This document shows, in pieces, positions 1 to 64,000 of a stretch of DNA of 64,000 nucleotides (within the stretch, counting starts at the first letter, position 1; each line of letters starts with the position of its first letter). The notes below the pieces were generated by a model, which was not told the origin of the DNA, ran no database searches, and saw nothing but the letters and a program-made list of their open reading frames with translations. The position numbers and the translations under genes were made by a program. The DNA lies in NCBI GenBank assembly GCA_047495785.1, contig JBLDXI010000042.1, positions 1,798,001-1,862,000 of the forward strand, written 5' to 3'. Origin of the DNA: Lepidodermella squamata. Taxonomy: Eukaryota > Animalia > Gastrotricha.

Positions 1-956
1 GTCGTAAATAATAGGGCTGCCGCTGAAATAGCCCATAAGAGCACAAGCATTTGGACCAGCATTTGGTCGACCGGAGAGCCAAGGCGGGTAGTTGGCATAC
101 GGCGCACCATCGGACCACACCCATTGCCCAGAGTCATTCGACAAGCCAATGTAGCCGTCCGTGTTTGAAGAGGCCGCCAGAGCATCCATAGCTTCCGCCT
201 GTGTCTTGATTGTCGCCAACAGCCCGCCAATGCCCGCGCAAGTTGCGATTGCCTGGTCGCGAGTCATTTTGGTTGAGTAGAATTTGAATGTTTTTACGGC
301 GTTCTGGCAAGCCGACATGCTGGTGAAGGACGTCGATGGGTATGGCTTCTCAGTGGCCTGGCAAGCTGTCTCTCGGCATATCACCGCGCCATTTGGTGCA
401 AGGCACCGAAAGACCACCTAATAATAAAATAAATAAATTTCACGTAAAATTTGAAAAATAAAATTTGTACACATTCGAAAAAATCAAAAGAAAAGCTGAT
501 CATTTTATTATGCTCCTTAATGATCCGAATTTTTGTTTAATTTTCAATTTAATATTTATGGCAAATCTTTTTTTGAATTCGTGAAATTAGGGTTCAAACC
601 GCTTGTTATTACCTGAGTCTTCGTAGTCGTTGCCGGCGTTGTAGTCGTTGGATTCGGCGGCTGATAGTAGATCCACCAGGGTAGCGGAGGAGGAGCAACC
701 ACGTCGCTGCCGTCATCAATTGCATAGTAGAAATAAGGCGAACCCTCGAGTCGATTCACATTCGAGTTGGTGTTAGCATCGTCGCCGAGGGCGATACGCC
801 GCCATGCTCTGTGCTTGGGCTGCCGCCTGGCAGTAGCAAGTTCCGCTTCAGAAAAAGCGATGCCTAAGCCAGAAGAAAATAATTACTTTTTGACGAAACA
901 TTAATGAAGAAAGAACAACCTATGAAGGCGAGGCTTATGGAAATTATCAACTGCAT
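1..956 (-). CDS. C-type lectin family A gene (A1), 3' end beyond window
   Basis: Exons 956-920 (MQLIISISLAFI signal peptide), 863-613 (ARRQPKHRAWRRIALGDDANTNSNVNRLEGSPYFYY...WWIYY, Thr stalk) and 417-<1 (4-Cys module + CTLD with YIGLSN, WVWSDG, WLSGRPN). GT-AG introns match the paralogs. Confidence 0.9.
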
Positions 957-2047
957 TGCTTATTGTTTTTTAAAATTGAAAATAATGAATTTGAAATTGA
1001 CTTCTCTCATATCGATTTCGCGTGCCTTGAAATAATTAGCATCCCATTGATTTATAGGGCGTTGGGAATTTTGCTTTATGATCTGACAGCCTCGAAATTA
1101 GCGATCAATCGAGCAATAATAAACTCAGCCCCAGGATTGGATTGTCGGCAAAACTTCATGAGAAAATACGACCGAAAATTATTTTTGAGGAATTTTGTTA
1201 TGGAGTATGGATACGATCGACCACACTCTTGGATCAAGCTGCTAACGCAAACCAGAAAATCAATAATTTATGATCAAATCAGCAAAAAATTGTTATTTGA
1301 AATTATTACCAAGCCCTTTTGCCCACATGGGGACTACTCCAAAACAAATGAGACTAAAATAAATGATACCATAACAGCCAAACTTTTCGATTGTTGCGCA
1401 ACGAGAACAATCGGATTTTTTTGGCTGTTTTGGTCTCTTTCGTTTTGTCTTGGCTGTTTTGGAGTAGTCCCGCCCACATGACCATCTGGATGGTAATCGG
1501 GACCAGTTTTCACATGCTTGAAAGTTCATTTTCCCAATTTTGAACACAACTTCAGAATCCTCAGCTCAATTCCTATCTCAGCAATGTGAAAAAAGTTTCG
1601 AAGTTTCGAACTTCTAATATTAAAAATGGCAGAAAAGAAAACGTTGAGCGTGGAAAGTGGAAAGCTTTCCTAGTCGGGTTTAGTTTCAGAACCAAGCCTT
1701 CAAGAACACTCTATGATTCGGGAACCTTCCAGATTATTGCATACACATTTATGAAGACCTTTTTGTTTTCTGTTAGCTACAGATCGTATTATTGTATAAA
1801 AGTTACAAGCTCTTGCCCCTGCTTTTGTTCTCGGTCCTTACATTAAGGTCGAAATATGAGACAAATCCTCGCAGTTCAAATTGAAAAAACAGGTTGAATT
1901 CGTCAAAGGGGAGCCAATACTTAATAAAATCCCACAGATCAATGGTCGAAGGTCGAAAAGGCGCATTGTAACATCTTGAAGTTGCCGTAATTCTTGACTT
2001 AATTTCGAGCGCAGAAGTTCTACTCGTCCTAGATAGGCGTTTTCCAG

Positions 2048-2572
2048 TCAACCTGTGACATGGACCTTCGAAAGTTCCCATTCGATAGATCGCGTTTGGC
2101 AAGATCGAGTTTTGCATTCATCGCTCTGCCAAGCTTACAACATTCTCTGAGCTGAAAATCATAGCACCCGATGTATCGTCTCCTATTGCCCAGTGGGCGA
2201 TTCTGCCTGAGGAAACGAAGTCTGAAATCAAATTGCTTTCTGCTCCGAAGATTGGCAGCAGAGTCAGTTTTGCTGTTTTTCCCTTACTTTTCGAAGACGA
2301 CCCAGCTACTATCTTTTGAACATCATTGGCCCATGTTTGGTTCTCACATTCTTGGAACCTACTCGCTCTAAATGTTGCCCAGAATCAGGTCCTACAAGAT
2401 GTCCCTAAAACTCTACAACCTATTTCTGGGCTATTTTGCGACTGCAATGGCGAAATCCGAAATCGATTAAGAAGATGCTGACTTCGGCTGCCTTCGCATT
2501 TCAGTCTTGGGTTTGCTGAATGCACTCGGTTTTGCTATGGCAGTGACCATCTTCTTCGGAATCAACCTGTAG
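2048..2572 (+). pseudogene. Decayed Cys-loop ligand-gated ion channel (nAChR-like) remnant
   Basis: After a tttccag acceptor it reads STCDMDLRKFPFDRSR, then out-of-frame (C)KIEF (Cys-loop signature). About 2283-2350 reads LTFRRRPSYYLLNIIGPCLVLTFL (pre-M1/M1), followed by LP..SG..KMSL-like and M4-like hydrophobic segments broken by frameshifts and stops. Confidence 0.7.
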
Positions 2573-3094
2573 CAATGTATATCCTTAAATACGAATGAAA
2601 CCGATTCGTTATGAATACTTTTATCCATAATTAGCATATCTTCTTATTTGATGATATCAGTGATGACGGGCTGGCTATATTGCTCGGCTCTGAAAATTAG
2701 GTCAGAGTCTCGATCTATTTGATTTCGTATTCTATCTTCTATCTTATTCTATTGTTTACCTCAGATTGATGAGACGCAACCTATATATAAATTTCCAATT
2801 TTCTAATATTTTTCTAGCTTCATAATTTTTCATAATTCAGACGAGCTGGCTTTTTCCTAGCTCTGAATTAAATTAATTAATTCTTGGCGTTGACAAATTA
2901 AACGCTAATCAAAATCAACGAATCCTTTTCAAAAAAATTGGCTCAAATATTGATTTATTATTTATTGCTTTGGAGCTGTCAAACAGCAAACCATCTACTC
3001 CGAAAACTTAATTGGAAGGCTAATGATCACATGATGCGAGCGAATCTTTTAGAAAAATCAGTTCAATGATTGTTTATAAAATATTACCAAAACC

Positions 3095-3922
3095 ATGAAA
3101 TTTATCATAAGCCTCACAATCATCGCGGGTTTGTCTTCATAATTATGTTTCATCGAATAATTTTGTTTGCTACCAATCTCTCAGGCATTTCCTTTCTTGA
3201 AGCGGTTTCTGCTACAAGGCAACAGCCGAAACACAGAGCATGGCGACGTATCGCCCTCAATGACGATGCGAACACCAACTCGAACGTGAACAAAATCGAA
3301 GGCTCGCCGTATTTTTACTACGCAGGCAATGACGGGGCGCCAGTGCTGCCCTGGTGGATTTTCTATCACCATAAAGCAACAACGATCGCACCGGTAATAG
3401 TAATAAAAATCCCAATTGCACAAGTCACGAACCATTTTTTTGCAATGCTCGTCAGGATTTTTTCCGATGTCTCGCACCGAATGGCCAAGTTATATGCCGC
3501 CCAACGGCTTGCCAAGCCAGTGAGAAGCCACACCAAGCAACAACCTTCACCAGCATGACGGCATGCCAGAACGCCGTAAAACGTTGAGTTACTTCGCAAT
3601 CACTTCTGATATCGCACTTGCAATCTCAACTTGCGCGAGCATCAGCGGACTCGTGGCGACAATCAAGACACCGGCGGAAGCTGCAACTGCCCTGGGCCTT
3701 TCTGGTGGCTCATTCGCTTACGTTGGATTGTCGAATCAGGCCGGGCCGTGGATATGGTTCGATGGCACGGCGTATGCCAATTACCCGCCTTGGCGCTTCG
3801 ATCAACCTGATAACGGCGCGAATGCTTGCGGCGCTCTAAGCAACGTGGCTGTCAATCCTGTTCTCCTGGATTTTCCGTGTACCAACAATTTGTTTGGCTT
3901 TTTCTGTGAAACTTTCGCGTAA
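3095..3922 (+). pseudogene. C-type lectin family A gene (A2) with a 1-bp frameshift (pseudogene or sequencing error)
   Basis: Exons ~3095-3128, 3185-3393 and 3456-3922. The A-run at 3578-3581 is one base short relative to paralogs (gcc gta aaa aca), shifting the frame before the CTLD (YVGLSN, WIWFDG, QPD, FFCETFA). Confidence 0.8.
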
Positions 3923-4388
3923 TTAGTAATGAACTGGCATTAAATCATGCTATAATTTCTCAGCTATTCTCAGCTTCCTTACATTATGATTGAGTTTTCG
4001 CTCGTTTACAAAGAATTCGAAATAAATAAAAAGTTCAGATTCTGAAAAGCTGACGTTTTAGGGGATTTCCCAAATTAGCCAGCCAAGTGAATTTTATAAA
4101 ATAATGGGCAAAGGCAGAGGTCGAAAGGATTTCTTAGATCATTCAATGTTTGTATCCGCAATCCCAGGCGATTTTACCTTGATTCATGGCTAATTTTCTC
4201 CCGCCCGGAAACCCTATGTCTATAATTCAGATAATTAACAAACTAATGCGGGTCGCCGAGACTTGATTAATGTGTTTTGCCAAATTAAATAGAATTGACG
4301 CGACATCACGAGATCAAGGCGCGTGCGAATAGTCCGATCAAATCGAATTTGTTTGCCAATTTCGAAAAAATTTCAAATGTTTAGATCC

Positions 4389-5346
4389 ATGAACTTCTCG
4401 ATTTTTCTAGCCGTCGTTCTATTTGGTATAAGCAATTTCAAACATGCTTTGTCCTAAAATTCTTCGTTCTTTGTTGACAGCCATAGCTTTTACTGAAGCT
4501 GGAATTACAGCTGCTAGGCGGGATCGCAAATACAAAAGATGGCGCCATATTTCGCTCGACGGCAATTCGAATGCCAACTCGAATGTGAACAACGTCGATG
4601 CTAAGCTGTACATCTATGACAGTGAAGAAGCGCCATCGCCCTTTCTATGGTGGTTCTACTACCATCGAAAAGTTTCGACTACAACACCAGAGCCGCGGAC
4701 GGAAACCTCAACATCAACAACAACAACAACAACAACAACAACAACTACTACTACTTCTACTACTACAACGACCACGACCAATGACAACAATGCTACGACA
4801 CCTGATCCCGTGAGTTGATTTCCGGCCTTCGAGATTAGAAATCGATTATAATAAATTTGCATCCCATTTTTTCTTCATCAGGCCGTGTTTTCTCGGTGTC
4901 TCGGCCCAGATGGCTTTGTAATGTGCCGATCGACAGCTTGCGACAGTAATGAGAAGAAATACCCATCGACAACGTATGCCAGCCTTTCAGCCTGCCAGAA
5001 CGCTGTCAAAACGATAACATTCTACCCTATCGGCGGGCTGCTCCCAGACGCCGTCACGTATTGCACGAACCTCGGCGGACTGCTGGCGACTATCAAGACC
5101 CAAGCTGAACTTGATCTGGCTATGACACTTAAAGGCGACGTTACGCTGGCTCATATTGGCCTGTCGAATGTGTCCGGGCAGTGGACATGGTCTGATGGTA
5201 CGCCGTATGCTAACATGCCGCCCTGGGGCCCCAACCAGCCAGATGCTGGGCCCAATTCTTGTGCCGTTCTCTACGATGGAGCAGTTGTCTATGACGGTGG
5301 CTGTGGCGCTGGGGCACCTGGATTTCTATGCGAAACATATGCTTGA
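4389..5346 (+). CDS. C-type lectin family A gene (A3, most divergent copy)
   Basis: Exons 4389-4425 (MNFSIFLAVVLF), 4481-4809 (pro-segment, long poly-Thr) and 4882-5346 (4-Cys module + CTLD with HIGLSN, WTWSDG, QPD, FLCETYA). Confidence 0.9.
4715..4779 (+). repeat. (ACA/ACT/ACC)n coding microsatellite, poly-Thr mucin-like stalk
   Basis: Trinucleotide run inside exon 2 of A3. Confidence 0.85.
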
Positions 5347-5539
5347 TTTCACCGAAAAATTAAAAACCTTTTTCGTTGTACTCTGTAAACTCTGTGAAAT
5401 CACCTTATTATTTATAAATTCCCAATTTTTGAGTATATTTTGGACCCTGAATAGACATCGAATAAAGTAATGAGAGAGCTTCTTTTCGATGTTTATGAAC
5501 AAGTGATCAATTGTGAAGGAGATCAACAGTGCGGCTATG

Positions 5540-5694
5540 CAGTGCTCCGAGAACGGGAGGTTAGGGGGGCAAAAGAACCCCCCTGGCGTTCGAAAATTTC
5601 TGAAAAACGTAAGGGTCCCCCCTGTTGATTTGCAAATTTTGGGCTCAAAATGCTCGATTTACCCCCTTCAGAGCTGGACCTAGTCGGATCACTG
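5540..5694. mobile_element. hAT-type MITE (family 1)
   Basis: TIRs CAGTGCTCCGA / TCGGATCACTG. 8-bp TSD cggctatg / ccgctatg (7/8). Homologous copy at 13688-13829. Confidence 0.85.
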
Positions 5695-6318
5695 CCGCTA
5701 TGCAGCTTGAATCCCTTCAAAGCTGTGTTCCGATTTTTGTCCACTTGCTTTCCTCGCATTCTGTTTCGTTTAGTTATTTTTGTTTTCCTTTTTTATCAAT
5801 ATCATAGACCTTACTCATTAGAACAACATCGAAGACTTTAGACTTATAGGGAATTATATCGGTGATTTTTTAATCGCGCATTAATTAGTTTCTCGAACTT
5901 CGAACCAATGGGCAGCAGCTTAACGAAAAAATCACAATTTATTCCAAATTTGCGTACACTTTTTCGCAATTTCTTCCCAGTGGCAGACACTTTCAAGTCA
6001 CGAAAAAAAATCGGAGGACTGCTTCAAAGATGAAGACAATTTTTGCTGAGAAGGAGCCATCAGAATTTCGTACTTCCCCTGATATTTCATTAATATTTCC
6101 CCACCCTAATGTTTCGCCTTAAATTGAAAGCAGGACGGGACAACCCAACCCAATGTAACAGATGTTACTCAGTTACGGAGCTGGGTCTTACTTTGCTAAC
6201 TCACACATTTCTGCAATTTGAGTGTTTACACAAGTTGATGCTGAGCTACCTTCATTTTTAATTACACGTTTCAAAAAGGCCCAAGCTCCAACATTTCACT
6301 TTTCGATTCTCCGTGAAA

Positions 6319-9300
6319 ATGAAAAGACTAATACTAATTCTAATCGTAGTCAACTTTCAGAGCGCCTTGCTTAGTAGCAAAATAGGCGATTCGTCAACAA
6401 GCGGCAACAAGCTGGCCGAGTTCGACTCATGGATAAGATACGACAAGGTGGACGTCTTGCGAAGCAAATTTCCTGATCCGACAAAATTGGCAACGGTGAA
6501 GAATGAAACTGGCGATACATTGCTGCATTTAGCAGCTCATTACGGCAAAATCAAAGTCGCGCAATTTCTCGTCGATAAAGCTGGAGCTGAACTTACGGCT
6601 CGCAACAAAAATGGCGAACTTCCGATTCACCTGGCTTGTCTAGCTGGAAAATTGAGCTTCCTAAAATGGCTTGTCGATAAAAGTCAAGAACTGGAGCTGC
6701 CGAGGCGTTTGACGGTCGATGCTGATACAACACAGGGCCAAACCCCGCTTTTCTACGCTGTTAGGTCGAAATCCATCGATGCAGTTGCTGTTGTGAAATT
6801 CTTGCTGGAAAGAAATGCGACTAGGCTTCATCAGGACAAAACTGGACAGTTGGCTTTCGGGCTGGCGACTGAGCTGAACAAAACAGCAATCGGCGAGTTA
6901 CTCAGCGACAATTCATCTTACAGTAGAACTATCAAAAATGGAACACGAACAACTTGGCACATCATGGCAGCCCAAAATAAAGTCGACTACTTGGATCGCA
7001 ATTTTGTTCGCTCTAAATTTGACGTATCAGCGCCAGACGAATTCGGCGATACTCCTTTGTGCTATGCGACTCGGAATGGCCATTACGATTTTGTGGCGAA
7101 ATCGATGGAAAAATTTCCAAGTTTGACCAATGGTTCGCTTGCGTCGATCAAGTGCCGCTTAATTATCGAGAATGGGAACACAGGCGTGAAGTCGAAAGGA
7201 TCCGGCTCTCTTTTGTTCCTCGCGGCATTCATGCGTAAGGATAACCTGGTCAAGCTGTATCTAGAAGCGAAACTTGATCTTAAGGCGACTAACGAGGTAA
7301 GCAATTAATTATCAAAGCTCAGTGTTAATTTATCGAAAAGTTTTCCAAACCCAAATCTCACAATTTTCGAGAATGTTAATTTACTGTCCTTCCAATCAAC
7401 AAACCTCCTTAGAAGGTTCTTTTCTATCTCGAAAAAAGGTGAAGTGGGGGTAAACATATTTCCTATTTTTTCAAAATCAGAATGTCATCCATGCTATGGC
7501 TAAGCTTTCGGACGAAGAAGCTCAGTTGATCGAAGCAAAAAATTCAATCAGCTCACATCTCGTCTCAACCTTCACCGCAATCTCCCCCAACCTTCTCGAA
7601 GATCGCGATGAAACAGGCAGAACTCCGTATCTCGTCGCTGTTGCTAACGACGCTGAGCGATTCGCCGATGTTCTTAGCAACCAATTCAAAGCGAATACTC
7701 TAGCTACGGATAATCAAGGCTACACAGCTCTTCATCTCACAAGCAACAAAGCCGGTTTCAAGAAGCATTCGCCCGATTTCCTAGATCCTTTCAATCTGAA
7801 AGCTGACCCTAGCCAAATGACAACGCTTTTGGTAGCAGTTGATGAGCGAAAATCGATCGAGTTCATTGAGTTTTTGATCCAAGGAGGGGCGGACCTACAG
7901 GCAAGGAATAACTACAGCCAATCAGTCGCTCATTTAGCTGTGAAATCGAATTTTACCGAATTCCTAGAGCTTTATACCTCGAAGTTTGATCTATCGGCAT
8001 GCGACTCATTTTCATACACTCCGATGTTACTGGCAATCGGGGCTGGCAATCACAACCTTGCGACATTCATGTTGAATACCAGCGAAACGCTTTGGAATAA
8101 GCCAGTCGATTGCCAAACTAACGATAAAGTGGCCCATTCAGCTATGCGCTTCAAACAAATCGAAGTGGTGAAGTACGTGATGCCGAAACTCGAAAAACTC
8201 GAGCAATTGAACGCTGCGAATAAACTCGGCGAAACTCCACTTTCAATCGCTATTGAGGCAGACTTCCCAGCTGGTGCGAAGGCGATTGTTGACCGTAATC
8301 AAACTGCTGGGCTTGGGGTTGATTCGAATGGCTGGCCACTCTTGCATCGAGCCGTTCGCTGCAGCTCGGCTAGTATCGAAATTATCGATTTGCTACTCTC
8401 GCCGTTACCAAAGGACGAATTAACCCTGGTTCTCAAGCAGAAGAACATCCTCGGCCGGACTTTGTTATGGCTGGCAGTTGAGCAGGAATGCGCCAGACTT
8501 GTCGAGTTATTGATGGGCAAATTTAAGGCTGGTTGTGAGGTGAATAGCAACGGTAAGATGCCGCAAGACTGGGCGGAAGCTGCTGGGTTTCAAAACGTTG
8601 TCTCTGTTCTGAATGGCTACGACAGCTGTAAGAGGCAATCGCCGCAATCTTGCGCTTTGAGTTCAGGCATTTCGCCTGAATCGGCCAGGCTAAAAGGTTT
8701 GAGATTCTTGTTTCCAATTTGAACCTATATAACGTTAATTTTTCAGCTCTATCGGCTCGACCGAACGCGATTAAGAACGGTGTTATAACTTATCAAGAAA
8801 ACGATGCTTGTGGCGATGCTTCCGGGTCTATCGAGTGCACCGAAGGCTACTCGCTCATTGGTTCAGCTTCAGTTACTTACTCAGTTGGGGAAAACGCATG
8901 GAAAACTGCTGGCTACTGCGCGAAAAGTTTGCCATTTCCTCCAATTTTAATTAGAATCCGAAATGTTTTTCAGCTTGCGATGAAGGCATTTCTTCTATCA
9001 GCCAGGCCGAGATTAGCGAGGTGGAAACCCCAGCTGTCGTTGGTAGTTCCGTTACGTTCAAATGCATGGATACTTTCACGCTCAAAGGCTCGAACGTGAT
9101 TAGGTGCTTGGAAAATGGCACTTGGTCTGTTATGGGTAGCTGCGTTGATTCTGGTTAGTTTATCAAACTTCTGTCAATTCCATTCTCACTTGAAATTTCT
9201 TCATATTTTCAGAGACCAGCTTATACTGCGACGGCTCTCCTACAATTTCGAATGGAGTTTTACTGAATTTCAATCCATCGGAAACGTATTCTATCGGATC

Positions 9301-10563
9301 TGTGATTGCTGTTTCATGCTTGGATGGCTTCGCATTGCAAGGACTCGAATTTGTCTATTGCCTAGCTAACAACTCCTGGTCGCAACCCGGCAACTGTATT
9401 GCGCATGGTATGTTATTCTAGAGGAAAATTCACAACTTCAAAGAGGTTTCAATTATTATTCTCAATTTCCAGAAAACGCAATCCTAAAATTTAAATTTAA
9501 ATTTAAAAAAATTGAAACAATTCAAATTATTAATTATGTTTCCAGAAAAATCAGTAATTTCTTGAAATGGGAAACTTGATTTCGATTTCTCTAGTGTGGG
9601 AATCAGGATTCTAGAAGGTACTTCCATGTAATTTCGGACCAAGGGACCCCTCTGTGATTCTTTCGGGTTTTCTTGCCGGGACCTTCGGTTCCCCCTTACC
9701 TCCTTGTACTTTGAATTTTGCTTTACATTTCCCGTATTTCGCTCACACGGGCAAATTACCTATGCAATTGTTGTACTTGGATAAGGTTCCTGCGTGGTCC
9801 CTTCAATCGAAAACGGCTCTGTCATTGATGAACTGGCGTCGAAACCTTACGAACCACTCGCACTACTCGCACCCGGCTCCATCATCGTTATTCACTGCAA
9901 TAAGACCTTCGAAGTCGTTAATGGTTCCATGGTTTCAACTTGCTCATTCGAGTCAAAATGGAAACCTGAGCCTGGTTCGTGTCGCTTCAAGGTAAAAAAA
10001 TGGTTCACAAATAAAAATGGACTAGTCTATCTTCATTTTTCCAGGATGCAACCGCCGACCAATTCTTGCTTATCGAAGCTGTAAAATCTGGTAACTTGAG
10101 CGCTGCTAAGAAATTGGTGGAGCAAGGAGCTGTGAATGTTAACTGGCGTGATGAGAGGTCCCAGGGTGATTGGCCTGTCAAAAATGGAACTGCACTTCAC
10201 ATCGCCCTAGCTTTCAAAGCCCCTCTGGACCTCATTCGTTTGCTCGTCGAAGAAGGCCGTGCTGATGTGAATCTTAAGGAGGACACGTACGGTTCACGGC
10301 CGCTTGAAATCGCAGTTTCGGAATGTAGCGGCGAAGTTGTGGAGCTTTTGCTGAGAAATGGCGCTGCTATCGATGCGAGAAATGGCCGTGAGGGCTACAC
10401 GGCTCTCATGGCTGCGGCTATCAAGGGCAGGCTTGATAACGTTCAGATTCTGGTTCAATACGGCGCTAGTGCGAAACTTAAGTCGAAGAAGGGAACAACT
10501 GCTCTTGACGAGGCCATCTCAGCCAACCGTGACCAAGTCGTTCGATTCTTACGTGCTTTGTGA
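6319..10563 (+). CDS. Secreted ankyrin-repeat / sushi (CCP x4) / ankyrin mosaic protein (short paralog)
   Basis: Signal peptide MKRLILILIVVNFQSALLS. Ankyrin repeats ([42 protein letters not shown]) in exons 6319-7296 and 7481-~8696. Four CCP-like exons ~8747-9991 (C..GYSLIG..W..GYC; CMDTFTLKG..CLENGTWS; CLDGFALQG..CLANNSWS; CVVPSIENG..WKPEPGSC). Terminal ankyrin exon 10045-10563. No TM segment seen. Confidence 0.88.
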
Positions 10564-10755
10564 ATTAAACAGTACTTGCATCATTCAACGCTTTATTCTA
10601 CTCGTAAGCGTTTCTGTTCAAGTTGATTTGAGAATAAAGAACAATTTGTCAATACTTAGTTGTTCTCTAGTTTTGGCTTGTTGGAGACCAGGCAGGTCCC
10701 CACATTTTTTGAGTCAGAGTAGCGTTGGAGATGTAAGGGACAAGGTCAACTAAAT

Positions 10756-13289
10756 CAGCGTTTCCCAAACCGTGTCCTATAGGACACTCGTGTCCTACGG
10801 AGATTTTGAAGTGTCCCATAGGACACTAGTGTCCTATGACTCCTTTTTACTGAAATAAAAATAAAAAAAAATAAAAAAAAATAAAATAAAAATAAAAGCA
10901 AGATGCTTGACGGCGTCGAGATTCGAACGCTCAGTTCGCAAAACAGCTTAGAAAGAGAGTGAGAGATATTACGATGAAAATTGCTTAGCTTTTAGCGACA
11001 AGTAACACACATAAGAAGTGTGTCCGGTCGACACGCATTTATTGCTGAAGCTTTCTGAGTAATTTTCTGAGTGTTCTTATCAATGGACGGCTGGTTGTTA
11101 AAGCGCCCCGCCACTGCTTCGTTGCTGGATAACGGTAGTGATTTGGATGAAGAGTCCACGAAAAGCTCCAAGTCAGGCACAAAAACAACCAAGAAGAAGA
11201 GATTTTACAACAAAGACTGGGAAGGCCTGTACTTTTTTATTCCAGCTCCTGATGAGACCAAACCGATCTGTCTTTTGTGCAAGAAAGTCATGTCGGAACA
11301 TCGTAGCGATCTCGTGAAATATCATCATGAAAATTGTCATCCACATATCGCTCTGAAGTATCCCATGGGGATGAGCTACGGAAGATCTCAAAAGATCTTG
11401 ACAAAGAGGAATGAGTTGGCGATATCTCAAAACATCTTGACCCGGTCGTTGCGTGAAAATGAGGCGACAACTTTGGCTAGCTACCAGTTGGCCTGGGCGA
11501 TCGCGAAAGGTATGTAAACGTGATTTTCTTTGCAGACTGAAATTATTTTAATTTGACTTTACAGGCCGGAAGCCTTTGACTGATGGCGAATGGTTTAAAG
11601 ATGCATTGCTTGAAATTGCTGGTGATCTATTTGATGGGTTTCGTGAAAAAGATCGGATATTGGAGCGCATTCAACTACTACAGGCTTCTGACAACACTAT
11701 CAACCGACGGGTAAAATCGATATCCAAGCATTGCTTCGGCGAGCTTGTTGATCAGGTACGGCGCTGCGAAAGCTGGAGCTTCAGTCTAGACGGTTCCGCA
11801 GATATCACGGATCTTGAGCAGGTTGTCCTATGGGTCACTTTCTCCTCACTGATTGAAGCAACTGGAAGCCTGAAGGTATCGACCGAATTCCTCGGAATAA
11901 TAACGATGGAGGATCGTACTCGCGGGGAAGACATTTTCAATGCTTTCATCACTTTCGCTGAAGAACATCAGCTACCCTTTGAGAAGCTTGTTTCCGCCTG
12001 TATGGATGGTTGCGCCGCTATGATGGGGGTGAGGGTCGGTTTTATAGCACTTTGCTACTCAACTACTTGAAATCGAAAGGTTTGTCTGAAATCGAAATTT
12101 ACCACTGCATCATACATCGGCAAGCGCTCTGTGGTAAAGCGATTAATCTCGACTCAGTTATGACGGAAGTGGTAAAAATTGTGAATCAGATTCGCGCCCA
12201 TAGCAAGCTGGAGCATCGACAATTCAAGCAGCTACTTGAAGATTTGCAATCCGACTATGGAGATGTCATTTATTTCAGTTCGGTTCGATGGCTCAGCAAA
12301 GGGAAAGTTGTTGAAAGGTTCTTAAACTTGATCAACGAAATCAAGCTCTTTTTTTGGAGCCAATGGTATGGCAGAAGAGTATCCTCAAATTGACGATCTG
12401 GAATGGGTGACCAAAGTTGCTTTCATTTGCGATGTCACCAAGGAATTCAACATTTTGAACCTCAAACTTCAAGGGGAAAATAACGCCCTATCTGATCTGG
12501 TTTCGGCTATTTCGGCTTTCAGGCGCAAGCTGCAACTTTTGATTGATGACTTGGAATCTGATCCAGTCGAATGGACTTGTTTCCCAACAGTACTTCGCTT
12601 CAACCAGTCGCCGCAAGAGTCGATGGTTCCTGAATTTCTGACATGTCTGAAAGCTGTTCAGACGGAATTTAACAATCGATTCCAGAAAGAAGATTTCGAA
12701 ATGCTTCGTTCATACTGTCGCTTCATGTCGAGTCCCGCCCACATTGAACGCCAGCAACTTGGCGAAATCGCCAAACGATTGCATCTTTCTTTCGCTGACT
12801 TGCAAACGGATCAGCTGAAGCTGACGGCTGATTTGGAACTACGACCAACAAAAGACTTGATCTCGTTGAAGGAAGTTAGCTCGACGGATTACCCGACTTT
12901 TCGACAGGCATTTGCCAAGTTGTCTACGTTTTTCGTGACCACCTGGTTGTGCGAGGCAACGTTCTCGGCGATGAAGGTGATCAAATCTCCGATGAGGTCA
13001 AGGCTAACCAACGATTTACTCGAGGCATTAATTCGAATTGCCGTAACCAAGAACCAACCGTCGCTGCAATCATTCCTTGGCGAGTTCGAACAGCTTCATG
13101 CTTCCCACTAAAGTGTCCCCGCTTTTGAAGATAATGAAATGTGTGAGAGATGGATGAATTTGAATCGGAAATAAAAAATGATAAATGATGCATTGAAACT
13201 TTTTTTTTTAAGTTTTAAGTTGGTGTCCTACGAGGCATTCTCGTAGGACAATGGAGTGTCATACGAGCAAAAAAGTTTGGGAACCACTG
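10756..13289 (+). mobile_element. Full-length hAT DNA transposon, Buster/SPIN/Charlie-like
   Basis: TIRs CAGCGTTTCCCAAAC / GTTTGGGAACCACTG. Perfect 8-bp TSD aactaaat (10748-10755, 13290-13297) with central TA. Subterminal gtgtccta repeats. Confidence 0.93.
11083..13111 (+). pseudogene. hAT transposase (GTF2IRD2/EPM2AIP1-like), one intron and two frameshifts
   Basis: BED-like CLLC..H..H; intron 11510-11563; catalytic SLDGSAD and CMDG, CIIH, RWLS, LCEATFS and RSRLT dimerisation motif. The frame breaks near 12050 and at the T-run 12349-12355. Confidence 0.88.
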
Positions 13290-13370
13290 AACTAAATCAA
13301 CGACTAGATCAAACTAATTCAGCACTAAGTTCGATTCCCCTTATCCTTACAAGTTCTGATGAACTACCTC

Positions 13371-13526
13371 CAGTGTGCGAAGTAGGATCCGGAAGCTGAC
13401 GTGTTTTCTACTTGTTTTCTAGGACCCAGCCGAAGAAACCAAAGGGTCCCCCTGTAGATTTTTCAGCCTTCCTCTGGTTGGAGTCCGGGAGCTGGGGTGT
13501 CGCCGACCTCTGTACTTCGCACCCTG
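13371..13526. mobile_element. hAT-type MITE (family 2, CAGTGTGCGAAGTA ends)
   Basis: TIRs CAGTGTGCGAAGTA / TACTTCGCACCCTG. TSD actacctc / actacttc (7/8). Related ends occur near 17428, 27165, 34210, 56347 and 57328. Confidence 0.8.
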
Positions 13527-13687
13527 ACTACTTCGCTCGCTGTTCGGCGTTGTTATATATTATTCGATGTAAAATTATAGCAGCACTGCCGTCATAAAAT
13601 GTGCAAAATGTTGAAGCCGCCGACTAGGTTGTTTTGAGCACCAATTGTTGGGGATTTGTTGGAGGTGGAGATTGTTGTGGAGAATTG

Positions 13688-13829
13688 CAGTGCTCCGAGT
13701 ACGGAAGTTAAGGGGGAAACAAACTCCCCTGACGTTCGAAAATTTCTGAAAAACGTTGATTTGCAAATTTTGGGCTGAAAATGGCTCGATTTACGCCCCT
13801 CATCAAAGCTGGACCTAGTCGGATCACTG
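13688..13829. mobile_element. hAT-type MITE (family 1)
   Basis: Same TIRs as 5540-5694. Perfect 8-bp TSD gagaattg. Confidence 0.9.
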
Positions 13830-14218
13830 GAGAATTGCTTGCGTGTTTTTGTATTTTGGTTTTCTATAATTAATCATGAATTACTGAAATTAGCAATTTC
13901 CCATGTATTTTTGCCGGCGTTCCGCCGCACTCAATTGATTACATATACGAGGCTGGCGTTCCAAACAGTCATAACAGTCATATTGACAGTCAAGGAATAT
14001 GAGATGTCGTCATTGAATTGCGCTAAAATCGTCGGTCTTTTGGAGTAGACTATGAGACTACACAGAAGGTAGATGGCTCAAGGATGCACTATGAACGTTT
14101 TACTTTCCAGCATGTGTATAGACTATGTAACAGAAAAAATCAAGCAGGAGCAGGTTCCTTCACGACTGATAACCCTTCTACTCCATCACAGATCACAGGA
14201 AAATAATCGGAAATATAA

Positions 14219-16569
14219 TCACGAAAATGTCTCGCACAAGTAATTTGAAATTCCCAAATTGCAAGAATAATATCTAAAGTATAATCCGGCGGTCAGAATT
14301 CCATGGCCGACGTCGACATCATAATATATGGCAACAACGCACTTATCCGATCCTCCCGCATCATTGAGCCACAGTGCATCGTTGTACGTGAAATCAGAGC
14401 CGTCGTCCCATTTGAGCGTCCCAGCTTTGCTAGTTAGACCAATCCAGAAGCCGGTACCAACAGCAAACGCATCCATCGCTGGCTTGGCCAATAACATCTC
14501 AGCGGCTGACTTGATCATAGCTATCGAGGCATTGTTTTGGGCGCAAAACGATGTGGCCATTGCTTTGTCGCCAGGGCCAGGAAAGTTGAACGCCAAGTAC
14601 TTCTTGACAGCAGGCTGACGGAAATCGAATCCATATGATTCAGAGCATTGGATATTCGAAAAGCAAACTCACTGCAGGTGATATATCCGTCGAGCATTTC
14701 TCAAAATTGAGTTTAAAGGACTGCAGGCCCGAGAATAGCTCATCCTTTTGACAAAACTCTATTTCATACCACATATATTAGGCCAAAGGTCAATCCTTAC
14801 CTGCGTTAGTTCTCGGGGACAAGCTGCGTAGCAAGACAGTTTTCCGGAGGAATCCTTGCATGAAACAGCATTCTGTTCAAAATAGGTATGAGTTGTGAGG
14901 GGATGAAGTCGTTCAGTCATAACTTACTCCGTTCAGACAACTATCGCGATTGATATAGACCTTGGTTGAGTATTGCTGAGTCTCATTGCCAGCATAGCAG
15001 CCAGGACTCTGCGGTCGGCAGTCGTTGAATTTGCCAGTTGTCGAATCGAAACAGCGGATTTGTTGCTTCTCGGTGACCGGAACACTTACTGGGAATAATA
15101 AGTGGATTTTTCCGTCGAATTGAAGTTCGGAGTTCGGACTCACCTGTGCCGTTGATGCAGGTCGTCAACCCCGGATAAAGCGTCGATTCAGTTACCTGGA
15201 TAACCACGAGACATTTCACAAGATTTTTAAACCCTATGCTATATAAAAAGAGTGCCCATATTTGCACATAATTATGTGGTACTTGTTAACTAATTAACCT
15301 AACTCACCGCATAAACTAACCCCAAAACCGGGTCCCCCACAGAGTAGCAGGCTTCAAATAAAGCAGAGAGCAACAAATGGTGCACACTTCAGACCAAATG
15401 GCTTCAAAGTTCAAAGCACTCCCATAAAAAAAGTAAAATAAAGTATTAAGCAATGATCACCATGTTTTGGAATTAATGCTATTATTTTACTTTGAAGCCA
15501 TTTTTTAATTTTGCTTTGAGGTCATGGTGCTTTGAAGCCTGTTACTAAATTTTCCCTACTTTGTATGGGAACCCCCAAAACCTGGCCCTAACCAGAAAAA
15601 CCCCAAAATTTCGCATAAAACCGTTTGTTAAATTTTGAAAATAATACAGAAATAGTAAAATAAATTTAATAAATCGTTCGAATTTGTTTTAATTATTATG
15701 AAAAAAAATCGGTTAATTCAATATTTTCTAGATTAAAATATCAAAACAAACCCAGTTGTTGGGACAAGAGTAAGGATCCGGAACGCATGTTTGGATTGCG
15801 CTGTTAGAAATGCAACGCCGGAAGTTTAGTCTCTAAAATAATGACGATATGAAAGATTATCCACGGCATAATTTTGCAACTTCTCACTTCGAAAACAGCT
15901 CGTTGCTTCTCACATTCGTTGAGATTATATTTCAAGCTCAACGCCGGATCCTGATTGTCGAACCAGAACGTCTGAAACAGATTTATTAAAGATCATTAGA
16001 TCATGATAAAATAATAATTCAACAGCTTCTGTGATTTAATTAGCACGATCTCGATTTTCAATCTTGTAACATCGATTTTGTAACAATTCATGATTCGTAC
16101 ATTCATATCACCCGGGTTGTTGCAGCCGACGTTTCCAGGCACGCAAAACGTGGTCAGAGCCGCGTATTTGTAGCACATTCGGCCGTTCTAAATAAAAACA
16201 ATTTGAAAAAATGTTAAATTTAAATTTTTTCATTTAATAAATGTAATTTAAAAGTGAATTAATTTAAAAAATTTTAAATTTTAAAAGAAAAAATAGCTTA
16301 CTCCAGTGTTGCAGACGCCGACTGTTCGGAAAATTCCTCCCAGCTATCAATATAGAGGAAAATGTTACTTCCCATGCGTTCGAAATTCCATGCAAGCAAA
16401 CCTGATATTCGGTGAGTGGATCACAACCGTCGTCGGCTAGAACGCAATTGGTGAACCGGTTGCTAAACTGCGAGAAGCACCGAACCCAGTTCAACGGGTT
16501 TTTGCCCAAAGCCACGTCGCTTGATGCCAGCATCAACAGGATCAGCAAAACTGAGTGATGTGCAATCAT
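14219..16569 (-). CDS. C-type lectin family B gene (B1): signal peptide + four 4-Cys modules + CTLD
   Basis: MIAHHSVLLILLMLASSDVALG. Small exons encode RCFSQFSNRFTNCVLADDGC..VC, MCYKYAALTTFCVPGNVGC..TC, RCFDSTTGKFNDCRPQSPGC..SC and SCKDSSGKLSCYAAC..KC. The last exon (~14614-14219) is a CTLD with FWIGL, LKWDDGS, YLCET. Confidence 0.82.
15330..15574. mobile_element. MITE with GG-starting TIRs and 8-bp TSD (Merlin-like), in an intron of B1
   Basis: Ends GGGTCCCCCACA / TGTATGGGAACCC. Perfect TSD ccaaaacc. Near-identical inverted copy at 27286-27527. Confidence 0.85.
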
Positions 16570-16879
16570 TTTGATAGATATACAATATACACTGACAAAC
16601 ACTATAACACTAACAGTACATGAAAAATTATTCAAAAAGTAAAGCGAATAAAATTCGATGCTGAGTTTTTTGAAAACAGAAGGCATGCACGCGCTCAAGC
16701 TAATACCGAAGAAAGCACGATTTTATCGTCTTATTCTAATTTTATTTATTAACGTAAACGCGTTTTAGCCAACCAGCGTTTGATGAACAAGATTCGGAAT
16801 ATATTTTACGGCTCTTTGACAGAGTTTTCGAGCAGTGACATACAGCGTTTCATTGGCACGAAACACCGCCAAATAGGCA

Positions 16880-17074
16880 ATATCGTTATCGTCTTTGAAT
16901 AACTCGGATTTAGGCTTGTTTACGTTAGTTTCAAGGCGACAGATGTCATGTAAAAAGTCTTTTGTTTTGGCATCTTCGTTGACGTAAAAAACGCCACTTC
17001 TCACTTGTCATTCGTTACCTTGAAATGGATGTAAATGAGCCTAAATCCGAGTTATTCAACGAGGCTAACGATAT
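16880..17074. repeat. ~44-bp imperfect inverted repeat, probable MITE
   Basis: atatcgttatcgtctttgaataactcggatttaggcttgtttac versus the reverse complement of gtaaatgagcctaaatccgagttattcaacgaggctaacgatat. Confidence 0.6.
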
Positions 17075-17884
17075 AATAACAAGTAATGTTACCTTCATCA
17101 TGTTTCAAAAAATATTGCAAGTAAATTTAATGGTGGATTGAAAAAGTTCAGTCTAACAAAAATGCCACGCGATCACCGTGTCCGAATTCAATGGTCTGTT
17201 TACAGTTGGAAATCAAGTATTTCATTCGTTTAAAGAATTCAAACTAAACGCAAAATCAACAACATGTTTTGATAAAAAATCTTTTTGTGACTTCCCAGAG
17301 GCGTCGGAAATAACGAAGAAAACAACATCGTTTGGGTTGAAAACAAGACGAATCAAATTTAACGTTAACCAACCGCCTATGATCTGCCTGGCCATCACTC
17401 AAAAAGTCTTCGCCTGATCATAGACTACATTGTGCGAAGTACCGGGGGTAAGGGGATCCCATCGTGGCATGAAATTCGCAAAAAACACACTGGGGCCCTT
17501 TGGTCAGATAAATTCGGGGCTAAAAACACCCACCAGTCTGAAGTTTTAAGGCTGAGCATTATTTTAACACGTTGGAAAATCGAGCAGAGGAGACCACTTT
17601 GATGCTGCCTACCAGTTTGAGTTCTGGTCGGCCTGGTCCCATTCTGTTCGGTTGAAACTATTCAAACTCTGGCAAAGCGTAGTCCAGTAAAGAAAAGCGT
17701 AGTCCAGGCAATCCGGGAATTGAAGCATTCCGATATTTTCTCAAATACATACATCAAGCATGAAAGTTACTTACTGATCGGTAATTTATTGATGTTATTT
17801 ATAGTGTTACCATGTTCCAATCTATAACAATCATTGACTATGAAAATCATTTTTCTTAGAGTATTGCCTACACATTGTTTCAAC

Positions 17885-18445
17885 CTGCTCATTCGAGTCA
17901 AAATGGAAACCTGAGCCTGGTTCCTGTCGCTTCAAGGTAACTAGATGGTTTAAAAATCAGGACTAGCCTATCTTCCTTTTTCCAGGATGCAACCGCCGAC
18001 CAATTCTTGCTTATCGAAGCTGTAAAATCTGGTAACTTGAGCGCTGCTAAGAAATTGGTGGAGCAAGGAGCTGTGAATGTTAACTGGCGTGACGAGAGGT
18101 CGCAAGGAAATTGGCCGGTCAAAAATGGAACAGCGCTTCACATTGCCTTAGCTTTCAAAGCCCCTCTGGACCTGATACGTTTGCTAGTCGAAGAAGGTCG
18201 TGCTGATGTGAATCTCAAGGAGGATACATACGGTTCACGGCCGCTTGAAATTGCAGTGTCAGAGTGTAGCGGCGAAGTTGTGGAGCTTTCATCAAATCTG
18301 CAATCAAGGGCAGGCTTGATAATGTTCAGATTCTGATTCAATACGGCGCTAGTGCGAAACTGAAGTCGAAGAAGGGAACAACTGCCCTTGATGAAGCTAT
18401 ATCGGCCAATCGTGACCAGGTCGTTCGATTTTTACGGGCTTCGAG
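17885..18445 (+). pseudogene. Truncated duplicate of the 3' end of the ankyrin-CCP gene (9940-10563)
   Basis: Very similar to the last CCP fragment, intron and terminal ankyrin exon. An internal deletion near 18290 shifts the frame, and there are no upstream exons. Confidence 0.9.
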
Positions 18446-19217
18446 AACTGCATTTTATTTGCATCATTTAACGGTAAAATTCCACTTGTATTGGATTTCG
18501 TCTTAAGTTGAACTGAGAATGAAGTACTTTGTTGATACTGAATCATCATTAATATTAACGCTTTGTCAATTTCTGGTTATAGACTTGATTGCGACACATT
18601 CCCACATTGTTGAGTCGTAGCATATTGTATTATAGCAGCAGTGCCTTGTCATGAAATTTCGCCATCTATTTTGATTTATTTGCAGTGTGCGACTTTCAGG
18701 GGAGATTATCATCCGACCCGGACAAGAAGATGAAATCTTCCTGCCCACTGTTTCTTCAATTTTGAGAGTTTTTGGAGCGTGGTAGAGAAATTTACTCGCT
18801 TCGAAATTTCTCGAAATTTACTTCGAAATTTACTCGCTTCCTGTGATTTTTAATTGAATTCGCTTTCAATTTTGGCAAATATAGGAACAAGTTTTCCATC
18901 CCTGGCAGCTTCAGAATCCTGTTTATTTGAATTAATGAAACTCGAGAAAAGCTTGAATGGCCACCTTTGGAGGAAAGAATTATCGCGAATCAATTTGCCA
19001 GAAGTAATTTCCTACAAATTTGGCCTGCAGTTCAGTCCCCGGCACTGAGTTGATTTTATTGCTCGAATAATTGCTATGCGAGGCTGTCATTCCAAACAGT
19101 GAAACCATTACGCCGAATAAATCAATCGGATGCTAATTATCATAAGTCACGCGAGATTGATGGGAGAAATCAATTTCAAATTATGCATCAATTTAAGATT
19201 TTCAATTATTAAAAGCA

Positions 19218-19954
19218 ATGAAATTGGCAATTTCCATAAGCCTCGCCTTGATAGGTTGATAGGTCCTTCTTCAACACGTTTCATCAACAAAAAAATCTTT
19301 GTCTTCTCGCTTAGGCATTGCCTTTTGTGATGCAGGGATTAGTCGTACTGCCAGGCGACAGCCCAAGCACAGAGCATGGCGACGAATCGCCCTCGGCGAC
19401 GATGCCAACACCAACTCGAATGTGAATCGACTCGAGGGTTCGCCGTACTTTTACTATGCGATCGACGACGGCAGCGACGAGGTGGCACCACTGCAGCTGC
19501 CTTGGTGGATCTACTACCATCCGAAACCAACGACTACAACTACATCAACATCGACAACAACAGTGACTCAGGTAGGATTTGAAATGAATAAAGTAATAAG
19601 AAATCACAAGAAATCAGGCAGAAGCGTGAATCCATTTTAATCGCCGAGATGGCGATCGCAACTTGCGCGGGCATTGGCGGGCAGTTAGCGACAATCAAGA
19701 CACTGGCGGAAGCTACCGAAGCTTTGGCAATCTCACAAGATAGGGCCGGCTTCATAGGCCTGTCGAATGAGTCTGGGCAATGGACGTGGGTCGATGGCAC
19801 GCCGTATAACAACGTCCCGCCTTGGCGCTCGGGATTCCCAAATGCCGGTTCAAATGCCTGTGGTGTTCAGAGCAATTTTGATGGCAGCCCTTCTATTATA
19901 GACTTTCCGTGTAATGGCCAATTTTTTGCCTTTTTCTGTGAAACCTATGCTTAA
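19218..19954 (+). CDS. C-type lectin family A gene (A4) with a deletion of the 4-Cys module (possibly a pseudogene)
   Basis: Exons 1-2 are intact (MKLAISISLALI; 19315-19571). The normal intron-2 acceptor and 4-Cys module are missing. The CTLD resumes at ~19645 (FIGLSN, WTWVDG, FPN, FFCETYA). Confidence 0.7.
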
Positions 19955-20349
19955 TTGAAACAAAACAGACGTGGCATAATCAGGCTCTAATCTAAAACAT
20001 TAATTGAATATTTTCTGATATCCGCGCATTCAATTCAATAAATTATTCAACAAAGTTGGAAACGTTGAAATAAACGATTGGCACCAAACAATTTGATAAC
20101 AATTTAAAATGTGTAAAAAGGATGAGACCAATGCGCGGGCGAATAGCTAGATTTTTTTCGTTTCGTCGGTTGGAGTATGATCGCCAACGATTTGCCGCAT
20201 GAATCAATTAGTTTGAAGAGATTTAAGCGATTTAATCCTTGGAAATGCAGTCGTTTCTTACCAAATGCAGTCTGCTGGCAGCAACACCAATCAGCTCGTG
20301 AAAACCGCAATGCTCAAGATATTAGACTACTATTCGAAAGCCCAAATTT

Positions 20350-21060
20350 CCTATTTATTTATTTATTTATTTATTTAGAAGCTATTACACCCAAAGAGAG
20401 GGAAGCTTGACAAAGTATAAGGAAAACAACATATAATTGCAGGACAGGATCACATTTAGGACAGGAAAAGTGTTGTAGTAGAAACAAAGTTATAGAATTA
20501 GGATTAGAAATACACATCAATGTGTATAATATATAATAGTGATAGGTAATAGTAAAAATCGCAACAATAGTGTAATAAAAAAAAACAGCATTTCAGCAGT
20601 ATAAAAATAAAGTGTATTCTATCAGGTCCATTTCAGTATCAGGAATTAAAGTATATAAATCACTACAAAGTGATTCCTCTTGGCCAATCTGACTCCGGCG
20701 ATCAATCCTGCGGGGATGATGGCGATGATGGCGATTAATTTGAACGCGTTGTTGAATAAATGCAACGACACATCGAATAATTTGCGTTTGAGACAATAGG
20801 AACGGTTAACAATTTCAGGAAATTTCGTCGACAATGCTGATCAACGAGTTTCGTAGGAAAATCTCTGCGCGAAGCGACTGCACTGGCATTGCTAGGCGCT
20901 GGGTTATGCTCCTGGCCAGCTTGATGAACCGGTTTGAATCACGCCAGTTCACGGTCGACGCCATATTTTAAGGAAATAACTGCACGGTGCATATCCAACA
21001 TCCAGAACTGACTATTTGATTGTTTATAAGCTCATCTCTAACAGTTTAAGCGTTCAATAA
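20350..21060 (-). mobile_element. Possible degenerate 3' end of a CR1/L2-like LINE
   Basis: (TAAA)n tail on the minus strand at ~20350-20377. Eroded AYK...VLDVGYA peptide near 20980-21030 resembles the post-RT region. No intact ORF. Confidence 0.35.
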
Positions 21061-21602
21061 AAATGGTTTTTGTTTGCGTTCCTTGTTTCAAATTTTTGCT
21101 TCGCTGGTCCAATCACTTAATGGAGCCTGGTTCGTCTAGTAATTCAGTGGTTTGGATTTTAACAGAAATTAAAAATAAAAGATCCACCTTAGCGGGCGGA
21201 ATCACCGGGCGGAAACACCGGGCGGAATCCATTGAAGCAAAAAATAACCAACCATTTGGGACATGAAATTTGAATACGCAATTGAGTTCAATTTTGATTC
21301 AGTCAGAAGGTTTTGAACAGTCAATAGGAATCATCACTAGATTGCTTGGCCAGATAACCTTCCTAACTAAGGTCATTGACGAGTTCCTTGGCCATATAGA
21401 TTGCAGCGTAGAAAACGGGGATTTCCCTGAAAGCTGAAAGGGGGATATAGGTAAGGGTCCCGCTTACATCGCTCAAGTTTTGCAGACGCCAGGAAAGAAA
21501 ACATAAGGGTCCCCCTGTGGTTAGGCTTCGAGCACCGAGGGCTCAAAGTAGGTACAGTCCCTATTTTCATTTGGAATATTTTCAGTTGGATTTATTAGAC
21601 AA

Positions 21603-21760
21603 ACACCATATGCCAACTACCCGCCTTGGTTCTTCGGTGAACCAAATGACGGTGCAAATGCCTGTGGTGTTTTGAGCGATTTTGGTGGCCCTGTTATTCT
21701 CGACTCTCCGCGTGTAGCAGCATTTCTTTCTTTGGATTTTTCTGTGAAACTTATGCTTAA
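21603..21760 (+). pseudogene. Orphan 3' fragment of a family A CTL
   Basis: TPYANYPPWFFGEPNDGANACGVL...FFCETYA* plus the family 3' UTR. A frameshift near 21710 and no upstream exons. Confidence 0.8.
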
Positions 21761-22789
21761 TTAAAACAAAACTGTAATGCGAAACGGTATCAGCAGATCA
21801 ACTTGAATAAATAACGTATGAGTTAGAAACGTGTTCATCCGATTTATGTATTCCAACTTCAGACATTATTGTATTTTGAGTTGCAAGAAGGCACCCATTG
21901 ACAACAAACAATTTCATGCAAACTTCCGGCCCATATATCGAAAATGTTCAAATATTGAGAATGCCGGGGGGAACCCCCATACTGTCACCGTTTGTGAGTT
22001 GACAAGTTGTTTGTTTGTTTGTATGCCGCCAGCGTGCGCACAGTCTGTGCACGCCTGTTGCGCACTCTTTTAACTATTCAGGTTTGGTTTTTGGATGTAA
22101 AACTTGGCGATAACTGAGTAGTTAACCACCGCATACATTACAGATGTACACTATCGGACAAAACTTCTTGCCGGTGACCGAGAATTAACCTTTTCTTGAG
22201 ATTTTATACTTCAAAGCGTGGTTTTATTCAGCAATCACATAGTGAGTAAACAATCAAGTATTGGCCAGCAATTGACGTGGCTTCGATTCTGTCAATTCTG
22301 TCGATTTCAGCCCGCCGCAGAATGTCGATGTATTGATCTGCATTGACTCGACCGAGGCACTGCTGTTCGATGCCGAATCATGACCATCACTTATGATGCC
22401 GGAGCAACACTCGTCAGAGAAAGACACACAGCGTAAATCGTGAATTGCCTTGTCGCCTGCATTCAAGTTGCGCTTTCAGACCGCCGGTTTGCAGCTAATA
22501 CCGTTGATTCTCAAGTGTAGTGAGACGGTTCGGGCTGACGGTTCGGTTATGTGTATTGCTGCCCGACTCGGTGTTTCAGCTGATCCAGCGGCAATCTCCG
22601 TCCAAATCGTAGGGAGAGACACTGTCTTTTCACCTCCGAAGCCGACCCCACCCCCTGCTCATTCTCCCGGACGCTGCACAGCCACGTGCCAAAACCCATT
22701 GAAATCCATTACGCCGTTCACTGAATTACTTTCTTTTAGGCTCTAACTATCCCGAACAGTTCGTCGCTCCCGATGTCCGTACCCGATCT

Positions 22790-23600
22790 TCAACGAACTG
22801 AGCCTCTTCAGCTCCCAGAACCGCCGAGTTCTCCGTTCTCCGGCGCGTGGTAGCCGATAATGTGCATCGCCTTGAGACTCTAATACCTATTGGTTGGATG
22901 CCATTAGTCCCATTTTCTACGAGTGGGGAAAGGATGTCAAGTAGCACCTCCGTTGTACTCCCTTGTAATCCACACCTGTGATCTCATCTGTTCACCCAGA
23001 GCCCTTGGTAAGTCCCAAGGCACGTAGGCTGAGGATGTCACCTCGTTTAGTAAGGGAGCTACTTTGTCAGAGCCAGAGTAAAGGGCTCAGAACGGAATCG
23101 ATCACTGCCTAGGCTTGCCTTTAGCGGCAACAGTTCCCCGTCGCCATGTTGCAAAACAAAACACGCAATTCTGGCAGTCCGTTTCACGACTACCGCGTCA
23201 GAGGCTCTTAAGCTGCTATCACCGGCAGTTTGACGCGTCCGAACTTGATCTGCGACGAACTGGATCTCTAACTCCCAGAACCGCCGCGTTCTCCTTTCTC
23301 AGGTGCGTGGTAGCCGATACTGTGTGTATCGCCTTGAGACTTTTATAACTCCCTGGTTAGAGGCCTTATTAGTCCTATTTTTTAAGAGCGAGGAAACGGC
23401 CACTTGACACAGCGACAGAACTACCGCTAGGGATGGTTCCGCGGTCCTACTTCACTATCTTCCACGAACTGAGCCTCTTCAACCCCCAGTATCGCTGAGT
23501 TTTCCGTTAGCCAGCGCTTGGTTCAATTTAGCATACACTTTGACTCGCCGATAGCTTTCTACAACTCCCGGGTTAGATGGTATTAGCCCTATTTCTAAAA
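22790..23600. repeat. Three diverged ~140-bp direct repeats
   Basis: Copies at ~22790-22935, ~23255-23400 and ~23465-23600 share cgaactgagcctcttca..cccag..ccgc.gagtt.tccgtt and tagtccc/ccctatttt. Confidence 0.7.
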
Positions 23601-23689
23601 GTGCCGATCTCCTCCGTATTTCTTACCGTAGTTCTACTGTAGTGAGCACGTTGCCATTTAGCACGGTACCGTAGGTGGACAGAAAAAAT

Positions 23690-23766
23690 GATGGTAGCAG
23701 ATGCCATTTGAACCCTCAATTCAACACTCGAAGCCAGGCACCTTCAACTGAGCTCAACTGAGCTAT
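23690..23766 (-). other. tRNA-like / SINE-head remnant
   Basis: The minus strand has A-box TAGCTCAGTTG and B-box GGTTCAAAT and ends in ...CTACCA, but gives no convincing cloverleaf. Confidence 0.3.
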
Positions 23767-24788
23767 CGTGCAGTTTCGGACATGCTAGTCTTTTAAAGGT
23801 GTCCCTGAATAGTTTTTTGCGTTAGTTTCAAACAAGACAGTTTCTGGAAACTTTCATTTATATAGAAGAAAGTTTTCAAGTGAAAACTATGACACCGTGC
23901 TGAAGAACTACCGTTCCGCTAAGCTCTACCGTAGTCGTGGCTTAGATCTACGGTACATATGAGACCCGCCAAGCGATTTCGGCCCTATACCGGCGTTCAA
24001 TCATTCGAAATGTGGGTGTTGTGCAATTGGGACTATGCGCCAGATGTTGTCTTTTCAAATGATTAATAAGGGACGAAATCGCTTGGCGGGTCCCAATGTG
24101 CTTAACTGGTCTCCTCCGTTTACCCAGCACCCTTCGCACGGCGCAGGACGCCATCCTGAGATTCCGTCCTACGACTATTACGTCAGAGTCTCCATCCTCG
24201 AGCACCGCTGTCGATTGCCAGGCGTGCCTTTCTTCATGTGGCGCATTCAACGCTGCTGTGAGGTAACGCCGTTCGCTTAGTGCTGCCGTTGCGTGAGGAT
24301 ATGGAAGGGTACAGTGGATCTTGGTCTTCGCATGCGTAGAGATTACAGCAGGCTCGATTCAGGCCTTACCCGATAGTTCCGAGGTAGAATTACCATCATT
24401 GTTCTCGTCAGTCTCAAAGGTTCCCCCCGGCGCTACTGCGGCAGCTTTGCTGCTGCTGTTGCCAATCATGTAACTTTCAGTTTGGATAGTAACATGTTCT
24501 TACTGGAAATGGCATTAGTTCTCTTACTACCAGGGATCGCTATTTTCTATGCTATTTTTACAGGGGTATGACCCTTTCACACGCCAAAAAGTGACGGCTC
24601 AGGATTGTGGGCATGTGGGAATAGGATTATGGCTTTCCATGAAATTATATTTATATTTCAATCAAATAAATAAATAAATTCATCGTATAACTAATGTAGG
24701 AAAGGGGAAAGGGCGCGGAAATGGCAATTAGGTGGAAACTTTCATTTCTTTGGAACAAAAGTGTGCCTAAACATCGAGGTACAGAGTA

Positions 24789-25121
24789 CAGTGTGTCCTA
24801 TAAATTTTGCAAACTTTTGTAGGAAATTCAACTAAATTTTTAAAACATAACCTATACGGAGGGACAATTCCATCTTTTATCCGCAATTTAACAAAAAACA
24901 AATAAAAAATTTACCAGAAAAAAGGGACAACCTGATGGTAACTGGTTTGGCAATTTTCGGTCGTATTTTACCCGGTTGGACCTGATGCATACTTTGTTAC
25001 TATTCTCGTGATTTTTTTTTCATCTTTTCTAATAAAGTTCTGGCCATGAGTCTCTTATTTCAGAGTTTCTGAACCATTTTCCAAGTGATTTCTTTGCTTG
25101 TGCAACTTATGGGACCCGCTG
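24789..25121. mobile_element. Tc1/mariner-type MITE
   Basis: TA flanks on both sides. Imperfect TIRs CAGTGTGTCCTATAA..TTGCA / TGCAACTTATGGGACCCGCTG. Confidence 0.6.
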
Positions 25122-25645
25122 TAGATATTGAATGAATTTTATTCGCAAAGCTAGCTGTTACATTCATTTACAACATAATTTTAATTACCATTTTCTTTTG
25201 TAAATAATATTTGGTCTTCGCTCTTTCAAGTAAGTGGCACAGTTACCGGGTAATATAAACCGGGGTGATAATTCGGTGTAAAATTTGTAAATTTTAATAT
25301 TTCGCCGGGAATAAAAACATGGCAAATATGGCTGTTAAACAATTATTCAAAAAAAAATTCTGAGTTTTGTTGAGAAAAATATGATTTTTCTGAAGGTACA
25401 GTTAAGGTCCAGTCCAGAGGCTGGCGTTTCCACTGACGCGAATTGCCAGCAGTAATATCTCATTTTTCGCTTGCAGTCCGGTCCATGGCACTGATATTAT
25501 TGAATTGCTTCATTTATTGCTGTCAGTTCAAACATTAAAAGCTCTACGCTCTTCAAATCAATCGAATGCTAATTACTCCAAGGCACACGCGATAGATGAG
25601 AGAAATCAACTACAAATCATGGCATTATAAAAATTTTCAAGAGCA

Positions 25646-26743
25646 ATGAACTTGATAATATCCATAAGCCTCGCCGCCTTTGGTATTTTTTCAACTTGGT
25701 TCCATAAAATTTAACAGTTTTCTTTTCGTGTAGTGATTGCCTTTTCTGAAGCGGGGCTTCCTACTGCGAGGCGGCAGCCTAAGCACAGAACTTGGCGGCG
25801 TATCGCCCTCGGCGAAGATGCTAACACCAACTCGAATGTGAATCGGCTCGAGGGTTCGCCGTATTTTTACTACGCGATCGACGACGGCAGCGACGAGGTG
25901 GCTCCGCTGCTACCCTGGTGGATCTACTACCACCCGAAACCGACGACTACAACAATATCAACATCGACAACTACAGTTGCTCAGGTAATAATTTATTATA
26001 AACTAGTAATCAAAACTCACAAAGAAATCAGATGGAGGAAATCAATTTGTATGGCTATTTATCGTAATTTCTCGAATTAAAAAAAGTAGGATCAGCTCTT
26101 TATGAACAAATTTGCAGAGTTATAAACCAAAATTAAGGAAAAATAATCAAAAAATCACCGTTAATAATGAGCATAAATTATTTGCTCTTTATTGATTTAT
26201 GTTGCATGCGTATGCTCAAGTTCAAGACATTTTATTTTCCGAATTTTGCAGGATGTTAATTTCTTATAATTTTAGGTGATTTTCCGGTGCTTTGCGCCAA
26301 ATGGCGCAGTTTCATGCCGACGGACAGCTTGCCAGGCCACTGAGAAGCCATACCCATCGACGCCCTTCACTCGCATGCGAGCATGCCAGAACGCCGTTAA
26401 AACGTTCAAATTCTACTCAACCCGTACTAGACCCGAATTGGCGAAGACAACTTGCGCAAGCATTGGTGGGCTGTTAGCGACGATCAAAACACAGGCGGAA
26501 GCGCTTGATGCTCTGGCGATCTCCGCAGGAATGACAGCCACGATTGGCCTGTCAAATGAGTCTGGACAATGGTTGTGGTCCGACGGCACGCCGTATGCCA
26601 ACTACCCGGCTTGGGACTCCGGTAAACCAAATGCCGGTGCAAATGCCTTTGCTGCTCTGCTCAATTCTGGTACCGGCCCTGTTATTACCGACTTTTCCAG
26701 CAGCAATACCAGCCCTGCATTTTTCTGTGAAACCTATGCTTAA
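25646..26743 (+). CDS. C-type lectin family A gene (A5)
   Basis: Exons 25646-25682 (MNLIISISLAAF), 25733-25984 and 26276-26743. The CTLD has KPN, and both inner-disulfide cysteines are replaced. Confidence 0.9.
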
Positions 26744-27285
26744 TTAAAACAGAACTGACATGATATCAGCAAGCCTCAATCTATGAAATTTTTTGAATAT
26801 TTTCTGAAATCACTTTACTTGTGAGTCTTGTGAGTACTATTAACACAGAATAACCTCAATAAATTACCGATCAGCAAGTAACTTTAATGCTTGATTTATG
26901 TATTTGACAAAATATCGAAATGCTCATCGATTGCCTGGGCTTTGTTCCTAATATTGCCAGAGTTCGAATAATTTCAATTGAATAGAACCGGATCAGGCCG
27001 ACCAGAACTCAAACTGAGAGGCAGCAGCAGCAATGGGGAATCAGTCTTGAAACTTCAGATTGGTGGGTATTTTTAGCCCCGAATTTATCTGACCACAGGG
27101 CCTCCTGTGTTTTTGGGGATTTCATGGCAGGATGGTACCCTCGTACCCCCGGTACTTCGCACACTGTAGCCTATGACGGCGTTTCCAAACCGTGTCCTAT
27201 GCCAGCTTTCAAGTGTCTTGTAGGACACTTGGGTGTTTATTTTATCAAGATCTCTGATCAAGAGACGATAAGGGATAGAATTTAT

Positions 27286-27527
27286 GGGTCCCCTACAAAG
27301 TAGGGAAAATTTAGTAACAGGCTTCAAAGTTAAAGCTTCAAAGCACCATGACCTCAAAGCAAAATTAAAAAATGGCTTCAAAGTAAAATAATAGCATTAA
27401 TTCCAAAACATGGTGATCATTGCTTAATACTTTATTTTACTTTTTTTATGGGAGTGCTTTTGGTCTGAAGTGTGCACAATTTGTTGCTCTCTGCTTTATT
27501 TGAAGCCTGCTACTCTGTGGGGGACCC
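27286..27527. mobile_element. Merlin-like MITE nested in the hAT element
   Basis: TIRs GGGTCCCCTACA / TGTGGGGGACCC. Perfect TSD gaatttat. Copy of 15330-15574. Confidence 0.88.
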
Positions 27528-27858
27528 GAATTTATCTTTGAAACTTACCTATGTCACTTTTTATTTAAGCTCGTTACAGATTTTACCTGTTGATATGATT
27601 ATTTGAATTTTAATTATTGAGAACGAAAACCCTGAGGCATTGTCTCATTGTTAAGAAGTTATGCGTCGTTTTTCAGTGTCAAATTCGCAAAAATTTCTCG
27701 ATGCGATTATTGTAATTTCACCTGTAATTTTTCGGTCGCCATCAAAAATCAATGTTAATGTTGTTAACAAGCAATCCATTTTAGCTTAAATAAATGTACC
27801 CATTCCAAACCTAATTTCATTCATTTTAGCAAGGTGTCCTGCGATCCATTCTCAAAGT

Positions 27859-28560
27859 CAGTGGTTCTCAAACCCTGGCACGCGTGCCAATCGTGGCACT
27901 CCGAGAAAATTGATCGGCATGCGTGCCAAAACTGGCACGCAGAGGGTTTTGACTGCGTTTGTTCCAAGAAGTAAGAAGATCCGTTCTATTCTCATTTTAA
28001 GAGGTGTTTGGACGTATTTTTGGGGAAAATGCCTAAAAATTTCCTCGCTTCGCTCGTTTAATTTGTTCGAATTTGAATTACCTAAACTTCACAAATGCAT
28101 TGTGCAGTGTGCAACTTCAAGTGGGGACATCATCCCCTCCATCTCGGCTAGACAGGACAAGAAAATTAGAAATTGGCCTGCTGTTTCGTCAGTTTTGAGG
28201 GGTTTTGGAGCACGTATCAACAGTAAATTTTCAAAATTTTCTCGCTTCGCTCCTTTTTCTTTGAAATCCCTAGTCATTTGGGTATAAAACTTTTCCATCC
28301 CTGACAGCTCCAGGATCCAAGATCGCACGGCATTATGAAATTTCTTCCATTATTTTAGCTTGATAACCAATAGAAAATCAATTTAAACAACTAAACTGTC
28401 TGAACGTCTTTACAAAATCACCAAAAATTCACAATTTTGCAACACAGAGAGTAGGGGGAACTATGTATTATGCTATTTTTTGAAACATCTTGGAATGGCA
28501 CGCGAGACCCTAGGCGTGCCACTTTTCTTGCACAGCCTCGAAAAAGTTTGAGAACCACTG
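27859..28560. mobile_element. hAT MITE nested in the hAT element
   Basis: Perfect 15-bp TIRs CAGTGGTTCTCAAAC / GTTTGAGAACCACTG. Perfect TSD ctcaaagt. Confidence 0.92.
28105..28329. mobile_element. Third-level nested hAT-type MITE
   Basis: Starts CAGTGTGCAACTT with an eroded right end. TSD gcattgtg / gcattatg (7/8). Related sequence at ~18683-18920. Confidence 0.6.
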
Positions 28561-28917
28561 CTCAAAGTACTCTACTGTATACTACAAGAGAACAATTTTG
28601 GGAACCGCTGGCCTATGATCAGGCGAAGACTTATTAATTGATGACAAGGTAGTTCATAGGCGGTAGGTTAACGTTAAATTAGTTTCAACCCAAACAATGT
28701 TCTTTTTTTCGTTATTTCCGACGCCTTTGGCAGTCACAAAAAGATTTATATCAAAACATGTTGTTGATTTTGCGTTTAATCTAAATTCTTAAAACGAATG
28801 AAATACGTTATTTCCAACTGTAAACAGGCCATTGAATTCGGACATCGCGTGGAATTTTTATTCAGACTGAATTTTTTTCAATCCGCCATTAAATTTATTT
28901 GCAATATTCTATGAAAC

Positions 28918-31323
28918 ATGATAAAGGTCGCAGCTTATTTGTTATTATTTTGCCTATTTGATGGTGTTTCGTGCCAATGGAAACGCTGTATGTCACTACT
29001 CGACAACTCATTCGTTGAATGCTCGGTGGCATGTGACCTATTGAAACAATACCAGGTTTTCATTTTCATACAATTTTTCGACTATTCAGCAGATCTACCT
29101 TGTTAAAATCCTATAGTCTGGCTCTAGTTTTACTACGTTCGATTTGTGTCGAAGTGGGGTGAGTAATTCTAAGAAAATCTTATCACACAGTGATGATTTA
29201 TTTCGAACAGAATGGTCGCATGTGTTACAAATTTGCAGCTTTAACTCCAAGCTGCCGGCCCGGCAATGTTCCATGCAAAGCTCCTGATGAAATTTCGGTG
29301 CGTCACTTTACTATATTTTACTATTATCAAGTTATTCTAGTCATCTTTTTCTTGTTATTGTATCCGATCAGTTTCAGCCATTTTACAGTCGAGCAATACT
29401 TCGCGCAAGTTTGGAATACTGCGAAACCGATCGGATGAATTTTGCGGTAGCTCATGATTTGCGAACATGACATCTTTGAAAATAAGTTTGCTAATTTGGT
29501 TTAGAATCAAAACTTCAAGCAATGCTCGTCGAATAGTGCACTGGTCACGTGCGTCCCGGTTAACCAAGCCTGTCCGAATAGTACAGTATGCGATTCTCAA
29601 ATTATCTGAATTTTAATGTAATTGTCAATGTAAAATTGTGAATTTTTCCATTTACTATACCATTAATTAAATCTGGAAAGCAAACTATTAGAGTCGGCTG
29701 ATTGCGGTCCTTCATTTTCCAGGCTACCGGTGGTCGAACACTTGCCAACCTTGATACTTGCGTCGATGGGAAAGGTGAGGAAAATCTATTGTTGACATGT
29801 TCCAATAATATTGAAATTCCTGTTTAGTTCAAATACCAGACAGTGAGAAGCTACATGTTCGCTGTTTCAGCAACCCTGGGCGAATCTTCAATGGCTGTCG
29901 TCTCAGCTCAATCGGTTGCTCGCCTGGCAACGAGAGCGAAGAAGCAACTCCGAAGCCATACATCAACCGGGATAACTGCCTTCGAGGCGTAAGTTCATTT
30001 ATAAACAAGTCAAATCTAACGATGATTTGTCGGTTCCAGGCTGCTGCTCAGTGTGATTTAGCTGGAACAAAGCTGTGCGTCGGAAGAGAATGTCCTGCTG
30101 GATCGACTCAGGTAGATAATATATGAAATATGAAACATAATAATTCTAGCTCTAGTTCAAAAGCATTTCAAACTTCTCAACATGTAGCGATACTTTTGTT
30201 TTCTAATCAGATCATGCTCTATTCGAATTCGACGTCATTTGAAACGAACTATCAGACCTGCTTGGCAGATATAACGCAGGTGAGTTTTGAGCCTCTCAAT
30301 GCCTGCAAATTTCTTATTTCCTCATAATTCGGAACTCAGTGATCGGTGAGTTTCCTGATTAGGATGCTGTGAGTGATGAAATAGCGTGTAAGTTCTCGAT
30401 CTCCAAACAGAGAAACTATCAAAAAATTCGTACTTGAACGGCTTATATGTCTTAAATTTTAAAATATTTTGAAAATATTCTGCTTTAAGAATCATGAAAG
30501 GCTGAGACTTAAGACTTTGACTTGTCAAGTTTGCTGGCAAAATCAGTAATATTTTCCTAATTGGCTAATTGGACGAGTCCAAGTTATCTCAGCCTTCCGG
30601 ATGAGACGCGATTCTTATTCATTTTCAAAAGAAGAGTATCATAGTAGAATATTTCGAATATTATATAACAGGAAAGGCATTTAGATAAATATTATACCGT
30701 AGTTACCGAAATAGAAGCCTAGGCGGCAACACTTTGTCCGCACTTTGTTGTTCTTTGAAGTGCCGCCCAGGCTTGTATTTCGGTAACAACGGTATATCAC
30801 GTTTCAATCATCAATTTTCCGGATTTTGCACGTGAGTAATTCATTGATTTTTTAGGTGATTTACCGGTGTCTTGGACAAAGTGGCGTTGTGACATGCCGA
30901 CAGACAGCTTGCCAGGCCACTGAGGAGCCACATCCATCGACGCCATTTGTCAGCATTCCGGCCTGCCAGAATTCGGTTAAAACGTTCAAATTCAACTCAA
31001 CCCGTACTAGACCCAAATTCGCGATCGCAAGTTGCGCGAGCAATGGCTGGCTGTTGGCAACAATCAAGACACATGCGGAGGCTCTTGATGCTTTGGCGAT
31101 CTCTGCAAACAGGACCAGCACCATCGGCCTGTCAAATGAGTCTGGGCAATGGCTGTGGTCCGACGGCACGCCGTATGCTAACTACCCGCCTTGGGACTCC
31201 GGTAAACCAAATGCCGGTGCAAATGCCTTTGCTGCTCTGCTCAATTCTGGTACCGGCCCTGTTATTACCGACTTTTCCAGCAGCAATACCAGCCCTGCAT
31301 TTTTCTGTGAAACCTATGCTTAA
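28918..31323 (+). CDS. Chimeric lectin gene (B2/A6): family B exons spliced to a family A terminal exon
   Basis: MIKVAAYLLLFCLFDGVSC, then small exons homologous to B1 (NGRMCYKFAALTPSCRPGNVPC; VRCFSNPGRIFNGCRLSSIGC..YINRDNC; IMLYSNSTSFETNYQTC) ending phase 0 at 30279. The next recognisable phase-0 exon is 30856-31323 (4-Cys module + family A CTLD). Confidence 0.75.
30697..30792. mobile_element. Short hairpin MITE with TA TSD (pogo/Tc1-like CCGT ends)
   Basis: TA-CCGTAGTTACCGAAATA..GCC..GGCGGCA / TGCCGCC..GGC..TATTTCGGTAACAACGG-TA. Second copy at 57194-57296. Confidence 0.75.
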
Positions 31324-32475
31324 TTAAAACAGAACTGACATGCTATCAGCAAGCCTCAATCTATGACAATCGCGAAATATTACCTGATATCACTTGAGAG
31401 TATTGTCAGCACAGATGATTAACTGAAATAATTTACTGATCAGTAAGTAGTTCCCTCATATGCTCATACCTATATATGACTCTAACAATTGTATTCAATG
31501 ACGACAGAGAGAGCTGGTCATTCCAAAGAGAAAGCGGTACCCATCTAATTTTGCCAGCGGCACCAGCCTGCCAGAACACCGTCAAAGTTTGCTACCACTG
31601 TAGCAGGCGATAGCCACTTTAGACTTCAAATAACGTGTGACTTTTTTATTAAAAATTATATTTTCCGAAAAGAAAAGTGCAGATTTTTATGATATCCCTT
31701 CATGTTTAAAAATGCTACCGCTGGATGCAATTTGAGCTTTGAATTTGGAAACAAATCTGTGCTACCTCTTCAACATTGTTACCATGCGATGTCAAACCGA
31801 CAAGAGAAAAGGTCCTAGGTTCCCAGTGAACTGTGTACGAGGCAACAGGCTACGCCCCGTGGGAAGTACTTCAAGGGTTTAATGTTCCTGGCTCAGCGTT
31901 TGTCGCATCGTGCCGCCGAAAGCGAAGATCGGTCCGTGCATTTACGTGAAAACGTTGTTCCTTAATTTCAGTCTTACGAATAGCCTAAAGATTCTTCGAT
32001 TAGGAGTTTCTTGCCTCAGATGATCCGATAAGTCCAGACTTATGTTCCAATAGAAAATGTTGGCCTTAATGTTGTCTTTCATTTTAGTGCCATTTGTTCT
32101 GGAGTAGTCTCGCACTAATAAATAACGATCACACAATATTTTGAAACAAATGACCACGTCGGATAGTGAATTTTATGGAGAATTCTATTCCGAATTTTTT
32201 ATTTCGATTTATTAGTTACGACCATGAAACTCGAGAACAACATGCGCTTTTGCGAATTCTATTTGCGAATTTGACAGTGGTAACTTTCCATTAAAGTTTA
32301 AAGGCAATCTAGCCCCGGCATTGAGTTGATTTTATTGCCAGATTTACTGCACTCGATACTCGATGCGCTGCTATTAATCCAAACAACGCCTACGTCGAAT
32401 AAATCATTCAACTGCTAATGATCCCAAGGCACGCGAGATCAGTGAGAGAAAATTTAATTTTCAATTTCAAAAGCA

Positions 32476-34029
32476 ATGCAATTGATAATTTCAATCAGCC
32501 TCGCCTTGATAGGTTGTTCTTTTCTCCGTTTATGTTTAATCAAAAAGCAATTTTATTCTTCTCGTTTAGGCATTGCCTTCTATGAAGCGGGGATTCCTAC
32601 TGCCAGGCGACAGCCAAAGCACAGAGCATGGCGGCGTATCGCCCTCGGCGAAGATGCTAACACCAACTCGAATGTGAATAGGCTCGAGGGTTCGCCGTAT
32701 TTTTACTACGCGATCGATGAAGGTAGCGACCAGATGGCTCCGCTGCTACCCTGGTGGATCTACTTCCACCCGAAACCAACGACTACAACGACATCAGCAT
32801 CGACAACGACGCCGACAACAACAACAGTGACTCAGGTATGTGATGAATGATTCGTAAGAAAATTTCGAGCTGATAAATGTCAGTATCTTTGAATCGTTCA
32901 GAAATTTCCCGAATTCTAAATAATAACTACACACAGAGATTTATCCAGCCATCCCCTACCCACCCCCTGGCCATCCCCTCAAATCGAGCGGTCATCCCCT
33001 AAATATTAATGCCCGTGACAGTATTGTATGATTCATGACTGATCCCGTAGGGGCGGCAGCCTTGATAGAACATACCGCAGTTTGTGAATTATGGTATTTT
33101 CTTTAATCGACCTTCTCAAAACAGTTAAAACAGTACTGTTATACTAATTTGCATATTCAGTTTTAGCGTGTGACTATGATAATGAGCGCGCGCACTAATG
33201 CTGGTTGCGTAACAGGTATTGCGTGCCGCATTTTGAGAGCCAAATTTAAGCGCGCGCACCGAACAAAGCCACAAAACTCGATAAAACGAACATATCGCGC
33301 TAATTTCTTCATAAAAATGGTATAATAGGGTCGAAAAAGTAGCTATTCGCGAGCGAGCGTAGCGAGCGAGCGCTAAATTGCATTTCACCTCCAAAACCTC
33401 TCGATTTTTCAACCCATCCCCTCGGACAAAAAGCTGGATAAACCCCTGACTACACAATTTACAGAATATTTCCTTAGAACATTTAAAATTAATTTGAAAA
33501 AATTGAAAATTAATCAAGTTTTCAAATTGTTATATTCCGGATTTTGCCAGTAAGTAATTCATTGATTTTTTAGGTGGTTTCACGGTGCCTCGGACCAAGT
33601 GGCGCAGTGACATGCCGACAAACAGCTTGCCAGGCCACTGAGAAGCCATACCCATCGACGTCCTTCGCCAGCATGTCGGCCTGCCAGAACGCCGTTAAAA
33701 CGTTGAAATACTTCACAACCCCTTCAAGTCGCGACCAGGCGATTGCAACTTGCGCTGGCATTGGCGGGCTGTTAGCGACCATTAAGACGCAGGCGGAAGT
33801 TTCCAAAGCTCAGGAAATCTCTTCAGACCAGGCCGGCTACATTGGCTTGTCCAATGAGTCCGGACAATGGGTGTGGTACGATGGCGCGCCATATGCTAAC
33901 TACCCGCCTTGGCGCTCCGGTTACCCAAGTGGCAGTGTGAATGCCTGCGGTGTTCTGGGCAGCCTTACTATTACGGACTTTCCATGTAGCAATAATTTGC
34001 CTGCATTTTTCTGTGAAACCTATGCCTAA
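32476..34029 (+). CDS. C-type lectin family A gene (A7)
   Basis: Exons 32476-32512, 32570-32834 and 33574-34029. CTLD with YIGLSN, WVWYDG, YPS, FFCETYA. Confidence 0.9.
32934..33448. mobile_element. hAT MITE in intron 2 of A7
   Basis: TIRs CAGAGATTTATCCAGC / GCTGGATAAACCCCTG. Perfect TSD actacaca. Subterminal catcccct repeats. Confidence 0.88.
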
Positions 34030-34600
34030 TTAATCAGGACTGACATGGTATCTGCAGGCTTCAGTCTATACAAACTATTGAAATTTGTCTGCTTAGCACA
34101 GCTATAAGATATAAGATACAACTAACTTATGAAGCAATATTATCGGCAAGGAAAAACTTCAATAAATTGAGCGATGACTTGGCAAATTTAGGATTTATTT
34201 GCTTATGGACAGTATGCGAAGTACCGGGGCTGCGGGGGTGCCATGCCCCCATACCTCGAGACGTCGAGGCAAGAAAACCCAAGAAACCACAGGCGGTCAG
34301 ATATATTCTGGGCTGAAAATACGCAAGCCTACCCCAGGACCCTACTTCATCCACTGATTCCGGTTCTGTATCAGTATATGAAGCACATGTACGTATATAA
34401 ACTTGATCCTTTTCAGATTTGTGAAACTATGAACTCTGGCGTTTCACAGGTGTCAGGGAAGATTGGATGTTATCGATGGCTATCTATGAATGTTTTGAAA
34501 TTTATGACTAGGTCGGATCCTGAATATTAAGAATAATTTCATGCGGTTTCATTTTATTGAGTTAAATTAACTGAAATTAACATTTTTGTGGCCATCCTAT

Positions 34601-34710
34601 GCGGAGCCAGCTCGTCGCTGCCATCATCGATCGCGCAGTAAAAATACGACGAACCCTCGAGTCGATTCACATTCGATTTGGTGTTGGCATTGTCGCCATG
34701 CTCTGTGCTC
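34601..34710 (-). pseudogene. Inverted fragment of family A exon 2
   Basis: The reverse complement reads HRAWR..ANTKSNVNRLEGSSYFYCAIDDGSDELAP, with an internal deletion. Confidence 0.8.
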
Positions 34711-35464
34711 GTGGTCTCGTTGCAATCGTTATCGTTATCGCTTATAAAATCTCTGCTGACGCATCTGCCATTTTAAAATAGAGAACGCGTGCACAGCCAA
34801 AAAATTAACGAAGATATCTCGCAAATATTAAGAGCTGGAATTAAGCTGGAAAAGCTTGATTTTGATTAAATTGAAATAGTAGTTGTAACTATGATGACTG
34901 GAACTGGTTTATTTGCTCCGTATTTGCTTAACTGTAGTACAGGTGTTCTTGACATTACCACGTACTTATTTTTCGTCGATTACACCAGTTTAGATCATCA
35001 ACGTGTTTGGATGGCAACCGACGGGCATGGTAGGGTTCATCGCTAACAGTTCACTCTGCAAGTCCAGTGTACACAGCCACAGTGTACCATAGAGGGGCTT
35101 GAGCGCTGAGTTCACTTACAGCTATGTGTGGATGTTGTTAGTCCAAACTATGAAATGTGTTACATCACCAGGCGGACTTTGAAATAAATCACCAGGCCAA
35201 ATCCTGCATATTACGGAGAATTGCTTGTTATTTATTTTCATTAATTTACAAATAAGGAATAAATTGAAATTAGTAATTTTCCCCGGCATTGAGTTGATAT
35301 TATATTGCTGGATTTACAGCTATGTGAGGCTGTCAGTACACACAGAAAAACCCCCCGCCGAATAAATCAATCGAATGTTAATTAGGTCATGGCACGCGAG
35401 ATGGATAAGAGAAACCAATTTCAAATAATGCATTATTTAACATAATTTTTAATTTTTCAAAGCA

Positions 35465-36656
35465 ATGAAATTGTTCAATCCAATAAGCCTCGTCTTGATA
35501 GGTTTTTCCATCTTCATTGATGTTTCATCGGAAAATAATTGTTGTCATCTCGCTTAGGCATTGCCGTCTCTGAAGCAGGGTTTCCTACTGCCAGGCTACA
35601 GCCCAAGCACAGAGCATGGCGACGCATCGCCCTCGGCGACAATAATGCTAACACTAATTCGAATGTGAATCGACTCGAGGGTTCGCCGTACTTTTACTAC
35701 GCGATCGATGACGGCAGCGACCAGATGGCTCCGCTGCTACCCTGGTGGATCTACTACCACCCGAAACCAACGACTACAACGACATCAGCATCGACAACGA
35801 CGCCGACAACAACTACGCGGGCTCGAGCTCAGGCAAGAATAATTATTAAATGAACAGTAAGAAAAAAGGAGAAAATTCAAATTAGTCGCGTCTCACGAAA
35901 TCGTCTCACGAATTCAAAATCGGATAGTCATTAGAATGGGATTATAGAATCGGAATACAAACATTTTTGGCACGGATTTATGGCACTTATTTTGTGATTT
36001 GTAACAACAACCACTGGAGAATTTTCTGAAATTGATTTTAAAAATCTTACGACTCTTTTGTGTAATTTTCTCGGATTCATTCTGGCTACGCTTTTAGGAT
36101 CGAATATATTATCTTCGGCGAATACCGGAACGTTTGGTTCTGTCTGGCGATTTCTCTTGTTTGAGTTTTCAAATTTTTTTATTATCAGGTTGTTTTCCGG
36201 TGCCTTGCAACCAATGGCGCAGTGACATGCCGACAGACAGCTTGCCAGGCCACTGAGAAGACATACCCATCGACGCCCTTCACCAGCATGTCGGCCTGCC
36301 AGAACGCCGTTAAAACGCTGAAATTCTACGCAACCCCTTCAAGTCGCGACGCTGCGATCGCAACTTGTGCGAGCATTGGCGGGCTGTTAGCGACGATCAA
36401 GACACAAGCGGAAGCTACCGATGCTCTGGCGAAATCGTCACTCAGGGCCGGCTATATTGGCTTGTCGAATGACTCTGGGCAATGGCTGTGGTCCGATGGC
36501 GCCCCGTATGCTAACTACCCGCCTTGGTTCGCCGGTCAACCAGATGACGGTGCAAATGCCTGTGGTGCTCTGGTAAATTCAGGTGACGGCCCTGCAATTG
36601 TCGACTATCCGTGTAGCGACAATTTCCCGCAATTTTTCTGTGAAACTTATGCTTAA
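35465..36656 (+). CDS. C-type lectin family A gene (A8)
   Basis: Exons 35465-35501, 35559-35832 (GC donor) and 36189-36656. CTLD with YIGLSN, WLWSDG, QPD, FFCETYA. Confidence 0.88.
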
Positions 36657-38757
36657 TTGAAACAAATATGGCGTGGTATCAGCAGGCTTCAACAATTATT
36701 GAATATTTTCTGAGATCAATTTTCTTGAGAGGACTATCAACACGGATTATCTTCAATAAAAAGCTGATCAATAAGAAACGTGCTTATACTCTTTATGTAT
36801 TCCAAAGTGTGCGACTTTGAGGGTAGGATGTAGGATTTGGGGTGTCATCCCCGCAGCTCGGCCAGACTAGAGACTAGACCTATAAATGAGAATTTACCCC
36901 CAGTGTGTCGTTAATTGTGAGAGGTTTTAGAGTTTGGAGCGCGTTTTGCAAAACTCTAGCTCAACCAGCAAACATATTATTTCCAATAATTTCCGCAGTA
37001 AAAATGAAAACAACAAACTATCTGATGTGCCACACACGTCTTCGGCATGAAATTTTACCGAATTCATGAGAAGGCCGAGAAAAATAAATATTAAAATATT
37101 AAAAGTATGCAATATATGCCAGAAATTCAAAATGTTATGCAGAATTGCGACAATGTTCCTAATGCTGCATGGTCACTTTGGTGCGTCAGCTGTTGCGCGT
37201 TGACGGTACGTCGTTCGACTCCTTTTAGGGTTACGTAATTGACGTAATACGGCTAATGCTGCGAAATGGGTCAAGGGTGCGCTATGACAGTGTTTGGACT
37301 ATGTGACAGACAACATCAAACATATGGAGCGGGTATCTCCACAATGTAGGAAGTAGCGGGAGGGATGAGAGGGTTCACCCCCTCTTCGCGAAAAGTCGCG
37401 CCCCCAAAAAAGTGAAGCATCCCCCCTGCTTAAACTTGGTCGTAAAATGAAAGTGCACTGCACTCAGTTAACCTCGATCTTTCGCCTCAGTATCGCAGTC
37501 ATCGCCTCAGTAGCCACTACAAGGGCTGCAACTGTGCATTTTCAGTGCCAGAAAATCGCTTTCTCTCTAGCATTTTCACAATTTTTCGCTCGCTGCGCTC
37601 GTTCAGGCTACGTATCCTTTCAGATCTGCGATGAGCATGCAAGCTGAAGGGTTTAAATGACACTTCAAGCTGTCTTCGAACTCGATGCCGATGAGGGTCA
37701 ACAAGAATTCCGCAACGGCCCAGGCGAGGAGTTATAGACAGTGTTTTTCAAAAGCAAATCAAATCAAATCAAATCTAAAGCACTGATAGCGATGCCAGAC
37801 CTGAATCGGGCTTATAGTTTTGCCCAATTAATGCGATGTGATTAAAGGTCGCGACTAGGTATCGAATTGAATCGATTAGAGGTGCGACTCCAATCGCCGG
37901 AAGTACATGCTTGTTTTATCGCCTCACCTGAAAAACTCTCTCTGATCATTTTCTATGAAATGTTAGATGCTTAGCTTCTCAACAATAATTAATCGGCACA
38001 ACAACGAACTGAAATCACAAGTGAAATCGATGGCTGACAAGTGCAATACAAATTATGCCGATTCGAATACGCAGTCTCAGACCAGGATGATCAAAGTTTC
38101 AATCGTAACAGTTTTTCAATGCTTCCACGTGTAGTTAAGCCATGGGCTTTGCATTGCCGAATGGTTTAGTTGAGTAATCAATTTTGTTACAAGTTACAAC
38201 GTGGTCCAAACGCGGACGTTTAGGGTCTTTTGGACATTTTGCGGGCTCCGAAATCATTAAACAAAATTTTTTTTTTCGGGGGCCCGGCTCCATATTGGCT
38301 CCGGACTTTGGCTCCTATGGGCTCCAAAGGACTCCCTTGCAAACTTGGGCTCCAGATAAGTGCGTTTTCGGTGGATTTTTGAATATGGCGGTGTCTGAAA
38401 TACCATTTTCTTCATGATTCGAACAAATTGTCATCTTTCTCTCCGGGAATTAAAAAAAATGTTAATATGGTACTTTGAATTTTAATATGAAGACTTCGGA
38501 GCCTTTTGGGCTGCTCTTTTAGACATTTCGCATCAGGCTCCGGGATGATTTTTCAAATTATAGGACATATATGTCTCATAAAAAGGAAAAACAACGTTAA
38601 AAGGGAGCTTGAAATAGAGTCATTTCTGCGAATGAATTTCCCGGAAGTAAATCATGAACAAACACAGATAAAAGCCGGACGCTTGAGTCGAACGGCTGAA
38701 AAATCCGACTCATTGAAAGACTTATTCTTTTCAGACATTATTCAAGTTTTTCGAAAA

Positions 38758-41700
38758 ATGAAGGTCAAGTCACGATTTCTCACAATTTTATTGAAATTTC
38801 TCGAAATTAGTACAGCTTTGAAATTCGAAGCCGCTGGAAATGCTGAACTGAAATCGACCATCAAGAATCTAAGCTCCTCACGTCAAAAAGTCGCCGAATT
38901 AAGCGATCCAATGCCTCGATTTGTAACTTCAACCCACTTCAACACGAAATCGACATCAAACAGGACGAAATTGATCACAATTTTAACATCGATCAACTAC
39001 CTGGGACCATTATATACAGGTCCGATTAGTACCAAGTCGCTTGAATTAGCTCTCGATAGATTCGCCGTTTTAGAAAACTGGCTGCCTGGCTATGAAGTTG
39101 CACTCGATTTGATAGATGATGAATGCCTTGATGGGCCGACAGTTACTGGGTTAATGCATCAGATTCAGCGAAATCAGGACGAGGCTGGCCAACTGAATCG
39201 CATCTCACTCATGTTTCCTACGACGTGTTCAGCTCAAGAAACATCTGCAGAAGTTCTGAATTACTACAACCTAACAGGGGTAGGTGGTAAAATTTTATTT
39301 CGAAGCCCAGTCAGATTATTTTTCGATATTTCAAAGCTCAGATCGCATTAATGAACCTGTTCTATGGGCCACGTAATTCAAAATTCAAGCCTAGGCAAAT
39401 TGAATTAAATTTGTGTGAACCTTTAAAGCTCCTCATTGCCCATTCTATAAAGTCACTTGAACCTTATCAAATCTTATGGGACCTTTATGACCGTTTTGGA
39501 TCCTTCAAAAACCTACTTGGGTTTGAGCTTCAAACTTTGGTTCGAAATCCCTGCTTCAAGCAACAAAGAGAAAGCTCGTTGGAATTATTGAAACGCTTCC
39601 AGCTATTTCCACTGACCTTTCTAAGCTTGGTTAAGATTCCGGAACCTTTTCGAAGCTATGGGAACCTTTACACTACAACATCTGAACATCAAAAGGTTTT
39701 AGTTCTTTTCCAGCTTGATAATTAGAAGTATTTGAATCATCTAGAGCTTTTTCGTGTCTTATTTATGTTCATGGTACCTAGGCGAAAGGAAAGAGGATTG
39801 AGAATACTCACAGTGAACATTGAGCTTTGTCATTCTGATGAAGCCCGTCATCCTTTATTTGGGAATTTCTCAGTGGAGTTAACCCCTGCGAATCATTTTC
39901 ATCATTCTAGTCTGTATCAAGATCCTTTTTACTTCAGATGGTCCTGCTTCAAAACACCCCAGAATTCTTACTACAACGCAAGCGGTATAAGCAGTTTTTC
40001 GGGCTCGGTGAAACAGGCGACAAACCCTACATCGCATTGGCCTCATTTGTCTCTCAGATGGGCTGGCGTCAGATTGCCGTCATATCGGAAATAAATTCCT
40101 ACTTCAACGCAGTAAGTGCGATTTTATGATGCATAAACACGTTAAAACAATTTAGTCCCTTTGATAGATTGAGCGATATTTCTTTCCTGTTCTCACTCGA
40201 ATGAACATAACCCTAGCGTGGGTCGGCAAAGTGACGTATGCATCGTCGAACAGCGACGAGTTGGTTTCAAATTTCGAAGAGCTAAAATCTCACGATCAGC
40301 GAATTATTTTCGTAAATGGCGACTCCGCATCTGCCATGGCGTGCTGGCTGCACCGATACAAAATGTTCGGACCATCCTACGCCCTGTTCTTCGTAAACTG
40401 GGTCTACATCCCGCCAAGCGATTGCTACATCCCAGAATACGTTGCATCTTGGTGCACGAAGGTAATGGTAGCCCAAGTTTACGAGGGCGCCTTTTTCATG
40501 GGTGATTCTTCACTGCTAGATGTTTACGGCGAAGATTGGACGGATTCGACTGGGCTTAGTGGCGCGCAGTTTATCGAGGGTATGAGGTCGAAAATCAATC
40601 GCCCTGAAGAATCGATTGGCTGGCAGTATTGGCGGACTATGTATTACGACGCTGGGCTGTATCTCGGCTTCGTCCTCAATAAGACTGAATCGATTCTACG
40701 GGGCAGGAATCAAACCCTACTCGATTGGACGATAAATTCTGAAAAATTCCGGGAAAATGCTTCGGAAATCATGAAAATCTACGAAGAAGCAATATATTCG
40801 ACCCATGTTCGAGGTTTTAAGGGGATTTACGACTTTGACCGGGCTACAACGGTGAATTCAAACGGCTACACCCCTGCAACGCTATTTCAGCTGAGAAATA
40901 CGGAGGATTTCAGCAAGTACCCTGATCAATTCGTGGTTGGGATTTACCAATCGAATAACCGGACAAATCCTCTTACGCTGCGGCGCGATCTTGTCAAATG
41001 GAGGACGAAGGATGGATTACCGCCACTGGACAGACCCATTATCGTGCGCTTAGAAGTTCCTTTGATCCCGCAGCTTATTGCTGGAACAATTTTTGGTGAG
41101 AGAAATTATTATTTTCTTGGATGATGCATCCAATTACCCAAAAAATAGGATTCAAGTGATTGCTTTGGTTTGATTTACAGGTATTTCAGCAATTATCTCA
41201 ATTTCCATGCTTTTGGCGATGCTATTCATTACTTTCGGAGCGAACCCCATTCATTCGACCTATTTTAGCCACTGCGAGAAAATTCTAGGCTGCGGCAACG
41301 TTGTAACTTGTCTCTGTGGCCTTGCAATACCGATAAATCATTCAATGAGAGCTAGTATCGCAGTTTGCGCTATTGCAATTGCTATTTTCGTTTCTATCGG
41401 CTTTGTAACCACAATGCTCGGAATCATAGGCCAAATCGAATTACTTCACGCGAGACTGAAATATTCAAACACCAGAAGTTCTCGACATTTCCTGAAACCT
41501 TCCTTATCAATTCGACAATCAGGGGAGAGTTCTGGGAAGCAATGTATTAGACTACCCAGCGAATCCAGTGTACAGGGCCGAGAGCTTAGAAATGGACCTG
41601 GTCGCTTGAAAGTTGCAATTTTCGTTCTGAACTGCTTTCTTCTTATTGGAATATGCGTAACTGTACCTCTGGAGACAGTCCAAGAAAGCGGGCCATTTTT

Positions 41701-42377
41701 TTATGAAGATGGCGATGCGAATTCGATATTTCAAACATTTTGCTATAAGCCGTCTGTCTCCGCATTTCCGAATGAGGTCCAAGCAATAGCGTTTGTTTTA
41801 GCCGCTATTCATTTCCTCGTTTTCGCGTACGCTTGCTACGCGTCATTCAAATCCAGTAATGTAAGTCATTCAAATTTCAAACTATAATTTGATTGGATAA
41901 ATTGTTTTCTGCTAAACAAAAATCTCTATGATCTTCCATAATTTCCTTAAAAATAGTATAAAATTCGCGAAGTCAACAAAAACTGTTCCAAATTTTTTAG
42001 GAAAATTTATTTTATACCGCCTATTTTCAGAATCTACACTCGACCCAATGGAATTTCGATCTCGTTCTTCAAACAAGACGCGTCAGTCGAGCTCTTTACT
42101 GTACCGCCCTGTTTCTAATGGCTACAACATTCCTCGGTTTCCGTCTCGGTCCAGATTACACCTTGCCTCTAGGGGCCAGCTTAGCTGTCCTTTTTTCCGC
42201 TACTTCATTCGGCCTGGTGATATTGCCAAAAGTGAGCGAATTCCGCTTTTTATGAATTTCATCTAATCTATCTCCATTTAACAGGCTCTATGCAACAAAC
42301 CTACTATTCCGACTATTAAATCGAGCATGTTAGCAATCCAAAACCAAAACGGTACAATGACGATCACGATGAACTGA
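38758..42377 (+). CDS. Divergent GABA-B-like class C GPCR (Venus flytrap + 7TM), copy 1
   Basis: Signal peptide; ANF-type motifs LELAL..LPGYEVAL...DDEC, GWRQIAVI, LKSHDQRIIF, YYDA, GFKGIYDF, WRTKDGLPPLD; hydrophobic helices ending FGLVILPK. Exons 38758-39279, 39938-40111, 40168-41095, 41181-41860, 42031-42231, 42285-42377. Confidence 0.85.
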
Positions 42378-42559
42378 GCGGAATTTTTGGAAAAAAACGA
42401 ACCAGTGCAGAAAGCGCATCATTTTCCAGAAATAAAAGATGAATTTACAGTTCACAGGAAAAAAATGCGGCAGCCATCGAACTCACCGGGGGTGGTGATT
42501 TTTGTGTCTTTCAGCGATAGCCTGGACCTAGGACAAGTTTCCGTGAAGTCGAGGCGTTT

Positions 42560-43118
42560 TACTACTGAATACCCCGAACCCAGCCATCCAATACAACTAG
42601 TGGCTAGTGCCATGCCAGATTACCCTTTTATCGGTCCAAACTTCAACAATCCCGCCGAATATTACACCACATGATGTTTCCGCCATCAGTTGGTGGAGCA
42701 GTGCCTGATTACGCCCCGCCGTTCAGCAACATACTGCCGACGACGCAAATGAAGCAGAACCAGTTGATGTGCGACAGGTAACAGCGCAATATTTTTGGCG
42801 CGCGTGTTAAGCTGGAAAATTCCTTCTTCATGTGAACCTTAACGATGCAGGACTACGTTCGGGGGCAGCGTGCCATTTTAATCGTGGCAGCGTGCTGTTG
42901 CCGATGTGGCCAAAGATTTTGATGAGATAATGACCGAGCGACTGACGCTTAAAGAGGTCGACAAGGCCGCCGAGAGGTTTTCAATTTTTCCCTTTTCAAC
43001 GTTGAGGTCGGTAACGGTGACGAATTCACTCATGCGATTTCGGAAACGCATTCACATGGGTTCAGACTGTCGATGGTCAAAAGATGAGCCCTGGGAACCT
43101 CGCACAATTATGGAATAG
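42560..43118 (+). pseudogene. Decayed copy of the orphan gene at 57596-59154
   Basis: Homologous segments (ASAMPDYPFIGPNFNN; GARVKLENSFF; AKDFDEIMTERLT.KEVDK) with the start region deleted, plus stops and frameshifts. Confidence 0.8.
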
Positions 43119-43199
43119 CAAGTGCTCGAAAAAAGTCGGCAATTTTCACGCATACATATTTAAGTAAGCTTACCCTTATTCGTTGAATGCCACTTCTAA

Positions 43200-44061
43200 T
43201 AGTGCGTTCACAAACTACTTCGTAGAGGCGTCCGAAGTTTTCGGCCACCGAAGTTTCGTAACAGGCCTCCGAAGTTGCGTAATCGCTGCCCGAAGTTTAG
43301 ATTTTCGTACACAAACGCGCGCACTTCGGCCAGCGCGGCCGAAGTTTTAACAATAGGCGGTGCGCGCGCACCGAACAAAGGAAGCGCACAAACTTCGGTT
43401 CGGAGAGCCCCAAAACTGCTCTCCGAAGTGCCTCCGAACCGAAGTTTGAGCGCCTCCGAAGTTATTACGCACGCACGCAAACACACACGCGCGCACACAG
43501 CCACTTTACCACACTGTACCAGGCGCCTCAAATTTGTCTTTCCGGTGATATTTTCATTGACAATGCGATCCGTTTCATTAGCCATTAAAAATTACATAGC
43601 AATAGTGAAGCATTTAGATACTGAGAAGTTAATATTGCAAAAATGTCCGGTTTCTATGACGAATTTTTAAATCTATAAATAGCGCGGCTCGTATGGAAAA
43701 ATTGGCTTTGATGAGAATGCGCGAGAAAATATTTTTTTATGGCGAATCTGATGAACTGAGCGCTGAAATTTAGCTTCTTTTTATCCTCATCAGAAGGCGC
43801 GTCTCATTATGCAAACAATTCGGAGAATTAAGGTAAAATGGAAAAAAATTGCATTGACCCTGAGTAAGAGCCATACCCGCGCGTGGTGTGTGAGCGAGCG
43901 GCCAAACTTCGGCCGCAAACAATAGAAACTTCGGTCGTCACGCCGCGCGCGCGCGTAGAAAATGCCACTGATAAGGCCACCGAAGTTTTGCTATTTCTCT
44001 CCGAAGTTTCTACTTCGCTCTCCGAAGCGGTCGGTCTCCGAAGTAGTTTGTGAACGCACTA
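43200..44061. mobile_element. Non-autonomous TIR element with arrays of subterminal CCGAAGT repeats
   Basis: Perfect 23-bp TIR TAGTGCGTTCACAAACTACTTCG flanked by TAA on both sides. More than a dozen CCGAAGT/ACTTCGG motifs clustered at both ends. Confidence 0.85.
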
Positions 44062-44189
44062 TAAATCGATTACAGCAAAATGGATACAAAATATGAAGAG
44101 CTCAAAGGTTTATACAAACGCATATTTTATTCGCTGCAAATGAACATTATGGCAAAGTCTAAACAGAATGTACAATATGGAGGAACAGT

Positions 44190-47100
44190 CTAGTGAAATG
44201 AGGCGTTGGTGTCTCGCTTGCCGATGCGAATGAAGCTGCTATACTGCATAACGCTGTTGGTACCGAATGAAATTTGAGAATAGCCAGTTCCGAAATTTTT
44301 GAAAAACGATTGGCTTTGCCACTGTCTGCCGCAAAACATCTCGTCGGTGCCGTCACCTATAAGCAAAAGAATTCTCAACTTTACAAATTAGTTTTCGAAT
44401 ACATAGGTACAAATGAAATCGAAATTGATCGATTGGTTGAAATTATTTGAATCTTGATGGATTAACAACTCACGGCAGTCTCTGAAGCCGTTGCACCTCG
44501 CACTAGGACTGTAGCACTCCGTACGACTAATGCATGGCATAGCACCGAACTTGCAACTCGGGCAATGCTCATCACTGCGGTCGCCTTATATTAAAACAAA
44601 AATATTAGTAAAATGATGATCTAGTCTCATCTCGAGCCCGTATTACCGCAATCATCGTAACCGTTACACACTCGACTGTAAGGCACGCAGTACTGTTTGT
44701 TGCGGCACAGAAAAAATCCTGGATCGCACTGTCTCAATAGAAAGTACAGCTGTTAAACAAGATGATCTATGACATTTGAACTAACCTGTGGGCAGCCATT
44801 TTCGTCACTGTTATCAACTGGGGAAGCAAATACTTTAGCAGCTAGAAAATGCAGAAACTTGAGGAACTTACAGCAATCGTTAACGCCGTTGCACAGATGA
44901 CCAGATGTTATGCAGAAGGGAGCATTGATGCAGGGGAATGACCCAGGAGCGCAATTTTGTGGCGGAGGAGGTGGAGGCTGAGCCTAATTTGTGAAACATT
45001 GATCATGCTCATGATTAGGGAAAGCACCTACCGTGCGGTGAGTATTTGCGTCACGGTCATCGTTTGTCGTTTCTTTACAGTCATACTCATCGCTATTGTC
45101 GCCTGAAATTAAAAAAATTGGTTCAATGTAATGAATGAACAGTTTTGGGTGTTTGTGACATCAATGGCATTTTGATACCAAATAAAAGTCGTCATAACTT
45201 TCAGCAGAAGCTTAAACACTGAGAAAAACTCACCGCAGTCATCAGCGCCATCACATACCCAACCTTTTTTGATGCAATTACCGTTATCGCATATAAATCC
45301 CGAGCACTATACAAAAGTTGGAGTATCTTCCGACTATTCATTGCTATTTTACAAAGCACTCACCGCGGTCGTCGTGGGCCGGGTCGTAGGAGGTGGGGTA
45401 GTTGGAGGTGTTGGGCAACCCTGCTCATCGCTACCATCACCTTAAGAAAATGGAACTCGTCATTTCTAACAAAATTTTACGCTGTTTAGAATAGCTCTCC
45501 ACTATTGGCAGAGTTCGAGTAAATTCTGCCCGTCTTCGAACTTATGAAAACCTACGATTTGTCGAGATTTGAATTTGATTGGTCGAAATGTACCAAAAGC
45601 GGTGAATTCTTTATATTCAAGCCTTAAATTTTTAGTTATGTCAAACTCGAAGTCTGCGATCAATTTGAACTTTAAAAACGATTTCCAAGTTTCTGGTAGT
45701 TATTCAAGATTTTAAGCTAAAGCCACTCATTGATTAATGAGTATTAGAGCGAGAACAACTCACCGCAATCGTCAGTTCGATCGCATTTCCAACTATAGTT
45801 GATGCATTTACCGTTATTGCAACGGAATCCCGAGCACTGCGCGAATGTTGGAATCAGTCAGTCCTTTTCATTTTTGTATAGGACTTACCGGGGTTGTGGT
45901 AGGTGGGGTTGTTCGACGCGGTGGGCAGCCTTCCTCATCGCTCATATCACCTGAAAAGTATTTTGGTTGAGTAGGATGCACTGAATGGATCAGCACATAA
46001 TCCTCCTAACGACTCACCGCAATCGTTATCACCATCGCATTTATAACTTCTAGTAATGCATTTGCCGTTGTCACATCGGAAACCCGAGCACTGTGGCATT
46101 GAAACATCGGATATAACATTTCAAAAGAATAATTTCAAAGGAAATATATGTACCGGAGTCGTAGGTGGAACTGTCGCTGGGCAATCCTCCTCATCGCTTC
46201 CATCACCTAGAAATATTTGAAAATTAATGTAGCCGTGATTACGAATCGATCTCAATTTTGCATACCGCAGTTTCTGATGCCGTTGCACCTCTGCCACGAG
46301 TCGTAGCAGCCACCGTCACGGCAAGTATTCGCGTAACACTAGAGGAGTTTTGAATATTCTCCCAGATTTATATTATACTTTTTTCGTAAAATACCGGTCG
46401 TTTGGTGGTTGGACAGTTCAATTCATCGCTGTAATCTCCTGCATTCAAAATTGAAGTAAATTATGAACATCATTTTTTCAAAAGACAATTTATTGGTGCA
46501 CATCCTATATTTGAGGTCCAGCGGTTATATTGGTTTGAAATTTTGACGTCGGGTTCTTTCACAAATGTTTGCATGAGTAAATGTACACCTTTCATTTCTG
46601 TGAGCCTCATAAACCCTTGAAAAATTCGGCTTTGACAAACTGTTTCGGGCAAGGGTCCCTTAGATTTTTCCAATGGTTTCTATGGGTTCGGTATTTTTTA
46701 ATAAATTTCTTGTCCAAACCCTGAAACATGATTTTTTAAGCAAAAACTAACCGCAGTCGTTGTTGCCGTTACAGCGAAGTGATGCAGGGATGCACAGTTT
46801 GCTTGAGACGCATCGAAAATCGTAAGACGGGCACTATAAGCCAGAATTGACGAAGCGATATGAAAAATACAGGTTTTTGACAAAAACAAGAATGAGAAAT
46901 ATCAGAATAAATCAAACTCACGTAAGAAGTGGTGGTTGTTGTTGGCTCTGGGGTAGTAACTGGGCAGTTCCATTCATCACTTCGATCATCTGCGTGTAAA
47001 ATATCATAACATAAAATCAGGACAAATTCTCGAGGAAATTCATACCACAGTCGTAAACTCCATCGCACTTTACAGACCAAGAAACGCATTGGCGGTTACG

Positions 47101-50100
47101 GCAGATAAATACGGCCTGAAAATCGAACAAAATATAAGAATTATCCAGATTCAATGATCGAACTGCTCACGCAAGGCGTCGTTGTTGTGGTCGTGGTCGT
47201 GGTCGTAGTCGTGGTTGTTGTTGTAGTCGTTGTAGTCGTTGTCGGCCTCAATTCATACAACTTCTCAGAAACCCTCGCCAAGGCATTGCTCTGCGCGAGA
47301 GCCATCGCTGTAACACCATCTACATTCGCATGATCGATATCAGCCTTCCGATCGATTAGTAACAAAGCTATGTCCTCCTGTTTCGCTTTCAACGCCTCAA
47401 ACAAAGCATTGCTACCCTTGAAGGACGTCGCGTTCACATCGGCGTAGTTATCGAGCAGTAACTGGACCAATTCGAGACGGCCCTTGCTTGAGGCTGTCAT
47501 CAAAGCCGGCCAACCCTCGCGATCTTCCCTCGAATCAACAGCTGCGCCTCGGTCGAGCAAAAGCTTCAGAACTTGGGGGTCAGGATGGCCGACAGCAATC
47601 TCAAGAGGCGACGAGCCGTACTCTCCCTCCTTTGCGTTGACATTAGCTCGGTTCGGGTTAACCAGCAGTTCGATGAGGGCATACGGTGCATAGTGAACCA
47701 GAGCGATATGAAGAGCTGTGCCATTTTTGACAGGCCAGGGGCCTAGGGTCCGTTCGTCTCGCCAGTTCGCGTCCAGGTAACCGAGACCGAGAAGTTCTCG
47801 CGCCTTATCAACATTGCCGTTTATGCATGCCTCGATCAACATCCGCTGTTCGGCGATCCAATCCTTGAGGAAATAAGAAAGTTAAGATTGAACATCGGAT
47901 TGGCCTTCAAATGAATGCAATTTACCTTTCTCGCGCATTCTCCGATTTTTGGTTTCCAACTCGAATCGGCTTGGCAAATCGATGCCATGGCTCCATCTTT
48001 AACCTCGAATCCTGGTTTACATTTCGTTATTACCGCTTGTCCCGGGGCCATCTCAACTCCAACCGATAGTACAGTTTTCTCGGTTGCATCCAAGACGAAG
48101 CCATTCTCTAACGATGGAACACTGCAAAGACCTGAAATCGCAAAGAAATTGAGTTTAAAATGTCTTTAACGCCCCGCTGGCGACCTTTTTGCTTGCAAAC
48201 GCCAGGAATGGACCAGGAACTGTTCTTCAAGCAAACCATCAAGCCAGAACCAACTAATTCGTAGCCTTCCAAGCAAGTCAATACAGCAACTGCTCCGGGG
48301 TTGAAGATGTTATCTTCGGTATGGACTGAGATATTTCCGTTGGCGACTTGGGGAGGGTCGTCACATTGCGGAACATCTGTTTGAAAAGTTGGAAATTAAT
48401 CAATACAGAATTTCCGGAAATTCCTACCAATTCCTTGGCAGTACCCAGGCTCGCTCCAAGTTCCATCGTCGTAGCAAGTGAAACTATTTGCCCCAACCAA
48501 TGAGTACCCATCCATGCACTCGAAAGTAAAAACAGTCCCGGGAGCAACAATTGCCGGGTCGCCAAACTCTGTCCTGACGGATGAGATTGATGGGAAAGGT
48601 GGGGAACAGCCTAAAAAAGTCATGTAAAAACGAAATAAATGCAGCATGAATATTGCTTCCAACCTTTAGCGCAATAAGCATCCATGGCCCAAACGCCACC
48701 GTTAAAATCGACAGTTTCCGATCCGATCAAAAAGTAGCCTTTATCACAGATGATTCGCCCAGTCGCACTTTTGCAAGCACTAGCTGCTTCCTGGAATTCT
48801 ATTTTCCCGTTGGCCATCCCCTTGGGCCTATCGACGAGGGCTAAAATATGAGCATTAGCGTGGAATAATCAGAAGAATTTGAAAAATTACCTTGGATTGA
48901 TAAAGTGGGTGAAGCCCGCAATTCTGCGGCGCAAGATTGCATCGTTTCAACTTTGCATCGATCGAATTTCTCCAAAACTGCTACAACACGATTATAGCCG
49001 GCAGCTTCAGCCCAAATCATCGGTAAATTCCCATTCGAATTCCGATCGCAAGGAGCTTCGTACTTCTCGAGTAAAATTTCGACCAACTCCGGACATTTCC
49101 GTTCAATCGCTAGCCATAGCAGGGTATCGCCCTTCACATCTTTTTCGCTGAGCTTCATCGAAATTTCACTCTTTGTTAGCATCGATAGTAGTGTATCGAC
49201 AATTTTAACGCTTGCCTCGCTGCATCGAGCTGCCCGGTGCAAAACAGACCGGCCGCTTGGGTCCACCCAAGTTCCAGCTGTCCGATTTATCTTGACAATT
49301 TCTTCGATTCCCTCGACGAATTCGACTTCGATGGCAATAGAAATCGGGGTCTCCTTATCTTTATTCGCTTGGAACAATTGCCCGATTGATTCTTTACCAG
49401 ACAGCGCCGTTTTAACCAAATCGAGTTGCTTGAAACGAAGAGACGCGTGGAGAAGCCTGTCGTCACTTTTGCAGTCGATTCGAGAATCGAAGAGAATTTT
49501 CTCAGTTTCGAGGAGAAATTTAGTGATGTCGTTACGGCCGAGTTCGATTGCCAACAAAAGCGGTGATTTTCCGAATTTATCGCAGCTCAGCAAGTCGATG
49601 CTGTTCTTCACTTTCTCCAGGACTTTCAGATAATTCGATTTTACGGCGAGATGAGCGATCGACTGTCGATAGCTGTTTACTTGAAATTTCTCTGCACCTC
49701 CTTTCATCAAATATTCGATGAACTCGATTGGTTTCCGCTGGTCGACAGCTACCAAGAGCGGGGTCATCTTCATCGGGAATTCATTGTCTTCAGTCAGCTG
49801 ATTTTCGTAATTGAATGCGCCTGGGTAGTCGCTTTTGTGTTTCTCAAAGGCTTTTATACTTACAGCGAGATGAATTCGTGAATAGCCGTAGAAATCAATC
49901 GCATCTTTCCTAGCTTGGTAACGGTTGCTAAGGATATCAGCGAATGACTCGGCGTCGTTAGCAACGGCGACCAGATAAGGAGTTCTGCCTGTAGAATCGC
50001 GTTCCTCCATTAACAGAGGGATTTTATCAGCAAAAGTTAATAGGATTTCATCCGTGGATGTTGCATCGAGAAGATGAGCATCGGCATCAGACAATTTCGC

Positions 50101-51459
50101 CATGGTATGCAGAACATTTTCCTTAGTCGAAACCTTTGGAAAGAGAATGAGGAATGTTGGAGGCTAATCATTTCGCAGCGTTCCACTAGCTACTAGCTTA
50201 TGTGGCATAAATTCTGGAAAATACTATAAAAAAGCTATAATTTCAGGACAATATTACGAAGGCCCGAGATCAACAAATTTCAAATTTTTCGAAATCTCTC
50301 TAAAGAGAAACTGTTTCGAATGAATTTTTATTTTTATTGATTTTTTTAATTTCCGAAGAAAAGTTTCTCAACATTTTATGACATTACACATTCAAATATT
50401 ATCATGTAAATTTAATAAAAAAATAGATAAATTCCTAGAAAAGTAGTTAAAATTTCCTAAATGTTGTCCAACCTGAGGCGCTACTTGAACTGAAACATCG
50501 AGTCCAGTTTCGCTGTAGTAACGAACCAAATCAGCTCTGCGAAGAAAAGCAGCGAGAAACAGCAAAGATCCAGTGCCCTTCGGCGAAATCCCATCAGCGA
50601 TCAGTCGGCACTTGAGAGAGGCTAACCAAGTGGCTGAAGGTGCAACCTTGTCCATAGCTTTCTTAACAAACTCCAAATGGCCGTTACGAGTTGCGTAACA
50701 CAATGGCGTATCTCCTTGCGGATCGATAGCAAATATGTCAAACGACTTCAATCCAGCTGGAGAGTCGAGAAATTCAAACTTGTTCGCAGCAGCTAACAAG
50801 TGAGACTCAGTTACGCGTCCACTGCCTTTTCGATCATAGAGTCCTGGATCGCTCAAAATATTGACATTGCCAGTGCGATTCGACGCAGCTGCTATTCCTA
50901 TCGGTAGCTGGCCGTTTTTGTCGCGATGAAGTCGATTAGCCCCTCTCCCGAGCAGAAAATTGAGGATATCCTTGTAGTTAACAGATTTGGACATCGCAGC
51001 ATAGAATAACGGAGTTTGGCCAGCGTTTGTCTCAGCCTCCAATGAAAACCGCTTTTGCAGGCCTAATTCATCGCTTTTATTCAACAGATACTCCATAAGT
51101 TGAAGCTTCGATTGAAGGCAAGCCAAATGAATAGGTAACTCGCCTTTGCTGTTGCGAGCGGTCAGTTTCGCACCGGCTTCTTCAACGAGAAATTTTACGC
51201 TTATCACCGCGCCTTTAAACGCAGCCAAATGAAGCAGAGAGTCGTTGTTCGACGGGCTCTTGACATTAGCAAGGTCGTTCAGCCCGCCTGGTAACAATTT
51301 ACTCGCTTGTTCTTGCAGACGTTCAACTCGGTTGTACTGGACGTTGGTTACAAAGTTGTCGAAGGTGGTCATTTCTGGCTGATTCGCTCCACTGCATGGC
51401 TTCGGCAAGGATAATATCGTGTAAAATAGAAGCACCAAAAGGTGCAAATTGCTATACAT
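44190..51459 (-). CDS. Secreted ankyrin / CCP x4 / ankyrin / poly-Thr / LDLa x9 mosaic protein (long paralog)
   Basis: Signal peptide [25 protein letters not shown]. Ankyrin exons 51459-50473 and ~50132-48892, CCP exons ~48840-47925, ankyrin + poly-Thr ~47886-47171. Then small exons 47114-44190 give nine LDLa repeats (e.g. [33 protein letters not shown]). No TM segment. Confidence 0.88.
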
Positions 51460-52158
51460 GAAAGTACTTTTGCCTACGGGAAAGAAAAACAGCATTTTAC
51501 AAAAATCGATTACAAAATTATCTCAAAGTTCAAATCCAGAAATTGCATGTCTAAATAGGCGAGCTAAATGTATCAGATATGAGATTCGTGAACTTTGAAA
51601 TATCAGGGATCAGAGATTCCAGAATTCAAAAATCCGTGAAAATCAGCAGCTTATCATCGTAAATTAATGGGAAACGCGGTAATGGAAATTCAGGTTTTTC
51701 CCTGTAGAAGAGTAGCTTCGGTGGGTAACAATAATTAGTTTGGCCTTCAAGTTTGAGATTCAATGATTTGAATTGCTTGACATTAATCTTAGTCCTGTTT
51801 ACCTAATTAATGACTGAATCGAGTGTATTTGCCCCATGTTTACATAACGCAAACACGTGTGCTCTCCCTCAGTTACGATGTACCATTTCTTCGAGAGCGT
51901 TCAGTGGCAACAAATTGCTTCCTTTGTTTACTTATTGAAGACATTGCACTTTGCTATTTTACTCGTTTCGTTCATTTAAATCATCAGGACTTCATATGAC
52001 ATCCATGTCGCAAAGCTTATCGAAATTTGAAATGAAATAGCTCTATTTCTGGGAGTTTTCAAAACAGGAATGTTATCAGCTGCCCCCAGCTTATCAACTA
52101 TCATAGACTCATGTAGAAGGGAATTCCTAATTTTTTTCATTTTTACACGCTAAGCAAC

Positions 52159-53638
52159 ATGGCAGGAAAAGATAACTCCTTAGTGCTGTTCAACTCGAAA
52201 AGCGATTTCACCATCATCAGAACAGTAGGCCGCGGCGGCTTTGGCTCCGCTTTCCTAGCCAAACACAGCAAGGACCGATATTCCGAGTATGTCCTAAAAG
52301 AAGTGAACCTCACCGTGCTTCGAAGTCAACTTGCGCGAGCCCAGACAAGCGAGAAGCGCCAGCTTAAAATGCTTGAACTAGCGCGGAAAGAGCACAAAGC
52401 CCTGCGGCAGTTCGTCCACCCTAACATTGTTACCGTCTACGGCAATTTCGAGCAGAGAATTGGCGAAGAAGATTTCTATTTTCTCGTCATGGAGTTCTGT
52501 GATGGGGGCGATTTGAGCTCGCTGATTCAGAAAAACGAGACCAACCGAACGCAAATCGATGAGACCCAAATTGTTTCCTGGCTTGGGCAGTTGATCGGCG
52601 CAATTTTGTACCTCCACCAGGGTGGCCACGTGCACCGAGATATCAAGCCGAAAAATATTTTCCTTACTAAGGACTTGAAAAAAGTCAAGCTCGGGGATTT
52701 CGGTCTTGCGAAAAATATTGAAGAGTGAGTCATTTCGAGTTTTTACTCATTTCGGAAAGTTCCTATATTTAATAAGGACTGCGCTGCCCCAATCATCCAT
52801 TACAAATGCTTGTACGTTGGTTTATGCGGCCCCAGAATTTCACAATGGTGAGGCCTACAGCAAGCCATGCGATATTTGGTCTTTAGGCGTCACAGCTTAC
52901 GAATTGGCAATTTTCTGTAGACCTGTAAGTTAGGTTTTTAGGTCCCGACAATACAAAAATTATGAACATTGCAGTTTGGATGTGGAGCCAGGGAGATTCT
53001 TGCAATAATACAGTAATATTTTGAAAATTTCTGATTTTTGTGTTCATATTATCGGTTAAAGGGACGCTCCTAAGCCTTTTCCAGCTGAAAAGAAGTATTC
53101 CACCGCCTTTGAAAACTTTGTCATGTCTATGTTGGAGAAAAACGCAGTAAAACGGCCGATAATCGAAACACTCTTCAATGATCCGATTCTACAACATGAA
53201 ACGGAACAAATAATAGTTGTTGAGAAAAAGAGCGACGCCAAGAAATCGTCTGAAAATGCTAGCAAGGTTCTTGAAGCTTCAATGGTACATTTCATCACTG
53301 TTTTTCCGTCCTTAAAGCCGAAATCTTATTTTTTTCAGGATTTTTCGAAGATCAATCAGTCGGCGGTTATACCTGAAGAATATCGTAGTAAAATCGTAAA
53401 AGTGCTACAGAAGAACCTAGTTTCAACCGATGAGCTGGTCAAATATTCGGATGACCAGCTGAAGGAGCTTTTTCCGATAATAGGCATTCGCAACGTTGTG
53501 CTGCGCTGGCGGAATCACGAAAATGGAGAAGTATCGCAAGGTGACCGCAAATCAAAGTCTGGATCAAAAGCATCATCATCATCATCATCAAAAGCCAAAC
53601 CTGAGGACGATTTGACGGAATTAACCCCTAACAGATAG
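52159..53638 (+). CDS. NEK-like Ser/Thr kinase with a C-terminal SAM-like domain
   Basis: GRGGFG, YVLKEV, HPNIV, MEFCDGGDL, HRDIKPKN, KLGDFG, YAAPE, YSKPCDIWSLG. The tail KNLVSTDELVKYSDDQLKELFPIIGIRNVVL is SAM-like. Confidence 0.85.
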
Positions 53639-54039
53639 TTGTAGGCCTATGTTGAGATGTATTTTTGGAAATAAAAATAGCTCAGAAACGTTAAGGTTTT
53701 GCGCCATTTCAATTGCTGCTCCAATCGATCTGTTCATTGAAGTCCCAAATTTCAATTTTTTATTTTGATGCTTTCAATTTCTGACAAATGTCCTAGTTTA
53801 CGGAACATTCTTTGGTTGTGGTGGTACCAAGTATCACGGGTGCATTTTTGCCGCTTTTGTTATCCTTCGCTAAAAATAGCTCGTTTCATATATCAGCGAA
53901 ACTGAAAAATTCCAAGAAAGAGGGTCTCGCTTTTTTCGAGCAAATACAGATAAAAACGGTAGCGGCCGTTAGCTAGATAAGTTTCGCTAAATTCATTTTT
54001 TGCCAACGTCCGAAATTCAAGTGCATACGGAAAAAAAGC

Positions 54040-56989
54040 ATGGCATCGACGCGTTTCCAATCCCGCGGCGAATTCGAAGTGCTCCGAGAACTGGGCAGTG
54101 GTGGTTTCGGCAATGTCAGCCTAGTGAAGCACCGAAACGATCTATACACAAGCTATGTCATGAAAGAAGTTAACCTTACAGCTTTGCGCAAGAATTACGA
54201 CCATGAAGGGCTAAGTGAACGCAAAATCGCTCGCCTTCTCGAGCTGAGCCGCAGTGAGCACGAAAAAATGCGCAATTTCGTACATCCCAACATTTTACTG
54301 GTCTACGGATTTTTTGAAGGTTAGCTAAGTAATTCAGATCAATTTTAGATCAATATGATTGCAATTGATCCAAGTTTGATCCATTATTGATTCTTTGACG
54401 ATATAAAAGTGAATTTGATCTTGACTGTTGATCAAAATTGAACTATTTCAAAAGCGACTGATCCCGATTTGATCTAATTGTTGATTTTATTAACAAATCA
54501 ATTGAAAGTTATGCTGAGGTTTGATCATAATTTGGTTTGTTGTGACTACAGAGAAAATTGCTGGGGAAGACTTCTACTTTTTGATTACCGAGTATTGCGA
54601 GGGCGGCGATTTGGGTGCACTGATTGATAAATCGAAGAGAAGCCCCTTTCCTGAATCGCGAGTTCTGCGCTGGACCGGTCAATTGGTGAGCGCAATCAGT
54701 TACCTGCACAGTGCTGGTAATGTTCACCGTGACATCAAGCCGAGAAATATCCTCATGTCTGGCGATCAGACCAATATCAAGCTGGGCGATTTTGGCTTAT
54801 CGAAAAGTCTGGAGAGCGAGTAAAATTTAAATTTTAAATTTTAAAATTAATGTCATGAATTTGTTTTCGAAATTTCAGAAAGACCTCGATAACTACGGCG
54901 GGAACTTGGGCCTATTCTTCCCCAGAGTTTCACCTCGGGAAGCCTTACGAAAAACCATCCGATATTTGGTCAGTGGGTATCACATTGTACGAAATCGCCA
55001 ACGCGAAAATTCCCGTAGGTCATTCATTATTGATCAACTTGAATTTAAACTTTGAAACACAGTATGAAGGCACTAAGGGGCTGTTAATAACTAACATCAT
55101 CAATAAAGCGCCTTTGCCATTTGACGAATCCCGAGGCTACTCACCAGGCTTCAGTAAATTCGTAATGTCGATACTCGTCAAAGACCCGAAAAAGCGGCCA
55201 ACGATTGAGGATTTGATGGAAAGCCCGATTTTAGCCGGGGAACGATTGGTTACTCAGCCCTCTGCATCGCAGGCGAGGAGTTCTAGCAGTTCAAAGCCAG
55301 TTACTAACAAATCGAAGCCAACAACACAGTCCAATTCAACGGTGACACGATTTGTTAGTTCTGGCTACAAATTTTCAGATTTGCTAAGGTTTTCGCCTAT
55401 TTTAGGACGATTCGCAGTATGAGATGATTCTCCGGTCTCCCGATATCCCAGATCAGTACAAACAGCCGATCTGCGAAATTCTGCAAGGTAACGCGAAGTT
55501 CTTCTTGCTTAATCTCACTGAAATTTCGCGAATTATCAGAGGCATACGTGACGCCAGAGGAGCTTCTTGGCTACGATTTGGAGCAAATCAAGGAGGTTTT
55601 TCCGGCTGTCGGCTTGCGAAACGTAATCTTGAGATGGCGAGATGCGAACAATGGCAATGCAGTGTCCTCCTCGTCCCAAAAGTCAGCTGGTTCACGCAGA
55701 TCGGAGGCGAGTGTTTCGAAACATTCCGAGGAGGAAGTTGAAAAACAAAGGTCCAGTGTTCTCGCCCAGGCTGCACCGGCTTCAGTATCCCAAATTGACA
55801 CGTCTCAAGCTGATGCTGTGAAAAGAATCGCTCGGGAGGAAGCAAAGGGCATTGTCAGACAATTGGTGAGTAAGCTCGAGTTGCCCAAGCAATTTGTTTA
55901 ATTTGCGTTTTCAGACCACAAATTACTGGAAGCGCATCCATCAATTTGCGAAAAGCGGCAATTTCATGGGAATAAAGCAGATAATTTACGAAATTCAGCA
56001 ACGCCTTCCGTATGAAGTTCGCGACGAGATAGAACCCTTCAAGAGTCTTTTCGAGCATCAAAATGAGAATGAACTGTACAGTACGCCGTTGCATGACGCG
56101 AGTTGGAACGGCCACATGTCGGTTGTTGAGTTTCTGATCAATATTATCAACGTAAACTTGTACAGCCGCACGAACGATGACACCCGGTCGATGGCTATAC
56201 ATCTCGCGGCTCAGCAGGGCCATGAGAGCGTTGTTATGGCAATGGTCAGCAAAGACCGTGACTTGCTGGAGGCTAGGAATGAGAACGGAGATGCAGCGAT
56301 CCACTTAGCAGCTGCTAATGGCCAAATTTCAGTTAGTCCTTTCTAACAATGTACGAAGTCCTGGGGTGACGGGGGTACCGTACCTCCAGCTTAAGAGACC
56401 CGCGTAAGAAAACGCGAAAAAACCCCGGGGACCCGTAAATCCGAGAATTCGAGGTCGAAAATGCCTGAAAGTAACGCTTAGCTCGAGCTAACTTCTCAGT
56501 TTCCCAAAAACTTTCTCCTGGTTTTTATATGGAAGGATAAAGCTTAAGTCCCGAATATTTGTATAGCCCTGATCTTTTTTTTAAATTCAAATAATCTGAA
56601 ATCTAATTTTTTTATAGGTTGCATTTGAGTTGATCAAACTGGACAAGGGACAGTTAAACTTGAAAGGCTTCAACGGTCGAACTCCTTTGCACTCAGCTGC
56701 CCACGCTGGAATGATAAAAACCACCGAGTTTCTGTGCAAAGTTGGGGCGGATTTGTTAGCTGTCGATGGGACTAGTAGCAAATCTCTACCAATTCACTTA
56801 GCTGCGGCAGGGAACAAAGCTGACGTCGTGATTTTGTTCTACAGCCTGGACAATAAACTTCTGAAGGCGAAAGACGCCAAGGGCCGGACGCCACTTGATT
56901 TAGCAAAGGCGAATAAGGCGCAATGGGTTATTGATAACATCAAGAATGTAAAAGGTGGAGGAATCCTGGCCCAACTCATCGGCAAGTAA
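54040..56989 (+). CDS. NEK-like kinase - SAM-like - ankyrin repeat protein
   Basis: GSGGFG, YVMKEV, HRDIKPRN, KLGDFG, GTWAYSSPE, DIWSVG; SAM-like TPEELLGYDLEQIKEVFPAVGLRNVIL; ankyrin repeats STPLHDAS, AIHLAAQQGH, GRTPLHSAA, GRTPLDLA. Joined by GT-AG introns. Confidence 0.82.
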
Positions 56990-57193
56990 CTAAATCTAAT
57001 CACGGTTGAAATAAATGACGCGCACAGAGAAAAGAAGTTGTTAACTGACTTATATAAGTAGCTTAATTGTGAAACTGCGTATTTTGATCCAATTTAAAAA
57101 GTGATGGCGATGTGTTGACAATTTCTTCAATTTTTAATAAAATCGTAGCTTGTGTTTATCGGAAAATCCTTCAGTTCGGTAACTCGTTACGTA

Positions 57194-57296
57194 CCGTAAA
57201 TTCCAAAATACAAGCCCAGGCGGCACTACAAAGACCATGAAAGTGCCGACAAAGAGGTCTAAGCTTGAGGCCGCCTGAGAATTTCGGAAACTACGG
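57194..57296. mobile_element. Short hairpin MITE, copy of 30697-30792
   Basis: TA-CCGTA...TACGG-TA ends. Internal caagcccaggcggcact is shared in inverted orientation. Confidence 0.7.
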
Positions 57297-57595
57297 TATA
57301 ATGTCAAACCACCAGAAAACGTGTGCCAGTGCGCGAAGTACTACCGGGGAATGCATCGTTTACAAAGCTCAACCTGTTCCATATTGGTCAAAGGAAAAAT
57401 ACCCTGTATTCCCGTTGTAGATTAAAATTTTATTAGTGGAATCGCCGAATAAAAAGGGAAGAGGATCGCATTTCAAACTAAGGCATAATGATAATTGATA
57501 AAAATTCCCGCAAATCGCAAATTGAGGGACGTATTAACAGAAATCAAACACCGCAGGAGATAGAAGCAAGCGTGGCATTCGAATCCAAGCAATGT

Positions 57596-59154
57596 TCAAA
57601 TTTCGTCAACTTCGCTAATAGGATTATCCTTCTTATCCTTCTCTAAATTGCTGCCCTTGAACCCGGGTACGCTCCTGAACTCGGTTATCGTCTCTTGATA
57701 ATCAATGACACGAGCGATGAGTCTTATGTCGAAGCTCCACAGTTCGAATGTGTAAACGCGATAGTCCAAATCGGGTGCGACCTGCTGAACAAGTTCCTGC
57801 ACAACTTGTCCCTCTTCGATATTGCCTCCGAAGCATTGGTACCAGCAGCTTTGCTTGCGTTTCTCTTGCTCCCTTTGCAATCTAGCCTCTTCCTCACGAC
57901 GCATCGCTTCATTTTGCTGAAAAGATGAAAATCAACGAAATTTTCGTTAATAAAAGAAATTCTAATAATGTTTTACCTGTGCTATGGCGATAGCATTGCC
58001 TGAAGGTGGCGTGTCTTGCTGAAATTGGTAGATGATAGGCCCAGTGCCATCATTTACGACAGTGATATTCGCCGATATGCCAATTTGTAACCAGTCGCGC
58101 CATTTGCGAGCTTCAACAGTTAAACTGCGCAGGGTGCGCTGGATGCAGTCGAAAAAGTTGGTTATCACCAGAACCGCGTGTACACTAGTGACCTTCGCAT
58201 TTTTCCCAGTGCTCAGTTCTTTAAAGCGGAGAGGACATTTAGCTGCTATGCTCAGCTCTAGTGCGTGCGTCAAAAGAGCCAAACCCTGGAAAAGACACGA
58301 AAAAATGCATACATGTACGTATATGAAGTTGGATCCTCGATAGGGAGGGGTGAGAGGTCCACGGTCCAATCAAGAAAACTCCAGAAAATGGCCGAAAGTA
58401 CTTAAGGAACCCCCAGCAGCTGGAGGATTCTACTTCCTACACTGATCCACTGATCCTTGTGCTAGGGGGTATTTTCGGGCAATATCGGCCCTGATTTTCC
58501 GTTTGGATTTCTTGCTTGGGTCTCTTGGGGGAACTTGGGGTACGATACCATTCCCACTGATGCGAATACTAAGTAAGATTTTAAAAAGCTTACCGCTCTG
58601 AAAGTTGCGATTGTCTTGTCCACCTCTTTGTGCGTCATTCGCTCGGTCATAATCTCATCGAAAACTTTCGTTGCATCGGCAACAGCACGCTGCCATGATT
58701 CAAACGCGGCCCGCCGAACGTCTTCCTGCATCGTTAGGGAGCACTTGAAAAAGGAATCTTCCAGCTTAACCCGCGCCCCCAAAATTTCGCGTTGGTACCT
58801 GTCGTACATCAACTGGTTGTAGCGTTGGTTCTGCTCGATTTGCGTCGTCAGCAGCATGTTATTGAACGACGGAGCGAACGCAGGCACTACTCCACCTGCT
58901 GATGGCGGAAACATCATCCCGGCACTGGTGTAGTTCGGCGGGATTGACGGCCCAGATGCGTTGTTGAAATTGTTAGGCCCAATAACCGGGTAAGCTGGCA
59001 TGGCACTAGCCGGGGTGTATTGGATGGCTGGGTTCGGGGCACTCGGTAGTAAACCTGATGGGAAAACGGAGGGCCGTTGGGCAGCGCTGCTGGCCCTCGC
59101 GACGCCCGGGCGGGAGGTTGTTACCTCCCCAATTGACGAGCTAGAATTAGCCAT
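57596..59154 (-). CDS. Orphan protein: Pro/Ser-rich N-terminus, helical/coiled segments, no recognised domain
   Basis: Three open exons (59154-~58594, ~58285-57977, ~57917-57596) with GT-AG boundaries. A decayed paralog at 42560-43118 supports coding ancestry. Confidence 0.7.
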
Positions 59155-59441
59155 GGTGAACGAACTTCGGGATTAAAATATCAATGACTGAATCTCATAA
59201 CAAGTAGCGGTAAGATAAGACGCGCCTCGACTTCACGGAAACGTGTCCTATTTTCAGGCCCAGGCTATCGCTGAAAGACAACAAAATTACCACCCACGTT
59301 ACACCGGCTACCGCATTTTTTTCCTGTGAACTGTAAATTTATCTTTTATTCCTGGAAAATGATATGGTCCTTTTGCATTTTGCACCGGCTCGTTTTTGTC
59401 GTCTTTTCCGCTCGGTTTATCGCGAGAGTCAATGTACCGTT

Positions 59442-62400
59442 TTAGTGATGGATCGCTAAAATGCTCGATCTCATAGTCAGAATAGCTGGATTCTTGCATA
59501 GAGCCTGCCCAAATGAAATACACTGAATGAAAAATCATAAAAAAGCTCAATTCGCCCACTTTTGGCAGTATCACTAGGCCGAATGAAGTAGCAGAAAATA
59601 GGACAGCTAAGCTAGTCCCTAGCGGAAGAATGTAATCTGGACCGAGACGGAAACCAAGAAGCGTTGTAGCCATTAGAAACAGGGCGATACAGTAAAGAGC
59701 TCGACTGACGCGTCTTTTTTGAACAGCCAAATCGAAATTACATTCGGTCGAGTGTAGATTCTAAAAGTAGGCTGTTATATATTTTCACTTTTTTAAGGAT
59801 TTAAAACTTTAAATTTTCAAGATTCGTGTCGATATATAAATCCATTTTTGCATACTTTAGAAATTTTTAGAAATTTTCTTTAACAGAAAACAATTTTACG
59901 TTCAAAGCAGCTCGAAAGACTTACATTGCAGGATTTGAATGACGCGTAGCAAGCGTAAACAAAAGTAATGAAATGAAGAGCGGCCAAACCGATCGCTATA
60001 GTCTGCGCCTCGTCCGGATATGCTGAGACAACCAGCTTGTAATAAAAGGCTTGAAATATCGAACTCGCATCATAATCTTCATAAAACATTGGCCCGATTT
60101 CTCGCACTGTTTCCAATGGGCCTGTAGCAAATATTCCAATAACAAGGAAGCAGTTCAGAGCGAAAATTGCAGCTTTTAAACAGCTAGGTCCTGTTCGAAA
60201 TTCTCGGACCTGCAAACTGGATTCGCTGGGTAGTCTGATACATTGCTTTTCATTTGATAAGGAGGGTTTCAGGATTTGGCGAGAACGTCTGCTGTTGGAA
60301 CATTTCAGCCTTGCATCTAGTAATTCGATGTAGCCGATAATGCTGAGCATTGTGGTTACAAAGCCGATAGAAGCAAAAATAGCAATGGCCATGGCGCAAA
60401 CTGCGATACTAGTTCTCATTGAATGAGTTATCGGCATTGCAAGGCCAGAGAGACAAGTTACAACGTTGCCGAAGCCGAGAATTTTCTCGTAGAGGCTAAA
60501 ATAGGTCGAGTGAATGGGGTTTGCACCGAAAGTAATGAATAGCATCGTCGAAAGCATAGAAATCGAGAGAATTGTAGAAATACCTGTAAATCAAACCAAA
60601 GCAATCACTTATCTTTGAATCCTGTGTTTTGGGGAAAATGGATGCATCTCTCACCAAACATTGTTGCAGCAACAAGCTGCGGTATCAAAGGAACTTCTAC
60701 ATGCACGATAATGGGTCTGTCCAGCGGCGGTAATCCATCTTTCGTCCTCCATTTGACAAGATCGCGCCGCAGAGTAAGAGGATTTGACCGGTTATTTGAT
60801 TGGTAAATCCCAACCAGGAATTGATCAGGGTACTTGCTGAAGTCCTCCGCATTTATCAGCTGAAATATCGTCGCAGGGGTGTAGCCGTTTGAATTGACTG
60901 TTGTAGCCCGGTCAAAGTCGTAAATCCCCTTGAAGCCTCGCACATGCGTCGAATATATTGCTTCTTCGTAGATTTTCATGATTTCCGAAGCATTTTCGCG
61001 GAATTTTTCAGAATTTACCGTCCAATCGAGTAGGGTTTGATTTCTGCCCCGCAGAATCGATTCAGTTCTATTGAGGACGAAGCCGAGATACAGCCCAGCG
61101 TCGTAGTACACAGTCCGCCAATACTGCCAGCCAACCGACTCCTCGGGTCGGTTGATTTTGGACTTCATACCTTCAATAAACTGTGCGCCACTGAGCCCAG
61201 TCGAATCCGTCCAATCTTCTCCGTAGACATCCAGAAGTGAAGAATCGCCAATGAAAAACGCTCCCTCGTAAACTTGAGCGATCATCATCTTCGTGCACCA
61301 AGATTCAATATATTCTGGGATGTAGCAATCGCTTGGAGGGGTGTAGACCCAGTTTACGAAGAACAGGGCGTATGATGGTCCGAACATTTTGTACCGATGC
61401 AGCCAGCATGCCATAGCCGATGCGGAATCGCCATTTACGAAAATAATCCGCTGATCATGCGATTTCAACTCATCGAAATTCGAAACCAACTCGTCACTGT
61501 TCGACGACATATACGTTACTTTGCCAACCCACGCTAAGGGTATGTTCATTCGCATGAGAACGGGAAAGAAATATCGCTCGATCTGGCAAAGTGGCAAGAA
61601 GATACTTGAAAGGTTTCAGCTTCATAAAATCGCACTTACTGCGTTGAAGTAGGAATCGATTTCCGATATGACGGCAATCTGACGCCAGCCCATCTGTGAG
61701 ACGAATGAGGCCAATGCGATGTAGGGTTTGTCGCCTGTTTCGCCAAGCCCGAAAAACTGCTTGTATCGCTTGCGTTGTAGTAGAAATTCTGGCGTGTTTT
61801 GAACCAAGGCCATCTGCAATCAGAAATATTTTATATAATTAAAATAGAGTCTCCGAAATATGTGGATTATTGATGGTAATATACAGTATATCCACTACTT
61901 TCGGTGGTCATTATTTGCAGTTTTGGGAAGTTTCCAGGGTTCCAGGAAATGTAGCTAAAGGTTCCCTTGGCTGCGAAAAGGTTCGGGAATGTTTTTCCAG
62001 CTTAGGAAGGTCAGTGGAAATAGCTCAGGTTCGATAAATATCCCGAAATTCAATATCGATGTTTCAAGCTCGGAAATCGAACAAAGGTTAGAAGTCCAAG
62101 TCTGGACAAGTTTTCAAGGTTCCCGGGACAGCCATAAAGGTTCTGTAAGGTCTGTGTAATTTGTATGAAATATACTGCGAAGAGTTTGAAAGGTTCACAA
62201 AAAATCCTATTGAATTTGCTGAGACTTTAATATCAGAGGTTCAGAAAAGGTTCAATAAAGCGATTTGAGCTTCGAAATATAGTTAATTTCAACCTCTATC
62301 ACCTACCCCTGTTAGGTTGTAGTAATTCAGAACTTCAGCAGATGTTTCTTGAGCTGAACACGCTGTAAGGAACATGAGTGAGATTCGATTTAATTCGGCA

Positions 62401-62828
62401 GCATCGTTTTGATTCCGCTGAATCTGGTGCATCAAGCCAGTCACTGTCTCCGAATCAATGCATTCGTCATCAATCAGATCCAAAGCAAGTTCATAGCCAG
62501 GCAGCCAGTTCTCCAAGCCAGCGAATCTGTCGAGAGCTAATTCAAGTGATTTTGTACTAATCGGACCTGTGGCTAAAGGTCCCAGGTAGTTAATTGATAT
62601 TAAAATTGTGATGATTTTCGTCCTTTTCGATGTCGATTTCGTGTTGAAGTGGGTTGAAGTCACAAATCGAGGCATTGGATCCCTTAATTCAGCAATTATT
62701 TGAGCTGATGAGCTTAGATTCTTGATGACCGATTTCAGTTCAGCGATTCCAGCTGCTTCAGATTTCATAGCTGAAATAATTTCGAGAAAATTGAGGAAAA
62801 TGGTGAAAAATCGTGATTTGAACTTCAT
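59442..62828 (-). CDS. Divergent GABA-B-like class C GPCR, copy 2
   Basis: Same six-exon structure and high similarity to 38758-42377, in inverted orientation. The last exon reads ALCKNPAILTMRSSILAIHH*. Confidence 0.85.
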
Positions 62829-63182
62829 TTTCGAAACATTTGAAATGAAGTCCGAACAAATTAATTCTATCGACCTTTTCCATCGATACCCTCGAGCTTC
62901 CGGCTTTTATCTATGTTCGTTCATGATTTCCTTCCGGGAAATTTCTTCGCAGTAATGTTTCTATTTAAAGTTACATTTGACGTTGTTTTTCAAACGTTTA
63001 ATTTTGAATTAATTTTTCAAATATTTTCCTCTCATATTTAATTTGTTGTTTTTGACGTAAAAATTGTGCATCACCTGTTTTGTTTTTCATTCATTAAAGG
63101 ATCAATCGCGTGCCTGAAATTGCTCAAGCAATTTTTGATGTTTATTTCTCACTATTATTTTCAATTTTCGTTCGAAAAATAT

Positions 63183-64000
63183 ATGAGGTTGATAATCGCT
63201 GTTTTAGCAATCGGCTGTTTAGCCGTGGCTTGGGGCGATGCGCCAGAAATGGCCATGCCTGGGTTCCAGCCGCCGGATATGCCTAGTAATCAGGATGGTG
63301 GAATCGAAATTAAGCCGCAAATCAAGGATGCTGAATCGGTAATTTTCAATTCTTCCACAAATAGTCAATCATAATTTGTGCAGAGATAATTAGCCTTCAA
63401 ATATTCAAAAATTATTCAAATATTTGGATTCAGAGTATTAGGATTTCAGTAGTCCTCGCTAATTAATTTAGGCTCATTTAAAATTATTCCAATAAAATTT
63501 ATTTGGCTGAATTTATTTTTGCAATTTAAAAAATTCAAAAAATAATGAAAAATAATTTAAAAATTATATCTGAAGTCTCATTTTAATTTTCGATGTAGCT
63601 AAGGATTTTACCCAATTTTCCAGAATTTTTTGGATTTTCTAAAAATTACATGAATTATTCAACATTTAACCGGATTTTTCTCGATTTTTCCTGGATAGCA
63701 GTAAAAAATAACAGATTTTTTTTATATTTTTTCCTAAAATTCAGCTCACGAAGGAGGAGATTTTGGATAGGCTATCGAACAAATTTCGAGCCAGCATGCG
63801 CATTCCGCACGACGAGTGTCCGGACAATTTGCTGAACAGAATTTACAAGAAGCAAGACCGCGATACGCTTGCGTCGATGCTTATGCAAATTGCGCCCAAG
63901 CAATACTCGCAACAGCCACGCGTTAACGCCATCCCGCGAAGCGTTCGAGTGTGGCCGTCACGCCTCGTTCCTTACGCTTTCATCGACTATATGTGTAAGC
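63183..64000 (+). CDS. Astacin-like metalloprotease precursor, 5' part (runs off window)
   Basis: Signal peptide MRLIIAVLAIGCLAVAWG, then a pro-region. Exon 63744-63994 ends RVNAIPRSVRVWPSRLVPYAF, matching the astacin mature N-terminus pattern NA..WP...VPY. The HExxH motif is not in the window. Confidence 0.7.

Follow-up and report, generated by a model that had tools for sequence, protein, structure and literature searches.

The DNA analysed here, referred to as the window, is a stretch of 64,000 nucleotides from the gastrotrich Lepidodermella squamata, and its forward strand carries at positions 6319-10563 a gene of seven exons, which we call gene 1. The start ATG lies at 6319 and the stop codon at 10561-10563, matching the limits 6319-10563 proposed in the earlier note, and because a poly(A) signal (AATAAA, 10633-10638, +) follows 70 nt past the stop, the gene is taken to end here. 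All six introns are of the GT-AG type, and their phases are consistent with a single open reading frame encoding a product of 1,157 aa. Exon 1 (6319-7296) encodes a predicted signal peptide and the first part of an N-terminal ankyrin solenoid and ends in phase 0 at the donor GTAAGC; exon 2 (7481-8696) adds about 10-11 further ankyrin repeats and a cap, in agreement with an AF2 model and Foldseek matches, and ends in phase 1. Four complement-control (CCP, or sushi) exons come next: exon 3 (8747-8926, phase 1-1), with a divergent CCP1-like module, exon 4 (8974-9153, phase 1-1) with CCP2, exon 5 (9213-9407, phase 1-1) with CCP3, and exon 6 (9786-9991, phase 1-0) with CCP4. Finally, exon 7 (10045-10563) encodes a C-terminal ankyrin block of 172 aa, about five repeats judging by its length, together with the stop codon.

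When considered from the point of view of domain content, the product opens with a predicted signal peptide, directly followed by a solenoid of about 700 aa made up of some 20 ankyrin repeats; then come four CCP modules, of which three are canonical and one is divergent, and the C-terminal ankyrin block, and Pfam finds in it no domain types other than Ank and Sushi. Ank families are matched in exons 1, 2 and 7, where Ank_2 scores 87.9, 94.1 and 88.0 bits, respectively (cut-off 27.3). Sushi (PF00084) exceeds its gathering score of 20.7 bits in CCP2 (38.6 bits), CCP3 (36.8 bits, a full-length match) and CCP4 (24.3 bits), each of which has four Cys and the conserved Trp. The original count of four CCP modules therefore stands for three canonical ones, whereas the first is probably a derived module that lacks the canonical third Cys and gives no Pfam match at E <= 0.1; its CCP1-like family profile is nevertheless matched to the family CCP2-4 profile by hhalign (96.4%, E 1.3e-9). 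The AF2 model of exon 2 (pLDDT 90.4, pTM 0.81) is a stacked helix-turn-helix solenoid whose best Foldseek matches in the PDB are the membrane-binding repeat stacks of ankyrin-1 and ankyrin-B (TM 0.65-0.71), the ankyrin domains of NOMPC and of latrotoxins being matched as well.

A second gene of the same kind, paralog 2, lies on the reverse strand at 47144-51459, with 46% identity to gene 1, the same module order and the same intron phases, so that the proposed order of signal peptide, ankyrin array, CCP modules and second ankyrin block is borne out in both genes by Pfam and exon order. The lengths of its first seven exons are nearly equal to those of gene 1: the first (50485-51459) encodes signal peptide and ankyrin sequence and the second (48891-50121) ankyrin sequence, each parallel to its counterpart, and the CCP exons (48664-48840, 48428-48610, 48185-48376 and 47926-48131, together spanning 47926-48840) have the phases of those in gene 1. 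The C-terminal ankyrin block (47144-47863; 3' end approximate, with a donor near 47175) is followed by 22 Thr, and a tail at 44190-47166, whose exon chain and 3' end are provisional, holds about 7-9 LDL-receptor class A (LDLa) modules, each spread over two exons, with Thr/Pro-rich linkers. When four pieces of this tail were scanned with LDLa (PF00057), two exons encoding first halves of modules scored 34 and 35 bits (cut-off 24.1) and the other two were sub-threshold at 18.4 and 14.2 bits; DxSDE motifs occur in the exons that encode the second halves of the modules. Module order and phases uphold the view of paralog 2 as a second copy of the architecture, although its continuation into poly-Thr and LDLa sequence was absent from the earlier summary.

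Throughout the 121-Mb genome, about 20 loci on 10 contigs have their parts arranged in this order, with identities of 27-93%, and both the order and the intron phases are kept among paralogs that are 33-50% identical and lie on many contigs. The family proteins contain 4-6 CCP modules each, some of them have Cys-rich tails, and the repeat number differs among members, the cluster on C29 lacking about 220 aa; more than 130 sequences throughout the genome resemble the C-terminal ankyrin block of gene 1. One member, L015, has a single uninterrupted ORF of 836 aa in which the signal peptide is joined to the complete ankyrin array (Ank_2, 196 bits) and a CCP1-like module, and its model contains about 19-20 ankyrin repeats, while the CCP1-equivalent region and tail have pLDDT <50 and are uninformative on the junction between ankyrin and CCP1 parts. 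A second copy of gene 1, either a divergent haplotype or a duplication, lies on contig C85 and is 93% identical without indels over 3,474 coding bases. For this pair, dN/dS is 0.21 overall, with 0.28 in the N-terminal ankyrin part, 0.16 in the CCP part and 0.05 in the C-terminal ankyrin block, and the exons are generally better conserved than the introns. All domains of gene 1 are under purifying selection, and the overall value gives no sign of gene-wide positive selection. Such a low dN/dS also argues against a fast-diversifying immune repertoire, but does not by itself point to a particular function.

The N-terminus of gene 1 is consistent with secretion of the product. The predicted signal peptide of about 20 aa (6319-6378, +), identified from sequence and hydropathy with no fixed cleavage site, consists of MKR, a 10-residue hydrophobic core and small residues. 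By the simple hydropathy measures used for these calls, an N-terminal KD9 of at least 2.3 is reached by 15 of the 15 family members that can be evaluated, namely those whose N-terminal Met shares the open frame, whereas among 147 generic ankyrin proteins used as controls only 7 reach 2.5; the signal peptide suggested at first thus finds hydropathy-based backing in the whole evaluable family. In the signal peptide the sequence has drifted (dN/dS 1.27 against the C85 copy), while its hydrophobicity is maintained. The same stretch is also the sole hydrophobic segment of transmembrane strength in gene 1 (KD19 1.93 at residue 4), the next-best value of 1.54 falling within an ankyrin helix. As the earlier note had claimed, there is no transmembrane segment: neither in gene 1 nor in the first seven exons of paralog 2 did the KD19 scan find a membrane span after the signal peptide, and none lies between the ankyrin and CCP parts. 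CCP modules, LDLa modules and poly-Thr stretches are, moreover, extracellular module types.

Four pairs of cysteines, first noticed at the same motifs in the two paralogs, were located in both and in further members, and their distribution favours a role as disulfides. Cys248 (TPLC) and Cys279 (IKC) form the first putative disulfide (7060-7155, +), and both are present in all 21 members covered. The second would link Cys500 (SAC) and Cys537 (VDC) in consecutive finger loops (8000-8113, +), both present in 6 members; the third Cys620 (RCS) and Cys663 (QEC) at the helix1-helix2 turns of consecutive repeats (8360-8491, +); and the fourth Cys678 (GCE) and Cys709 (DSC) in the loops that follow helix 2 in each of the last two repeats (8534-8629, +), found in all 19 members covered. 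In the AF2 model, paired cysteines are 31-43 residues apart, about one repeat, and occupy equivalent loops. Over 22 family members the pairs are either invariant or change jointly: those numbered 266/296 and 705/736 in the comparison are invariant; pair 528/564 (Cys500/537) is jointly present in 6 members that make up one clade, jointly absent elsewhere and never single; and pair 647/690 (Cys620/663) is Ser plus Ser only in C45_L050, whose sister keeps both, the other covered members having Cys. By comparison, a lone Cys (state 124) is free to vary, 7 members having A, I or S in its place, and 4 of the 30 invariant columns of exon 2 are Cys. This co-variation comes down to two independent events in addition to the invariant pairs, and the joint retention and loss supports four inter-repeat disulfides with the connectivity proposed here. 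Equivalent positions of adjacent ankyrin repeats are about 10 A apart, so that such bonds would require the small offsets seen here in order to work out. Cys717 (8651-8653, +), the last Cys of exon 2, would complete the set: the CCP1-like exon has three Cys and Cys717 makes the fourth, probably standing in for the missing first Cys of that module.

It might be objected that gene 1 does not encode one extracellular protein at all, either because its ankyrin exons are transcribed separately from its CCP exons or because the hydrophobic N-terminus fails to work as a signal peptide, leaving the ankyrin part in the cytosol. The only public sequencing run that holds the locus is DNA, with contigs spanning the introns and no spliced joints, so it is gene structure that suggests a common transcript; retention of intron 2 would bring a stop 8 codons past exon 2 and yield an ankyrin-only product, and signal peptide and topology were judged by hydropathy measures only. 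However, the CCP exons begin in phase 1 without an ATG or leader of their own, the introns between them are 47-59 bp long, and exon order and phases persist in the diverged paralogs mentioned above. L015 moreover joins its ankyrin array to a CCP1-like module in one ORF, the parity of cysteines spans the boundary between exons 2 and 3, and purifying selection acts on all exons together, which makes the objection a very improbable one.

The ten N-x-S/T sequons originally listed for gene 1 are all present. As evidence of glycosylation their number is weak, since 10 observed against 5.7 +/- 2.2 expected is marginal (p ~0.05), and enrichment across the family was rejected as a signal, the counts in other members being at expectation. 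A few positionally conserved sequons are more suggestive, for instance the N-x-T sequon at Asn1032 (10183-10185, exon 7), which is kept in 9 of 11 paralogs.

Searches outside the genome retrieved generic ankyrin arrays and no protein of the family's layout. Neither among 5.8 bn proteins nor in the ESM Atlas and the JGI metagenomes did an ankyrin-plus-sushi relative appear. HMMER with exon 2 against 1.84 bn representatives gave only generic ankyrin arrays at no more than 34% identity, and among the best 150 matches none had a CCP module and none aligned end-to-end to the family HMM; when four full N-terminal ORFs served as a profile query, 113 generic ankyrin proteins were retrieved, of which 0 contained PF00084. 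Searching with the frame that joins CCP4 and the C-terminal ankyrin block returned 164 matches, with Sushi in none of the 120 listed, whereas the ESM Atlas held plain ankyrin clusters only and the JGI metagenome scan yielded 19 weak generic ankyrin loci. No paper on animal extracellular ankyrin-plus-sushi proteins was found in the literature, and the L. squamata genome paper makes no mention of ankyrin. Together with the signal peptide, the topology, the cysteines and the selection data, these results support the original proposal of lineage-restricted, disulfide-stabilised ankyrin-CCP scaffolds of the secretory pathway.

Few protein-binding modules are as common as ankyrin repeats, and in animals these are regarded as intracellular, the textbook exception being latrotoxins, which are not known to have a classical signal peptide. 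Alpha-latrotoxin and delta-latroinsectotoxin also possess a large ankyrin array (about 20-22 repeats) that acts outside the producing cell, but they lack CCP modules, and their N-terminal helical/connector pore region is absent from gene 1. The closest structural matches, the cytoskeletal ankyrins (ANK1/ankyrin-R and ankyrin-B; PDB 7v0x, 4rlv and 5y4d), form a long superhelical stack and bind extended peptide ligands in its inner groove; these proteins are, however, cytosolic, carry ZU5-UPA-death domains, which Pfam did not find in gene 1, lack a signal peptide, CCP modules and conserved disulfide-type Cys pairs, and match at a sequence identity of only 18-20%. By analogy with latrotoxins, which attack membranes, or with RON9, a secretory protein of Toxoplasma, the family could consist of secreted effectors or toxins directed at prey, microbes or other cells, a reading that we regard as very unlikely. 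The latrotoxin ankyrin domains appear among the structural matches (TM ~0.6) and yet match no better than other long ankyrin stacks do. An N-terminal helical or pore-forming domain is absent, the ankyrin helices beginning about 35-60 residues after the signal peptide, Pfam recognises only Ank, Sushi and LDLa, and L. squamata grazes on bacteria and detritus. RON9 itself comprises a signal peptide, N-terminal PEST repeats, 5-6 ankyrin repeats and one sushi domain, with a transmembrane segment predicted at the C-terminus, resides in a secretory organelle and has coccidian and Cryptosporidium orthologues, and it demonstrates that ankyrin plus sushi can use the eukaryotic secretory route (PMC3299665). 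The likeness, one of domain content, lies in the union of signal peptide, ankyrin repeats and sushi in one eukaryotic secretory protein; in contrast, the gastrotrich proteins have about 20 ankyrin repeats and a further block, 4-6 CCP modules and Cys pairs in the array, gene 1 has neither the PEST repeat-rich N-terminus nor the C-terminal transmembrane segment, and the lineage is not apicomplexan. The earlier remark that no described family of this architecture is known has to be qualified in one respect, as RON9, the only published secretory protein with ankyrin and sushi that was found, combines the same three elements in another layout.

The reading we favour, to which we assign a probability of roughly 0.55, is that gene 1, as a member of a family of about twenty genes, encodes a soluble, secreted and disulfide-stapled scaffold or adaptor that binds through two heads. 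The signal peptide would take the product into the ER, where the solenoid of about 20 repeats would fold and be stapled by the four disulfides Cys248-279, Cys500-537, Cys620-663 and Cys678-709 at equivalent loops of consecutive repeats; a fifth link would probably tie its C-terminal tail, through Cys717, to the modified first CCP. The four CCP beads may then act as a semi-rigid spacer toward the C-terminal block, and the concave groove of the solenoid and this smaller block could each hold a protein ligand, as cytoskeletal ankyrin stacks do inside cells, each paralog having its own conserved partner. In paralog 2, the poly-Thr sequence would add an O-glycosylated stalk, and the LDLa modules would serve as Ca-binding ligand modules. 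Several of these features could also be expected of a structural or mechanical extracellular material instead of a specific binder, in which case the solenoid would lend elasticity to, or carry load in, the cuticle, basal matrix, egg envelope or adhesive-gland secretion, cross-linked through CCP, mucin and LDLa parts. A long and regular solenoid resembling the springs of NOMPC and ankyrin, the mucin-like stalk of paralog 2, purifying and not diversifying selection, variation in repeat number and the Cys-rich tails of some members would all suit such a material. Gene 1, however, is devoid of the motifs that typify matrix proteins, whether of low complexity or for cross-linking, and some twenty paralogs that keep the framework at 27-50% identity fit paralog-specific partners better than a bulk material, so that this alternative, although possible, appears rather doubtful.

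Outside the ankyrin fold, LRR ectodomains such as those of lamprey VLRs and Toll-like receptors are extracellular repeat-solenoid binders that are disulfide-capped and -stabilised, and DARPins show that an engineered ankyrin fold binds targets outside cells; the LRR fold differs, however, DARPins are of synthetic origin, and there is no sign here of somatic diversification or rapid diversifying selection. The significance of the family lies in its pairing of a signal-peptide-led 20-repeat ankyrin solenoid with obligate extracellular modules and co-varying Cys pairs. Should the scaffold be confirmed, nature would have adapted the ankyrin fold to the extracellular space much as engineers have done with DARPins, providing a natural template for disulfide-stabilised ankyrin binders and opening a first molecular way into recognition outside the cell or into the matrix biology of Gastrotricha, a phylum in which functional genomics is almost lacking. 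Tentatively, and at less than even odds, the gastrotrich lineage may have re-engineered the ankyrin fold with inter-repeat disulfide staples, suited to the oxidising milieu outside the cell, as its main extracellular recognition scaffold, in the form of a germline-encoded repertoire; such a repertoire would play the part taken elsewhere by LRR ectodomains, lectins or immunoglobulin domains, for example in immunity, self/non-self discrimination or mate and egg recognition.

Gene 1 has, in addition, left a partial duplicate within the window. A gene fragment at 17873-18289 (+), a 421-bp copy at 91% identity, comprises the end of CCP4, the intron and the start of the C-terminal ankyrin exon, and it accounts for both a loose end at position 9928 and the higher depth at that point in the public DNA run.

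Gene 1 (window 6319-10563, + strand) most probably encodes a secretory-pathway, disulfide-stapled ankyrin-CCP protein, a reading to which we give a probability of about 0.8. The core of this interpretation had been put forward from the sequence alone, and it is now supported by co-varying cysteine pairs, signal-peptide-like N-termini, the lack of a transmembrane segment and constrained exons. When the three forward frames are read together with the junction sequences, the region shows a eukaryotic organization in which seven exons are separated by short introns, all of them GT-AG and with compatible phases. Exon 1 (6319-7296, phase 0 after it) and exon 2 (7481-8696) are followed by a CCP1-like exon 3 (8747-8926, phase 1-1), by exons 4 and 5 for CCP2 (8974-9153) and CCP3 (9213-9407), both also phase 1-1, by exon 6 for CCP4 (9786-9991, phase 1-0) and by exon 7 for the C-terminal ankyrin block (10045-10563), all on the + strand. 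Once joined, they form a clean open reading frame of 3,474 nt (1,157 codons). Since the ATG at 6319 is the earliest in its open frame and the stop codon occupies 10561-10563, the coordinates proposed in the earlier note are exactly the two ends of the coding sequence; an AATAAA lies 70 nt past the stop.

From the point of view of domain content, Pfam ankyrin families score well over threshold in exons 1, 2 and 7. Of the four CCP modules claimed previously, those of exons 4, 5 and 6 pass the Pfam Sushi threshold, whereas exon 3 has no Pfam match and is linked to the domain by a profile-profile comparison, in which a CCP1-like profile of nine paralogs matches one built from the remaining CCP modules of the family with 96.4% probability (E 1.3e-9). 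Exon 3 encodes three cysteines, with the canonical third one missing, and a conserved extra cysteine (Cys717) is found at the end of exon 2, immediately before it; we read exon 3 as a putative derived CCP having its first cysteine there. The AlphaFold2 model of the exon-2 product (pLDDT 90.4, pTM 0.81) consists of ten to eleven helix-pair repeats and is closest in the PDB to the stacked repeats of ankyrin-1 and ankyrin-B (TM 0.65-0.71), while in the model of an 836-aa single open reading frame from the family locus L015 the solenoid extends from about residue 34 to 733, with roughly 19-20 repeats. Among the 1,157 residues of gene 1, only the N-terminal stretch reaches the hydrophobicity of a membrane span, in line with the original claim that the protein has no transmembrane segment.

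Contig C85 carries another copy of gene 1, with 93% DNA identity and no indels across the coding sequence, and its exons are generally more conserved than its introns. Comparison of the two copies gives a dS of 0.15, a dN of 0.032 and a dN/dS of 0.21 (0.28 for the N-terminal ankyrin part, 0.16 for the CCP part, 0.05 for the C-terminal ankyrin block and 1.27 for the signal peptide), with no sign of gene-wide diversifying selection. Thus, given the absence of indels and the low dN/dS, all seven exons behave as constrained coding sequence; that gene 1 as described is an artefact of the gene model or of the topology is the least probable of the alternatives and a very unlikely one. The published assembly of Lepidodermella squamata comprises 122 Mb in 157 contigs, with 43% GC and 3% heterozygosity (PMC11660948), and since the dS of 0.15 is around five times this genome-wide heterozygosity, C85 represents a haplotype of very high divergence or else a segmental duplication. 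C85 (303 kb) carries copies of two family genes (loci L013 and L023) that are ordered and oriented as on C42, the contig of the window (the window and L022), with a spacing of 150 kb on C85 versus 248 kb on C42.

The genome (121.2 Mb, 151 contigs, about 43% GC) was searched with exons 1, 2 and 7 as queries and the loci were then read, revealing about twenty in which a long ankyrin array, four to six CCP modules and a C-terminal ankyrin block follow one another in this order. These loci are spread over contigs C42, C85, C8, C54, C29, C3, C32, C21, C6 and C45, at 27-93% identity. At L015, the signal peptide, the entire ankyrin array and the CCP1-like module are within one unbroken open reading frame, and at another locus (L021) the same is true of CCP2-4. 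The signal peptide noted before the ankyrin array recurs in other members: all 15 with an N-terminal Met in the same frame begin with a hydrophobic, signal-peptide-like stretch, versus 7 of 147 generic ankyrin controls. A cluster on C29 is missing about 220 residues of the mid ankyrin array, and repeat number is therefore variable in the family. This dense cluster (L044-L047, about 245-307 kb) contains shortened members and many stand-alone C-terminal ankyrin blocks, and its signal peptides lie outside the open frame of the first ankyrin exon. In the adjoining genes of the C54 cluster (L015 820-1617 and L016 1946-2815), the C-terminal ankyrin block is followed by a cysteine-rich tail of about 60 residues, conserved from one gene to the other, which may be a further extracellular-type module.

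The behaviour of the cysteines is the strongest new result. Twenty-two members were aligned to a family HMM, and residues were read wherever cysteine recurs. The earlier note had found cysteine pairs at the same positions in two paralogs; across the 22 members, such pairs are invariant or change jointly. Cysteine occupies alignment columns 266/296 (Cys248/Cys279 of gene 1, in the motifs TPLC and KC) in 21 of 21 members covered and columns 705/736 (Cys678/Cys709) in 19 of 19. At 528/564 (Cys500/Cys537), both are cysteines in six members forming one clade and both are other residues in the rest, never singly, and at 647/690 (Cys620/Cys663) both are cysteines everywhere except in one C45 gene, where both are serines, its sister gene retaining the pair. 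The lone cysteine of the HLAC helix (position 124), by contrast, varies, seven members having A, I or S there. The two cysteines of a pair are separated by 31-43 residues, around one repeat, and fall in equivalent loops of consecutive repeats in the AlphaFold2 secondary structure, as would be expected of inter-repeat disulfide staples; this evidence is purely evolutionary. Of the 26 cysteines of gene 1, 24 can be placed in twelve plausible pairs (four in the solenoid, two in the solenoid tail plus CCP1 and six in CCP2-4), the other two being lone helix cysteines.

The signal peptide would direct the gene 1 protein into the ER, where the solenoid would fold with four disulfides stapling its repeats and its tail tied to the first CCP, and the product would leave the cell as a soluble rod with two binding heads. 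One ligand would sit in the long groove formed by the stack of 20 repeats and another on the smaller block at the C-terminus, with the four CCP beads as a spacer. This binding model derives from the close structural match of the solenoid to the membrane-binding domain of ankyrin-R/B, whose groove binds extended peptides. That the paralogs are deeply diverged, yet each evolves under purifying selection, suggests that they have their own specific partners. Taken as a whole, with the adaptor or recognition role included, we consider the statement somewhat better than an even bet; a structural or elastic component of matrix, cuticle or adhesive is a distinctly less probable role. Among animals, the secreted ankyrin proteins known are the latrotoxins, but the N-terminal region that they have is absent here, and a secreted effector or toxin is improbable. 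In the favoured reading, known domains would occur in a new architecture and in a new, predicted compartment.

Generic ankyrin proteins, with no sushi domain among the matches listed, were all that came back from HMMER over 1.84 bn representatives, from profile and CCP plus ankyrin searches of 5.8 bn proteins, and from the ESM Atlas and JGI metagenome contigs. Known blind spots of such searches are length windows, word seeds and the scarcity of gastrotrich data, so that lineage-restricted should be taken as not yet seen elsewhere, and in that sense the lineage specificity of the ankyrin-CCP-ankyrin layout holds. No paper was found on animal extracellular proteins with ankyrin and sushi domains, and the L. 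squamata genome paper leaves ankyrin unmentioned (PMC11660948). The earlier remark that no described family with this architecture was known is borne out by the literature searched, although the combination itself has a precedent in Toxoplasma RON9 of the rhoptry neck (PMC3299665). This protein carries PEST repeats, six ankyrin repeats and a single sushi domain between its signal peptide and a C-terminal transmembrane segment, and it differs in layout and lineage. Having ankyrin first and CCP modules between two ankyrin blocks would make the gastrotrich family a distinct subfamily.

All ten sequons named earlier are present in gene 1, but their excess over composition is marginal (5.7 +/- 2.2 expected) and other members are at expectation. 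A few keep their position while the middle residue changes, and 9 of 11 paralogs share an N-x-T in the opening repeat of the C-terminal block; such positional conservation is suggestive of glycosylation, not more.

The parallel layout claimed for a second gene of the window, paralog 2 (51459 to 47144, - strand), was confirmed: module order and intron phases are those of gene 1, introns are GT-AG throughout, exon lengths differ by 3-15 nt and protein identity is 46% over about 1,150 residues. Unlike gene 1, it continues into 22 Thr followed by several LDL-receptor class A modules, all split over two exons; two of the four pieces scanned are above the Pfam threshold and two below. In this tail (46460-46990, - strand), the second half of one module (DYSDELNCP) lacks a first half that can be recognised upstream in any frame, which may reflect a decayed or an overlooked exon. 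In a copy of paralog 2 on C8 (78 kb; L014, 6226-7545), the exon-2 equivalent is interrupted by two in-frame stops and lacks about 30 residues, so that this is a broken allele or gene copy, unless the assembly is in error.

Directly 3' of gene 1, open reading frames with a Spin-doc type zinc finger (PF18658) occupy 11071-13111 (+). At 17873-18289 (+), a 421-bp fragment is 91% identical to gene 1 9928-10348, covering the end of the CCP4 exon, the intron and 300 bp from the start of the C-terminal ankyrin exon, beyond which its frames are broken; it is a partial duplicate or pseudogene piece, and this duplication accounts for two features of the read layout at 9928, a loose end and a doubling of depth. 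Between gene 1 and paralog 2 (26276-36656, +) are four open reading frames, each coding for about 150 aa and beginning at 26276, 30856, 33574 and 36222. The one scanned is a C-type lectin domain, and the two ankyrin-CCP genes thus seem to lie on either side of a group of lectin genes. Just past paralog 2, an open reading frame at 52159-53638 (+) encodes a protein kinase domain (Pfam Pkinase, E 1.7e-32).

Follow-up and report, generated by a model that had tools for sequence, protein, structure and literature searches.

The mosaic gene and its terminal exon

The window, by which we mean the whole 64,000-nucleotide stretch of Lepidodermella squamata DNA analysed here, carries on its minus strand a gene that spans ~51500 to 44190, as judged from Pfam matches and exon reading, and whose predicted product is a secreted mosaic (Ank-Sushi-Ank-Thr linker-LDLa x9) of ~1,700 residues by estimate (Table 1). 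An earlier sequence-only reading had spoken of a large secreted mosaic protein, and the description stands, with a signal-peptide-like start by inspection and extracellular modules from Pfam and exon reading; the class C GPCRs which it placed in the flanks fared less well, the flanking ORFs having no Pfam match at E <= 0.1. Apart from the Sushi/CCP modules that Pfam recognizes, a fourth, upstream Sushi-like ORF has fitting cysteine spacing without a Pfam match. All nine LDLa repeats possess the six cysteines and the acidic D-C-x-D-x-S-D-E cluster, and each is interrupted after D-C by a phase-1 intron; the resulting single-exon half-repeats give partial matches to Pfam PF00057 of 23.8 and 18.4 bits, to be read against a gathering cut-off of 24.1 bits. 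The nearest family member in the window (10066-10563, plus strand) ends right after its Ank block and has neither LDLa repeats nor a tail, so the LDLa array and the tail are special to this gene.

Table 1. Features of the mosaic gene and of its C-terminal tail (window coordinates)
Feature	Position	Strand	Basis or remark
Signal-peptide-like N-terminus (M-Y-S-N, hydrophobic core, P-K-P-C-S-G)	51388-51459	minus	by inspection
Two large ankyrin-repeat exons	48844-51522	minus	Pfam Ank 1e-27
Sushi/CCP modules	47925-48868	minus	three with Pfam matches, 1e-8 to 1e-11
Third ankyrin block (~four repeats), then poly-Thr mucin-like linker	47174-47866	minus	exon reading
Nine LDLa repeats in 17 short exons, Pro/Thr-rich linkers between	44331-47171	minus	exon reading
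Terminal exon: second half of LDLa repeat 9, then Cys-free 45-residue tail	44190-44356	minus	acceptor AG 44358-44357
Run of 122 nt, 100% identical in the second gene copy (C85)	44182-44303	minus	ends 8 nt past stop
xSSFxRI consensus, then Gly-Lys-Arg (10 codons)	44243-44214	minus	codons read directly; consensus PMC4200219, PMC5996578
Patch of 32 nt resembling precursor copy 4 and spacer start (L024 2569-2538)	44205-44236	minus	27/32, same frame
Gly-Lys-Arg (amidation donor and dibasic convertase site)	44214-44222	minus	codons read directly
Seven post-KR residues D-T-N-A-S-F-H (N-A-S sequon) and TAG stop	44190-44213	minus	codons read directly
AATAAA polyadenylation signal	44126-44131	minus	58 nt past stop

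The tail begins beyond the last Cys of LDLa repeat 9 (44333-44331 by exon reading); it is rich in Ser, Phe, Gly, Gln, and Asn, has no Cys, matches no Pfam family, and is probably unstructured and accessible. Its motif lies where the sequence-only reading had put it, in the last exon after the ninth LDLa repeat, and the minus-strand ORF 44190-44378 ends exactly as written there, the TAG stop (44192-44190) following the motif after seven residues. The penultimate exon ends in ...GAC TGC C, followed by GTGAGT, at 44474, and the last exon opens with GT GAC GGC ACC GAC GAG; the intron between them is in phase 1, a split position common to 9/9 LDLa repeats, and the joined reading across it is LDLa consensus. 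The frame of the tail is thus fixed independently of the motif, and splicing of the last exon in another frame, which the sequence-only reading had named as its own possible undoing, is not what we find. Two other readings of the protein's end were tried and rejected: a furin site (R-x-[KR]-R) at the GKR is ruled out with Ile at P4, and a GPI or membrane anchor is ruled out by the hydrophilic end of the tail.

That Gly serves as amidation donor and Lys-Arg as dibasic convertase site is established enzymology. The FxRIamides, or S-Iamides, share the ending x-S-S-F-x-R-I-amide (Stewart et al. 2014, PMC4200219; Zhang et al. 2018, PMC5996578); the first of them was the L-S-S-F-V-R-I-amide of Fusinus, and an annelid example is A-K-S-G-F-V-R-I-amide (PMC4200219, PMC5996578). 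The two papers bear out the choice of xSSFxRIamide as the family signature by which the tail had been singled out. FVRIamides elicit responses from annelid FaNaC-family channels.

A second copy of the gene

The genome contains a second copy of the whole gene, split between two contigs: its 5' part (C8:54072-63685) corresponds to window 56337-46694, and its 3' part (C85 286854-284821) to window 46695-44098; C8 and C85 break at one and the same intron position, and the synteny extends further downstream. The copy is a divergent haplotig or a homeologous region; a 5'-truncated duplicate on C85 was ruled out when the 5' half was found on C8. When the genome was searched with the tail exon or with the exon before it, these two gene copies were the only matches.

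The tail is maintained in both copies. Only 3 of 167 nucleotides differ between the two last exons, with one synonymous change and one Ser-to-Val, as against 16 of 101 aligned nucleotides in the adjacent intron (84% identity) and 39 of 140 in the 3' flank (72% over the whole aligned flank, ~85% over its first ~90 nt), where homology ends ~30 nt beyond the AATAAA. By the Nei-Gojobori method, applied region by region, dS between the copies is 0.15-0.16 in the two large Ank exons, 0.10 in the third Ank block, 0.02-0.08 in the Sushi exons, 0.38 in LDLa 3-6, and 0.03 in the last exon. Since dS is so patchy along the gene, gene conversion could explain the 122-nt identical run; an RNA element behind this identity was ruled out, as the window matches no Rfam family and the fold is not a stable one (z = +1.35). 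The conservation is also not specific to the motif, because the seven post-KR residues are conserved as strongly as the motif itself and the Sushi exons as strongly as the tail. The motif is kept in the sole other copy (on C85), with one substitution in the tail, but the conservation does not single it out. This favors a sober view of the tail, namely that it is a conserved C-terminal extension with a different role (binding, sorting, or spacing, for example), that its likeness to a neuropeptide and its codon identity with one arose by chance, and that it is never processed.

No ortholog of the protein or of its tail was found in the collections searched. A phmmer search for orthologs among 1.84 billion representatives, in which the 440-residue Ank exon was the query, returned generic ankyrin matches only, at 23-35% identity, and none of the best 150 had an LDLa motif or F.RIG-basic-basic; with the tail exon, a word search over proteins of 31-100 aa and a search of JGI metagenome contigs found nothing, and such blanks say little; and the best rows in the ESM Atlas, bacterial Asn synthases, are meaningless.

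Resemblance to the FxRIamide precursor

The same genome encodes a genuine FxRIamide precursor (C20:119893-120411, minus strand), a 173-residue ORF with a signal peptide and six A-[A/S]-G-F-[M/L]-R-I-G-basic copies, each bounded by basic sites. Exons for peptidylglycine hydroxylating monooxygenase (PHM) lie directly upstream (Pfam Cu2_monooxygen 4.8e-20, and Cu2_monoox_C), and we take FxRIamide signalling and PHM to be present in the species. A/S-Gly precedes the Phe of the species' own peptides, whereas Ser-Ser does so in the tail. No homologs of the precursor were found by word search, and exact-product look-ups with the tail ORF and with the precursor found no record.

How often should a stretch like this arise by chance? 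We searched all six frames of the 121-Mb genome with a degenerate DNA pattern for F.RIGKR, taking the reversed pattern as control, and obtained 20 matches as compared to 15 for the control: i) four are in the precursor, 30 nt apart and all within its ORF; ii) two are the tail in both gene copies; and iii) 14 are non-genic, 12 of these in stop-to-stop segments of 20-46 codons and two without F.RIGKR on retranslation. A match reading I-F-M-R-I-G-K-R on contig C55 was ruled out as a further precursor, as its segment of 33 codons shows none of the features of a precursor. In real coding sequence F.RIGKR occurs only in the precursor and in the two copies of the tail. We estimate from the six-frame background (14 non-genic matches, 15 in the control) that ~0.4-0.8 chance occurrences of F.RIGKR in real reading frames are to be expected per genome, so the bare motif is unremarkable; the further requirements of Ser-Ser, a secreted protein, and an accessible tail, imposed a priori, lower the estimate to ~0.001-0.01 per genome and thereby count against chance. 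The cost of having looked elsewhere is nonetheless real, because ~160 neuropeptide-type candidates were flagged in this genome, and the tail has a single motif copy without an upstream cleavage site and is rich enough in Ser and Phe to make S-S-F likelier; each of these points favors coincidence.

The sequence-only reading had also proposed comparison with the species' own FxRIamide precursor, and here the six-copy precursor on C20 supplies evidence against coincidence. The best ungapped DNA alignment of tail and precursor is the 32-nt patch of Table 1, within which 17 nt in a row are identical; of the five mismatches four are transitions, and all five (six with the adjoining base) fall outside the 15-nt R-I-G-K-R core, where all five codons equal those of copy 4 (p = 0.011 for any of the four GKR copies, given the codon usage of the gene). 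The similarity does not stop at the processing signal but runs three codons beyond KR, differing there by single transitions. At the protein level, the best BLASTP pair of tail and precursor has 8/14 identical and 12/14 positive residues (E 7e-4 as a single comparison), a short stretch whose precursor partner, S-G-F-L-R-I-G-K-R-N-I-D-S-S, is copy 4 together with the opening residues of the acidic spacer. Upstream of the patch there is no resemblance to the precursor, and the first Ser is encoded by AGC in the tail as opposed to TCA in the precursor.

Shared residues alone would entail some similarity in DNA. When the tail protein was held fixed and its codons were redrawn, the observed score (+1/-2) was reached in 18/3000 draws, an exact run of at least 17 in 2/3000, and the observed score (+1/-1) in 0/4000; when only S-S-F-x-R-I-G-K-R was fixed, and x, the post-KR residues, and all codons were redrawn, the score (+1/-1) was reached in 20/4000. 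These values of p, from below 0.00025 to 0.006, must be discounted because the tests were post hoc, run after the identity had been seen, and codon usage was taken from three exons; even so discounted, the DNA similarity between tail and precursor seems to exceed what shared residues explain (p ~0.005 or less, post hoc).

The redraw tests make us lean less on chance as the main explanation and more on capture of a patch of ~32 nt, and we regard it as evenly poised, or a shade in favor, that ~11 codons of the tail share DNA ancestry with precursor copy 4 and with the beginning of its spacer. Against capture we count that the patch is only 32 nt long, that any mechanism would be putative, that the species' own peptides differ before the Phe, and that the architecture of the protein is not one known from neuropeptide precursors. 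The captured neuropeptide exon of the sequence-only reading therefore survives in part: the DNA does resemble that of a true precursor, but over only ~32 nt and not over a whole exon. That reading had also allowed for chance, and rightly so; we judge the likelihood that the tail is an unprocessed look-alike to fall a little short of even.

Possible processing and known counterparts

In cells with prohormone convertase, carboxypeptidase E/D, and PHM/PAL, the protein would be cut after Lys-Arg with loss of its last seven residues, both basic residues would be trimmed, and the Gly would be converted to an amide, so that the product would be a large protein, or a long C-terminal fragment, ending in ...SSFIRI-NH2; with no cleavage site upstream, the heptapeptide could not be set free. 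We wish to make plain that cleavage, amidation, receptor action, and capture are all steps that we infer. Processing of the tail in vivo strikes us as possible but somewhat doubtful. The fuller proposition that this is a tethered neuropeptide, in which a captured FxRIamide unit would be displayed as SSFIRI-amide at the C-terminus of a giant secreted protein, we consider unlikely on present indications; were it true, a matrix- or target-bound protein might act as a local agonist or decoy at FxRIamide receptors (GPCRs or FaNaC-type peptide-gated channels).

The sequence-only reading had instead suggested release of a discrete peptide, perhaps starting at pyroGlu after CGR, while conceding a single copy and no N-terminal dibasic site; the latter proved correct, there being no basic pair upstream in the 45-residue tail. 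Release as from a prohormone would take a monobasic cut after C-G-R and a dibasic cut after G-K-R, yielding a pyroGlu 34-mer with an SSFIRI-amide end, in effect a long-form FxRIamide. Gln does follow the Arg, the length is within the known range of amidated peptides, the Cys-free tail is probably accessible, and the N-terminally extended FxRIamides that oysters possess offer a precedent. The usual rules for monobasic sites call for a basic residue at P4, P6, or P8, however, and this Arg has none; it also lies two residues past the last disulphide-bonded Cys of LDLa 9, which places Cys at P3. We consider such a 34-mer very improbable.

Returning to an FxRIamide end that would stay on the protein, we compared the tail with three known systems. 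Like FxRIamide precursors, the host protein has a C-terminal S-S/G-F-x-R-I with Gly and a dibasic site after it, would enter the secretory pathway, and matches copy 4 of the precursor in its own genome in frame; unlike them, i) it has one copy of the unit where they have 6-17 in tandem; ii) the tail is without an N-terminal basic site where their units have basic sites on both sides; and iii) the unit stands at the end of a multidomain protein, almost the whole of which is covered by Ank, Sushi, and LDLa domains, where theirs stand in a small dedicated precursor. Lacking tandem copies and a dedicated precursor, the host protein is not a member of the FxRIamide precursor family, though it may contain a fragment of that gene.

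Matrix proteins can also give rise to hormones by C-terminal cleavage, as asprosin arises from fibrillin-1, and in such cases the C-terminal fragment is released and not amidated. The likeness here would be that a large, modular, secreted protein is cut by a convertase close to its C-terminus and so generates a signalling product; the difference is that the cut would free no more than seven residues, and the end of interest would remain on the large protein.

The last exon of teneurin, a very large extracellular protein, carries a hormone-like stretch, the teneurin C-terminal peptide TCAP, in which GKR precedes the stop; TCAP was put forward on sequence grounds alone, and its processing is a matter of debate (PMC9108700). 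The tail resembles TCAP in the function proposed for it and in being a hormone-like sequence specified by the last exon of a large extracellular protein, with GKR near the stop. TCAP differs in having a convertase-like N-terminal site where the tail has no upstream basic pair, in having GKR directly before the stop where the tail has seven residues after KR, and in that it is conserved in teneurins throughout the metazoans and does not copy a canonical short neuropeptide. We see no evident homology to teneurin, Pfam recognizing only Ank, Sushi, and LDLa in the host protein.

What the tail would teach us depends on which reading is correct. Should coincidence be the answer, the tail cautions anyone who mines for neuropeptides by motif, as an exact nine-residue consensus in a secreted protein, kept in two gene copies, would still be a false positive. 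If it was captured and is processed, it would be a rare and datable case in which a large extracellular protein had acquired a canonical short neuropeptide unit by grafting; invertebrates would then offer a clean parallel to what has been proposed, and debated, for TCAP and teneurin, and one whose donor gene lies in the same genome; and the tail would suggest one route by which peptide signals may become tethered or matrix-bound.

A second, divided copy of the region

The region at window 39307-56337, which holds the gene, is present in a second copy in the same animal's genome (G000), from which it diverges by 5-20%; this copy is divided between two small contigs, C8 (G000:C8:54072-63685) and C85 (G000:C85:281057-286854), and the break falls exactly within one intron, at window 46694/46695. 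Past the break, the sequence on C8 and on C85 is unrelated and poor in ORFs, for over 14 kb on each contig. The split copy looks like either a divergent haplotig carrying a large insertion or the product of an assembly break. The second copy also lacks one LDLa repeat, in frame.

From exon to exon, synonymous divergence (dS) between the copies of the gene varies greatly: it is 0.02-0.03 in the final two exons (window 44474-44584 and 44190-44356) and some sushi exons (47839-48665), 0.15 in the ankyrin exons, and 0.38 in LDLa repeats 3-6. Introns adjoining the low-dS exons are 8-16% diverged. Gene conversion acting in patches could account for this pattern, as could an unusual constraint on synonymous sites.

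Linkers and flanking sequence

About 24 Thr codons follow one another at window 47174-47300, and Pro/Thr linkers recur between LDLa repeats (for example window 45364-45440); together these suggest a mucin-like stalk which would be heavily O-glycosylated. Just 3′ of the gene lies a segment of about 1.5 kb (window 42563-44098) that is absent from the second copy, where 0.5 kb of different sequence takes its place. The 1.5-kb segment contains short repeated motifs that read open in several frames of each strand, and it may therefore be an inserted mobile element or repeat.

Further out, window 39307-41097 and 60646-61816 both match C85 281057-282843, in opposite orientations, and the membrane-protein-like ORFs flanking the gene therefore look, from these alignments, like an inverted pair of paralogues. 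The sequence-only reading had called them class C GPCRs, a label left unconfirmed since Pfam found neither 7tm_3 nor ANF_receptor in the ORFs at window 59883-61615.

The FxRIamide precursor on contig C20

Immediately upstream of an FxRIamide precursor on C20 lies a gene for the amidating enzyme PHM (Cu2_monooxygen), so that amidating-enzyme and hormone genes are neighbours.

Positions of the C20 genes (L024, C20 locus numbering)
Feature	Contig position	L024 position	Strand
FxRIamide precursor	G000:C20:119893-120411	2394-2912	minus
PHM exons		4875-5711	same as precursor

The C20 gene is a genuine FxRIamide precursor, with six copies of A-[A/S]-G-F-[M/L]-R-I-G-basic.
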